Source of the DNA: Octopus vulgaris
Lineage: Eukaryota
DNA length: 64,000 bases
Assembly (NCBI GenBank): GCA_951406725.2
Contig: OX597830.1
Coordinates: 46,190,001 to 46,254,000 of the forward strand
Direction of reading: 5' to 3'
Program-made: the position numbers and the translations under genes
Notes under the pieces: generated by a model
Databases searched by the model: none
The model's input: the letters and a program-made list of their open reading frames with translations, nothing else
What the model was told of the DNA's origin: nothing
Part shown: positions 1-64,000 of the stretch, in pieces
Layout of the letters: each line of letters opens with the position of its first letter
Numbering within the stretch: the stretch's first letter is position 1

Positions 1-14
1 CCAATATTATCTAG

Positions 15-82
15 GCGTGACATATACCTGGAATATTTCAATACTACTGTTATACGGGATATTACAACCAAGACATATAAAG
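15..82 (+). CDS. MANBA: MANBA exon (W)[22 protein letters not shown]
   Basis: ctag acceptor and gtttga donor; phase matches the next exon; resembles the GIWKDV-following segment of MANBA. Confidence 0.8.
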
Positions 83-3000
83 GTTTGATCTCTCTTTCTC
101 TCTCATTGAGTTAAAGCTTTTGATTCACTCTATCAATATTCAGAGTTTCTTGCTTTGTATGATTCTTCAGGAAACAAAAAAAAAACTGAAAGCAGTTATT
201 CCAATGTGTGCTGGAGTAAATCATCAGCTTTGAACAAACAAATAAACTCTACATCATGTATTTAGCACTCTTCCTTTCTTTCTTGCCTTTACACATACTC
301 CACATTCATTGCCCTAAGAAGTATTGTCACACTTTATACATACACCTCATACAATATCACCTCCACTCAGCAGAAGAGTCCCTTTGTTGCCAACACAGAT
401 AACAGCTCCCTAATTTTCTCCCATCCATCCTTTGTTTACTTACTACACTTTCAGAACATCCTACCCGACTGCTAATTAGGTCACATAGTTAACAGAAGTT
501 AATAACTACTCCTAGAGGAGCCCCCACCCCCCTCCAAGCATTTGAAAGATTATATTTTCTGCACACCAGCTACATACAAAGATCTCCATCTCTTTCAGCC
601 AGTTTGTGGTCACACTGCACTGTTTGTGCACCAATAGTTTTATGTTAGGTACACTATATCATCATCATCATTTAACGTTCGTTTTCCTTGCTGGCATGGG
701 TTGGATGTTTTGACTAAACCAGGGAGCTGCACCAGGTTCCAATCTGATTTGGCAACGTTTCTACAGCTGGATGCCTTTCCTAATGCCAACCTCTTTTTCT
801 CTTCTTCTTTATTTATTCTTTATTCTGATGAAGCTCCTTGTTTCAGATCAGTTTTATTACCAAATATGATTAATATTTTACATATTTTTGCATATCAATG
901 GCAATACCATACAACATTGGCAGCAGAAACAGCTGTTAGATGGGATGCAGTCTATTTGCATTGAATTAATAACAATTGATGTAAGTCAATTGTTGTTCAT
1001 CAGTACTTCTCCATTTTCTGTTTTCTTTAACCCTTTAGCATTTAAACCGGCCATATCCGGCCAAAAGTATTCTGCCTGTTTTATGTTCAAACTGGCCAGA
1101 TCTGGTCTCTCACACCAGCCCTACAATATCATCTTAAAAATTAACAGCTACCTCTTCAAAATCTCATAGCTACAAGATAATGCATGATTAGTTCAAAACA
1201 ATGTGGATGAAAAAGGATTAATTTAGGCAGAATAATGCGAACACTAAAGGGTTAAAACATAAAAAATAAAACAAAGAAAGGAAAATATAAAATGCCACAG
1301 AAGAATCAAAAACATAATCCTATAAAATTTAAATAAACCTTTCCAACATAATATATAATTAATAAATAACAATTGATGTAAGTCAATTGTTGTTCATCAA
1401 TATTTCTCCATTTTCTGTTTTCTTTAAATTTTGATTATTTATAAACTCATGTTTATCTTTGCCTTTACCTATAACTTATGAACATAATATGCTTGCATAT
1501 GTATGCCCATGGTTAAATATAGGTAATATACCGGTAGTGTAATGGATACTTCTATCCCTTAGATGGTTATTTTAACCTCTAGCTCAGTTAACCTTTTTTA
1601 TGTTTTATTTACTTGTATCCATAAATTCTATTTGAAAACATCAATTGTTTACCTATGAATGTTATTTTCAATTTTGTCTTGAAGGAAATGATGACTGGTA
1701 CCTGGAAGTGGTAGTCTTCTTTGACAACAGAGCCAGAGTCCCTGTGAAAGGCAAACTGTCCATTCACATGTCTGAGCTGAAAGTCATGCTTACCTCTAAT
1801 ATAGACTTGACAAAGGATTCTGATGAACTGAAAACCGTCATTAAAATACCAAAGGTAAACATCTGAAATGGTCTTGTATGAAATTAGTTTTTGTTTTACT
1901 AATTCATTAATCTCATAAACCCAGTCATGGCTGAATGGTGAAAGAATCCACTTTGCAGTCTGATGGTTCTGTCTTCCGTCCCTTTGCATGGAACTTTAGG
2001 CAAGTATCTTCTGCTATAGCCTCTCTCTAACTAATGCCTTCTGAGCAGAAAATTGGTCAGCAGAAACTGTATGAAAACCTGTGTGTGTGTGTACATACGT
2101 ACTGAGATATCAATGGTAAATACGTTGTGTATTATGGAACTTCACATTTATGGTAACATTGTCAAGAGTGCAATGCTCATTATAATATGATGTGTGTGTG
2201 TGTGTGTGTGTGTGTGTGCTTTCATCTGTCTTCACCATTGTTCAACAACATCAGCATGATGTCCTCTGTAGCTTGCTGGTTTTGTTGAAGGTCAGTGGAG
2301 CAAGAGTAGCTGACTTGAAAATTTAGCAGGGGTTAGTAACAGGAAAGGCGCCCAACCATAAATACCACCCCAATAACTCTTGACCAATCCCTATTATTGT
2401 GTTATGGTGTATTGTAAAGAGAAACACCTTTTAATGTAACACCTGTCAAACATCGATCAGAAATACTTTCAAAGTAGAATGAATGAATATAACAAAGAAC
2501 TTCACAAAAGACATGTCAAACAAGTGAAAATCCATAAAAAATGGGAATTCAGATAAAACTCTTTCTTTGATTATTTTTTTAAAAAATTTTTGTCAATTAT
2601 TTATGAAATGTAAAATAACATTTCTGGAAACTTCATTACATCTAAGTAGGTTAATATTTTTAGATTTAACTCATGAATCAAATTGAAGAATGGAAAAAAC
2701 AAAAAGAGGAAGAATAATGTTATCTTCTTTTATATTTATCAAAACAACATCATAAAAACTTATATTTCTACTCAAACCTCCTTGTAAACAAATCATTGAG
2801 CAATTTAATAGGGAAATATGAAAAACCAAGAAGAAACCATATGGGAACAAAGAAAAATTAGAGGCACTCAACACATTTGGAAGGAGTTGCATATTTTATC
2901 ATTTAAAACCGTTTCATTCGACTTTGTAGCCATCTTATAGAAACCTAACTCATTCAGGCTCGAATAACTGAATGGAGAGATGCATTAAGACCAAAATGGC

Positions 3001-6000
3001 TTCTGGAAACTGGGCCGCTATTGGTCAATGCAGATCACATGGTGGTGTTAAAAATGAGGTCAGCATTCCAATGACACTAGATGCATTAAAAAGGAAAATT
3101 TCTTGGACCATGTGGCCGGACAGGCAGCTGGTGGTGCTTTGGTATCTGGTTGGTCTTTGAAGGGACTTACAGGCCAATAGAAGCTTACCCCATCATTTTA
3201 AACCCCTTTTCATGACTCTCATCTTGTCACTCACAACACACACTCTCTCTCTCTTTCTCTCTCTCTCACCCTCCCTCCCTCCTCAGTTACCTCTATTGAC
3301 AACCAACACCTCGCCTCTCTCCCACTCTTACATCTCTAGGATGCCTGCTTACCTTTCTTCTCCTTACTGGACTCCCTGCACTTCATCCACAGAGTCTCCT
3401 TTCACAATCCTTTCTCTCCTGTCTTCCCATTTCAGATCTCACCCCTGCCTCTCCCCTTCCCCTTCTACCTCTTTACAGAGTGTACTGGGTGCTTTTTTGT
3501 GGCCCCAGTTCTAATATAGATAGCAAAGTTAACGACCTTAAAGTAGCCCCTTCAACTGAAGGAGAATAGAAGAGAGAGAGCAGGGATGGGGAAGGGAATG
3601 AAAGATGAGAGGGACAGATTTTTAGTTAGAAAGGGTTAACTAGGGGAGAGTGTAATTGGTGGAGGAGAAGAGGGGAAAGGTGAGAAATTGTGACGAGCTG
3701 AAAGATTATGGAAGAGAGTCTAGAGCTCTTCTACTACATAATGGCAAATGTGGACAAGGTGTGAGGGAGAAGGGGACAGGAAAGGAGCAGCTGACTAAGA
3801 TGGAGAGGAATTCTCCAGAAAGTCATAGAAACCCACTAATGTCCCTTTCCCTCCTTGCTCCCAAAGCACTCACCTTTTAAGTTACTGACCCCCACTCACC
3901 CCACAACTTCTGCCCTTCCTCAGTCCCCCTTCTCATCTTTCCCTTTTTTGGCCTTATCCCCCACGATCCCCACATTTTCCTTCATTTAATGAATTTCTTA
4001 GAATTTCATCTTTCAGCCCCTATCATAATCCCTTGTCTTTCCCTTGTTCTCCCTCATTCCTAATCTCCTCTTCCACCAATTACTCTCCTCTCTATAACCC
4101 TTTCCAATTAAAAATCTGTTTCTCTCCTCTTACCCCCTCTTCCTCCTTTCCCCTACCCCTGCTCTCTCTTCTATTCTCCCTCAGTTACAGGGACTGCCTT
4201 AAGGTTATTAACTTTGCAATTTATATTAGTGTTGAGGACCACAAAAAAGCACCCCGTAGACTCTGTAGAATGGTTGGTGTTAGGAAGGGCATTCAACCAT
4301 AGAACCCTTATCATGTCCTCCTACTTGTCAGATCCTGCCAAACCAGCCAAACCGTGCCAGATGTTAAAATATTATTATTATTATTATTAAGGCGGCGAGC
4401 TGGCAGAATCGTTAGCACGCTGGATGAAATGCTTGGTGTTTTGCCTGTCACTATGTTCTGAGTTCAAATTCTGCTGAGGTCAACTTTGCCTTTCATCCTT
4501 TCAGGCTTGATAAATTAAGTACCAGTTGAGTACTGTGGGTCAATGTAATTGACTATCCACCTCCCCCAAATTTCAGGCCTTGTGCCTATAATAGAAAGGA
4601 TGATTATTATTATTATTAATATTATTATTATGAAAGCCTCTTGGATAGTTCTTAATTACCAGTTATTCTTTACTTGAAAGCAGACAATAACCAGTCACCA
4701 AAGGTTTCAGGTAGTACCCCATCTCCTGTGACTCTAAGAGACAATACTCTCCTTAAAATGCCAGCTGTACCCAATAATGCTGTCTTCTGGATCACCTCAA
4801 GCCTGACAGCAGCTCCAATATTCTTAATATGTTTTCCAAAGCCCTTGGAAACTGCTCCTAATGCTCCAATTACCACCGGTATCACCATTAATTTCCTCAT
4901 GCCCTATAACTTTTCTATCTTGTACCGCAGTGGCTGCTATTTCTCACTCTTTTCTGTTTCCTTACCTTTCACCCTTGAATCGCCTGGTATTGCAACTTCT
5001 AGTATCTTTACTTCTCTTTCGTCTTTATGGTTGAGCATCATATCTGGCCATCTCACCTCTATGACTTGGTCGCACTGCAAGTTAAAATCCCAGAGTATTT
5101 TCTAATGTTCGTTTTCCATTACTCCCTCTGGCTTGTACTCATTCATACCATTGTTCAGCTCTCTCGAGGTTTGCTTATTGTTATTATTATATGTTTGGTT
5201 TTTGTTTTGTATTTGTACAAGTTGACTCCAAGTCTCACCCAGAGACCTCAGGAGACAAGTTAGAAGTTCAAGTTGGTGTTATGACAAGGGTGCCATATTT
5301 TTGGTTTTGCACAGAGTATTGTTCTAGAGAGTGTCTGTCAAAACATGAGCAAACTAGAAGTTTGTTTTAAAAGTAATTTGATTATAAGATGAGAGTGTGA
5401 TGTTAAGATGGCAGGAAAAGGAGTTTGTTCTTATGTACATTTAAAAGGACTTTTGATAATATTTACAGATTAAAATGTTTTGGGGATTACATAGATAATA
5501 CTTTTCATAGGATATGGGCAGTTCCCATGAGCACTATTTTTTTGAATTTCTTCCGTTTTAGTATGGTGGACTTGTCTGAAAGGGCTTAAGTCAGACACTT
5601 TCCTCTTTGGCCAATCCCTCATCAACTTTTTCAAGTTTGACTTGAAAAGGAAGTTGAGGGTGGAGAGGGAAGTGTTGCCTTGTGGCAAGTTTGTTGAAAG
5701 GTGGGTGAATGTTGGAAGAATGGCCAGTGTGAAAGGACCAATTCTGAGCGTACACCAGTAAAAAAAGGGAATTAAAGGAGAAGGGCTCTTGCCCTGTTGA
5801 TCAGGCACCTGTGGCTTTTGTATGTTTTTCCATGAGGACCTTAAAGCGCATCCCCCATTGGGAGTTTTAATCTGTTTAATTTTTTATTGTTATATATTCT
5901 TTACATGCTGTAAAACCGTTTGACTTGTTTTGTGTTGTTTTTTATGTTAGTATCATCATGTCATTTAATGTTATTTCATGTGAACCCTTGTGGCTGATAA

Positions 6001-6881
6001 AAGAATTATTATTTTTATTACCATTAGCACACCAGGCAAAATGCTTAACAGTATTTTGTCCATGCTTACATTCTGAGTTCAAATTCCTCTGAGGTTGACT
6101 TTACCTTTAATAAGTACCAGCTGAGTACTGAGGGTCAACTTAGCCCTACCCCCACCAAACTTGCTGGCCTTTTGCCAAAATTTGAAACCATTATTATTAT
6201 TATTATTATTATTATTACTTCCATTTTTTTTTTTTTTTGCCCCAGGATGCTGTGGTTGAGCCGTGGTGGCCCCATGGCTATGGCAAAGCTCGCTTGTACA
6301 CTCTCAATGTGATTTTCACATCCGACAAGGATGAAGAGCCATCTGCAAAGCAAATAAAGATTGGATTCCGTACAGTGGAACTGATACAAACTCCAGTGAC
6401 AAAGCGAGCGTCTGATGGTAAATGTCTGTTTGTATATTATGTGGAGGATGGGGGTGATGAAGGTAGAGTAAATGTGGTGGTGGTGGTGGGGGTGGGGTAT
6501 GATGGCAACAGCAGTGGGAATAATTGTGCTAATGGGGTTGGCTAATTAATGGTCATTAGGTAAGTGTGATTAATTCATGGAAGTTGTAGGGATAATGGTT
6601 GGGAGAGTGATGACAATGATGAGGTGGTGGTGATGTAGTGGCCATCATCATCATTATTATATAAAGCTGGCAGAATGGTTACCGTGCTGGACAAAATGCC
6701 TAACAGCATTTCTTGTGGGTTCTTTACATTCTGAGCTCAAATTGCTTTGAGGTCAGTTTTCTTTTTCATCCTTTTAGGTGTTGATAAAATAAAGTACCAG
6801 TTAAGAACTGGGGGGGGGTCTGTGTAATCAATTTGTCCCTTCCCACTTAAAAATTGCTGGCCTAGTACTAAAATTCAAGAG

Positions 6882-6920
<39 letters not shown>

Positions 6921-9247
6921 TGTTGTTGTTGTTAGTAGTAGAATTTAGATGTTAAGCTAGCAAGATTGTTAGAGTAAAAATACCTAGCTCAAAATTACCT
7001 CTGTCATCAATTTTTCCTTTCATCTCTCCTGGGGCCAATGAAATATAAAACCAATCTAGTCCTGAGATCAGTGGTATAAACCAATCATTAGCCCTCAAAA
7101 ATGCTGGCCTTGTGCCTAAGTTAGAAAATGTTATTATTATAAATTGGATAAGAAGATTAAACAATGGCAGAAAATAGAAAAATGTTGCATTAAATGTCTT
7201 TCAGAGTTTTTGTCCATTTATGTTCTGTGTTCAAATCACACTCTGTTGACCTTACCATTTGTCACACTTGAATAAATGACATAAGTATGGGTATGAGACG
7301 TGTAACTGAGTTCAATGCAATTGACTACCTGTAATCACCTGTAATCTGTGGCCCTGTGCCAATATCAGAATCCATTATTATTAGAAGAACAGGAATGGTA
7401 GAACACCACACTAAATTACTTGCTGTAAAGCAAGTCAATAAAGGCACCTCTACATGGCTGCTTGATTTGCTAGTAATAACAGCTGAATCTCTCTCAAATC
7501 AGTCTACTGCTTTATATAAAAAAAAGTATTGAGTAATATAACACACACATGCATGCATGCAATTGTGCAAACACACACACACACGGACACAGTATCTGAA
7601 AAACGCAAAGGAATGAGATGGTCAGAGCTGAAATGGGGTTTTTTTAAAATTATTTATCCCCTGGCAGTTGATGGAGTCTATTTTCTGTACATTTTTGGTT
7701 TTTATTGTACCTGTGTATCTACCACACACAAAACCTATTTTCTCCTGTTAACCTTCCTCTGATATAGCCTCACCTTTTATGTGTCCAAAGCTTATGCCAG
7801 GTGCATCTTACAGAGTTACTACCTACACTTTTTCTACAGATCAAGCAGGGTCATCTACCTGAATGGACTTGTAGTTTGTCTGTTTTCCTACTTACTAAGA
7901 CTTTGGGTTTTACTAAGTTAACTCTAAGGTTCTTCAGTTCTAGACCTTGCTTCCATACCTGGAACTTCATCTCTAGTTCTAGTAGTGATTCAGCTATTAC
8001 AGCAATGTCATCAGCATAGAGGATCTCCCAGGAGAAGTCTGTTTTGAATTCCTCTGTTATTGCCTGGAAGACTATGATGAACAAGAGGGGGATTAAGCCC
8101 AATCCTTGGTGAACCCCTACTTGGACCCTGAATTCTTTGCTGTACTCATTGCCAACCCTCACCTTACTAGTAGCCTCCCTGTACGTGGCTTGTACAGCTC
8201 TCACCAGCCACTTGACTATCCCTAGTTTCTGCATTAACCACCAGATAAGAGATCCGGGGACTATGTCAAAACCTTACTCCAAGTCAATGAGAGCTAAGTA
8301 CAGAGGTTTACCTTTGGCTATGTATTTCTCCTGCAGCTGTCTTACCAGAAATATAGCTTCAGTGATGCTTCTCCCTGGCACAAAACCAAACTGCATCTCA
8401 CCTAGACTAAATCTCCCTCTTATTAGTTGGGCTGTGACTCTCTAACTTTCATCACCTGATCCAACAATTTGATACTTCTGTAATTATTTCTATCCAAGGC
8501 ATTGCCTTTACCTTTGTAGCAGTTGACAATGGTGCTGCTACAACAGTCATTGGGTATGACTTCTTCTGGAATCACCTAATTTACAATACAGGTGACTAAG
8601 CCATAACCTACACAGCCAGATCTTTTCAGCATCTCAGTGGAGATTCCTGAAGGGCTGGGGGGCTTTCCTTGTCTTCATGTCCTTAATTGCTTTGTCTACC
8701 AAGGTACGGTTGATTTGGGTAGCTGGTCCCTCAATTGAGTCAGCCTTTGGCAGGCTCTCCTCCTCCCAGTCATTCTCTACATTCAGCAGTCTTTCATAAT
8801 GGCATTTCCAAGCCTTTTTCTTTGCAGAATCACTAAATGCAAGTGCACCATCATCTGACTTACCCCTCCTCAAAATTTCTAGCCCTGTCCCTATCTTAGA
8901 AATTATTCTTGTAATGGTATTTATTCTCCTTTTTCCAAGTTTCTCAACTCAGCTATACATATACCTGTTCTTGTATCTCTTATCCACCAACAGGCCTGAC
9001 ATTCTACTTCAAGATCAATGGAATCCCTGTATTCTTCAAAGGATCCAATTGGATACCAGCTGATAGTTTCCAAGAACGTGTAACGCCAGCACGTATCCGG
9101 AATCTTTTTCAGTCTTTAGTTGATGCCAATCAGAACTCTATGCGTGTATGGGGAGGAGGGGTAAGTATTTGAGGCCTTTTATCATTATCACCTTTTTTTT
9201 TATTGTGACAAATAAATGGTTGCATGAATAGATAGGTACATACATAC

Positions 9248-9286
<39 letters not shown>

Positions 9287-9879
9287 TCAAGGTACAAGTG
9301 AAGATATAAAACCTGGAGGGGATAAAAATATCCAAGATTAGATTGGTTGAAAGCCTAACAAAGCAGGCATATACATACATAGTATTATTGATATTATACA
9401 AAACAAGAGAGAAGATGGAGATAAGATTAATAAAAGTTTATTAACATTGACAAGACCACACCTACAATTGTTTCAATTCATTACTTGCAGCATAAAAATT
9501 AACCAAATTTAGTTTAATTTAACTAAATTGATTTGGTTAATTACTACAAGTAAGAGTATCTTCAGGGTTGGATGCACAAAGAAATTTATTATATTTAAAA
9601 CAAAATGTAAACATAAAAACAGGAAGAATATAGTGTACCATTATAGTCAAAAATATATGCACAGTTCTAAAAATAGATACAATTATAAAAAAATATAGTT
9701 AGTCATGAATTGATATAAATAATGATAATGCAGACATCCCCAGGCAAAATACAAAAAATGGGGATGCTGTGTAAAAAAAAATAGACTGTTTATTAAATTA
9801 TGGAAGTAGAGAAGGGAAATAATTAGATGTTCAATATAAACATATATACACACACGTAATACGTGTAGACACACACACA

Positions 9880-9918
<39 letters not shown>

Positions 9919-11005
9919 GCACATATATAAATACATATACAAATATAAAGCTAAGCAAGGTAAATATACTGAATTAATTTAAAGTAATAAAATTATTAAT
10001 TAATAGGAAGATTAAGGGGAAATAGAAACTAGACGCGGAGAACACAACAAAAATATATATAATGAATTATTATGTGACGTTTGGAATGAAAATAAGATAG
10101 AATATAATTAATGAATGAAACTATTATTATATGTACTATTTAAGTTATAAGGCACAAAAAGAAAATTACTCTCCGCAGACACAACAGAATATGCTTCAAC
10201 ACATGAACTCATATAAAGAATCTTGCAAACCAAATCCAAAAACGAAATACTATTTAAATGTTAATTATATAAATCTATATATTCATATGTACTAATTATC
10301 CTGCAAAAACATGTAGACACACTTATATTTGTATAAGGCGGCGAGCTGGCAGAATCGTTAGCACGCAGGGCGAAATGCGTAGCCGTATTTCATCTGCTGT
10401 CACGTGTTCTGGGTTCAAATTCCGCCGAGGTCGACTTTGCCTTTCATCCTTTCGGGGTCGATAAATTAAGTACCAGTTACGCACTGGGGTCGATATAATC
10501 GACTTAATCCCTTTGTTTGTCCCCTCTATGTTTAGCCCCTTGTGGGTAGTAAAGAAATATATATTTGTATATATATAAAAGTGTATATGTACAGACACAC
10601 ACACATATACACATACTTATACATACACATAAATACACATATGCACAGATACATATCTACACAAATATCGAACATAGAATAAAAACAAGGTGAAAAAATT
10701 ATACATATCATAAATTATTTGATCTATTTAAAATTGGTATCTATTGATAGTTATGCATATACCCACCCAAACATATATATAACGGGAAGCTTTATGAAAA
10801 TAAACAAAAGACGAAGGCAGGTGGAGTACAAACAAACAATTGTATTAGTATGGCGCTCAGAAATATAAATAAAACAAGATCCCTGATTACATACACAAAT
10901 ACCCATATATATACACATGCACACACATATATACATACATATACATATATGCACACACCCCTATATCTATGTGTTGTTGTTTTTTCTGTTTTCCCGTTTG
11001 GATTA

Positions 11006-11046
<41 letters not shown>

Positions 11047-11899
11047 TCATATACATACACATATACATACATAAACATACAAACATATATATATATACAT
11101 ATAGATATTCACACAAACAAATTTATATGCATATATGCACAACATATAGACATACACACACATAAGCAGCTAAAAACATATACAACCATATGCATATATA
11201 TCTAACATATGTAATATTCACACATAAACACTAACGGGTAGATAAATATTCACAAATATAAAAATAAAAATATATAAAGATATGGATAAAGAAAAATTAA
11301 AGCAGAAATATATAAAAACAGAGAAAAAGGATATAAAACCATTCAGATATAGATAAATAAAAAAAAGTATAAGAATAATAAGAATATGTATATCATCATC
11401 ATCATCATCATCGTTTAACGTCCGCTCTCCATGCTAGCATGGGTTGGACGGTTCGACCGGGGATCTGGGAAGCCAGAAGGCTGCACCAGGCTCCAGTCTT
11501 TTCTGGCAATGTTTCTACAGCTGGATGCCCTCCCTAACGCTAACCACTCTGTGAGTGTAGTGGGTGCTTTTTACGTGCCACCCACACAGGTGCCAGACGA
11601 GGCTAGCAACGGCCACGGTTGGATTGGTGCATTTTACGTGCCACCGGCATGGAAGCCAGTCAAGGCGGCACTGGCTTCGGCCTTGATTCAGATGGTGCTT
11701 TTTACATGTCACCGGCACGGAAGCCAGTCGAGGCAGCGCTGGCATCGGCCACGATTCGGATAGTGCTTTTTACGTACCACCAGTCCAAGGGTCCTGGCAT
11801 CTGCCGGATGCCAGTCATAGAATTGGTTCAATTTCGATTCCGATTTCGATTCCACTTGCCCCAACAGGTCTTCGCAAGCAAAGGGGGGTTGGCATGGGT

Positions 11900-11940
<41 letters not shown>

Positions 11941-12016
11941 TACATTATATAAAAGGGCTTAGTAAAATAAATTGGTGAAATTGATTAATTAATTAATTTT
12001 ACCCTCAATTGTTGAA

Positions 12017-12058
<42 letters not shown>

Positions 12059-12492
12059 TCAATGCATACATATACATACAATCATATGCATATACACACA
12101 CATAAACACTAATAGGTAAATTAATATCCAAAAATATAAAGATAAATAAAAATAAAAATATCATATAAGAAGTAATTCATTCCATATAATGACTATCCCA
12201 TATTTGAGTTATATCTTCAGTTATAAATATTAGTACTAGAGATATAATCATAAGATATTGATATCAATTAAATAACTTACAAAAACTGTCAGATTTATTA
12301 TTTATTCATATTAAGTGAAATATTAGAGACCTAGTTGTATCTAGCAAAAAGAAGTTAACTCACACAGCTACAGGCTAAAATTTCATCAGAATGTGCATTC
12401 AAAAGTAATTTATGGGAAATGAAAATCTGATATATATACATACATGCACACACACACACACACACACACATATATTTACACGCACATACACA

Positions 12493-12532
<40 letters not shown>

Positions 12533-15500
12533 TATATATAAACCTAATATAAGGACTATCCTTATCTGAGTTAAATTATCAGTATAAATATCAATACTAA
12601 AGGCATATTAATGATATATTAATATAAATAAATGGCAAAATCATTCAGATGTATTATTCATCAATACAAATGAAATAATAGCAATCTACTTACATTAATC
12701 AAAAAGAAATTTACTTGCATGGCTACAGGCTAAAATTTTTTCAAAATGTCTGTTCAAAGGCGATTTGCAGGAAATAAATATTTGATATGATTGTTCAGTA
12801 CCCAACTCTCATCTTTTGTTTGCAATATTATAAGACTGAACATGGCTAATAATATTCCAGTCCAATTTAAAATCTATTTTTCTTATCCTTTAGCTACCAT
12901 ATGAATTTACTCAGACCAGTTAAGTTAATCTTTTTTCTATTAAGTGGTCAGAAAACTGAGTTTTGAATTTATTAGATATTGACCCAATGTATGTATACTC
13001 ATTAAATCCATCAATCTCACATTTATATACAATATTATCTTCATTATAAAGATTTTTAAGTTGGCATCTACCAAATCAATTACAGGATTCATTATTGTCA
13101 AGTTTTCTGTTATTTAAAGATGAAGTTATTCAAAATAAATTTTTGGTTAAGCAATGACCAATCCTGATATTGTTATTAATTATTTGCCTATATCTATTAT
13201 TCATGTTGAAGTGCTTATCAATTATTTATATATTTGTCTAATTAATCTTGTCTTCATATGCATAGCATAAGGGATTATACACCAAATATAATTAGGTCTA
13301 TTATTATTATTATTACTAGCACTAGTGCTAGTTTTGTACTAAATCCCTTTCTTTTTTTTCGGAAATTATGTTCGCCTTTCCATCACATATATTTTTTAAA
13401 ACGTTTGACTGAGCCTCTGCAGATTCTGAGCCCACCCAGAGGTGCAGCTGCACTGGGTAATTAATCATCGCAAATTTGGTGGCTTTGGTGAAGATGAAGG
13501 GAGAGCATGTTAGAAAATCGATAAAGACCACCATGAAAGCAAACCTTCACCAACAAAATGAAATGAATAATCAGGGCTGGCAAAGTTTTCAAATTTCCTA
13601 GCGAGCGGAAAAATGTGACTGGAAATTAATTAGCATCTCAATTTCCACTCGTATCTCAAAACACAAAAGCATGAAATTTCGCTTAAGAAAATCTTTGTAT
13701 CTTAGGTCATTCGTACCTCAAGTTGGGGCTAAAAGGAAAGGTTGCAGTCAATTTAAATGTGGAAACCCACAAGGAATAGTTTTATTGTGTTTCCACTGAT
13801 TGATTGGCAATTTTGGTAAATTTGAATCAAATTAAGATTTCTTGCACCAAAAGGATCACCCTGAAAACCCTATGCCCCTGCTGTGTAGGTAGCAAATGAT
13901 TCGATCTTAGGCTGAATGCAAACAAACGTTTTTTATTAAAATTCTTGGTGGGGGGTCAACTTACTCATTTTTCATTTTTAATCCTACTTGAATAAAACAT
14001 CCTGGGTTCTCTCGCTGGATAACTTAAATCAACAGAAAGCCTAAAAGTAAAGCCCTTCCTAAATAGATTCATTGAATAGGCTCCAACTCTTTTATAGCAC
14101 ACTTAAGGAATGATAGCATATCAAGTATATTTGGTCTTTCATGAAAATCCCGTTCTCTTGTCATTCACTTGGTCTGACTCGTTAATTATTCCCCGCATTT
14201 CTCAAATCAAAAAAGCTTGCACGTTTAAAAGCCAAAACACATGATAACACGTCTTCGCAAAACACAAAAATGCGCTGAAACAGACAGACTGTCTGCAAAT
14301 GCGCACGCACATTCAACTGTTGGGCATAAGCGGTCAGATTATCGATTTTTTTTTTAATGGCTTTCTGGGGTGAAATGAAAAAATCTTCATGACCACCCTC
14401 AGACAGTTTTGAAAGCCATAAACGACAGAAAGAAGGATGGTGTAAAGGGGGGGGGTGTAGTTTGCTGTTGATCGAAATACCTGGGTATTTTCAATGCAAG
14501 GAATATCAAAAGTTGTCAAAATCGTTTTCTTCAGTCGATATTTGATGACAAGAAAATTTTATTAGTTTTTTACTTCTGATACAACAATGTAAGCATTTAT
14601 GAATTTTCTTCTGAACAAGATGCTAGCTTATTTCAAAAAAACATTCAGGTTCCAATGTAAATTGAAGGAATGTAGAATTAAGTGTACTGACCAAACATGC
14701 AATAAAACATTTGCTCTACATTTAAAACCAATCAGTTTGCTATTCAATATGAGTTTCACTTCCCTCTTTCTAATCCCTGAAATAGGTCTACGAAAGTGAT
14801 GAATTCTACCAGATTGCTGATGAATTTGGTGTGATGATATGGCAGGACTTTATGTTTGCTGTAGCTCTCTACCCAGACACTCCACAATTTCTGGCATCTG
14901 TCAAAGATGAAGTTGTTTATCAGGTAACGCACACACAGTTTTTTTTTATTTTTCTTGTACTTTCTCTTCTTTCCTCTTGGGGTTTTACTTCATTTTTTTC
15001 ATTATCCTTTTATTTCTGGTTTTCTTTTCAGTTCTTTTTTTTTTTTCATTCTCTTCTTTCATTCTGTTGTTTATTCTCTTTCTACCGTTCTCTGCTTCTT
15101 CTATTCTGTCCTTCTGTTCTATCACTTGTCTCTTAGATTTTCTTTTAATTTATTTTTTTCTGCAGTTTTTGTATCTTTTTCATCTGTTTCTAAATTCTTT
15201 TATATTGTCATTTTTCTTCCTTCTTAAAATTTTTTTTTATGATCTTGTTTTTCTCTTTCTTGAAAACATCACCAATCATAACATTGCTTACTCTAGCTAC
15301 ATCAGTGTCAGGAAACAAAAAAAAAAAGAGAAAGAAAGGAAGAACCTTTATGTGGTGGTTTGGTCTACTAGAAATAGCAACCAAATGAAAGGATGATCAT
15401 ATTAGTAATGCCTTTGACCATAGGTCTTCTCTATGGCAATAGGACTGACCAAAGGCTAACAAAACAATATCAATACCAACTACAGAAGGAGCTTTTACAA

Positions 15501-16353
15501 GGCTGCTTGATCTGCTAGAAATAGTAGCCAAATCTCCCTTAAATCCCACACTACCATCTTGAAAAGAAGAAGGGCTCATTAGATAATGTATTCTCTTAAA
15601 AAAACTGGATAGTTTTAAATAACATTTTGTTTTGTCTGGGGTGGGTCATTCTCTTTTAGTGCCTTATAATTTGACACACTCACCAGTAAAGTTTCCACTC
15701 ATTTACTTATCTTTTCTAAAATTTTCGTTGGGTCTTGCAACCTTTTCAATAGTCATTGACTCTGTCCGTTATCCAATCTGCATTCTTTTTGTTTGCTTGT
15801 GTGCACATACACATGTACATATGTATGTATGCAAGTGTGTGTGTATGCATGCATGTGTGCATATGTATATATGTATATGTGTGTACGTTTGTATGTAATC
15901 TGCATATTCATGTGTTTGTGAGTTCGTGTTTTTGTGTATGTGTGCGTGTGTGTGTGCTCACGCCTCTGTCTCCTTGTGTGTGCATGTCTGAGTTTGTCTG
16001 TATGGGTTTTTGTGACTATTTAGTGTGTCTGTATGTATGGATGTGTGTCTCCATATTTGTCCTTGTGTGAAGTGTGTGTGTATATGGTCACCTGTTTCGG
16101 TCTTCATTTATGTATGTATATCTGTTAATATTCCCCTTGTACCTATCCGTCTTTATGTCTATCTGTTTACATTCATATCCATTTACCTACATGCATACAC
16201 ATATATGTATATATACACACATCTACATAACAGCCCAGTACTTATTCTATCGGTCTCTTTTTGCCGAACCGCTAAGTGATGGGGACATAAACACACCAGC
16301 ATCGGTTGTCAAGCAATGCTAGGGGGACAGACACAGACACACAAACATACAGG

Positions 16354-16413
<60 letters not shown>

Positions 16414-16991
16414 TACATATATACGACGGGCTTCTTTCAGTTTCCATCTACCAAATCCACTCACAAGGCTTTGGTCGGCCCAAGGCTATAGTAGAAGACA
16501 CTTGCCCAAGGTGCCACGCAGTGGGACTGAACCCGGAACCATGTGGTTGGTAGGCAAGCTACTTACCACACAGCCACTCCTGCGCCTGAAATATATAATT
16601 TCAATACATGTGTATATTTAAGGATAAACTACTAGGTGGATAACCATATGCTAGAAGATCACCTAGTGGTTTATCCCTAAATATACATATGTATTAAAAT
16701 TTTTTCTGATTTTTCAGATTTTTATATATGCTAGGCTACTGGTTTTAAATTAATATTAATTGAATTAATTTTCAATTTATCTCCCTCATGTGACCTCGTG
16801 TGTACCGTTGGCTATTTTTTTTTTCCTCTGTCTTCCCTTCTCGGGATCTTTCCTTCTCCTATGTTTCCGATGAAGAGCTCCGCTAGAAACGTTAAACCCT
16901 CCTTCTTCCCTTCTTTCCTGAGCGTCCAATAATACTATATTTGTTCCACGTCCTCGCGTTGTTGTTTTTTTTTGTGTTTTCTTGTTTGGAT

Positions 16992-17058
<67 letters not shown>

Positions 17059-20000
17059 CCATATTGATATGGCAGTCTTATAGATATAAGACTAAAAGCT
17101 GTCGCTGATTAGCTCCATGAGGCCATCGCCTTAAGATAGCTATTTGACACACAAACTGTGTCCATTATAACCTTCGAACAAGGGAGGTCAGCCGCTTCAC
17201 ACTGCCAGTCAGACAGCTACAGACGCGTTTCGGGGTATTTGCCCTTTGTCAATGTAGCGTAGTCGACCCAGCAGGTGTCACCACTGATCGTCTCTGTTCG
17301 AAGGTTTTATTTACCTAGTTTCGGTGGAATACTACGCTACATTGACAAAGGGCAAATACCCTGAAACGCGTCTGTAGCTGTCTGACTGGCAGTGTGAAGC
17401 GGCTGACCTCCCTTGTTCGAAGGTTATAATGGACACAGTTTGTGTGTCAAATAGCTATCTTAAGGCGATGGCCTCATGGAGCTAATCAGCGACAGCTTTT
17501 AGTCTTATATCTATAAGACTGCCATATTAATATGGCGATAACAATTAATTTCCAGTAACGCTGCTGTAATCTCTTTTAGAGAGACTTAGTAATTTTAATA
17601 TTTCTATTATATAATATATATATATATATAAAATAACATGTTGATCTAAAAAGATGGAGCCTTTAAACTTTGCTCATTCAGGGTTGACATGATGCTAAAT
17701 AATATTAACACTGTTCCTGCTGCTCTTATTTTTTCCCATTCTTTGTTTACTTTTCCTTTTTGCTTTGTTTATTACTTTTTGTTTATTTCCTTGGTAGGTT
17801 CGTCGTTTGATGCATCACCCATCTATTGTTATTTGGGCTGGAAACAATGAAAATGAAATTGCTCTGGTAAACGGATGGTCAGTTTGTTGATATTTAAGCT
17901 GTTCTTCACACACACTAATAATAATAATAATAATAATAATCCTCTCTAGGACAGGCACAAGGCCTGAAATTTAGGGAAGGGTGCAAGTCAATTACATCGA
18001 CCCCCCCCCCCCCTGGTACTTATTTCATCAGCCCCAGAAGGATGAAAGGCAAAGTCGACCTTGCCAGAATTTGAACTCAGAACATAATGGTAGACAAAAT
18101 ACTGCTAAGCATTTCACTCGTCATGCTAAAGACTCAGCCAGCTAGCTACCATTTTAATAATAATAACAGTTTCAAAAATTTTGATACAAGGGTAGCCATT
18201 TTAGGGGAGGGGGATGAGTTGGTTAAGAGGTGGGCTACTAACCCCAAGATTCCAAGTTCGATTCCAAGCAGTGACCTAAATAATAATAATAATAATAATA
18301 TCGAAAAATACCTTAGGAATGAGAACCCAGGTTTGAAATTTCCCCAAGACACCTGATGAAGGCTGGAAGGTATATCAGCTGCAACGTTGTGTTAACAACA
18401 AACAAGATATGGTCAAATGTCTGTCAAATGTAAATAATGTAACTTAGAAAGGTTGAAAGACAATCATAATAATAATCACCCCTGATATCATCCCCACTAC
18501 CACCATCTGTAAAGTTAATTTCATCAACATTACCCTCCTCATCACTACTGCTCTAACACAGCATCATGCCTTTCCCTGTGTCTTTTGTTCTCCTTCTTTC
18601 TCTCTCTTCTGCTCCTGTCATTTGGTTCTATTTGTTGGAAGATTGTCTCCTCACTGGAGTCCAGATCAACCCAGCTTCAATTGTTGATTTATACATTGTC
18701 TGTCTGGTATTTATTTTTTATGATTTGTCTGTCATCTGGATATTTATTCTAGTTGTTTATTGTACGGAATATTGCTTCCATTATTTATATTTGATTTATT
18801 ATACAATAGTTCTATAAATTGTTTTAGCCGTATTGCTTACATGGTATGAATGTAAGCAATGTGTCTGTAGAAATAGCATTCTTGTGAACAGAAAAACAGG
18901 CAACACATTTTTCAGTCCTTGATTGGGATTTTAAGAGCCATGAAATAAAAGATAGTTGGCACATCAGTAATTTATTTTTTATACAGAATTCTGTACAATA
19001 TATAGATACAGGGGACAATTGCAACACACTGCATCACACAACATAAAACACAGCTTGACAGAAAAACCTAAGTAAACAGCACACCTGTATTAAACTGAAT
19101 TCTTTCCCAAAAGAAGCAATTAATGATGGAAACAACACTCATAGCACAATAAACTCCCACAAATACATGAAATAATTTCATACTAATGCAGGAATCCTAA
19201 ACAAATATAAACTAATGCAATGGCTTATCCGAATATACCATGAAATAATTGCAGTGTATTTAAACTCAGGATAATGAGGTTGTCCAATTATCTTATCTAC
19301 AAAGGCCACATTTTTCTTTTTACTTTCCGGAGGGTGAGTTTTGTTTTTTAAAACAACCATTTCCTAAGTAGTTGTAGATAATGTATTTTGGATATTAGGA
19401 AAATGGTGGTGAGGGTGATGAGAAGGAGGAGGAGGAGGAGGAGGTAGAGGAAGTTGATGATTTGTTAGCTCTCAACCCTTTTTTTCACTTGCTTTTAGTA
19501 ATTGTATCTTTTTCTTTCTCTTTCCTCAGGTTCCCTCTCAGCTTAGAACATTACAAGAAATATCGGGAAGCCTACATCAAGCTATATGTAGACACAATTG
19601 GTACTAACGTCATGAAGGAAGATAACAGCCGTCCATTTGTGACATCAAGCCCTTCAAATGGGGTCAAAACGAAATCAGACGGAGGGATTTCGCCCAATCC
19701 TGCTTCTCAAAATTATGGCGACAGTAAATAACTTTCTAATTATTTTTTTTTATTTGATTTCATGCATCGAGTGAGACCATATTTGGCTGATTTGGTAAGT
19801 ACTGGATAATCAGCTAGAGGTGTGGAGTTCAATTCCTGTAATTCGCACTACATTTAACTCTCCAATGGACAAGTCCACCTTGCTGGAAAGAGGGACATAA
19901 AATTGGATCAAGTTATGAAAAATCAGTTTTTCATAGAAATAAAAACACTTTCATGTCACTGACTGGATGTGAACCCTTGACTGCTTTGTTACATTTAATG

Positions 20001-22059
20001 CTAATGTCTTTTTGTTTCTCCTACTTCAGTTCACTTCTATGATTATATAAGTAATCTCTGGCTGGATTCCAGTATCCCAATACCACGCTTTGCATCAGAA
20101 TATGGTATCCAGTCATGGTGTTCTTACTCTTCATTGGTGCCTTTGTTAAACCAATCAGCTCTGAAGTATTGGAGTAACTTTACCATTCACAGACAACATC
20201 ATTTAGCAGGTAAGAACCAGCAATATTCATCTTCTCAGTTTTGTAATTCTCAGTTTAGATGTTAATTTTCTTCTTACTGCAAAATGTATTCAGTTTAATT
20301 GTAGAATTTTGCCAGAAGATGGTAAAATGTCTAATATTTTGATAATCTTAACTCTCTCCTCTCCAATTGACTAAAATCTGACCTCTTCAATCCAGGCCTT
20401 ATGGATAAAGTGCAAATAGAACTAGGATCTAAGGAAACTGGTGATGGGCTGTATTAGCAAAACTGATTTGGCAAGGATTCCATATTTCAACAAATTTCTG
20501 TTTTGAAATGGTAAATTTAACCTGTCCCTCTAATATTTGCATTCATTTAATGGATTCTGCAGTTTCTAGCACTGAGACCAGGTCTCTGTTCTGAGTATTC
20601 CTTCATTCTTATTTCTCTCTAAGTTTGGAAGATCTGAGAAGGGCTATTAATGCTGCCCTTTGTTCTACCAGCCTTGGAGGCTTTGAAAAGAATTGTGGGT
20701 ATTGTCCTTTCACTGCTAAGCTTTAAGAGAAGCTAAAGAATCTTTGTTTCAACAAAAGGTTTTGTTAAACTCATCAGGATTCTTGTCTTCTTGTAACACA
20801 CAAAACTTCACTTTGATCTTGGTCAAAGGTTAAAATCTGAAAATTTTGCAAGTTAAATTTATGTAGACTAAGGTTATTTATTTCATGCATTTTCTAAGAA
20901 ATTTCATTTCCTGAAATATTATGGAAATGACAAACCAAACTTGCCTTGTCTTTGATGTCAATCTGTCAAAGGTGGTTGTTTCACAAGAATAATTCTGCTC
21001 AATACCCAACGTGTCGGTGGCACGTAAAAAGCACCATCCGAATCGTGGCCGAAGCCAGTGCCACCTCGACTGGCTTCCGTGCCGGTGGCACGTAAAATTC
21101 ACCAATCCGACCGTGGCTGATGCCAGCCTCGCCTGGCACCAGTGCAGGTGGCACGTAAAAAGCACCCACTACACTCACGGAGTGGTTGGCGTTAGGAAGG
21201 GCATCCAGCTGTAGAAACACTGCCAAATAAGACCGGAGCCTGGTGCAGCCTTCTGGCTTCCCAGATCCCCGGTCGAACTGTCCAACCCATACTAGCATGG
21301 AGAACGGACGTTAAACGATGATGATGTTATTATGAGCCAAATGTGAGAGCCTCCATAAGGTCACTCAAGATGTTAGCAATAGCAGCTAAATATCCTTAAA
21401 ATCACACCTTATTGTTTGAAAAGAGAATGGGCATGTTGTATGATGTTGTTTAGAAAAGTAAAAGGAAAATAAATATATTGATGGTCCATAGGTCTACTCA
21501 TTCAAGGCCAACCTGGCGTTAAACAACAACAACCTTGAGCCTACAAAAAAGCCTTCTCTACTTTGTCATTCAACTTGTTAAAAATAGCAACTAAATTCCC
21601 TTTCAATCACACCTTAGCATCTTGGAAAAGGGGAGTGGAGATATTGGATGTCCTCCAAGAACAGCCATAAAGACAGGGTGGATCAGAATTGATCTGGAAT
21701 GAAACAACAACAACAGCAGCAGCAGCAACAATGTCTTTACTACTAAAATCACCTACTTCCAGCAGTGAGTTGGAAGTAGGTCATTTTAGTGACCTGTTAA
21801 CAGCTTGGTGCCTGATTAGTCGAGAACTGTGTGCATTGTTCATGGACACAGTTCAATGCTTGTGACATATTCAGAATTATTGATCTCTCAGATAAAACAT
21901 CCAACTTGCTTAGCTGTGGCTCTTTGATATTGCCATTTTATTCTTTTACTCAATTTAGCAATTGTCATGTGTTCCACAGTTATGGGACACAAACAGGATA
22001 CCATTCCTTCTAAGCAGTATGGATGGATGAATAGGCAAACAGACAGTCAGATGGGGGGA

Positions 22060-22101
<42 letters not shown>

Positions 22102-25100
22102 CACACACACACAAGTATGTATGCACACATATGATAGGCTTCCACACAATTTCCAGCTACCCATTTCTCTCAGAAAGTTTTGGTTGGCCAAAAGCTATAA
22201 TAGTTGAAAACATTTACCAAAGATGCTAGACAGTGGAAGGAACCTAAGGCTATGTGGTTACTAATTGATCTTCTTAGCCACACCGCTACACCTGTGTCCT
22301 ATAGAAATAAAACTGCAAAGTTAGGTCTCCTCTTCTTCTTCTATTAGAATTCTTTTCACATCAAGGAGACATTGTAGGAATATTGGTCCCATAGCTGCAA
22401 AGTTATGTTTATACTTCATCACCATCTGTTTTCTATACTAGGATCCAATGAGTCACAAGATTGCATCAAGCTTCAATGTCTGTTTTGGTAAGGTCTCTGT
22501 AGCTGGATGCCTTTCCTAATGCCCAACCACTCAACAGTGTGTATTGAGTGCTTTGCACATGGCACCAACAGTGATGAGAAGTTGACAAGTAACTTACAAA
22601 ATAAGAGAGAAGTGAAAAGCTCCCTTCACTGAGTGGAGGAGTATTTGAGAGAGGAGGAGGAGGGAAGCAGCTTTGTGTTTTTAGATGTTGATAGGCTAAA
22701 GTGTGATAGAGGGACGAGAATAGATGTCTTGCAACTGGGGAGATCTATGGCTACCCCATATTATATAAGGGTGGATGGGAGTAGCCTGGAAGACGATTAA
22801 GATGTTGATGATGAGGTACCAGAGTAAAGTCTGAAGGTACAAGAAGGTAAGTTTAAAAGAGAATACAGAGAGTGGATCAGGGGTAAGGAGAGGTGCTTGG
22901 ATCCTTTCATGAGAGGGCGAGAAGAGAAATCAGGGATGGAGAGCTAAAAAGGGTGGAGGTGTGGTTGACATGGCTCAATAAGGAGGGATGACAAAGAAGA
23001 GGAAGGGAGCTGCAATATCATATATCTGTGGATAGATCAGAAAGTAGGGAGACGATTGAGTGGGAGTGGGGTGGAGATGTACAGCGACAGTGAGCAGAAC
23101 AGCAAAAGGTGGGGGTGGCATTGATGGCAAGTTTAAGAGGGTATTGAGAGTGAGAGCAGATATGAGAGGTGGAAACAATGAGATACGGCAGAGAAAGAGT
23201 GAGAGATAACTGAAAGTACAGAAGGGGAATTATTATTGAAAAATAGGGTGGGAGGGGGTGAGAATGAGGGATGGATGTTAATAGGAAGTGACTCCAGAGG
23301 GAGAAAAGGGTGACAGGTTATGGAAAAAGATGGGGATGAAATATGTTCTGATTCTACTCTTAAATGATTGCAGCAACAGAGTAGTGCCACAGTTAGGAGA
23401 ATGATGGGGGGATTAATGTTAGGAAGATGAGATGCAGGGAATACTTGACAAGGCAGAATGGATGCAGAGTTAGGGTCCAACATGTCTAAGCATAAACAAA
23501 ATACTCATAAGATCTCAATTTTGCCATGGGGGAGAGATCTTCTTGAGCACAGAAAATTGCCTTCTATTATAATTCCATTCACATCTAGAATACATTCACC
23601 CAATATGTAACTGGTATCTTATTTTAACAACTCCAGGAGGAGGAAAGGTTACTCTAACCTTGGTGGATTTGAATTCAGAATGTGAACCGTTATAGTATTT
23701 TGCAAGGGATTTTGTCCAGTGCCCTGAGGATGATTCTATCAATTCACCATCTTTTCCATAAAATGAAATAAAACTTTCTTTTATATCCCTTTGCTTTCTT
23801 TATATTCTCTTTTTTTTTCCCCAGGGCAATTGGAAATGGAAGCAGAAATTTTGCAACACTTTGACCTTCCACCTTCTTCAAAGAAATTCAAGCATAAAAC
23901 CTTTCAGGATATTATATACCTTACACAGGTATAATTGTTTCTTTTTTTTTTTTTTTTAAACTTAACACCTTACTTTCAAATAACCATCATCATTGTCGTC
24001 GTCATTTATCTTCCATTTTCCATGCTGGCATGGGTTGGATGGTTTGACAGGAGCTGGCAAGGCTGGAGAGCCATGCCCGGTTCCATTGTTTGTTTTGGAA
24101 TGGTTTCTATTGCTGGATGCCTTTCCTAATGCCAACCACTTCAGTGTGTTCTGGCTGCATTTTATGTGGCACCAGGGCTTTTTACATGGAACCATCACCA
24201 AATGGGGTCACCAAGTACCTTGCAAGACAAAGAAATATTATGGAAAACTTATTTATTACACAGAGATGCCATTTTCCAAAAATAAACAATAATTAAGTTA
24301 GTGTTTATATATTAATGAAGTAAACATTAAAAAAATTAACTAGAAATGGTTACGTAGTATTAGCAATATTATTTTATCAACATATTTTGGCAATCATGGG
24401 AGACAACTCTGAACATGTTTTATTGTTATGATATCATCAGTGGAACATAAACTTCACAATGCTTGCCAAATTAGTGATGGGAGAATCACAAAGTAAACCA
24501 TTGAGGTTGGCAGAGAAAACTGGTATCATTTAGAGAATAATGTGCTTATTTGTACGCCCTTAATAAAGTTTCACATATTACAGTCTCATTATTTACATTT
24601 GACAGAAATTTGTTATCTTGTTTGTTGTTAACACATCTCGGCTGATATACCCTCCAGCCTTCATCAGGTGTCTCATTCCTAAGGTATTTTTCGATGCTAT
24701 TATTATTATTCAGATTACTGCCTGGAATCGAACTTGGAATCTTGGGGATAGTAGCCTGTGCTCTTAACCACTACGCCATATGTCCATGGGCAATTATGGA
24801 GTGAATTTTAGGGCTTATAAATCTAATATTCGCCTATCCTTCCTCAATACCGGTTCCCATATGCTATTCATATCTGCACTCAGTCTGCTTAGGAGGTTGT
24901 TGTGTCCTAGCATATGTGCTGCTCCTTTTAGTTTTCGTATTTTCCAGTGATGAAGGCTGGAGGGTATATCAGCCAAAACGTGCTAACAACAAACAAGATG
25001 AGGACTAATATCCATCAAATGTAAATAATGTACATAATTCCTCATCTCTTAAATATAGAACTGTATTACAGTCCCATTTAAACAAGACATTTACCTTCTG

Positions 25101-28100
25101 AATATCCTCTGTTGTGAATCATTAAAGGAGCTTCTATGTTTACTGAACTACTAGAAATGACACCCTAATCACTCACAAAACATATGCTACCGTCTAACAA
25201 AGAAAAGAAAAGAAACAAACAAAAATAAGTTTAATAATGCAGTCCTAAATATATTATATACGACGAGCTAGGATGGCCAGAGCTGAAACACCTTTCATCA
25301 TAGGTATGTGTGTGCGCATGCACACACACACAAAATTTCATAGGACTTTAAGTAATTAGAACCAATTTGAATTATTTCCAATTAAGCACAAGATGAAATA
25401 GTTTTGGTCATTAATTCTTGTCTTTGAATTGTCTTCTTTGTATCTTAGAATTCTAAGATGTTATTATTTCTTCTTGTTTTTCTTTTTGAGATAAACCAAG
25501 CGATGTCAATCCGATTTGAAACAGAAAGCTATCGTAGACATCAAAGTGAAGTGGTCAATGGACTTGGAATAACTATGGGTGCCCTCTATTGGCAATTAAA
25601 TGATATTTGGCAAGCTCCAACTTGGTCTTCTATTGGTAAGTTCATAGGAGGAAGCAAAAATTTTTTTTTTTTTAAATCAGAAAATTTTTTATTTTCTTTC
25701 CTTTTTTTTTGGTCAGGATTTTTCATTTTTCTCATCACCATCATCATTGTTAGCATCAACATCATCATACAATCACCACTATGATCCTCACCATAACCAA
25801 CATTATTTATAACGATCACCATCATCACTAGCACTATTATCATCATCATCGCTGGTAGAATCGAGCTGTTAGAAGGCGGCGAGCTGGTAGAATCGTTAGC
25901 ACGCCGGGTGAAATGCGTAGCCGTATTTCGTCTACCGCTACGTCCTGGGTTCAAATTCCGCCGAGGTCGACTTAGCCTTTCATCCTCTCGGGGTGGATAA
26001 ATTAAGTACCAGTTGCACATTGGGGTCGATATAATCGACTTAATCCATTTGTCTGTCCTTGTTTGTCCCCTCTGTGTTTAGCCCCTTGTGGGTAGTAAAG
26101 AAATATATCATCATCATCACTATCATCTTCATTGTCATCGTTATTAATATTACCATAATCAAAAATAATTTCTTATTTAGGCACGAGGCCATGCATTTTC
26201 CAATTGGAATTTAATAAACTAAATGAACTTCAGGATTTAACTCATGCCTCCCCCTTTATCTTACATGGAAGGAAGTCAACTTTGGTGGGATTCTCACTCA
26301 GAATATCAAAGAACATAAATAAACACTCTATGCATTCTACTTAATCCACCATAATCCAATAATAATAATTATTATTATAATCATCAATAATAATAATAAT
26401 AATAATTATTATAATCATCAATAATGATAATAATAATTATTATTATTATAATCGTCATTAATAATAATGATAATAATTATTATAAATGTTGATAATAATT
26501 ATTATTATTATAAATGTTGATAATAATAATTATTATTTTTAATGTTGATAATAATAATTATTATTATAAATGTTGATAATAATTATTATTATAAATGTTG
26601 ATAATAATTATTATTATTATAAATGTTGATAATAATTATTATTATTATAAATGTTGATAATAATTATTATTATTTTTAATGTTGATAATAATAATTATTA
26701 TTATTAATGTTGATAATTATTAATGATGAAAATAATGATGAACGTTATTAATAATGATAATTATTAATGATGATAATAATTATAATTATTATTTATGATG
26801 ATGATGATTATTATTATGAACGGTGTTAATAAGTATTATGAATGGTGTTAATGATAATAATTATTATTATTGATGGTGATAATAATAATCATTATTAATA
26901 ATAATGATTATTATTAATAATGATTAGAGGTATAAGAATAATAATTTGTTACATTAATACTGCACCCCACAATCTGAACGTTGGTGGTAGAGACGATTGA
27001 AAAGACAAACTTTTTTACTTGATCTGAAGCAAAGGGGGACTGTTCATCATCATCATCGTTTAACGTCCGTTTTCCGCGCTAGCACGGGCTGGACGGTTCG
27101 ACCGGAGTCTGGGAAGCCAGAGCTGCACCAGGCTCCAGTCTGATCTGGCAGTGTTTCTACAGCTGTATGCCCTTCCTAACGCCAACCACTCCGCGAGTGT
27201 AGTGGGTGCTTTTTACGTGCCACCTGCACAGGTGCCAGTGGGGGTCTGGCATCGGCCACGATCAGTTGGTGCTTTTAACGTACCACCGGCACGGAAGCCA
27301 GCCAAGCCGGCACTGGCATCGGCCACGTTCGGATGGTGCTTTTTATGTGCCACCGGCACAGAAGCCAGTCGAGGCGGCGCTGGCAACGGCCACGTTCGGA
27401 TGGTGCTTTTTATGTGCCACCGACACAGGTATCACAACTACTGTTTCCATTGACATTTGTTTCGATGTTCGTGTACATGCACTTGACTCAACAGGTCTCC
27501 TCAACCACAGTGAGTTCATGGCTAATAAAGATTTCAAAGGTGTTATTATTGTAGGGTAGGTGTGAGAGGCTGGATCTGACCAGTTTGAACATAAAACTGG
27601 TAGACTATTTTTGCTTGATGTGGCTACTTTAAATGCTAAAGGGTTAAATATGAATACTTTAAAATTGGCAGGTGACCATCAAAAGAAACAGGGCTGCTTT
27701 CACATTTCCATGGTTGAAACATCTACAAAACATGTTTTTACAGTAATTAGATATTAATTAGATATTAATAGAACGGCACCGATCCTCTTTTGTGTGTTGC
27801 ATCAGGAATTTTATTTCAAACAGGAAACATTTTTATAAATAAATAAAAATGTTTACATGAAAGGGACAGAATTAATTGATTTAATAAAATATAAAGTCAA
27901 TGATAGACAGCGTGTGTGTGTGTGTGTGTGTAAAACTGTATTTTATAATATAAATGATATAAACACTCTAATTTACCTAGCTTCTAAAGCATATCTTTAT
28001 ATATAAAACTGTAGTTGTGTGAGTGTCTGTCCCCCTTCGATTTAGATTCCTAACTACTCCCACATTTTATAGTCGTGATTCATATCAAGCCCTTCTGGGT

Positions 28101-28997
28101 ATTAGCGCGCGTCTACGATGAGTCTACGATTTTAAAAATAATTTACCATCATTTTTTTCCATTTTAAGGCATATTTTTTTAAATATAAGGAAAGTAACTC
28201 TCTAAAAATGTCTACGATGAGTCAACGATTTAAAAAAAAATTTACCATAATTTTTTTTCCATTTTTAATGCATTTTTTGCTATTTTTTGGCTATAACTCT
28301 CTAAAAATGCTTTATAGTTATTTCCCTTACAAACCCGAGCAACGCCGGGCGATACTGCTAGTATATATATATATATATATATACACACATGTATTTTTTT
28401 CTCTCTTGCAGAATATGATGGAACATGGAAGATGCTTCATTATTATTCTAAAAAGTTCTTTTCCCCTGTTTTGATTTCACCATATTTTGTTAATGAAAAG
28501 ATGCTTTATATAAATATGGTTGTGGATGGTATTCCAATCAAAGAACACAGGCGGTCAGATGGTAGCCTAGAAATGGTTCCACTCAACATCTCCAAAAGTA
28601 AGAACTCAGTACTGACTGGCACTTTACAGGTGAAGTTATATAATTGGAAGAACCGAACCCCAGTGAAAAGCTGGACCCAAAAATATAGTGTAAGTATTTG
28701 GATGAATTTAAGGGAAATATTTTTGGTTTTTTTTATATATACTTTGTAACTTGCGGCAACACTCAAAGAAATTTTGAGTAGGTGCAGGAGTGGGTGTGTG
28801 GTAAGTAACTTGCTTAAAAACCACATGGTTTCGGGTTCAGTCCCACTGTGTGGCACCTTGGGCAAGTGTCTTCTATAACCTCGGGCTGACCAAAGCCTTG
28901 TGAGTGTATTTGGTAGACAGAAGCTGAAAGAAGACTCTCGTATATTTTTATGTATATATATATATGTATGTATATATATATATATATATGAATGTAT

Positions 28998-29029
<32 letters not shown>

Positions 29030-32000
29030 GTGTGTATAAGGATGAAAAGGAACACACGAGTTGATATATATGAAAAAACAAGTCAAGATAGAAAATGCTA
29101 AAATAATTTTATAAAGAACATTTCAGTACCGGTTTCAGTCATTTTGAAACCTTTTCAACTGTAACGATTAAATAATTAAATTTAGAAAAATTAAAAGAAA
29201 AGGTTTTTTAAAAGAATATTTGCCACTTCCATTAACACGCAAATAGTGAGTGGTGTTCCGCAAGGCACTGTTCTGGGACCACTACTGTTCATAATGGCCC
29301 TCTCAGACATGCCCTCAGCCATGCAGAGAGCCACGATCACAAGTTATGCAGATAATACAAAAGTTTCACAGGCAATACAGAACCCTGAAGACACTAAGCA
29401 CCTGCAATGTGAGCTGGACAAAATATACAAGTGGGCTGAAAAGAATAGCATGCAGTTCAATGCTGCAAAGTTTCAAGCTTTATACTATCAGCATGCAAAA
29501 CTAAATGCAATACCCAATAAATACACTGGACCTGGAGGGATTGCAGTCCCAGAGGCACAATCAGTGCGAGACCTGGGTATTTACATGAGTGATGATGCAA
29601 CCTTTCATGTGCATGTTGCTAAATTGGCAATGAAATGTAGGCAGCTGACCGGATGGATTCTTAGAACCTTTAGAACAAGAGACCAGGAAACCATGATGGT
29701 CCTCTGGAGGACACTTGTCCTAAGCCACTTTGACTATTGCTCTCAGCTATGGTCACCATCCAGTGTCAAGTTAATCACAGAACTTGAGGCGATCCAACGA
29801 AGCTACACGAAGAAGATAGCCTCTGTGCAGCATATAAGCTATTGGGAAAGACTCAAGAGATTGAGACTCTATTCCTTAGAGCGTAGGCGAGAAAGATATG
29901 CCATAATATACATCTGGAAGATCCTAGAAGGACTTGTCCCAAACTTTGGCATTGAGAGTTACACAAAGCCAGAACTGGGCGCCACTGCATAGTGCCAAGG
30001 ACTCCAAATTTGCCATCAAGATGTAGGACAAGATACTGTGATAGCCTGGGCTTCCGAGGCCCACAGCTCTTCAATATCCTCCCGAAGAACCTAAGAGACC
30101 TGCATGGGGTGGATGCAGATGTCTTTAAAATGAAACTGGATCTCTTCTTGTCAGGTGTCCCAGATGAACCAACTTCACGGCAGGAGGTGCAGATGAGGGC
30201 AGCTGCATCGAACTCTCTCATGCACCAGATGGCATTTGCTAAAAAGCATTCGTGAAGTAAAATCATGTAGCAACACCAAATGGCAGTGCCCCAGCATGGC
30301 CACAGCTTGTGAGCTAAAACTAAATAAAATAAAAAAAAAAGATAAAAATAAAATAAATAAATGTGTGTGTCCCCAATGTTGTTTGTGTGTGTCTGTGTCC
30401 CCAATGTTGTTTGTTAACCATGCCTCTCTCTTTCTTTGAATATAGTTAGACAAAACTTCAGATGTTGTTCTCAAAATTCCTGCATCAGAAATTGTGGACC
30501 ACAAGAAATGTTCTCTTACATCATGTTTCTTGTTTTTCTCCTTGGATTCTGAGGATTCTGTGTCAACATCTTGGTTGCCGCTTGGTCGTCTTGTACCTTC
30601 AGGAGGAATCCCATTTGCAAAAATAAAGGTATGGCATTTGAAATGAATATTTGTCAATTTTGCATATTTTAAGTCGCTTGACATGCTAGAAATAGCAGCC
30701 AAATTTCCCTCAGTTCTATAAAGCAGGACATATTGGATGATGTAGTCCGGTGGCTTTTTTGCCATTTGATAAGAATTTCAAAAAATTTTTTTTGTCTTGG
30801 GAGTTTAATTCTATTTAACATGAGAAAAGAGCTTAGAAATTTATATTTCAATCTTGGTTATTGTGGCATTGGCCAAATATTTATCTTAAATGTTTTCCTT
30901 GGCCAACAAATACAGGATTGCTTTCCAATATCAATTTTAGAAAATAGAAATTGCTGAAGAAATGGAAATTATTCATTGAAAGAAACATTTTCTTTCAGAA
31001 TACGTAAGAACAGTAAAATAGTGAGCAGTCTATCTGATGTTCTTCCACTATTCTGAGTTTGAATCTTGCTAAAGTTGCATTTGTTTTCCACCTCTCTGAG
31101 GTCAGTAACCTGACAATAGACTGAATACTCTTTACTTTGCCACACTCCTATAATATTAGTCTTACACAAATAAAAAAGATACCGTGCCTACTGAATTCTT
31201 GTACTGCCTTCTATCTATCCCACCAACTATTTCACTGATTCAAAAGTGAGTGGGTCAAGAGGATGCCCATCCTTGCATATGAGTGGTCGCTGTAGTTATT
31301 ATACAAGTAAAAGGCCCTAATTATTTTTGAATCTGTATTCCGATCGTACTGGAGTCAACTTTGTGTTTGATCCTCCTCCTGACGTTAGCTAAAAATTAAA
31401 TTTCATGGAATTGATTTGAGTCCACTCTTCTTTTTACAAAACTGGCCTTTTATCCAAGAAATCATTTACTTGGCTTTGGAGTAAGTAAAAAAACTTACAG
31501 CCAGTGCACAGTCATGAGTTCACTCTGGAATTAAATTCAAGAAATAGTTCTACAAATTCCCTAAAACATAAGCTTACTTCACATTCAACTTAAAATAAAG
31601 ATCAAACAAACAAGAATTTCACCAAACTTCCGAGGGTACTTTAGAATCATCAGACTAAGCAAATATCACAGAAAGCTCTCGGACCTGTCCACAGTTGATA
31701 AATTATAAAGAGTGTGCCTTCTATGACTTAGTTCATTCCCAGAATCACTATGGAATGATTTTAGAGAGATAGTCATGGTTCAACAAGACTCCAGTGATAG
31801 TTAACTTGTGAAGGTTTTAAAATACTTTTTTCTTTTTCCACATAGAAAAATACATTGACTTAACCCTTTTGTTACTGTGTTTCTTTCAATTAATTTTAAA
31901 TATAACAAAGAATTTAGTAAAATAACTTAGTTATCGTTAAGCTAGTCTTAGAAACATAAATAGTGACTAAGATTTGGTGGAAGATTTTAATTCAAAACTT

Positions 32001-32554
32001 ATGGAAACAAGACATTTTTAATACAGAGCCAGAAGCAGTTTCAACTGGGTTGGTAACGAAAGAGTTAACATTTAATTTTAAAGTATTTTTTATTGTGTTG
32101 GATTGATTGTTACTGATGAAGGTTTACCAGAAATTCCTTGAATTTTATTTTATATTACAAAACACCTGATTCATACAGACCAATACTTGGTTCACAACAG
32201 ATCAACAGAAATTTGATTGTTTTTTCTTCCATATTCTATGCATATATGCTGCTCATATCGTTACTAACGTATTGGTTTCTTCAATTTCTCTCTCTCTCTC
32301 ACTCACAGATCACCAAAGTGGTTGCTGTAAGTGGTCGAAACAACACCTTCGATATTACACTTCAGAGTTCAGACATTGCTCCATTTGTTTGGTTAGAAGC
32401 TACTGGAATATTGGGGCGTTTCTCAGACAATGGATTCCTGATGATAAATGCAAGCAAATCTGTTGAATTCTATGCTTGGCAAAATGTTCCTGTGGATCAG
32501 CTGAAGACATCATTAACAGTGAAATCTTTGATGGATGTTTATGATAAAAGGTAA
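15..32554 (+). CDS. MANBA: Beta-mannosidase (GH2) gene, 5'-partial; 13 coding exons in window
   Basis: 13 GT-AG exons total 2125 nt and splice in one frame to about 707 aa plus stop. Motifs seen: [112 protein letters not shown]. Confidence 0.96.
820..945 (+). ncRNA. Degenerate type I hammerhead-like motif with long stem II
   Basis: CTGATGA (825-831) ... GAAA CAGCTG TT with a palindromic stem III; stems I and II are only partly paired. Confidence 0.4.
1031..1251. mobile_element. piggyBac-type MITE
   Basis: TTAA|CCCTTTAG...CTAAAGGG|TTAA. Related copies at 47760-47979, 48116-48333 and a partial one ending at about 27647. Confidence 0.85.
1685..1854 (+). CDS. MANBA: MANBA exon [14 protein letters not shown]...VIKIPK
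   Basis: aag acceptor after a pyrimidine tract and gtaaac donor; phase 1 in, phase 0 out. Confidence 0.85.
3511..4229. repeat. Diverged foldback element with arms of about 170 bp
   Basis: 3511-3680 is the approximate reverse complement of 4060-4229. Confidence 0.7.
4391..4600 (+). mobile_element. tRNA-derived SINE, family A
   Basis: GGCGGCGAGCTGGCAGAA head, GAGTTCAAAT B-box, GCCTTTCATCCTT...AAGTACCAG body, (ATT)n tail. Degenerate copies near 6025, 6665, 17945 and 48670. Confidence 0.85.
4640..5170 (-). mobile_element. 3' fragment of a restriction-like-endonuclease non-LTR retrotransposon (R4/Dong-like)
   Basis: Minus strand reads [10 protein letters not shown]...WPD...[11 protein letters not shown]...EK and [10 protein letters not shown]...[17 protein letters not shown], followed by a (TAA)n tail. 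Confidence 0.8.
6246..6417 (+). CDS. MANBA: MANBA exon [13 protein letters not shown]...[10 protein letters not shown]
   Basis: poly-T plus cag acceptor, gtaaat donor, GH2 motifs WWPHGYG and GFRTVEL. Confidence 0.95.
7800..8860 (-). mobile_element. RTE-clade LINE reverse transcriptase fragment, degenerate
   Basis: VGVHQG...PLLFIIV...[14 protein letters not shown], plus QFGFVPGR upstream; contains frameshifts. Confidence 0.9.
8994..9160 (+). CDS. MANBA: MANBA exon [24 protein letters not shown]...RVWGGG
   Basis: cag acceptor, gtaagt donor, conserved motifs. Absent from the ORF track; translated by hand. Confidence 0.96.
9456..9571 (-). ncRNA. Type I hammerhead-like motif with extended stem II (PLE pLTR-derived)
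   Basis: Minus strand: ACC-CTGAAGA-[about 80-nt hairpin]-GAAA-CAATTG-TA-GGT. Confidence 0.6.
10337..10558 (+). mobile_element. tRNA-derived SINE, family A, young copy
   Basis: Near-identical to 25875-26105 and to the reverse copy at 57638-57867. Confidence 0.9.
11393..11900 (-). mobile_element. RTE LINE 3' end (internal ~60-bp tandem units, (GAT)n tail)
   Basis: Same sequence family at 658-791, 21010-21326, 23984-24230, 27045-27515, 46903-47492 and 52331-52564; contiguous with RTE ORF sequence at 44495-45520. Confidence 0.8.
12190..13258 (-). mobile_element. Penelope-like element remnant: GIY-YIG endonuclease end with duplicated 3' segment
   Basis: Minus strand reads, with stops and frameshifts, IDKHF...NIVYKCEI...YIGS...FKT...[10 protein letters not shown]...WNII...CSHASKFL. 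12190-12432 repeats 12554-12788. Confidence 0.7.
13315..14545 (-). mobile_element. Probable non-autonomous Helitron-like insertion
   Basis: CpG-containing ~1.2-kb block with an 18-bp perfect palindrome ACTAGCACTAGTGCTAGT at the left end (CTAG|T terminus on minus). The other end is not canonical. Confidence 0.4.
14786..14923 (+). CDS. MANBA: MANBA exon [25 protein letters not shown]...YQ
   Basis: tag acceptor, gtaacg donor, WQDFMFA motif. Confidence 0.96.
16231..16586 (-). mobile_element. tRNA-derived SINE, family B (internal microsatellite)
   Basis: GGCGCAGGAGTGGCTGTGTGG head, GGTTCAGTCCC B-box-like motif, CCTTGGGCAAGT CORE-like motif. Confidence 0.88.
16790..16996 (+). mobile_element. PLE pLTR-like repeat with minimal hammerhead motif at 16863-16897 (core mutated)
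   Basis: GTTT-CCGATGA-A-GAGC tcc GCTA-GAAA-CG-TT-AAAC. Its 3' end matches 10970-11010. Confidence 0.6.
17216..17258 (-). ncRNA. Minimal type I hammerhead ribozyme motif, U3-A8 variant
   Basis: Minus strand: GCTACA-TTGACAA-AGGG caaata CCCC-GAAA-CGCG-TC-TGTAGC. Confidence 0.75.
17336..17378 (+). ncRNA. Minimal type I hammerhead ribozyme motif, U3-A8 variant
   Basis: GCTACA-TTGACAA-AGGG caaata CCCT-GAAA-CGCG-TC-TGTAGC: 6-bp stem I, 4-bp stem II, palindromic ACGCGT stem III, GUC cleavage triplet. Confidence 0.8.
17798..17877 (+). CDS. MANBA: MANBA exon [26 protein letters not shown](W), catalytic acid/base
   Basis: tag acceptor, gtcagt donor, GH2 WxGNNE motif. Confidence 0.95.
18220..18441 (+). 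mobile_element. PLE end: truncated tRNA-like cassette + (AAT)n + hammerhead motif (18349-18392, GAAA mutated to GCAA)
   Basis: GTTCGATTCC B-box, then ACAC-CTGATGA-A-GGCTG...CAGCT-GCAA-CG-TT-GTGT. Homologous to 24591-24790 (minus). Confidence 0.75.
19530..19723 (+). CDS. MANBA: MANBA exon FPLSLEHY...[11 protein letters not shown]...YGD
   Basis: cag acceptor, gtaaat donor, phases consistent. Confidence 0.95.
20030..20209 (+). CDS. MANBA: MANBA exon IHFYDY...[12 protein letters not shown]...HRQHH, catalytic nucleophile
   Basis: cag acceptor, gtaaga donor, FASEYG motif. Confidence 0.96.
23825..23928 (+). CDS. MANBA: MANBA exon [16 protein letters not shown]...IYLTQ
   Basis: cag acceptor, gtataa donor, HFxLP and IYLTQ motifs. 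Confidence 0.93.
24591..25063 (-). mobile_element. 5'-truncated Penelope-like insertion with inverted pLTR, tRNA-like cassette and hammerhead motifs
   Basis: Minus-strand ORF end [22 protein letters not shown]...IWEPVLRK...*, then A and B boxes, hammerhead motif at 24631-24671, inverted copy at 24948-25063, and 15-bp flanking direct repeats with one mismatch. Confidence 0.8.
25491..25635 (+). CDS. MANBA: MANBA exon [16 protein letters not shown]...[19 protein letters not shown]
   Basis: gag acceptor, gtaagt donor, YWQLNDIW motif. Confidence 0.95.
25875..26105 (+). mobile_element. tRNA-derived SINE, family A
   Basis: Matches 10337-10558. Confidence 0.9.
26358..26925. repeat. AT-rich minisatellite ((TTA)n-TAAATGTTGA-(TAA)n units)
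   Basis: Repeated ttattattataaatgttgataataa units embedded in AAT/ATT microsatellite. Confidence 0.85.
27994..28361 (+). mobile_element. Non-autonomous Helitron
   Basis: A|TC 5' end, subterminal hairpin CCCGAGC AAC GCCGGG, CTAG|T 3' end, no TSD. Confidence 0.85.
28412..28689 (+). CDS. MANBA: MANBA exon [19 protein letters not shown]...WTQKYS
   Basis: cag acceptor, gtaagt donor, WKMLHY motif. Confidence 0.93.
28781..28941 (+). mobile_element. SINE family B, 5' half
   Basis: Matches the head of 49534 and 52691. Confidence 0.85.
29121..29164 (-). ncRNA. Minimal type I hammerhead motif, U3-A8 variant (second family)
   Basis: Minus strand: TTACAG-TTGAAAA-GGTT tcaaaat GACT-GAAA-CCGG-TA-CTGAAA. 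Confidence 0.65.
29220..30345 (+). mobile_element. CR1-clade LINE, 5'-truncated (RT C-terminal half and 3' tail)
   Basis: [14 protein letters not shown]...YADNTK...RDLG...DYCSQLWSP...SLERRRER; one frameshift near 29965; A-rich tail. Confidence 0.92.
30446..30628 (+). CDS. MANBA: MANBA exon [12 protein letters not shown]...IPFAKIK
   Basis: tag acceptor and gtatgg donor; 183 nt open, phase 0/0, linking its neighbours. Confidence 0.85.
31864..32064. mobile_element. piggyBac-type MITE, second family
   Basis: TTAA|CCCTTTTGTTAC...GTAACGAAAGAG|TTAA. Confidence 0.75.
32309..32554 (+). CDS. MANBA: MANBA terminal coding exon ITKVVAV...APFVWLE...GRFSDNGF...SLMDVYDKR*
   Basis: cag acceptor, C-terminal MANBA motifs, TAA stop. 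Confidence 0.95.
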   Translation: MTKVVAVSGRNNTFDITLQSSDIAPFVWLEATGILGRFSDNGFLMINASKSVEFYAWQNVPVDQLKTSLTVKSLMDVYDKR

Positions 32555-32755
32555 CTAGAATATATATATAAATAGTGATAAATTTTTTAATCTACCCACA
32601 GACTTCCCTAGTTTTTGGTTTGCTTTAAAGTTTACACATTGTGTGTGTGTGTGTATGTATGTATGTATATATATATATATATATTTGCATGTGCACACAA
32701 ATATATATATATTTTGTGTTCAACCAGAAACACTTGTGTGAAAAATTGTTTATTC

Positions 32756-32761
32756 AATAAA
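32756..32761 (+). promoter_or_regulatory. Candidate polyadenylation signal of MANBA
   Basis: AATAAA about 200 nt after the stop codon, with a GT/T-rich tract at about 32815-32832. Confidence 0.5.
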
Positions 32762-34138
32762 AGAAAAAATTAACTTTAAAAAAATATTCAAAATTTTATT
32801 TTAAAAAATATAACTGTGTTTGTTCCCTTTTTATGGGTGGGGGCTGTTCAAACATATTTAATACATGTTCCTTTTGGAGGTGGGGATTCCTTCATACTTA
32901 ATGAATTCTAATAAATTTTAAGTAATTAAAATTACACAAGTAGTGAGGATGGAGAGGAGAAAAAAAATTTCATTAGATATATGAATATTTCTGGTCAAGA
33001 AATGCAAGGGACACAACTCTGAAATGAACTTAGAACTAAAAAGCAGTGGTGATTGAGAAGTTCATTGAAATAGTTGCAATATTTAATTTTATCCATCAAG
33101 GTTCCAATCTAAAACCCAACCATTATAAATTTTATTTTCTGTTCTTGCAGTATTAAGTGGATTTTCATCAAGAATATGCATTGCTCTACAAAAATTCATC
33201 TTATTAGAAGAAATCATTTCCACATTGCCTAAACGTATTGCAGTGTTTCCCCCGCCCCCTTTCTCTTTTTTGAATGGTTTAGTGAATGGCCCTTTTTAGG
33301 GCATTCTGAGATAGCAGGAAGTTGTCAACACACTGGAAACCTGGCTTAGAATGATGTTTGCATCAGGATGGGCTCCCTAAAGCTATCCAAAGGTCAATTG
33401 GTGGGATTAAAGTAGGCAACAGATCAAATGTACCATCCAATTTTATTCTCATTCACTTCACTAGATTCTGTGTTCAAATCCCACTGAAGCTGACCTCTGT
33501 GCTACATAGAATATCCAAGGGGCAATGTCATAGATTATATTCTTTATCTTAACAACAAACTGACTTTTTACTTTTTGGTAAATGCCATTAGTGACATTAG
33601 TTTTATGTGTTCTTTGCAAACTATTCACTCTGCAAGCTTCCGTCTGTATGTCGAGTTGCTGTTGGTTAACTTCATAGGAAAGTGACATATTTCTCGATTT
33701 TAATTCAAATGATTTTGCGAATAATGGGCCAAGCTTTGATTCACTTCATCTACATTCCCAGAATGACCAATATGTATATATGCAACTTGAGTGGATAAAT
33801 AGCACTAGTTTAATGGCACATTTTGTTGTATGTATATAAAAACCCATCCGACTTTACACTTTTCGCTCTCACTGTGTCGGTGGCACATAAGATACATACA
33901 TATGTAATGTAAATAGCTGTACACACAGCCAGCTCTCTACCTGGTGCAGTTTCAGCCTAATAAATTTCGCAGAATGCTCAGTGGGATTAAACCTGGAACC
34001 AAATTGTTATGAAACAAATTAGTTAAGCACACAGCCATGCCCGTGGTTTTACAAAAAAAATCAATAATCCAAATTGTCTTCCTCGTGTGTATATCACCCC
34101 AAGACACCTGTCAGCTCGGGCCACAGATTATAGTGGCA

Positions 34139-34332
34139 GCTGACCATATGTAAACAGTGAAAAGACTATTTAAGGCAATAAATTAGTCGACGATATACTT
34201 ACACTACTCGTTATTGTATCTAAGCACGAATGTGTGCTGACCACATGTAAACAGTGAAAAGACTATTTAAGGCAATAAATTAGTTGACGATATACTTAAA
34301 CTACTTGTTATTGTATCTAAGCACGAATGTGT
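34139..34332. repeat. Tandem duplication, 2 x 97 bp
   Basis: 34139-34235 is nearly identical to 34236-34332. Confidence 0.9.
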
Positions 34333-34973
34333 GGAGAGGATAATGAAGGAGAATATATAAAACATCTGAAGTTTGTCAGATGCAAGCAGAGAAATCTTAA
34401 ATATCTTTCAATTTCGCTTGCCTTTACAATACAGAGACTTTGTTCCTATTTTAATTATATTTTAAGTCATCTGAGAAAATCATTGACACAATATCCAAAC
34501 TATAAACTGTTACTCTTCAGAGTATACCTGGATATTTAGTGACTGCCGTATGACCTGGTGGTAGTTGTGCAGCTGTCAGTCTCAAACTATTGCGCCATTG
34601 CAGTGTTACTGGAAATATTGTCTTTGTGTAATAATATGGAAGTCTGATTCCCTAAGGAGTGGATCAGCAGAAAGACCAAACTTTCTTATGTCTGCTACTG
34701 TATTGTGTTCATAGTCAAGAAACTTTTTCTCTCAAACAGTCTGTGGCTGTAAAGAAGTGCTACATTTCTTGTCAAGACTGATTCTACTTTAAAAATGGTG
34801 AATGTTTTGCTGACATGTCTCATTGAATTTGCTTTCTCTTGTGGAAATGGCTTTTGTTTTGCAAGGTACTTGATGACTCTGTTGGTACTGCAGCAGTACC
34901 ACATAAAATGTACCCAGTACACTCTGTAAAGTGATTGGAGTTAGGCAGGACATTCAGTTGTAGAAATCCTGCT

Positions 34974-35648
34974 GAAACAGGCAATGGAGCCGAGTACAGC
35001 TCACAGCCTTGCCGACTCCAGGAAACAGGCAATGGAGCCGGGTACAGCTCACAGCCTTGCCGACTCCAGGAAACAGGCAATGGAGCCGGGTACAGCTCAC
35101 AGCCTTGCCGACTCCAGGAAACAGGCAATGGAGCCGGGTACAGCTCACAGCCTTGCCGACTCCAGGAAACTCACAGCCTTGCCGACTCCAGGAAACAGGC
35201 AATGGAGCCGGGTACAGCTCACAGCCTTGCCGACTCCAGGAAACAGGCAATGGAGCAAGCTCACAGGCCGAGCCGGGTAGCCGGGTACAGCTCACAGCCT
35301 TGCCGACTCCAGGAAACAGGCAATGGAGCCGGGTACAGCTCACAGCCTTGCCGACTCCAGGAAACAGGCAATGGAGCCGGGTACAGCTCACAGCCTTGCC
35401 GACTCCAGGAAACAGGCAATGGAGCCGGGTACAGCTCACAGCCTTGCCGACTCCAGGAAACAGGCAATGGAGCCGGGTACAGCTCACAGCCTTGCCGACT
35501 CCAGGAAACAGGCAATGGAGCCGGGTACAGCTCACAGCCTTGCCGACTCCAGGAAACAGGCAATGGAGCCGGGTACAGCTCACAGCCTTGCCGACTCCAG
35601 GAAACAGGCAATGGAGCCGGGTACAGCTCACAGCCTTGCCGACTCCAG
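34974..35648. repeat. 48-bp tandem array (about 14 units) inside an RTE 3'-end copy
   Basis: Unit GAAACAGGCAATGGAGCCGGGTACAGCTCACAGCCTTGCCGACTCCAG; 12 regular units, one deleted unit and one scrambled unit. Confidence 0.95.
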
Positions 35649-37292
35649 TCAAACCAACCAACCCATCCCAGCATGGAAAACGGATGTTAAATGACGATGG
35701 TGATGATGCATCAGCACAGACATGGCATTGAAGTAATGAAATTCACTTTGTAATCATCCAAGTTTCAGATTCCATCCCACTGTATGGCACTTTGGCCAAG
35801 TGGCTTCTACAGTAACCTTAGACTCACCAATGCTTTGTCAGGGAAATTGGAAGGCGGAAACTGTACAGAAGTCTCTGTGTATGAACGAGTAAGTGTTTAC
35901 ATGAAGATCTGCGTTGACACCGTGTGGACAACAGTGGTGTTTGCATCTCCTGTAAACAATATATTCTGTAGCCTGGCAGTTCTGACATGTGAAGACCTGT
36001 GGAATAAAAATCATAGCTTATTTAAAAAGCAGGTAAAGTCTGGTAACAGAAACAGCTTCCAGCCATTCACTACATCCTTGGTGTCATCTAATCAATGCCA
36101 GCATGGAAAAAGTGAATGGAAAAAGTATGCTGCTGGATGAGTTCTGCTAAACTATCTGACCCAGAAACTGGACAAAGTGTTCACTGGTACCCGTACAACA
36201 AGGTGGGTTAAATGATTCCAGAGAAATATATTTACAGCAAGCCAACCTGGTAAAACATCTCATTGGAGGTTTTTCTGTGATAAGGAACAGTTATACAAGC
36301 ACTAGAGTCTGAAGTAACTAGTGCGTATCTTTTTCAAAGGCTATCAACTGTGCTATAAAGCAGCAAATGCATCTGAGCATGGAGAATTAATATTTGGTGT
36401 TTCAAACTTTGATAGTTTCAAACTTAAGATATTTTTTTTTGTCTTGAAACATTTCTTATTTCATTGCTCCAAAATGAATTTTCTCTCTTGCACCATAAAC
36501 AAAACAAGTAATTACATAGTGCTCCCACTAGTTACAGCAGGAACATTGATCAATACAATAACATGATTTAAATGTTCTTAGTGATTTTGTTATGTTGTAT
36601 TACTCACCTATTTCAGCATGCAATTTTTGGTTAAATCCTTACAAAAAATGACCAAAAAAAAAAAGCTGAACAAAACAACAAAAAAAAAATTAATGAAAAA
36701 TCTCTGGAAGTTTAGACTGCAAGATTTATTTTAAACATCAAATGATAATAAAGAAAAAAAAAATTGTTAAAAAAATGTAATTAAAAAAAATAAAATACAG
36801 TTTTTTGTCCATATATATATATATATACTTTTTTAATAATTTCTTTTGAATTATGATTTGTACATTGTGTGTAAATAATTTAAAGCTGAGCTACAGTGTT
36901 TATAATGGTGAGTGAGTATAATGAGGAATAATGAAGATTGGAAGAAAAAACATGGAGGAGGAAAAATACAAGGTCAATTATATTCTTGAAAAAGCTTAAC
37001 ACAAATGGTTATCAAAGTTTTACTTCCTCTTTTCTTTTCAAATGAGTGACTAGGGTTACTTTGAAAATAAATTAAACTCGCACACATTCAAACATGTACA
37101 CACACACACAAAGTCTGCTATATATATAAAACCTATATATTTTACATTAGGATTATAAATATATATTATATATATATATATATACATATATATAATAATA
37201 TTAGGGAGTATATCCAAACTTACAGGGAAAAATTAGATTTAGGATTAAATCAAATTTCACAGTTGCCTAATAGTGGTTTTATCTCTAATTTA

Positions 37293-37338
<46 letters not shown>

Positions 37339-37500
37339 AGAGAGAGAGATAGTTATGGTATTTTCTGTTAAGAACGTAGTAGAGTACAGTATAAAGGTCG
37401 TCCACCTTCAGATCTCACCCTTTGCTATCCAGTTGTAGTATTATACATACTTCCAGATTTGGGTGGGGGGCATCTGTCATGTGTGAATAGATAATTGGAA

Positions 37501-37995
37501 AAATTTGGCATCAACAAGGAGTACAGGTGGACATTTATTTTTCAACCACTACAATTGTTTCTATGCAACATACTTATCCAGACTTGCAGGTACTTCATTA
37601 TGCAACTGTTTCCTTGCATTATGAAATCTAGTTGTGTTTCTTCAGGTGATATATGAATATTGTCTCTGAAAGTTCAAATTCTCAGCTTCAAGAACATCCT
37701 CTGTCAGTTGTGGGCTGAATTTAGTAGTAGCCACTGAGTTTATCAAAGTGTGTTGTTACTGAAAGACCATTGGCAACAGTCCTTCAACAGACAGGATGTT
37801 CTTGAAACCAAGATTTTGAATTTAGGAGGACAATATTTACATATCACTTGAGGGAACACAACTAGATCTCATAATGCAGGAAAACGGTTGTATAATCGAG
37901 GACCTGCACACCTGGAGAACTACATTGTGTAGAGACAATTGTAGTGATTGAAAAATAAATGTCCAAGCATATTCCTTCTTGTTGACTCCAAATTT
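37501..37995. repeat. Diverged foldback (arms about 210 bp) carrying long-stem-II hammerhead motifs
   Basis: 37501-37710 versus 37785-37995. Minus motif at 37545-37650: ATCAC-CTGAAGA...GAAA-CAATTG-TA-GTGGT. Confidence 0.8.
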
Positions 37996-38772
37996 TTTTC
38001 AGTTTATATATATATAAACCACATTATGTCTGTCTGTCTAATACAGTTTGAATGTATATTGAATTAATAATATATTTATTGATTAAGCTAAGATTGTTCA
38101 AAGAATACAATTTTCAATGTTCAATGTAAATATGAATATTTGAATATTAAATAGTTTCATGTATAAACAGATAGAACGAAAGAGCAAGCAACACTTGTGA
38201 ATTTCTGGTTGCTTACATTCTATCTAATGTCTGCATATAAAATATATATAAATATATTATATATACATGCACACAACATATATATATATATATATGTCTG
38301 TGTGCTTGTGATATTATTTTTTATAGAAGCATAGCATTATGAAGCATTAAACAAGAGCAGAATGTCTTGTGTAGGGAGAGCAATATGTCGAGAGAGAGAG
38401 AGTGAAGCTCACACACACACACTGGAATCTAAAAGCCTTGCACTTCATGTGCCCGGCAAATGCACCCTTTATACACACAGACACACACACACATGCCAGG
38501 TAAATGCACCCTTTATATACACCCACACACTTTTTACAGAGAAAAGTAAATTATTTTCAATTTCTTTGGATGAAAAAAAAAAAAAACCCTCAAAAGAAAG
38601 CAAGTTCTACACACTACGACAGGAAATTATATATATATATAAAAATTATAAATTAGGGTATCTCATAGATACCCTAATTTATAATTTTAATAATTATTAC
38701 CTTTGAAGGTTATTTTTTCCATGCTGACCACTTGATAAAATCGTTATTTAGCTTTTAAATTAACGATTGTAT

Positions 38773-38810
<38 letters not shown>

Positions 38811-40288
38811 CATGTAGTTATATATTTGGGGTATCTGTTTAGCCCTTGGTTTTGTTTGCCTTTTTTTTTTATTCTAGATCCATTATTTCAAAGAAGCCTA
38901 TACAATTGCGCTGTAGTTTTAACTGATGCAATATCAACATCTTAGACCAAACAGGAGACAGAAATAACTTACAATGGAGATTTTGGATGGTCAATGTCAG
39001 AATGCTGATGATTGCTCTTTACATAGAGACGGTTCTTAGTTCTCTTCTGTACAACTCAACCCAAACGGATCAAGGGGTATGTTGTAAAACCTGAAACACT
39101 CAGAGATTCAAAGAAACAATATGGATGAGATGCCCAAAAGTGTGTATCAATAGATGTAGGAAAAACTGAAACACATTTTTACTATACACACCAATAGTAA
39201 TAATAATAATTATTTTAATTACAACTACTATTTAGTGTTGTTATTACAACTGTTTCGTTATTCTGGACTTTGTTTTTTTTTTTTGTGATATAATGTATTA
39301 GATAAAAGAACAAAACTTTTTAAAGGCAACCTATTCTCATTCATATTTACCATTATTATTATTACCAATTTCATTATGAAGAATTCAAAGTTGTCATAGG
39401 AGCTCTGTTGTTGAATTTAAAACGAAAGTAGTCAACAGCTCAGAGGGCAGAAGAATGACTGTGCAATGTGAGAGGAGATTCTTGCTGAAACAAACTAGAA
39501 CTTGTGGTATTGGTGGACACTCATCAGACAGGTAGCAAGAATCACCACTGGGCAGCTCCCAGGTCAATAGGGGTACACCAGACAGTACCCAGTCATTTGA
39601 CAGTCAATCACTAATGGTGATTTTTCTTCTTACTCTGTGAAAAGAAGAAAAGAACTTATTAATTTGTGATATGCAAAAATAAAAAGCAACAAATTACTCA
39701 ACATGACATTTTGACAGGAAATGGTGGATCTCATATTAATATGTCCTGTTTTAAAACCAACAAAGACAGAAAAAGCATTTGAGATATAAAACATGAAACG
39801 GGACAAAAAGAAAGAAAAGTTTCAAAATCTTGAAACATATTTGTAAATGGTTAAAATCCAGTGCTTGATGATCAGTAAAAATTATAGTGTTGTAGATTAC
39901 ATTTGTAACAAAAATAGAGGCTTTGGGGTTGAGCCAAGCTTTGTGAGTGAAATTTGATAAATGGAGAATGTGCAGAAGCCTGTTGTGTGTGTTGCGATAG
40001 TGATTTAGGTTGGGTGTAAGACTGACTAGCAGGCCTGTAAGCAAAGGTCTTCCAGCCGTGATCAATCTTTGTTTTTTTTTTTTTGTTTTTTTTTGTATTT
40101 CAGCAAACTTGGCCACTCAGTAGTATTTGATAAAATGAGTACCAAACTACTTACATACTGGAGAGTGACATAAATAACTAAAACCCGTTGAATACAGTAC
40201 TCCAGCATGGGCACAATCTAATGACTAAAACTAATGAAGAAAAATAAAAAATAGAGGAATTAGACAAAAGTGACAAAAACTTCAGTAT

Positions 40289-40444
40289 AGGAGGAGTGGC
40301 TGTGTGGTAAGTAGCTTGCTTACTAACCACATGGTTCTGGGTTCATTCCCACTGCGTGGCACCTTGGGCAAGTGTTTCTACTATAGCCTCGGGCTGACCA
40401 AAGCCTTGAGTAGATTTGGTAAATGGAAACTGAAAGAAGCCCGT

Positions 40445-40475
<31 letters not shown>

Positions 40476-40677
40476 TTGTGTGTCTGTGTTTGTCCACCCA
40501 ACATCGCTTGACAACCAATGGTGGTGTGTTTACGTGCCCCGTAACTTAGCGGTTCGGCAAAAGAGACTGATAGAATAAGTACTAGGCTCACAAAGAATAT
40601 GTCCTGGGGTTGATTTGCTCAACTAAAGGCGGTGCTCCAGCAAGGCCACAGTCAAATGACTGAAACAAGTAAAAGAG
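40289..40677 (+). mobile_element. SINE family B, full length
   Basis: Head, microsatellite and CR1-like tail all present. Confidence 0.88.
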
Positions 40678-41029
40678 TATGAAGAATGTGAGACAATATG
40701 ATTTGATCCTTTCAGCTGTATTTTCTCTCACTGCCTTATTAACGCAAAAACAAACTAATTCCTTATCTTCATTTGAACATCTACTTTCCCATGTTTGCAT
40801 TGGTCAGATGGAATTTATTGGAAGCAGATTTTCTATGGCAAGATGTCCTTCTTGTTGCCACCATTCGCCCGTTTCCAAGCAAGGCAATGTTTCTCGATGA
40901 CCAAATGTATTCTTGCAGAGAATTGGAAATGCATGACACTGACAATCATCCACAACTATTAGACAATGTCAAGACAAGGAGATACAAACATACATGCAGA
41001 TGTGTGAGGAGCTGCATCTGTGTGTTACC

Positions 41030-41400
41030 AATACCATGTTTCAACAAAACAATTAGTTTAAGACCACATGGATGCACCCTGCATCTAAAGAATGGCATAT
41101 TCTGGATTACATCCTTGTTAGGGTGTGTGACAAACAGGATGTGCAGTGTGTTCATGTTCTTCGTGGAGCTGAGTGTTGGACTGACCACCGCCTAGTACGT
41201 GCAAAAGCGAAATTAGTCACAAAACATAAAATCCGAGCTGCAGGGATTACCCTGCCTAAAAGACTGAATGTTGATCGTCATAGGTGTAATAGTATGAAGA
41301 GAACTTTAAGAGAGGAAATGAATGCTACAGATATTGGGGAGGATTGGTCAACCCTTAAAAAGTCAGTTTATGATATAGGCAAGAAAGTTCTGGGATTGAT
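41030..41400 (+). mobile_element. RTE LINE apurinic-endonuclease fragment
   Basis: TWMHPASKEWHILDYILVR...RGAECWTDHRLVRAK. Confidence 0.85.
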
Positions 41401-41742
41401 ATATATGTATAAAAATATATATAAAAATACAAAATGGGACAAGAACGCAAAACATTCAAATAGACGATACAAAAAACGGACGGGTCATTCGAAGCCTCTA
41501 ATCTTCAGTCAAGAACCGGATCATCCTCGCAATTTCGGCTGATTAATCTTGAGATTGCTCCGATCTGGCCAGCCCCGAGGAAAAACTAAGCTACGAGCAT
41601 TAGATTTCTTGGAAAAAGGATCGAACATATACGAAACAAGGACAGAAAAACGGACGATGTTACACGAATATAAATACAAAAAACAAATGGTAATACGAAT
41701 ATAAATACAAAAAACAATAATAATAATAATAACAGGACAAAA

Positions 41743-41782
<40 letters not shown>

Positions 41783-41798
41783 TCGTACAAACATAGCT

Positions 41799-42010
41799 GA
41801 AGTGGGGCTGTAAAGTTCCTGGCTTTAAGGGTATCATGAAAGGCCTGGCTGGAGGCCCAACCTTCCAAGTTTCTTCTTTTTACAGGGCTTAGAAAAACTG
41901 AAAGTCTGCAGCAATAAGTGCATGAATATGAGAGCAGAATGTGTTGGATAAAATTATTTCTGATTGCTCTGTATTTTCTTTTACCCAAAGCCAGGAACTT
42001 TTCAGCACCT
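41799..42010 (+). mobile_element. Mariner-derived MITE
   Basis: TIRs GGGCTGTAAAGTTCCTGGCTTT and AAAGCCAGGAACTTTTCAGCACC; the internal remnant resembles a transposase C-terminus. Confidence 0.7.
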
Positions 42011-42051
42011 GTGTGTGTGTGTGTGCGCGCGCGCGCACACACATGTGTATA

Positions 42052-42256
42052 TTTACTCTTTTACTTGTTTCAGTCATTTGACTGCGGCCATGCTGGAGCA
42101 CCACCTTTAGTTGAGCAAATCGACCCCGGCACTTATTCTTTGTAAGCCCAGTACTTATTCTATCGGTCTCTTTTGCCGAACCGCTAAGTGACGGGGACAT
42201 AAACACACCAGCATCGGTTGTCAAGCAATGCCAGGGGATCAAACACAGACACACAA

Positions 42257-42287
<31 letters not shown>

Positions 42288-42450
42288 CGACAGGCTTCTT
42301 TCAGTTTCCGTCTACCAAATCCACTCACAAGGCATTGGTCGGCCTGGGGCTATAGCAGAAGACACTTGCCCAAGATGCCACGCAGTGGGACTGAACCCAG
42401 AACCACGTGGTTGGTTAGCAAGCTACTTACCACACAGCCACTCCTGCACC
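42052..42450 (-). mobile_element. SINE family B, full length
   Basis: Reverse complement of 52691-53085. Confidence 0.9.
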
Positions 42451-43864
42451 TATATATATATATATATATTATGCTTTTTTGAGAAGACGAGTGAAAGTAA
42501 CTTTGAAGTTTCAGCCAGCTAGCTTTTGTCATTCTACTGTATGAATTTGACCTCATAATAGTACAACAAACATGTACTCCTCAAAAAAGTGAATATACTC
42601 CTTAGTTTAATACTAAATTATTCCTATATATAACTCTATATAAAATGAAAGATATATATATATACACACAGACATACATATGTGTGTTTGTATGCAATGG
42701 GCTTCCACACAGTTTCTATCTGCCAAGAGTTCTCACAGGGCATTGGTCGACCTGGGGCTACAGTAAAAGACATTTACCTGCCCAAGGTGCTGTGCAATAG
42801 GATTGATTCCAGAACCCCATGCTTACAGGAAGGGCTTCTTAACCTTATGACCACAGCTGAGCCTATATTTCTACTTAATTAGAAATGGATTTAAATACAT
42901 TGTTATTGAAGTGAGCCTGGGTTGCTGCTTCATTAGTCTTGTGGGTACAGATGTATGTAGACAGTAGTAAGAACATTCTGAGCCAGGTTCAATCCTAGTT
43001 AGCACACAGGAGTCCTAAAGTAAATTTTTCAATTTTTTTTTCTTATCTCTAAGGATAAGTAAAATAAAATTTTTTAAATGAAGATTTTTAATAAAATAAG
43101 CATTGTAGGGATCAGTTGAAACCCTCAGCCCTAGATTACTAACCTCAAAACACACCTGACCAGTAATGCTACTTACAAAAAATGAGAAATTTCTAATCTA
43201 TTTTACTCATTGGTGAGTGATTCTATACGATAGATTGCAGGGTAGCCATGGGGCTTGTCCCCAGCACAGAACCTCCTTTCCACCCGTTCAAATATTCCAC
43301 CAACCCCCGATAAGGGGCAGCTTTTCTTTTTTCCCTCTTTCCTGTCCTGGTGACCTCACAAGTGCTGGAGCCACATAAAAAGCACCCAGTCCACACTGCC
43401 AAGTGGTCGGGATTAGGAAAGGCATCCAACCACAGAAACCATGCCACAGCTGACATGGAACATGATGCAGTCTCATGGGTTACTGGATTCTGTCAAATTG
43501 CCTAACCCATGCTCATCATCATTTAAGGTCCATTTTCCATACTGGCATGGATTGGACAGTTTGACAAGCTCTGGCAAGCCAAAAGGCCACATTGCACTCC
43601 AAACAACTACAATAGAGACGCAGATATATTTTGTTTGCAATTTTCACAGTAAAAGCACTAAAGACAGCCATTGATTAAAAGACCTCTAAAACCTTGGAAG
43701 ATATAAAATTCATTGAGATAACATTTAGAAGTTTCAAAAATTGTGATTCATTTACTCAGTAGAACAGATTACTGTCCCTAAGTAATTGGCAGATTATAAA
43801 ATAATACCCAATGCACAACTCATTTTATTTGGTAATCCAGAGAAGGAATCCTTATACTGACACT

Positions 43865-44140
43865 CACTCGGTTAAAACGATGAGCGTCCCAGTTGATTCA
43901 ATCAATGGAACAGCCCGTAAGTGAAGTCAATGTGCAAGAGGCTGAGCACTTCACAAACATGTGTACCCTTCAGTGTGAGACAGAATGTGACAAAGTTGGC
44001 CCTTTGAAACACAGGTACAACTCATTTTTTTTCAGCTGAGCAATGTGAAATGAAGTCTTGCTCAAGGATATGTGTTGTATCCAACTCACGATCCTACAGT
44101 TGTGAGCTGAACATCCTAGCCAGTAAGTGATGCAATTTCA
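43865..44140 (-). mobile_element. Degenerate tRNA-derived SINE, third family
   Basis: Minus strand has a tRNA-like head followed by a CCTTGAGCAAGAC motif. Confidence 0.5.
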
Positions 44141-44494
44141 CAGGAAATTGCTCTGCGTTTCCTTCAAAGTTTCAAGGCTGATCACAATCACCAGATCCAC
44201 ATGAACTTAATAGATCCAGTTCAGCTTTCTATCAGATTGTTGACAGATAAAATTGTATAAGGTGTCTTCTGTATGTTCTGCTCTACTTGTTAAGGGGTAT
44301 TTAAGAATTCTATGGAAATATGATACTGAAGGCAACGTCTGTTTATTAATAAACTGTTTTAGAATAGAAAAAACTCTTAAAACTACCACTGTTTATGTTT
44401 GTTTGCTTGTGTGTATGTGTTTGTATATTATATATATATATATATATATCATCATCATTGTCGTTTGATTATAAAAATATATGAAACCATTATT

Positions 44495-45520
44495 CTATAC
44501 TGAGAGTGTAGTGGGTGTTTTTCATGTGCCACTCAGGCGGTTCTGGCAACAACCATACTCAAAAGGTGTTTTTACATGCTACCTGCACGGGAGCCAGTCC
44601 GACGGCACTGGCAACAACCATGCTCAAATGTTTTACATGTGCCAGTAAGGCGATGTTGGCAAAGATCACACTCAATTGGTACTTTTCATGTGTCACCGGC
44701 ATGGGACCCAATCTGTGGCCCTGGCAATAATCACGCTTGGATATGCTTCTTTTAACATTCCACTGGCATGAGTGCCAATCAGGCGGTACTGTCGTCGGCC
44801 ATGTCAGTGATTTTGATTTCACTTGCCTCAATAGGTCTTCACAAGCAAGGTTTATAGTCCAATGAATGAAGGGTATTCATAAATGAGCTGGTTACCCCAC
44901 TGGCATAGGCCATGGTCTCACTTAGCTTGTCAGGTCTTCTCAAGCACAGCATATCTCCAAAGGTCTCAGTCACTAGTCAATTGCCTCGGTGAGGCCCAAT
45001 ATTCGAAGGTTGTGCTTCACCACCTCATCCTGGGTTTTCCTGGGTCTACCTCTTCCACAGGTTCCCTCAACTGCTAGGGTGTGACACTTTTTCACACAGC
45101 TGTCCTCATTCATTTACAACACATGACCATACCAGTGCAGTCATCTCTCTTGCACACCACATCTAATGCTTCTTAAATCCAACTTTACTCTCAGGGTGCT
45201 TACACACTGTCATGTATGCACACTGACATTACACATCCATCGGAATATACTGGCTTCATTCCTTGCAAGCTTACATATGTCTTCAGCAGTCATGGCCCAT
45301 GTTTCACTGTCATGTAGCATGGCTGTTCACACACATGCATCATACAGTCTACCTTTTACTCTGAGCGAGAGGCCCTGTGTCACCAGCAGAGGTAGGAGCC
45401 CTCTGAACTTTGCCCAGGCTATTCTTATTCTAGCAGCTACACTTTCAGAGCATCCACCCCTGCTACTGACTTGGTCCCCTAGGTAATAGAAGCTATCAAC
45501 TACTACTTGTTTTTCTCCCA
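44495..45520 (-). mobile_element. RTE LINE 3' fragment (ORF end and 3' UTR)
   Basis: VVDSFYYLGDQVS...ARIRIAWAKFRGLLPLL...KGRLYDACV, then WYGHV, running into the tandem-unit 3' UTR. Confidence 0.88.
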
Positions 45521-46644
45521 AAAATATATATCATATATATATATATATATATATGTATGTATATATATATATGCATGCATGTATATATATATAGATAGAT
45601 ATACATGTAGACATACAGATATACATATACATGTATGCATATAAATCTATATATATGCATATATGTGTGTGTGTGTGTGTGTGTATATATATGTATAAAT
45701 ATATGTATGCATGTATATATGTGTATATATATATGTATGTCATATATATCTATGTCTATATATATATATAGATGTATATGTATATGTACATATATATCTA
45801 TATATGTACATATAATGGATATCTCTTCACCAGAAACGATGTGAGATGGTTAAACAGAGGTAAATATACGAGTTCAAAATAAGGAATTATTATGGAAAAG
45901 GAGGAGATAAGGAATATAGAGGGAAATAAGAGAAAGAAAGTAGAAATAAAAATTTAAAATATATAAAGATATTGTAGTTGCAGTTCCATTATATGAGGAA
46001 AATGGTGCATAGAAGCGGTAAAAATGTTTCCTGTACATGGTATGTAAGTTCCAATAGTAGCTCATGTTTAGTCATTGAAGCCGTGAATTCTGTGCTGTTC
46101 ATTCGAAAGGGTCTTGTGGTGTGAATGAAAATTTGAGAATGTATTGGTTGCATTTGTGGACAGATGGTGGGGTGAGAATGGTAATGTAAATGATGACAAT
46201 GAAACCTTGGTATGTGACCAATCATTATATTTTGTATCTTTTCATTTGTCTTGCTCGCTTTACGTTCTGGCATTTTCCAAATTTTCTTGAGAATACACAC
46301 ACACACAAATATGTATATATAATGAATCAAGCAAAACACATGTTTTGTTTTGCCCTTAGGCATACCAGGTGCTGCAGAGAAGAAATTGTATTTTGTTGGG
46401 TTGATTGTTTTTGAGTTCATTATTCTGTGGCCTGTGTCCTCATGAAGAGGTAACTCCAAGACAACTGATTGTTGGGACCTTTTGGCCTCAGTGTATATAA
46501 ACACTGACAGCAAATGCATTAATAGCAGGCTAAAGGCCAAAGTGCAATGCAGTGGAATTGAACCTGGAAGCATACGGTTTCAAAGCAAATTCCTTTTGAC
46601 CAACACTTACATGATTAAAAGACTTTTTGCACAAGATTTTGGCT

Positions 46645-46682
<38 letters not shown>

Positions 46683-46902
46683 CATACATACGACAAATAA
46701 GAAAATGGAGAGGATATTTGCCGCATAAATTAAGGGTCAACCACTTTTTACCCCCTCCCATATATAACACACTATTGCAAGATTGCCACACAATAACTAG
46801 CACTTGGGTATGAATAATTGGGTACACTACCAGCAGTATATTGGATAGGTACTATCCCTTAGATGGATGGTTTCCCAACCTCTAACTCACACAGAAATAT
46901 AT

Positions 46903-47492
46903 CATCATCATCATCATTTAACGTCCGCTTTCCATGCTAGCATGGGTTGGACGGTTCAACTGGGGTCTGGGGAGCCCGAAGGCTGCACCAGGCCAGTCGG
47001 ATCTGGCAGTGTTTCTACAGCTGGATGCCCTTCCTAATGCCAACCACTCCGAGAGTGTAGTGGGTGATTTTATGTGCCACCGACACAGGTGCCAGACGAG
47101 GCTGGCGAACGGCCACGCTCGGATGGTGTTTTTTATGTGCCACCGACACAGGTGCCAGACGAGGCTGGCAGACGGCCACGCTCGGATGGTGTTTTTTATG
47201 TGCCTCCGACACAGGCGCCAGACGAGGCTGGCGAACGGCCACGATCGGATGGGGTTTGTTACGTGCCCACAGCACGGAGGCCAGTCGATGCGGTACTGGC
47301 TACGGCCACGTTCGGATGGTTTTCTTATGTGCCACCGGCACTGGTACCACGAAGATACAAATTCCATTGATGTTCATCTATTTTGATTTGGCTTGATTTT
47401 GATTTTCACTTGCCTCAACAGGTCTTCACAAGTGTCACAAGAAGGAAGGTATGCACAGGTGGACTGACTATGTCCCAGGTAGGGGCCACGGG
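46903..47492 (-). mobile_element. RTE LINE 3' end, young copy with about 5 internal units
   Basis: Repeated ATGTGCCACCGACACAGGTGCCAGACGAGGCTGGC units and (GAT)n tail. Confidence 0.85.
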
Positions 47493-47759
47493 TTATATAT
47501 ATATATATATATATACTCCCCTTGTCACCTCTTGAGAGAGGATTGCATGTGTTTTCTGTCGACCTCAGGACTAAAGAAGTACAGTGAGCAGAACTGGTGT
47601 CCTTTGCCCTAACAAAAGAAGCTGAAGCCTCCTCCATCTGTGACACAAAAAAAAGTTTAGGCATCTCAAATTACAGACATTCTGAAAATTAACTCCAGAC
47701 AATTTAAAATTCAAATAAACAAATCTTTTTTTTTTAAAAAAAAAAGATGTTATATTTAA

Positions 47760-47979
47760 CCCTTTTGTGTTCAGATTACTCTGTTAATTGTAATATTTTT
47801 TTACTCAAATTACTTTTAATCAATCATGCATTGCCTTGCTGCTTTGAGATTTCAATGTAGTGATTGTTTATTTTTAGAATGTCAATGTAGGTTAGATGTG
47901 AGAGGCTAGATATCGCCAGTTTGAATATAAAACATGTAGAATATTTGGGCCGGATATGGCTGGTTTAAACACTAAAGGG
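47760..47979. mobile_element. piggyBac-type MITE (same family as 1031-1251, opposite orientation)
   Basis: TTAA|CCCTTT...AAAGGG|TTAA. Confidence 0.85.
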
Positions 47980-49533
47980 TTAAAGAAGATATATAATTTC
48001 CAACTTAAAAGCCTGAATATTAGCAAAAACTGTTGCAGCCTTAAATCAAATATGAATTAAGTTGACAGCTACACAAATGAAAGTCTATGCAATAATTAAA
48101 ACATTGAAAATTTAAACCGTTTAGCATACAGACAATTCTGTCAAATGTAAGGCTTGTTTATTTCCATTGTTTTGAGTTAATCATATATTATCTTGTAGCT
48201 TCAATATTCCAGTGATGTGTTTATTTTTAGGATGGCATTGTAGGCTAGGTGTGAGTGGTCAGATCTGGCTAGTTGAAATGTAAAACAGAGAGAACATTTG
48301 GGCCTGATATGGTTGTTTAGAATACTGAAGGGGCTAAAGTAGAAGAGACAATTGATGGGATTTTCTAATAACGAAGTGAATTATTTAGTTTGTTTGCTCA
48401 TAATTTGGTTGGTTCTGAAAAGATGCATTAAAAAGAGTAAAACAGACACAGAACTGTCTTGAATGAATTGCTTTGATAACTTTGATACTGGTTTCTAATA
48501 TAATTATGAAATCATTTAATTTAGAAGAAGCGGGGGTGTAGTCGATTGCAGAAATCCCCAGTATATGGCAGGTACTTATTTTATCAGTCAGGGAAGAAGG
48601 ATAAAAAGTACAATTTACTTTGGTTGTATTTGAATTTAGAAAGTAAAAGGTTGTAACTAAACATTGCTTTCAAATTTTGGCACAAGGCCAGCAATTTGGG
48701 GTGGGGGTGGGGGGTAGAGACAATTACATCTTCCCCAGTATTCAGCTGGTACTTATTTTATCAGTCTCAAAAGGATGAAAGGCAAAGTCGACCACAGCAA
48801 AACTCAGAACGTGAAGGTAGACAAAATGCTACCAAGCAATTTTCCCAGCATACCATTATTGCAAGATATTGTAACTCTTGGCTCCATTCGACAGATCCAC
48901 TGATTTGATAAAAACAATATCAAAAAACATCAATATTATTTTCGCTTTTGCATGCAAAATAATATAATTTACAATTCTTTAATACTTTACTCATGTCTAA
49001 ACTCTGTGATTAGTGTCCCAGTTTACTTTGGAAATCTGTTGGTTTGCTGCCAGCGGTGAAACCTCTAAATATTTGATTTCCCCTTAAGTTATGCTCATTG
49101 TTATCTGAAGCCCCTGCAGACAAGAAACGATTTAACTGAGACATTTGTATAAGAATAAACTCTACCAAAACATCAAGAGTCAAGTGATGGTTTTGCAGCA
49201 AATGTGCTTTATAATTTATCTGAAAAGAAAAAGGGGGTAATTTTTAAATGGGGTCCAGAATGTGGGTGTATACATGTTGTAGACACATTAGCAGACCTCT
49301 ACTATGGGACAAACTTATGCTTTGCAAAGCAAACTGTTGTTCAAGATAGAAAATTCTCTGTTTCTTAAAGGAAACCTAATCTTTGAAGAGCAAGTTTGGC
49401 CAAATGATGTTTGATTATCATAAAAGGTTATCAAGGGCCCTGATTGTTTTAGCTCTATGCTATTCATAAGAGAGACTATAAGGAAGTAGCTATATTGTTA
49501 CATGTTTTTTTTTAATAAATTCTAAAGTTCTTA

Positions 49534-49865
49534 GGCGCAGGAGTGGCTGTGTGGTAAGTAGTTTGCTTACCAACCACGTGGTTCCGGGTTCAGTCCCACT
49601 GCATGGCACCTTGGGCAAGTGTCTTCTACTATAGCCTCAGGCCAACCAAAGCCTTGTGAGTGGATTTGGTAAACGGAAACTGAAAGAAGCTCGTTGTATA
49701 TATGTGTATGTGTTTGTGTGGCTGTGTTTGTCCCCTAACATCACTTGACAACCGATGCAGGTGTGTTTACGACCCCTGTAACTTAGCGGTTCAGCAAAAG
49801 AGACCGATAGAATAAGTACTAGGCTTACAAAGAATAAGTCCTGGGGTCGATTTGTTCAATTAAAA
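49534..49865 (+). mobile_element. SINE family B
   Basis: Matches other copies; 3' tail truncated. Confidence 0.88.
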
Positions 49866-50776
49866 GTGAATGAGAAAGAGAGAGTTCATTTGGACAAACA
49901 TAAGTTAGTCAAGAATAAACTTGCTTAATACTTAATACACACACACACACAAAATGGGCGTCTGCCTAACAATTCAATCACGAAACAAAAGCTGTAACAG
50001 GAGAAACATCCAAAATTTCATGCAGTGGAACTGGAACCTGAAACCATGAAATTGCAGAGTGAACTTGTTAAAGACAGCTAGAACATGTCTAGGATCTGAG
50101 AGCATGGACGATTCCATAAAACATCAAGAGTAGAGAGACAGCAGGAGATTCGAGAACTGATTTCTAGGGATGACTTTTGGTGATTTATTAATTAAGGAAG
50201 AATAAGTTCCACAGCTTGTGGTCACCATTTCCGTCACAATACTGGGGGGGGAGTGGGTATTAATGGAACTGTTAGAATAGGGGATTGCATGCAATGTTCA
50301 GTTATGTGTGTGTGCATGAGAGAAAGAAAGAGTATGAGTGATAACAAGTTGTGGAGTGAATTGATGGTGTATCTAACAAAGAGCAGAATCTTAAAAGCAA
50401 CAACACAAGAAACAAGAAATCAGAAGAGATTAAAGACCATTTGATAAGAAAAAGCGAATCAAACTTTCTTTCGAGTCTAATCTAGGATATCTGTGATGGA
50501 ATTACATAAGTTATCCTAGATATGGGAACAATTCTTAAGTGTGCAGTCACACTTGAGCTTTGTAAAACAATGTTAATCATGCAAAGAAGTGGGAAAGGTC
50601 AGTACTTCACTTCCAGTTCCCTTCCTCGGTCAATTTGATACGCATTCACAACAGCTCCATACACTGAGTCATGTGAAGTTAAAGGTCCAGATCAAATGCA
50701 AAATAAATAGATTTTAGAATGGTTAAAATATGTTTCTACTAGTTCAGTTGGACTTCAGACTTCTATTGTAAATGCC

Positions 50777-52160
50777 CTATAAATTTGGCACTATGCAGTG
50801 TCGTCCCGTTCTAGCATTGGTGTAGCTTTCAATGCCAAAATTTGGCACAATTCCTTCCAGGATCTTCCAGATATATATTACTGCATACCTCTCCCGTCTT
50901 CTCTCCAGAGAGTAGAGTCTTAGCTGTTTCAACCTTTCCCAGTAGCTGAGCTGTTGCAAAGAGATGATCTTCTTTGTGAATCCTCTGGATTGCTTCAAGG
51001 TTCGCTGTTAATTTTACACTGGTGGGTGACCATAGCTGTGAGCAGTAATCCAGGTGGCTGAGGACTAATGTCCGCCAGAGGACCATCATGGTTTCCTTAT
51101 CTCTGGTTCTGAATGTTCTTAGGATCCATCCAGCCAGTCATCTGCACTTTGTCGCCGTCCTGGTAAGGTGCACTTGAAAAGAGGCATCATCACTCATTTC
51201 AATACCCAGGTCCCTCACTGACTTAGGTTTTGGGATTGAAATTCCCTGTGGACCAGTGTACTCTCTAAGTTTCATATTCAGTTTTGGATGCTGGTAGCAC
51301 AAGGCTTGGAATTTTTCAGCATTAAACTGCATATTATCCTCAGCCCATCTGTAAATTGAGTCCAACTCCTGCTGCAGGTGTGCAACATCACTGGGGTTCT
51401 ATATTTTCTGCGAGACTTTCATATCATCTGCATAGTTTGCAAGGGTGGCTATCCGAGCATATCTGAGAGGGCCACTATAAAAAGCAGTGGTCCCAAGACA
51501 GTGCCCTGTGGAACACTGCTCACTATTTGTGTGTTCATAGAGGTGGCTCCACGACTGCCTGACTCCTATCTTTGAGGAAGTCATGTAACCACTCTCCAAG
51601 TTTTCCAGCTATGCCAAGGTCATGCAGTTTGTGGCATATCATACCATGTTCCGCTTTATCAAAAGTTTTTGCAAAATCAAGGTATATTACATCCACATTT
51701 GATTTGTTGAGTAACTGCCTCAACACCCAGTCATAATGCTGTAAGAGCTGGGTCAGGCAGCTCCTACCTGGTCGAAAACCATGCTGGGTATTACTCAGCA
51801 AGTTATTTTCCTCCAGGAATGCAATTAGTTTCTTTCTGACTATCCTTTCCATGACTTTGCTGATGTGTGAAGTCAGAGAGATAGGCCTATAGTTTTTGGC
51901 ATCTGCTCTACTTCCCCCTTTATGTATTGGGCATATTATTCCCTCCTTCAGCTTGGTTGGCAGTTTGCCATTTGTAAGCAAGCTCTGGAAGAGAATCTTG
52001 AGGGATTTTGCCAGGGCATGCTTACACGCTTTGAGGAGGATTGCTGGGAAACCATCAGGATCAGCAGTTGAGTTTGAGTCCACTTCATCTATGGCTAGTA
52101 GTATATCTTCTTCGCTAATGTCAATGTATTCCATTTTGTTCACTTGTCTGTGTTCCAACG
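50777..52160 (-). mobile_element. CR1-clade LINE RT fragment, degenerate
   Basis: NYRPISLTSHISKVMERIV...QHGFRPGRSCLTQLL...VDVIYLDFAKTFDK...YADD...DYCSQLWSP; same family as 29220-30345. Confidence 0.92.
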
Positions 52161-52639
52161 ATGTATACATATTGTTTGTATTATTTGTATATATACATAC
52201 ATACAAAAAAAGCCTTGTGAGTGGATTTGGTAGACGGAAACTGAAAGTAGCCTGTCATATGTGTTTATGTATATACATACAAATATATATATACATATAT
52301 ATGTATGTATATAGATATATATATATATATCACGTAAAAAGCACCAAGTGATCGTGGCCGTTGCCAGCCTTGCCTGGCACCTGTGCCAGAGGCACGTAAA
52401 AAGCACCCACTACACTCACGGAGTGGTTGGCGTTAGGAAGGGCATCCAGCTGTAGAAACACTGCCAGATCAGACTGGAGCCTGGTGCAGCCTTCTGGCTT
52501 CCCAAACCCCGGTTAAACCGTCCAACCCATGCTAGCATGGAAAACGGACGTTAAACGATGATGATAAATATATATATATACATATATATAAAAATATATA
52601 TATATAATATATACATAATATATATATAATATATACATA

Positions 52640-52670
<31 letters not shown>

Positions 52671-52690
52671 GACATACAAATATATATATA

Positions 52691-52861
52691 GGCGTAGGAG
52701 TGAATGTGTGGTAAGTAGTTTGCTTACCAACCACATGGTTCTGGGTTCAGTCCCACTCCGTGGCACCTTGGGTAAGTGTCTTCTACTATAGCCTTGGGCC
52801 GACCAAAGCCTTGTGAGTGGATTTGGTAGACAGAAACAGAAAGAAGCCCGTTGTATATATG

Positions 52862-52892
<31 letters not shown>

Positions 52893-53085
52893 TTGTCCCC
52901 CCCCCCAACATTGCTTGACAACCAATGCTGGTGTGTTTACGTCCCCGTAACTTAGCAGTTTGGCAAAAGAGACCGATAGAATAAGTACTAGGCTTACAAA
53001 GTTCTGGGGTTGATTTGTTTGACTAAAGGCGGTGCTCCAGCATGGCCGCAGTCAAATGACTGAAACAAATAAAAGAATAAAAAGA
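52691..53085 (+). mobile_element. SINE family B, full length
   Basis: Head, microsatellite and CR1-like tail all present. Confidence 0.9.
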
Positions 53086-56000
53086 ATATATATATATATG
53101 TATGTACACAAATCTTTAGGCTGGATTTGAATGAGAAGATGGCAATATAATTAACAGTAATGAAAGTCTAGCTGCATTTAAAATAAAGTTTTGCCAAGAA
53201 TAGGAAACCCAGAAACAATTAGAGACTCAACTGTACAAAAGATTGTCTAAAACATGAAAGATAGGTTTAATAACCCAGAAAAATGCTATTCATGAGAATT
53301 GTTATGGTAACACTAGCAATATTTAAGAAATGGGCAATGAATGATTTAATGAGATAAAAATGCTTATGTTTTAGTAATTATTCCACTGTTTATTAAACTA
53401 GGAAAATGGTAAATAGAAAAACTCATTTCTTTAATCTTTGGCTGTCTGAGAAGTTGGTTGTCTTCCAATTTTTCTTTTAACCCATTTAAACTGTAAATAA
53501 TACATTCATTAAAAGCAGAGAAATATACATTAAACTTTGTATAAAAACAGAAGCAGCTGACCAAGACAACCAGCTTATCAGAAGAAAGATGAGAAGCTTA
53601 TTTCTTAACATTGGTGCTACGAATGCAGAAGAAATTGTACAAAGACTATGTTTCCATTAGAGCATTCCATTCAACTCCTCTCATAGCCACACTAGGAGAG
53701 AAATGGCTTTTACCAACTAAATTCTTTTCCAGGTTTGCAGGAAGCCATTTTGTCATGATTGCATGAGTCAGATAGAATTCATTGAGATAGATTTTCTACA
53801 GCTGGATGCTCTTGCTGTTGCCAACCCTCACCCGTTTCCCCCCCAAGTCCTGTGAACGTTAACAGTACAATGGCCAGACATGTTTGCACAGAAGATGGCA
53901 AACAATGACACTGCTTGCATGATGCTGGCATTTGGTGGCAACTATCACATAATCTCAGAACAAAAAGACACACCCACCGACACATGGGTTGGGTTTCTCC
54001 CAAATCCACAGGCCCAAGATGCTGCACAGTGGAGCTAAACTGAAAACCATTGGGTTGGGAAGAAAATGTCTTCACCACACAACCATGCTTTTGCCTTTTG
54101 AGTTTCCTTCTTCCAAACTTTATGAATTTATGCCAATTTATCATTTGACAATTAGGATGAACATCTTTCCTACGACTAATTAGCAGTATTGATATCCTTA
54201 TAATTACTAATTATACCACCACTGTTACACACACACACAAAAAGGTTTTTTTTTTTTCTTTTTAGTTTTTGTGGTGGAAATGGTGCAAATTGTATAACTT
54301 CAAGTGTGATGTGTTGATGTTCATGCTATTACTGTAACCATGCCTGTCAGTGATGCACAAACTTTCTCAGAACGGCATCCATAAAATACCTCAACAAAAC
54401 TTCAAGGAATGCAAAATATGTCATACTGTGAGACATTAAACTTGTCACAGACCACCAAAATCTCGGTGTGGCAACGAGACCATCTTGACCCTACTGAACA
54501 TCACTAATGTAGAATATATAGAGCTGGGATGTTGTTCTGGACTATTCTGGTTATGGATACTTAATATAGTGCAATGTATTCTTCAAATATAGAATTATGG
54601 TGTAGAATGAATTACTACAGCAACAGAGCATTGGTCAAGATTGTATTATCAAAGTGAGGGAAAAGTTAATCAAGGCTGAATTATTGTAGCAAGGGAAAAG
54701 TTGAGACCGCATTATTATTGTAGCAAGTGAATCTAGATTGTGTTGCTGCTGTGTTGGTTAACTTACGTGTAAAAGGTTTTTCATTGTTGATTTGACTTTT
54801 TTCTGGAATCAAAAAAATTAATAATATTCAATAATCCTCTACAATAAGTGATAAAAAAGAGAAGTTTGTGTGGTCATCCTTGATTCGTGAGGAAGGCGAA
54901 AGCCGTGTTTCAACCAATGTAAAATAAAGATTCGAATCATTCCACATTGGATGTAAAATAAAGGAAACAAATGTTTTCAGTGGGTGCAAATGGCTTTGCT
55001 ATAAATATCTATTTTACTTTTATTAGTAATATTAAGGTTACTTTTTTTTTTCTTTTCTATCATTTGGTAATGAAACAAATATAAATTTTTATTTCTTTTA
55101 ATACTAACCAAGCTAAAACCAGTTCTATTTCTATGATAGAAAACTGTCTATTTTAAAGAAGTCGTATTTAGATTTAAACTTTACACCAATTTCATTTATT
55201 GGACATAGATTTGATTGACTCATACAGAAATCTGCAGAGTGTGTGTTCCATGTCTCAGTGCTTGGAGTTCAAATCCAGCCTCAGACAACTTTGTCTTTCA
55301 TCCTTTCAGGGTTGTTAATTAAAGAACCAATTCAGAGTGCTGGGTTATCAAGAGGATGCCTTGCAGTAGTTGTTTTTGATCTATGCATTCTGAGTTCAAA
55401 TCCTATATTCTGTCAACAGAAAAAGGGATCCTTTGGGACCCAGTTAAAATGGTTCTCAGGCTTGGGTATTACAGCAAGTGTCCAAGCATCAAAGCTTCAC
55501 TCTCAACACCAGCATACCAACTTCAGGATAGAATTCAAAGAGATTTCAAGAACCATGCATGAAAAAAACAACAAATGATTTGTGTTCCAAACACCAGCTT
55601 CAAAATGAAGGAATTATTTCCAAATTCTTAATAAGTTTCCAAATTAATTGAAGCACACATGCAGAGTATGTCATTAGAAATATGGTCACAAACATTTCAT
55701 TCCATTTAATTATTCTCCTAATCTGGTTTTCAAACCGGAATACATGTTAAGGCCTATCTTTATTTAAACCCAATTATTAAAATTTTCTGGCAGTTTTACA
55801 GGTTCAGTTCTTCTAATTACTCATCTGTATCCTCCTCCTCCTCTTCCCAAGTAATACCTTAATTTTTGGTAACTAAAGGTTCTTAGCTTTGATCAATGGA
55901 AATGCCTGAATGCAACACATTTCCACCTTAATTTGTATCTAGAGCCACATTATATAGTGTTTGCTTCCTTCAAAACAGTTGGGAGAGAAAGATTTGGTTG

Positions 56001-56630
56001 CTATTACTAGCAGGTCAAGTAACAACATTAAAGCTTTCACATTGTTTCCAGAGATTGGTAAATTTATGATAGTAGCGCTTTAAGAAGCAGACACCAAACT
56101 TTTCAGGATGCTTAGCTTAAGAGTTCAGGATTGGAACCTTGGTTTAACAACAAGGGCAAGATGAGTTTCTGTGGCTTCCAACAATGAGCATTTCATTGTT
56201 CGATCAACCAAGCTTCTGTGAATTAGCATGGCAGTGGCTGAGTATTCTACAGACAGATGTACTTTTAACACAACTGTCAAGTAGCATCGTCATGACAGGT
56301 TTCCATCTACCTAATTTCACTCAACTATTGAAATATAAATATTCAAAGCATAGTTTAAAGAGGAAAATATGGACAACTAAATTAATAGAATACTGGAAAA
56401 CCTTATAAAAAGTTATTTATATTTTGGTAAGCAAAAACATTGTTGGATCCAAGTTTCCAGTCATTGGATCCGTGGATTGCAGCTGATAACAATGCCAAGG
56501 GTTTCTTTAATTCATTAAACAAGTGACATTTTGAATTTATTGATTTAAAAACACTTAGTCTTATTTTCTCAAGATGTTTACCTTTTTCATTGAGATATAT
56601 ATCAGCAAAAGACACACACATATGTTTATG

Positions 56631-56674
<44 letters not shown>

Positions 56675-57637
56675 GAGAGAGAGAGAGAAAGAGAGACAGA
56701 GCAATTTGGGTAAATCCTTAGAAATTCAAATAAAATACTTCTGGTATTTGTTCTGAATTTCAACACTGAGTTCAAATCCTACTAGTATCAGATCTTGCCT
56801 TGTATCCTTTTGTCATCAAATTACCATTCCAAGGACTGGCAGATCTGTCCAGATGCCTTAGCTGTTCCAGTTCCTTGCATTCTGATGGAAATGCCTGAAT
56901 GCAACACAAGCGGCCAAGCTGCATTGGCCTTGCATCCTCTTCTACAACATCACTAGCAGAGGGAGAGGGGAGAACTGCATTGTCGACAGTTACCGTCTTT
57001 CTGAGAAATGTTGTTCCGATCTGTGCTTTGGAAAGGAACTTTCATGCTACAGATATTCAAGCTGTCTTTAACAGATGATAAAGGTCACTGAAACATGCAT
57101 ACATCACTGCATCAACCAGACTGTTGGATGTTGTTATACACTGCTGATCACAATGCACTTTGTGCATCTATAGCAGGAAACAAGAAATGGTCACACAACT
57201 GCACTCAACTTTGAAACACATGATTGCAAAGCAAATATTTTTAACCATTCCACAATGCTTCTACTTGTGGTTGACAAGTCCTTCCATAGCACTGAGTTGT
57301 GTCTATAATTAATGGATTTCATGCACACAGAGCACAATCCACTCAATCAGAAAGAGGAACTGAAGAGCGAGAAAAACTGATTGCTGAAAATAACAGCAGA
57401 ATGAAGTTGCATGTTCGATTAGCTTGTAAAATTGAGATTAACTTAGCTTTTGGGGAGGCCTGCCTTTTACCAAATTGTGTTAGCCACTGATACAAAAACA
57501 AGCCAATCTGTTCAATGATGCTACTACCATCCCAAAGACTATGAAGCTGACAAAAAAGATGCTGAAAGGAAACTTAAAATACACTTTCACAAAGCTTACA
57601 TCTTTTTTTTTTTTTTTCAAACTTGGTGAAGTACCCG

Positions 57638-57867
57638 TTTCTTTACTACCTACAATGGGCTAAACACAAAGAGGGCAAACAAGGACAGACAAACGGATTA
57701 AGTCGATTATATCGACCCCCAGTGTGTAACTGGTACTTATTTAATGGACCCCGAACAGATGAAAGGCATAGTTGACCTCGGCGGAATTTGAACTCAGAAC
57801 CTAACAGTGGACGAAATACCACTAAGCATTTCACCTGGCATGCTAACGATTGTGCCAGCTCACCACC
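57638..57867 (-). mobile_element. SINE family A
   Basis: Reverse complement of 10337-10558. Confidence 0.88.
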
Positions 57868-60186
57868 TTCAACTTGATGAAGTACCATCTTTGTATTATT
57901 ATTGGAGGGAAAAATAGCAAAAGGATGTTGTTGTAATGAATGGCAATGGATAGAATGACAGTGGATGTGTTTTACAATAAATAAATTGTGACACTTGATT
58001 GCTGAAGAACAGGTGAAGATTGTGGAAGAGATTTTAAGGTTTGTGTACCAAAAGTAGAATAGGGTTGCATCGGTTTTTAATGGTGGTTGCAATTGCAGAC
58101 AAAGATTTGGCAATGGTAATAGGGCTTAAAATTTTATTGGTTACACATTTGTTTTGGAGGGATTGGGGATCCTGTTTACTTTTTGCCTGAATAGAAAAGA
58201 AAATGTCCACATAGGAGTCTGATAAAAACTTGTGATAAGTTCATGTTGCATGCAAGCCTTCTTCAGTGAGGGAGGAATGAGACAAGCAGTGACATATGCC
58301 TAGTCTCAGATATAATAAAGAGGGGGGGGGGTGCTGCAATAGTAAGATTTAAATCATTATTATTTAGTCTTTAGTCCAATTGCTAATCTTGCAATTTTTG
58401 TCCTTCTGTTACAATTAAAAGAATCTGATTCAATTGACCTGCAATTGCTGGTAGCTTCTAGTCTTGACCAAGGTCCAACATGAAAGTACAAAAATGTCTA
58501 AAGTGTCCTTTTCACAAGGTAGTAGCACAGGATTAGAGAGAGATTTGGCTACTCTTTCTTGAAGGTTGAATAACTCCATGTAGTGTTAATTATTGTCCAG
58601 TTTATAGTGGACATTGTACACACTAGTGCTGGTCACAGTAGTGTTGATCACTGAACAATGTAGTACTGGTCACTGTACATAGTGTAATGCTGATAACTGT
58701 ACAGTTTACAATGAGCAATGGTCAGTGTAGTGATGGACACTGTCTCTTATACTGCTTACTGTACATAGTACAGTATTGACTGGTGAGTGTAATGTTGACC
58801 ATTGTACACAGTGTCATGTTGGTCACTGTACTTAGCATGGTATTAGTCTTTGTACTCTACTGCATGCAGTGACCAACATCACATTAGTGTTGACCAATGA
58901 AAGAAAAATTAGTCACTCATTCCATCTGCAGATTTGAGGTAGCACCAATCTCATACGACTCATGTCTGGATAAAGAACTGGGTCATTTTATACCTCCAAC
59001 TGTTGATGCTGCAAGGGTCTGCTACTCCAAAATTATCTTAAATTGATTTCAATCAGACTGAGGTATTTTATTGCCAGAATCATAAGGAAACGGACATGAA
59101 AAATCTTCTCCATATCAAACATGCAAGGATGTCCCCCAGATTTCCTTTGACCCCAAAGTCCTTTGGTGATTTTCTGGTGGCAACAGAGTAGAACTGTTAC
59201 ATTTGGGATCTCCTGGTCATGAAATGGCACCAGAGTAGGGAGCCATGTGATGCTCATCAGCCATTTGGTCAGAGACAAAAGTGTTTACAGCAGTTGCCAG
59301 AGTAAAGGGTCATTGTACGCAAGGATCTGTTCTACTGAACTTGCATTGGAAGAAGATTAATACAGGTAGCTGAATGATAACCTGGTTCAGCTTCCTCAAC
59401 TGGATCGCCACATCCGAAGGAGTCACATTTTCGTAGATGATAGAAACAGTATAAAATTGAATTTGGATCTTGGAACACTGGGACTCAATGATGAAGCAAA
59501 CAGCTTTCAACTGAAACGCTGGGCAGTGACCATCTGTAGGGAACTGACATGCTGCAATACTGACACGACGGCTCTTAATGAGAACAGATGAGCTGATGAA
59601 GAACAGCTGAAGAAGCATGGCAGTTGCTTCGCAATATGCAGTGGCCTGGTTGATAAGCGACATGAACTAATTACTAACATCGTTGCAACATTGATGACTC
59701 TCCACTTAAAGCCAGCTTACAAGACTAACATTCATCAGTGCATGTGTGTCGACACAGGATGCTAACATAAAAGAAAATGAGGAATTTTATGCTTAGAGTC
59801 TTTTACAGCATTCCAAAACAAAGCAGAATCAGTGCCAGAGTTGCAAAAAATAAATGTTGGAATGGTACAATTGGAAAGAATAACACGAAAGAAATTAATT
59901 CAAATAGTGTCCTGCTCACAAATAAATGCAGGAAAGACAACTTCTCCAACTGTTTTAACAAGCAAATTGATAGAAGGATTCCGAACAACTTGTACAATCA
60001 AAGCACTAAGATGTGATTGGGTCATCATGAGACTTGTGATCATGATATATACACCTAAAGTGTAATGAGAAGAACCGACAATTGCTGAACAAACCATCAC
60101 TACAATAAATTAACACAGCAATTCCACTCACTCCAAAATAATGACAACAAAAGAGTAACAACACCAGCAGAAAATTAACTCTGAAT

Positions 60187-61011
60187 TTCTGGGGCCAAAA
60201 TGCGATTTCACGCCTCTCCTTGAAAAATGCATTTTATAAAAAATTTTTTTCCGGTTTCCTACGTTTTAGATGTTGGAGATTTACAAATATGCAAAAAAAT
60301 GTTTTTTTCATTTCACCCCTTCCCACCTCTCCCCACCCCCAATTTAAATTTTTGATTTTGTTTACATTAAAGAGATTGTAGAGAATTGACGAACATATGC
60401 AAATTAAAATTAAATCCAGTCGAAAACATTAAAGTAAAAAGAATTTGCGTTTTACTTGTTTGCCTTAAATAATCATAAATAATAATTAAATGTAAATTAA
60501 ATATACACCATTTTATGAGAAACAAACATTGTTTTGTTTAAATGATTAATGTTATAAAGTTTAATAAGGGGCTCAAATATCACCCCCTCCTCCAATTTTA
60601 AACTTTTTCATCCATTTATTTGTCTGTCTGTCTATTTATCCCTGTCCATTTATTCATAAAATATATTTGTCAACTAAATGTGGCGGTCCTACGGAAGACG
60701 GTATTACTGCTGTTTTTTAGCCCCAGGAAGACATTCATATCTATCTATCACTTTATACACATATCTATATGCTTATTGAATTTAAAATTTTGAAAACGTT
60801 GTTTCTTGCATATGCGGAATCTCCATCTAAAACATAGGGAAAAAATATTACGGAAAAGTTCGAAATTTTAAATGGGAGTGGGGGAGGGTTAAAATTTCTT
60901 TTTATTTTTGCATACTCGTAATCTCCAACATTTAAAACCTAGGAATCCGAAAAAATATTTTCCAAAAAATGCATTTTTCAAGGAAAGGTGCAAAACTGCA
61001 TTAGCCCAGAA
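60187..61011. mobile_element. Non-autonomous DNA transposon with long (about 170 bp) imperfect TIRs
   Basis: 60187-60353 is the approximate reverse complement of 60864-61011; TTAA lies a few bases outside both ends. Confidence 0.75.
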
Positions 61012-62095
61012 TCTCTTAAAGACCCAACAAAAGCAGAGAAACCTGTGCTTTGCCATAAATGAGGAACTGTCATCCATCAGCTTAGAACATTGTTCTGAAA
61101 ACACAGGATGGACTTCGAAGACTGGAATGGATAAATGGTGTCAGGAGTCTTTAGAAACTGACTGTCAGGCATGACACCAAAAGTTCAACGCAGATTTAAA
61201 GATGATATAAAACTTGGAACAACTTACTGAAAACAACCATTCACTGCAACATTATACAAAAGTCAATGACTTAGCTACAGCAGTTGAGATTGGAGAAACT
61301 AGAAAAAATCAATCCATTCTCTAAAACACAAGACATCCAGGTCAGATAAAATTTTGGTTGAGAATGAAGAAGTTCTATCAAAACTAAATGTACTGTTTCT
61401 GCTAATTTGGATGTGAGAAGAGACAGAAGCTGAACTCAGAGATGCAATGCAAATGTTATTACTATGTTCAAACAGGATGACGAATCTAATTGTGGCAACC
61501 ACAGAGGAATCTTGCTTTCATTAACTATTGGGAAAATTCTGTTAAGCAAGTTGCTCAACTGATTTGTCCTACTGTAGATGGTTACCTGACTCTCAATCTG
61601 GTTTTTAACATTCCAGAAACTCCAATATTATGATCTTCTTTATTCACCCACGGCTACAGGAGAAATGCTATGGGCAACAGACACAGATGTAAATAGCTTC
61701 CTTTGACCTCATCAAAGCATTTGAATAACCATTGAGCACTGTAGAAAGTGCTGGCCAAACATGGCTGCCCAAAGTCACAAAATCATATGGCAGCAACAAG
61801 ACCCCGTTAAAAACAAAGCATGACACCAGTCTTCCATGACATTTTGAAGTGAGACTGGGAGTAATGCAGGGATGTGTAACTGCCTCCGTGCTATTTTCAT
61901 TCCCCTATCAATTATATTTAAACTTGCCACGGACAAACTCATACCTGGCATTCAGATCTCACATCATGTAGATGGCAAAATAGTTAACCCTGGAAGATTC
62001 TGTGCCAGAAGAACAGAACTAAATTGGTAACTAAACTTCATTATGCAGATAATGCCACAGCTAGTATAACTTTAGCAGAAGAACCACAGAAATTA

Positions 62096-63346
62096 ACAGG
62101 TTGTCAAGAAAGTTCTTGCGGTTTTTAACCTTTAAATTCAAGTGCACATATCTCGGCTCAAACAAAAGTTTATTAATCGAAATAAACACCATCAGAATCA
62201 ACACACTTTTGCCAACGCAAAACAAGTTTATTGATGCCAGTAGTGTAAAAATCCTGTGATCTGGTGGTGATGAAGTTGTTGCAGGCATGTTTGGTATTGT
62301 CTTGGTTTTTGAAGCATTTCCCATGCAGGAAGTTGTTGAGATGCTTGAATAAGTGGTAGTCAGTAGGCAAGAGGTCTGGGGAGTATGGCGGATGAGGCAG
62401 AGTTTCGCAGCTCAATTTGTTCAACTTCTGCAGAGTCAGTTGTGCGATGTGCAGCCGAACATTGTCGTGGAGAAGAATTGGTCCTTTTCTATTGACCAAT
62501 GCTGGCTGTTGTTGTCAGAGTTTCTTATGCATTTCATCCATTTGCTCACAGTAGTTCTCCGGATGAGACCAACCACAGACCACCAAGCAGTCACTATGAC
62601 CTCCTTTTGGTGCAACTTTGGCTTCGGAGAGTGTTGTGGAGCTTTGTCAGCATCCAACTACTGAGCTGAGCGTTACCGGTTGTCGTAAAGAATCCATTTT
62701 TCATCACAAAACACAATCCGGTCGAGAAACGGGTCGTTCTTATTGCGTAAAAGAAGGGAAGACGACACTTCAAAACGGCGTTTTTTTTTTTGTTGTCGTT
62801 CAATTTGTGTGGCACCCATTTCTCAAGTATTTTTGTTTTTCCAATCTCTTTCAAGTTGTTGGAATTTGTTGTATACGTTACGTCTAATTCAGAAGCAAGC
62901 TCTCGAACAGTTGTGCGTGGATTGGCTTCCACTAAGGCTCTTAGTTGATTGTCATCAAAAGCCGATGGTCGACCAGTACGCTTATCATCTTCAAGACTCT
63001 CGTCATCACTACGAAATTTCTTGAACCACCATTGTGCTGCACGTTCATTAGTGGTTCCTGGGTCAAAAGCATCATTGATATCGTGAGCTGTTTCAGCAGC
63101 TTTTCGGCCTAGCTTGAACTGGAATAAGAAAACTGTGCAAATTTACTTTTTGTCCATGTTGTATTCAACGTTCCAGAAAAAATGGCCTAATTATTCAAAA
63201 AGAAAAAGAGTAACACGATTAGATAAAGCGAGAAACGGGCTTTAAAATGATATATAAAGTCAAAGTAATTTAACAAAAATTAATTTGAAAATACATCACT
63301 TAAAACCAAAATTTAAAATTCCACAAGAACTTTCTTGACAACCTAA
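62096..63346 (-). mobile_element. Full-length decayed mariner transposon (Hsmar1/cecropia-like)
   Basis: TA-flanked TIRs AGGTTGTCAAGAAAGTTCTTGYGG, 1.25 kb in total. Confidence 0.93.
62173..63157 (-). pseudogene. Mariner transposase pseudogene
   Basis: MDKK*ICTVFLFQFKLGRKAAETA..., WVPHKL, HDN, HPPYSPDLLPTDYHLF; contains stops and frameshifts. Confidence 0.92.
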
Positions 63347-64000
63347 TATATAAAAAACATTGGCCTGACCCCCAACACAAGTGAAACAAAGGTTTTGTAC
63401 CAGCAATCACCAAACCCAACCATTCAGGCACATGAACAGATAATAGAAAATGTAGAACACTTCCAGTACCCAAGTGACAAAACACAGATATGGAAAAGGA
63501 GATGCGACACTGAACAAAATGTAAACTTTGCTTACCCAAGAAGAAAATGGGTTTATAAAGATCTTCACACAAGACAGATTACCAAACTTATTGTGTACCA
63601 GGTTCCCGGTTTATGATTAAACTCTCTCTGAACCCTGGACAAGTCATAGGTAGCATTTCAATGAAATGTCTGAGGAAAAGCATGCAGCTTCAACATTGAA
63701 GAGATGTTTGAACAATTGACATCTCTTGTTTTGAAACCATTATTTCATTCAGTTGGCCATGTCAAGAGAAAGCAAAACAATGGTTGCCCAAACAACTGAT
63801 TTCTTCTCATTTGAATGGAGGAAGGCACACACAAGGCAGATAAAAGAAGCTATCCAAAGACATACTGGAAGGAAAGGTAAAAAGAATGTGCCATCAATGT
63901 GTAAAAGTAAGAAATGTAGTCCAGTGGCCCAACACTTTCTGACAGAGGACACTGAACACCTCAACAATAAAAAACAAGTTTAGAAAACAACGTGAAGAGG

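Follow-up and report, generated by a model that had tools for sequence, protein, structure and literature searches.

Head-to-head partial copies of an abundant hammerhead-bearing repeat, likely a retrozyme inserted by Penelope-like enzymes, in a beta-mannosidase intron of Octopus vulgaris

Retrozyme monomers in animals measure 170-400 nt, with mussel units of 350-390 bp, and their movers are proposed to be Penelope-like elements (PLEs) (PMC7229834). Insertions of PLEs themselves contain an inverted, 5'-truncated copy and a tail on one side, with a bias towards (TA)n (PMC8557442), and the inverted copies are most often arranged head-to-head (PMC3846280). When a target-site duplication is present, it measures 8-10 bp. 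In the only PLE enzyme studied in vitro both strands are cut and extended, and two internal reverse transcription starts on an uncut RNA template bound the tail (PMC11167929). Hammerhead ribozymes with a U3-A8 core have natural examples that are active in vitro (PMC3088659), and about 1,300 such motifs occur in Schistosoma (PMC4209133). Of the Xenopus retrozyme dimers, one of nine cleaved in vitro (bioRxiv 10.64898/2026.07.22.740005). The genome of O. vulgaris harbors recently active PLEs, with 31 families, and ribozymes are absent from the main text of the 2026 repeat annotation in which these are described (PMC13282606).

The window analyzed here is a stretch of 64,000 nt from O. vulgaris (contig OX597830.1, positions 46,190,001 to 46,254,000 of the forward strand). 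Within it, two inverted arms of 210 nt each (17054-17263 and 17331-17540) are separated by 67 nt and differ at two positions, 17066/17528 and 17232/17362, both of which form G.U pairs in plus-strand RNA. Each arm holds one type I hammerhead with a U3-A8 core. An earlier note made from the letters alone had reported these arms and motifs, and the observation was confirmed:

17216-17258, minus strand: type I hammerhead whose core is U3-A8, on the antisense side of the host gene; cleavage predicted between 17222 and 17221
17336-17378, plus strand: type I hammerhead with U3-A8 core, in the host-sense pre-mRNA; predicted cut after 17372 (C17)

The plus-strand motif has the core TTGACAA (U3 at 17342, A8 at 17347), a helix I of 6 bp, a helix II of 4 bp with a 6-nt loop, the GAA segment and the helix III palindrome ACGCGT. 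On the minus strand the mismatch at 17232 disrupts the closing pair of helix II, which leaves 3 bp. The combination of a full core, a palindromic helix III and a 6-bp helix I was found twice in the window and in none of 300 block shuffles. The 6-nt loop II and a 3-nt bulge in helix I resemble those of the Sm-alpha ribozyme of S. mansoni. The motif had been described as a minimal hammerhead, a label that does not fit: in native context the 4-bp helix II stands beside a helix I of 6 bp that goes on through an internal loop into a lengthy extension. This is the anatomy of a canonical metazoan type I ribozyme as set out in PMC4209133.

Helix III is unable to close alone, having 2 bp and a 2-nt loop. 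When two copies were cofolded, the minimum-energy structure was the double hammerhead (-40.9 vs 2 x -17.7 kcal/mol), in line with the earlier expectation that a ribozyme with a palindromic helix III needs a partner copy. The hammerhead is modelled to act in pairs, and cleavage is predicted for the dimer alone. An Rfam search for hammerheads, proposed in the earlier note, went against it, returning no hammerhead match at E<=10 over 16500-18200 or 17195-17280. Across the whole window nothing reached gathering score, and the best matches below threshold were miRNA models on long hairpins. The octopus repeat family thus escapes the Rfam hammerhead models. A ribozyme pattern search of metagenome and viral contigs gave 0 loci. 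A separate hammerhead-like motif lies on the minus strand at 29127-29158, with a U3-A8 core, the helix III palindrome ACCGGT and weak helices I and II. It was recovered in 0 of 300 shuffles under criteria set after the motif had been seen, has no BLAST similarity to the main element and is possibly a decayed member of a different family.

The stretch is present in 20 of 24 listed public sequencing runs, from 10 studies with five organism labels; for the family analysis, contigs of four of the 24 runs were aligned, on 17264-17900 only. In two DNA runs the contig depth, which is a sum over contigs and not a copy number, reached 8e4-9e5 over 17286-17593 vs 30-37 on unique intron and exon contigs. 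This excess of three to four orders of magnitude identifies a major repeat. High depth persists for about 60 nt beyond the right arm, to a masked AT-rich stretch (in both DNA runs, 3.8e5-6.0e5 summed over 17550-17593). The element therefore exceeds the foldback in size and lies between two (TA)n tracts. Limits of 17054-17540 had been drawn in the earlier note and are too narrow, as family sequence reaches about 17610. The insertion is young, because its right arm is identical to several family contigs without any difference. Family contigs also occur in a run labelled here X6, but with a repeat this common, carried-over DNA would give the same picture as expression. Besides a weak match of 52 nt, no second copy was found within the window. 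That match, on the minus strand at 34600-34648, is 77% identical over 52 nt to 17513-17564 (E 0.001), has no ribozyme core that we found nearby and is possibly the end of an old relative.

Sequence variation among the copies bears on the ribozyme. Helix III reads ACGCGT, ACATGT or ACTAGT and is palindromic in all three subfamilies. Both changes of ACATGT occur at matching depth in all four runs, and ACTAGT is found in 56 and 61 contigs. While ACATGT could arise by two CpG transitions, ACTAGT could not come from CpG decay. In the helix that closes loop 1, one contig of run X1 has a two-sided change from A-U to G-C (matched by start and depth), and none of the 40 difference rows examined, out of 55, lies in the catalytic core. 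Loose ends before 17347 and 17570 reveal a subfamily whose upstream sequence is complementary to its own extension, unlike the upstream segment in the window, which suggests a different fold or junction. At both arm mismatches the left arm has G where the right arm has T, and it is the right arm that agrees with the family contigs; both therefore look like A-to-G changes on the plus strand of the left arm. These are just two positions, and ordinary transitions more probably account for them; with A-to-G confined to one strand, an edited antisense template is a possible but less probable source.

The 67 nt between the arms, at first taken for a loop, are no spacer: on the minus strand, the family itself has this sequence upstream of the ribozyme. 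Contigs of X1, X6 and a third run, X9 (three of the four runs) contain the joint 17264/17331 on opposite strands, with a depth of 2129 in X9, and a joint at 17293/17331 occurs in a copy with 14 of 108 letters different. The segment is similar to 17383-17450, and on the minus strand it therefore pairs with sequence downstream of the ribozyme, extending helix I. From 17332 to 17054 the fold obtained is an extended stem that ends in the hammerhead (z -5.39; 0 of 200 shuffles). As far as 17332, one family contig of X1 and two of X6 agree with the window, beyond which they depart from it. The joint 17264/17331 was also considered as a recurrent inversion point and rejected, as the loose end at 17332 and the fold show native continuity.

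Behind 17332, the X1 loose end continues with 15 other letters and then with the reverse complement of 17596-17610, matched at 15 of 15 positions (chance 0.0004-0.005). The X6 loose ends, of 21 letters, enter the reverse complement of the end of the family's extension by 6 letters only, and the start of the 15-letter linker is identical in the two runs. Three contigs show this tail-to-head link among the 24 loose ends listed out of 302; they come from two runs that may both be RNA, and none is listed for the DNA runs. Through it the unit appears to close on itself at about 364 nt (280 + 15 + 69 = 364 nt). Its GC content is 41%. No ORF is present, each of the three native-sense frames being interrupted by stops in both copies. 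A model circle assembled from slices of the window folded with a z of -5.92 (0 of 60 shuffles), leaving the ribozyme accessible in silico.

Since the family continues 70 nt past the right arm and the upstream segment is native, the insertion spans 17054-17610 and consists of two partial units placed head to head:

16996-17053, no strand: (TA)n tract on the left flank, the likely target
17054-17332, minus strand: partial unit of 279 nt in native orientation, with the 69-nt upstream segment, the hammerhead and 168 nt past the predicted cut
17264-17332, minus strand: native segment upstream of the ribozyme (the earlier 'loop'), complementary to 17379-17430; duplex -45.7 kcal/mol
17331-17332, no strand: head-to-head junction with a 2-nt overlap common to both copies, inferred from the window sequence and from contigs diverging at 17332
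17331-17610, plus strand: second partial unit of 280 nt, 5'-truncated 5 nt before helix I and including the 70-nt extension; its right end, in AT-rich sequence, is uncertain by a few nt
17541-17610, plus strand: 'tail'-like family extension of 70 nt at one end only, placed by summed depth in both DNA runs
17611-17630, no strand: short (TA)n tract on the right flank

The minus-strand copy does not have the 70-nt extension. No target-site duplication is readable, both flanks being (TA)n. Other junctions between the upstream segment and the arms occur at low depth, at 17310/17505 (57 and 54), 17325/17391 (107) and 17323/17444 (3), the last of which may reflect internal similarity. Because the junctions in other copies fall at other coordinates, the inversion was likely built anew at each insertion. 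At this locus the junction sits at the midpoint of the insertion, with copies of 279 and 280 nt. Such equal length is a probable coincidence, as other junctions have unequal coordinates (the ends of those copies being unseen). To the left of the insertion, a decayed hammerhead-like core with one change in its first box was noted by eye on the plus strand at 16867-16894, some 100 nt before the (TA)n tract, and 16960-16995 matches 10972-11007 at 89%. This may be an older repeat, with the insertion targeted to its TA tail. Further left, 16597-16701 forms an AT-rich imperfect palindrome (80% over 110 nt).

As the best explanation we regard it as probable that the foldback is made of head-to-head partial copies of a high-copy repeat, likely a non-LTR retrozyme of about 364 nt, and that a Penelope-like element likely supplied the enzymes for the insertion. 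Retrozymes are recognized by head-to-tail units of 150-450 bp in genomic arrays, and the octopus figure of 364 nt comes from contig links. Membership of the class is incomplete, since arrays, circles and cleavage are predicted features of the family. As a mechanism, we propose that source arrays would be transcribed and that neighboring ribozymes would pair through their palindromic helix III, releasing monomers that may circularize. A Penelope-type endonuclease and reverse transcriptase would then cut a (TA)n tract and prime one cDNA from each DNA end. The cDNAs would start at two internal sites about 70 nt apart (17540 and about 17610) on uncut or circular RNA, pass the cut site, stop after about 280 nt and be joined through the 2-nt overlap. 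Both copies read through the predicted cut site, for which the template must have been uncut, multimeric or circular. A single fold-back cDNA was also considered and rejected, since it cannot supply the 70-nt extension.

The alternative that survives best, which we nevertheless hold to be unlikely, is that the unit represents a pLTR belonging to an autonomous Penelope-like element, the locus a doubly truncated pLTR-only stump and the tail-to-head contigs partial-tandem junctions. The insertion architecture matches that of PLEs, and both the U3-A8 core and opposite-strand pairs 100-700 bp apart are known from PLEs of Schistosoma (PMC4209133). However, PLE ribozymes are described as minimal, with no helix III or loop-loop contact, whereas the octopus helix I is long and has an internal loop. 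The 70-nt extension is not crossed by any open frame, yet the pLTR plus tail of Penelope/Poseidon contains the first codons (PMC11167929, PMC3846280). Partial-tandem junctions also sit poorly with one linker start shared between two runs. By eye, no ORF with a reverse transcriptase and a GIY-YIG domain was recognized among 60 window frames of 110 aa or more. The earlier note had proposed a very young inverted-pLTR insertion; its youth and its Penelope-style inversion hold, but the pLTR as the whole story is not supported, the loop being native and the unit of about 364 nt being free of ORFs. Since retrozymes and pLTRs are related in Xenopus (bioRxiv 10.64898/2026.07.22.740005), the pLTR and retrozyme readings grade into each other.

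Under another explanation, largely refuted and very improbable, the locus would be a MITE or foldback DNA transposon, palindromic in its mobile form, that has terminal inverted repeats of 210 bp and acquired a ribozyme. Long near-perfect arms, a short center, TA at both arm ends and high copy number would all be expected of such an element. However, the repeats are not terminal, because family sequence extends 70 nt beyond one arm, and the center is native upstream sequence that continues elsewhere, with junction coordinates that vary among copies. That the inversion is an assembly artefact of the repeat is scarcely credible. Inverted PLE structures are known to trouble assemblies (PMC8557442), and among 32 of 3866 contig pieces none bridges the locus's own inversion junction or its right flank, where 17601-17641 is masked. 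Against this, different family segments lie at the two ends of the copies, the arms differ at two positions, the junction has a 2-nt overlap, the flanks are not mirrored and similar junctions at other coordinates recur in independent runs.

The host gene is Octopus beta-mannosidase, whose last exon shares 99% identity with a protein of Octopus vulgaris, and the foldback is intronic. The exons on its two sides are:

14786-14923, plus strand: upstream beta-mannosidase exon, recognized by eye from translation and splice sites
17798-17877, plus strand: beta-mannosidase exon with an NNENE motif; match to 6ddt_A, E 1.9e-6

The intron carrying the foldback is therefore 14924-17797. We take the NNENE motif in the second of these exons to have the acid/base role. 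This exon begins 257 nt past the arm end at 17540, which agrees with the earlier placement of the foldback in a beta-mannosidase intron about 260 nt upstream of an exon, and the end of the hairpin lies 187-257 nt from the splice acceptor. In the pre-mRNA the hairpin is predicted to form a duplex of 210 bp (-449 kcal/mol). Fold prediction gave helix I a pairing probability of 0.0 there, and likewise in the nascent transcript to 17400, bearing out the earlier claim that the sense ribozyme is masked; both ribozymes at the locus are predicted to be so. As same-sense ribozymes do not occur twice on any transcript of the locus and each is hidden by the 210-bp duplex, this copy is predicted not to function as a ribozyme, and the host gene is probably unaffected by the single insertion. 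One X6 contig aligns over exon 17798-17877 only, from which a spliced beta-mannosidase message exists in X6, an animal that may lack the insertion. A host-selected intronic dsRNA or ribozyme switch controlling beta-mannosidase splicing is barely plausible, for in spite of a very stable hairpin close to the splice acceptor the insertion is young, the next exon is covered by a spliced contig and nothing shows conservation. Elsewhere in the window we noted by eye a GC-rich tandem repeat open in several frames (34935-35740), LINE reverse-transcriptase fragments (29195-29992 and 51535-52254) and a mariner-like transposase fragment (62173-63142).

So far, the case for PLEs as mobilizers of animal retrozymes has been made from the ribozyme type that they share, from their co-occurrence and from the phylogeny of pLTRs (PMC7229834; bioRxiv 10.64898/2026.07.22.740005). 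A unit of retrozyme type with a PLE footprint, thousands of copies and mappable junctions makes that hypothesis testable from one genome. More tentatively, and with doubts that slightly outweigh our confidence, we propose that Octopus holds an unrecognized, very abundant circular-RNA retroelement with a U3-A8 hammerhead, whose insertions have a two-start, two-ended Penelope footprint made from an uncut or circular template. If so, the genome itself would show directly which elements move animal retrozymes and by what mechanism, and each event would be able to leave a long dsRNA within an intron, in a host noted for extensive RNA editing. The components are each known; the combination of a cephalopod host, a canonical U3-A8 ribozyme and a PLE footprint on a retrozyme-type unit is apparently undescribed. 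Neither the octopus family nor the combination was found in the titles and main-text passages searched on retrozymes and hammerheads, and supplements and Repbase/Dfam may already contain the family.

Compared with the non-LTR retrozymes of metazoans (PMC7229834), the octopus family has the same canonical type I hammerhead with a weak palindromic helix III, the same kind of ORF-less unit (about 364 nt, GC under 50%, thousands of copies) and a self-paired fold with an accessible ribozyme, the octopus fold being in silico. It differs in its U3-A8 core and its cephalopod host, both absent from the main text of that study. Metazoan retrozymes also occur as tandem units, whereas the octopus locus holds two truncated units head to head, and the word 'inverted' was not found in the same main text. 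The hammerheads of the Schistosoma PLE Cercyon share the U3-A8 covariation and the opposite-strand pairs 100-700 bp apart, but those motifs are minimal, with a long helix II and a short helix I (PMC4209133). Relative to endonuclease-bearing PLEs, the octopus tail-like extension of 70 nt is longer than the 30-40 nt of a PLE tail (PMC8557442), and where PLEs combine an RT/GIY-YIG ORF with a minimal ribozyme, the octopus unit is without such an ORF and its ribozyme is canonical. With these same elements it shares an inverted, 5'-truncated copy placed head to head, an extension at one end only, an AT-rich or (TA)n target and cDNA that passes the ribozyme cut site.

Follow-up and report, generated by a model that had tools for sequence, protein, structure and literature searches.

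The window, i.e. the whole stretch of 64,000 nucleotides of Octopus vulgaris DNA that was analysed, contains at 24576-25078 a Penelope/Poseidon-type insertion that is 5'-truncated, partly inverted and located in a beta-mannosidase intron. A sequence-only reading had described this place as the end of a Penelope-like element with a tRNA-like polymerase III cassette directly upstream of its hammerhead. Each of the parts that it listed was found again at its position and the observation is confirmed as real, and the interpretation attached to it, that of a captured internal promoter, is partly supported. The features of the insertion, and a second copy of the module in the same window (copy B), are as follows.

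25064..25078, no strand: left copy of the target site duplication (TSD), 15 bp, 14 of 15 identical to 24576-24590
24948..25063, plus strand: inverted arm with the 3' part of the hammerhead (core damaged), a terminal stem-loop and the Penelope 'tail'
about 25031-25063, within the inverted arm: the 'tail', 33-37 nt, absent from the direct arm
24815..24952, minus strand: ORF end, the last 43-45 codons plus stop (24817-24815) of the GIY-YIG endonuclease end
24786..24814, minus strand: spacer of 29 nt from the stop codon to the tRNA-derived head
24713..24785, minus strand: tRNA-derived head, +1 at about 24785, A box 24778-24768, B box 24734-24724
24699..24710, minus strand: (AAT)x4 microsatellite, of varying length across the family
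24672..24698, minus strand: linker, with 25 nt of family sequence absent at 24673
24631..24671, minus strand: minimal type I hammerhead, core broken here and intact in the family majority
24587..24630, minus strand: 3' end of the direct arm, tail-less, the final 4 nt overlapping the TSD
24576..24590, no strand: right copy of the TSD, 14 of 15 identical to 25064-25078
18220..18441, plus strand: copy B, with the cassette cut within the A box, a longer (AAT)n, the full linker, a changed hammerhead core and a tail-less end

The insertion shows the ends expected of a Penelope element, namely an inverted 5' arm, a tail of 30-40 nt at one end, a TSD and an AT-rich target. The direct repeat that had been placed around the whole insertion is present, and its level of identity is reached by six of the 1258 comparable zone pairs within the window. 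Positions 24948-24952 are common to the ORF end and the inverted arm, representing a 5-nt microhomology at the inversion junction. Ends of family members, as judged from contig loose ends, cluster at 25065-25068 and run into unrelated AT-rich flanks. The window copy differs from the family majority at about 19-21 of 488 positions in the rows listed, with private changes at 24783 and 24786.

The peptide encoded at 24815-24952 was found to be 84% identical to P0001 and, over 38 amino acids, 61% identical to the RT-bearing P0005, in agreement with its having been read as the C-terminus of a Penelope GIY-YIG protein. The window itself holds just the terminal codons and the RT is known through the related proteins: RVT_1 is present in P0003-P0005, to which P0001 is 71-74% identical. 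Named members of the matched RT and GIY-YIG protein family come from Octopus. A Pfam search of the relatives gave no GIY-YIG match; the GIY-YIG/CCHH residues and the DKG motif in P0005 were read by eye, and one relative (P0009) bears the name GIY-YIG from its source. Neptune and Nematis elements have an extra zinc-finger in the RT-EN linker which Penelope/Poseidon elements are without (PMC8557442), and when compared by eye with this definition, the extra zinc-finger is absent from the linkers of P0004 and P0005. Judged from these proteins, the family would be assigned to Penelope/Poseidon, with RT plus GIY-YIG at the C-terminus in a single ORF and a linker free of the extra finger. L001, a distant relative (40% identity), was recovered by protein-based locus searches, along with two weak matches in prokaryotes. 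A hammerhead motif occurs 3' of the frame in L001, and the tRNA profile described below gives no match after that frame. Another frame in the octopus family starts with an ATG ahead of the hammerhead and continues through the tail, barring copy-specific stops; no protein match was found for it, and by analogy with the anole element it may represent the ORF start.

The A box of the cassette matches the SINE promoter consensus, taken as printed in PMC8969392, at 11 of 11 positions and the B box at 10 of 11, while the spacing of 33 nt falls within the 30-35 nt that characterize the boxes near the 5' end of a SINE. The pair is not due to chance, with none found in 30 simulated windows of equal short-word content. 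With a profile of 13 viral tRNAs, chosen independently of the box pattern, the two cassettes came out as the top two matches of the window (E 0.0019 and 0.0095). On the other hand, the cassette is not a foldable tRNA. No tRNA was found in it by ARAGORN at default settings or by Rfam, its fold z-scores are -0.14 and +1.09, and the cloverleaf has decayed in the window copies, which do not have the intact acceptor, anticodon and T stems of a functional tRNA gene. The acceptor and T stems pair poorly by eye even with the family-majority letters. The description of the segment as tRNA-like is borne out for the boxes and their SINE spacing but not for a cloverleaf. Of 119 tRNAs holding the pattern, which itself biases the set, Ile accounts for 95, Asn for 10, Met for 8 and Lys for 6; the top alignment scores of the three candidate isotypes, Ile, Lys and Asn, lie 2-3 points apart. 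A blastn search of the cassette against phages gave E=3 matches only. Two candidates were rejected: an ARAGORN call at a lowered threshold (75%), regarded as noise as this threshold gives 103 calls in the window, and a third A/B-like pair at 46602/46563, which is part of another decayed repeat. The sense strand from the tRNA +1 through the hammerhead and tail contains no run of four T. The cassette does not have the TSD of its own that an independent SINE would show, its flanks matching over no more than 5 nt of AT-rich sequence. The SINEBase description of a non-coding element dependent on a partner LINE does not fit either, since ORF sequence is present in the window copy and the ends of the short copies are inverted tail arms of the Penelope type.

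The hammerhead has a helix I of 4 bp, a helix II of 5 bp and one extra base ahead of helix II. All 23 cells of its helices pair in the three rows compared, in which covariation is absent. The minimal type I fold was recovered at 24671-24631 and the consensus proposed for it is that of the family majority, but the core of the window copy is broken, with one A changed and 3 nt including the cleavage triplet lost. All three arms in the window have a broken core. Rfam gave no match for the window hammerheads, and exact hammerhead patterns gave no matches in metagenome, viral and prokaryote contigs. The 25 nt missing 5' of the hammerhead in the window copy are present in copy B and most family members, and loose ends at 24673 were observed in 392, 373 and 273 contigs. 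Minimal hammerheads of this type cut poorly, with dimers or protein being required (PMC4209133, PMC11167929). For this reason, the proposal of short self-cleaving RNAs is the weakest part of the earlier reading; cleavage is likely to be slow and dispensable for copying. The reported recurrence of the module at 18220-18441 is real in that copy B aligns, but its A box is interrupted, and no convincing TSD was found in its flanks. Both copies are solitary and the window has no tandem hammerhead units.

Evidence at the level of the family was obtained from contigs of three DNA runs and one paired-end cDNA run. The joints considered are the best 15 of 386 and the pieces are 24 of about 94,000, taken longest first. 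Among these pieces, an order that favours bridging ones, 10 of the 22 element contigs run from the coding end beyond the B box and 15 of the 22 have at least 31 letters on each side of 24800; one of 2681 nt (record 24) extends 2.5 kb on the ORF side. Four others (records 5, 7, 16 and 22) exit the alignment ahead of the B box with 57-90 letters unaligned. In all three DNA runs, the spacer depth is 0.76-1.17 times that of the ORF end, with no fall between ORF, spacer and cassette. No joint that skips the cassette was found among the 15 best of the 386, and a 57-nt tail duplication is the sole duplication among them, the contigs being too short to show arrays. The link between ORF and cassette rests on contigs covering the ORF end. 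Both the bridging contigs and the level depth indicate that the tRNA segment is not missing from most members, and together with the absence of a TSD of its own they identify the cassette as a family feature instead of a nested SINE.

A change in depth was observed at the start of the cassette. In the cDNA run, the depth is 1707 at 24757, 1274 at 24786 and 761 at 24791, and then remains flat (749-852) as far as 24927, giving a ratio of 2.2. The ratios of cassette to ORF-end depth in the DNA contigs are 2.76, 2.39 and 1.56, bearing in mind that contig depth is not copy number. This rough doubling at the tRNA +1 is a new observation. Nine of the 15 best-supported joints (of 386) are inversion junctions that start at 24782-24791, not more than 6 nt from the +1, which makes the 3' end of the spacer the family's hot spot for 5' inversion junctions; the changes at 24783 and 24786 in the window copy pool neighbouring junctions onto 24782. 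Taken together, the junctions and the depth step show that many family copies begin where polymerase III would start, and that ORF-less copies starting there are in excess, in line with the non-autonomous copies suggested earlier. The cDNA run itself, a single paired-end run, shows equal strands and no pile-up of starts or ends. About 40% of its reads over the ORF end carry letters present in less than 3% of the DNA depth; most of the signal therefore comes from a few host transcripts, and it may be that few loci underlie the RNA step.

These observations could be accounted for in several ways. That an independent SINE landed in the window copy alone is scarcely credible: a tRNA head with (AAT)n does resemble a complete simple SINE, but copy B and no fewer than nine distinct contigs from the three runs have this join as well, the cassette has no TSD of its own and the depth in the DNA runs holds past the (AAT)n. 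Cutting of a long transcript at the +1 by RNase P, which would end the ORF mRNA and free a short RNA for copying, would likewise place 5' ends exactly at the +1, 30 nt past the stop codon. We regard it as very unlikely given that ARAGORN, Rfam and folding show no cloverleaf and that the acceptor and T stems pair so poorly. A separate non-coding lineage made of tRNA head, (AAT)n, hammerhead and tail might, in the manner of Schistosoma Sm-alpha, copy itself from its own source loci with the help of the Penelope protein. Such a lineage would be a genuine SINE or retrozyme dependent on Penelope, sharing its whole length with the ORF-bearing family. The 1.6-2.8 fold cassette depth, the hot spot at the +1 and the occurrence of two common letters at several cassette positions are what such a lineage predicts, and a report describes retrozymes as non-autonomous derivatives of Penelope (bioRxiv 10.64898/2026.07.22.740005). 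However, CpG sites that may reflect methylation decay make up several of the two-letter positions, both window copies are solitary and not tandem, and in the single element studied in vitro the template must include ORF sequence past the tail (PMC11167929), a part that solo short copies do not have. We consider this lineage quite improbable.

The cassette may also be a passenger, a SINE head fixed in the 3' untranslated region with no role in transcription, where the excess at the +1 arises from RT stalling or template switching at a GC-rich hairpin or a microhomology, or from a nearby polymerase II start. A small hairpin does lie on the junction hot spot when the majority letters are read by eye, and the best-supported junction has a 4-nt microhomology. 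In addition, a discrete RNA was not seen in the cDNA run, known Penelope promoters accompany spliced transcripts (PMC8557442), and the family is young enough, from its few differences, for the intact boxes to reflect mere recent capture. Against this, the tRNA stems have decayed while the boxes and their spacing fit the SINE promoter consensus, the hot-spot junctions use at least seven distinct partner positions instead of a single microhomology, and the depth step falls within about 6 nt of the +1. A passenger is a possible though not a probable explanation. We slightly favour, on balance, a reading in which 24576-25078 is a dead copy, truncated and in part inverted, from an abundant Penelope/Poseidon family of the octopus type that has a tRNA-derived A/B-box and (AAT)n cassette between the endonuclease stop and the hammerhead, where this cassette would act as an internal polymerase III promoter that sets the 5' ends of many template RNAs. 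A promoter role of the cassette is likely, and it would likely account for the many short copies whose start coincides with the cassette's.

Under this promoter reading, a simple tRNA-derived SINE (head and (AAT)n) would have landed in an ancestral source copy, within its 3' untranslated region, and been inherited by the family, the (AAT)n likely being the tail of the captured SINE. The family has kept the boxes at working spacing as the cloverleaf decayed. Published Penelope anatomy suggests that where source loci are tandem, a copy's 3' end serves as the upstream pseudo-LTR of the next, which would place the cassette upstream of hammerhead, tail and ORF start alike; the Penelope promoter is located inside the pseudo-LTR (PMC8557442). 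Polymerase III would then start at about the tRNA +1 and cross the hammerhead and tail into the 5' part of the ORF, where the element protein would bind and start reverse transcription, and the tail, an internal start of reverse transcription and dispensable cleavage have all been described (PMC11167929). Many genomic copies do begin at the +1 and, as in other Penelope insertions, are linked to an inverted tail arm. The protein-coding mRNA and the ORF-bearing copies, including the window copy, would derive from longer, probably polymerase II, transcripts, and solo short copies would mostly be dead ends because they are without the ORF-side sequence needed to start reverse transcription. A bolder and unlikely version is that a coding retrotransposon took a SINE head into its terminal repeat as a source-locus promoter, with one family giving rise to ORF-bearing copies as well as to a tRNA-hammerhead lineage that propagates itself and is driven by polymerase III. 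This would be a Penelope-dependent SINE that has yet to separate from its autonomous partner, and a way for retrozyme- or Sm-alpha-like elements to gain promoters.

Very few cases have shown how Penelope-like elements are transcribed, and retrozymes of animals have been described as promoter-less; the octopus family has tRNA-type boxes in its terminal repeat together with a peak of copy starts at the +1. It makes testable whether a protein-coding retrotransposon can run partly on polymerase III and whether SINE-like partners of Penelope can arise when a pseudo-LTR captures a SINE head. Annotation is affected too, as short copies would go under tRNA SINEs and longer ones under Penelope, each of which represents a large fraction in this genome type.

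The octopus tRNA-derived SINEs OK, OR1 and OR2 are said to have been described by Ohshima and Okada in 1994. They share with the present family a tRNA-derived head in an octopus genome, and OR2 is a CORE SINE (PMC4758252); it is possible that the short form of the Penelope family has already been named as a SINE. Known Penelope/Poseidon elements, such as Poseidon_Ac of the anole (PMC11167929; PMC4209133), share RT followed by a C-terminal GIY-YIG, seen here in the close relatives, as well as the minimal type I hammerhead, the inverted 5' arm, a one-arm tail of 30-40 nt, AT-rich targets and the TSD. They differ in that the available portions of both papers report no A/B-box head with (AAT)n between stop codon and hammerhead. 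No ORF-bearing Penelope element with a tRNA-derived cassette was found in the literature searched, a scope outside which most subscription papers, Repbase and Dfam fall.

Non-LTR retrozymes (PMC7229834, PMC7761336, bioRxiv 10.64898/2026.07.22.740005) are likewise short non-coding hammerhead units akin to Penelope pseudo-LTRs. They are tandem, give circular RNAs and reportedly do not have their own promoter (PMC7761336), whereas the octopus copies observed are solitary or inverted pairs with promoter boxes. Schistosoma Sm-alpha and TRIMp3 come closest as precedents, and both are non-coding. The TRIMp3 elements Cassandra, Helenus and Ajax have a small-RNA-derived polymerase III promoter in their terminal repeat, proposed to have come via SINE insertion, and are non-autonomous LTR elements whose autonomous partners are expected to be without such repeats (PMC10886601); in octopus, the cassette occurs in ORF-bearing copies of a non-LTR-type Penelope element. 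As described in PMC6765202 and PMC2770079, the high-copy retroposons Sm-alpha and Sj-alpha of Schistosoma have a tRNA-derived polymerase III promoter immediately 5' of the hammerhead, and Sm-alpha is non-coding, often tandem and equipped with a canonical hammerhead. The order of parts is the same in the octopus family, but here the hammerhead is minimal, the module sits on a Penelope ORF end with Penelope insertion ends, and ORF-linked copies are common.

Reading of the minus strand and motif mapping bore out the order of parts that the sequence-only reading had proposed for the element at 24576-25078 (copy A), a member of a Penelope/Poseidon-type family whose ORF encodes a reverse transcriptase followed by a GIY-YIG domain at the C-terminus. 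The parts and the host gene are as follows.

25064-25078 and 24576-24590: direct repeat (15 bp), 14/15 identical
24948-25063, plus strand: inverted arm (motif mapping)
Stop at 24815, minus strand: end of the open frame (strand reading)
24778-24768, minus strand: A box (motif mapping)
24734-24724, minus strand: B box (motif mapping)
After the B box and before the hammerhead, minus strand: (AAT)x4 (strand reading)
24671-24631, minus strand: hammerhead fold (motif mapping)
14785-32550, plus strand: beta-mannosidase gene with at least seven exons, at about 14785, 17795, 19530, 20030, 25476, 28400 and 32200

The 15-bp direct repeat claimed earlier is present at both ends, with one mismatch; among 1258 comparable zone pairs of the window, 6 hold a repeat this good. 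The inverted arm extends 33-37 nt beyond the end of the direct arm, and this overhang is the Penelope 'tail' as described in PMC8557442 and PMC11167929. Copy A lies in a beta-mannosidase intron about 400 nt ahead of the exon at ~25476, and the sole further family copy in the window (copy B, 18220-18441, plus strand) sits in an earlier intron. Because copy A has about 19-21 differing positions from the family majority among the rows compared (~4%) plus four deletions, we regard it as dead, and the family it comes from as fairly young. Our confidence in this anatomy, for copy A and for the family, is high. Other repeats in the window include a tandem repeat at 34935-35690, built of 48-bp units (16 codons) and open in several reading frames, and fragments resembling LINE reverse transcriptase and mariner-type transposase by eye (7851-8273, 29195-29992, 51535-52254 and 62594-63142).

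The peptide upstream of the stop, read earlier as resembling a Penelope GIY-YIG C-terminus, was confirmed as a Penelope endonuclease end by its matches to relatives linked to RVT_1. Its 43 residues hit 79 cluster representatives (E up to 0.001) and are 84% identical to P0001 and 89% to P0002 (named Octopus vulgaris). P0001 in turn shares 71-74% identity with the RVT_1-bearing proteins P0003-P0005 and 81% with part of P0029 (named Octopus sinensis), and the peptide aligns at 61% to residues 541-578 of the 582-residue P0005. Penelope clade features of these relatives were judged by eye against the definitions in PMC8557442; Pfam gave no GIY-YIG match. The protein match of the ORF arm reaches 24952, so five bases are common to this arm and the inverted arm, and these represent microhomology at the inversion. 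A second frame opens at an ATG ahead of the hammerhead and continues through the hammerhead and tail, save for copy-specific stops (18319-18447 and 24950-25063, both plus strand). It may be the N-terminus or start of the element ORF; a protein search with it found no match.

Between the ORF stop and the hammerhead lies the cassette, a head with A and B boxes followed by (AAT)n. The boxes match the SINE promoter consensus of PMC8969392 at 11/11 and 10/11 positions respectively and are 33 nt apart. When the box pattern is relaxed, the window has three such pairs (copy A, copy B and one unrelated repeat), against none in 30 simulated windows. The copy B pattern retrieved 120 viral loci, 119 of which are tRNA genes (95 Ile, 10 Asn, 8 Met and 6 Lys). 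To avoid circularity, a tRNA profile was made from 13 neighbouring tRNAs that lack this pattern; across the 64 kb it ranked copy B first (E 0.0019) and copy A second (E 0.0095), with the envelope in copy A beginning at 24785, the tRNA +1. The tRNA-like segment proposed from sequence holds as to origin and boxes. No cloverleaf was found by ARAGORN at default, Rfam or folding; the cassette is tRNA-derived, yet no tRNA itself. Several other tRNA-headed SINE families occur in many copies (16232-16600, 40286-40687, 42052-42467, 49517-49868, 52674-53087 and others), their heads scoring lower than the cassette on the profile.

The element stretch was found, whole or partial, in 20 of 24 listed sequencing runs from 13 studies. 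Four of these were mapped, namely three DNA contig sets from organisms labelled A, B and D and a set of raw RNA reads from D, with 25,795-35,382 contigs placed per DNA run on 701 bases, and the 24 longest among about 94,000 pieces were inspected. Twenty-two fall within the element; ten of these, with 16-28 differing letters each, span from the coding end to beyond the B box (two resemble one copy caught in two runs), and 15 carry at least 31 letters on either side of 24800. A further 2681-nt piece extends to the A box and, by extent only, 2.5 kb on the ORF side. Counter to a family-wide cassette, the alignments of four records (5, 7, 16 and 22) stop short of the B box and leave 57-90 letters unaligned, which may reflect older 3' ends or simple divergence. 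Contig depth is not copy number and serves as ratios only: relative to the ORF end, the three DNA runs gave 0.80, 1.17 and 0.76 for the spacer (24786-24814), with no drop after (AAT)n (in one set, X1, 1.55 against 1.58-1.60 million). No joint skipping the cassette alone was seen among the 15 best-supported of 386 joints. The bridging contigs, depth ratios and joints agree with the earlier claim of family membership, and the cassette is a real, family-wide feature. Several contigs and reads also carry a 57-nt tandem duplication of the element end (25007-25063), visible as a joint going back 57 nt.

A loose-end consensus (161-268 contigs in the three DNA runs; 705 and 628 RNA reads) showed that the hammerhead proposed earlier is the intact minimal core of the family majority, although the core is damaged in all three hammerhead arms of the window. 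This core conforms to the minimal type of PMC4209133, in which helix I is short, one additional base precedes helix II, and helix III is palindromic and two bases long; single motifs of this type were described there as not cleaving, and dimers as cleaving at a low level. Helices I and II pair in 23/23 cells, with no covariation across them. Separately, a young insertion at 17054-17540, whose two inverted arms of 210 nt are 99% complementary and separated by 67 nt, contains, by eye, a minimal hammerhead with the rare U3-A8 core variant of PMC4209133 (~17337-17377) and probably represents another Penelope-type family, unrelated to the first. In a metagenome contig (L001, 3000-3480), a broken and distantly related Penelope endonuclease end has two hammerhead-like motifs after it, spaced about 90 nt, but no segment resembling a tRNA.

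Nine of the 15 best-supported joints (of 386) begin at 24782-24791 and lead into an inverted tail arm, with at least seven distinct partner positions. Between the two sides the letters largely carry on the majority sequence of the family, putting the breaks at about 24786-24787; as a caveat, private changes of copy A at 24783 and 24786 lump adjacent junctions together. RNA depth falls from 1707 at 24757 through 1274 at 24786 to 761 at 24791, then levels off at 749-852 as far as 24927, a 2.2-fold step, and in the DNA contigs the cassette reaches 2.76, 2.39 and 1.56 times the depth of the ORF end. Many family copies therefore start at the tRNA +1, and these junctions are Penelope-type insertions cut at the point expected for a polymerase III start. 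Roughly 40% of RNA reads across the ORF end have letters found at <3% of DNA depth, so the RNA is dominated by a small number of host transcripts. This run was equal on both mates, had no pile-up of starts or ends at any place and gave no direct sign of a discrete transcript, which a 150-nt paired cDNA library may miss.

In the anole element, reverse transcription starts at two internal RNA sites, which delimit the tail, the protein requires ORF sequence past the tail, ATT targets are preferred and hammerhead cleavage is not required (PMC11167929); transcription of Penelope and Chlamys begins inside the upstream pseudo-LTR (PMC8557442). Taken together, these imply that a cDNA begun at the upstream tail ends at the transcription start, and 5' junctions would be expected to pile up at the tRNA +1 if the boxes set that start. 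We lean towards a captured SINE head that would serve short templates as their polymerase III promoter, longer transcripts supplying the protein and ORF-bearing copies; support for the promoter role is indirect. The sense strand from 24950 to 24587 and the tail have no run of four T, weak evidence in so short a stretch. A passenger cassette with a structural stall is a less likely but serious alternative; a small hairpin coincides with the junction hot spot, and the strongest junction shows a 4-nt microhomology. An independent SINE or retrozyme lineage is improbable. We give little credence to an RNase P signal, and chance nesting is scarcely credible given the family-wide cassette, around which alone no target site duplication was found.

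An O. vulgaris repeat paper counts 190 Penelope-like families (6.83% of the genome), and the accessible parts of it and its supplement hold no detail of a tRNA cassette. The arrangement is likewise not reported in the accessible text of PMC7229834, PMC6962438, PMC8967140, PMC4758252 or PMC3531059, and two family motifs are absent from a supplement of PMC8557442. Literature searches turned up no Penelope family in which an ORF is combined with a cassette of this kind; Repbase, Dfam, the SINEBase table and Ohshima and Okada 1994 lie outside the comparison and may already name the short form. Retrozymes are said to be promoter-less in a review (PMC7761336), and a 2026 preprint (bioRxiv 10.64898/2026.07.22.740005), whose accessible text contains neither 'tRNA' nor 'promoter', proposes them as non-autonomous Penelope derivatives. 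The arrangement resembles Sm-alpha, which likewise has a tRNA promoter upstream of a hammerhead (PMC6765202, PMC2770079), and TRIMp3, which likewise has polymerase III heads inside terminal repeats and whose author expects autonomous partners without such heads (PMC10886601).
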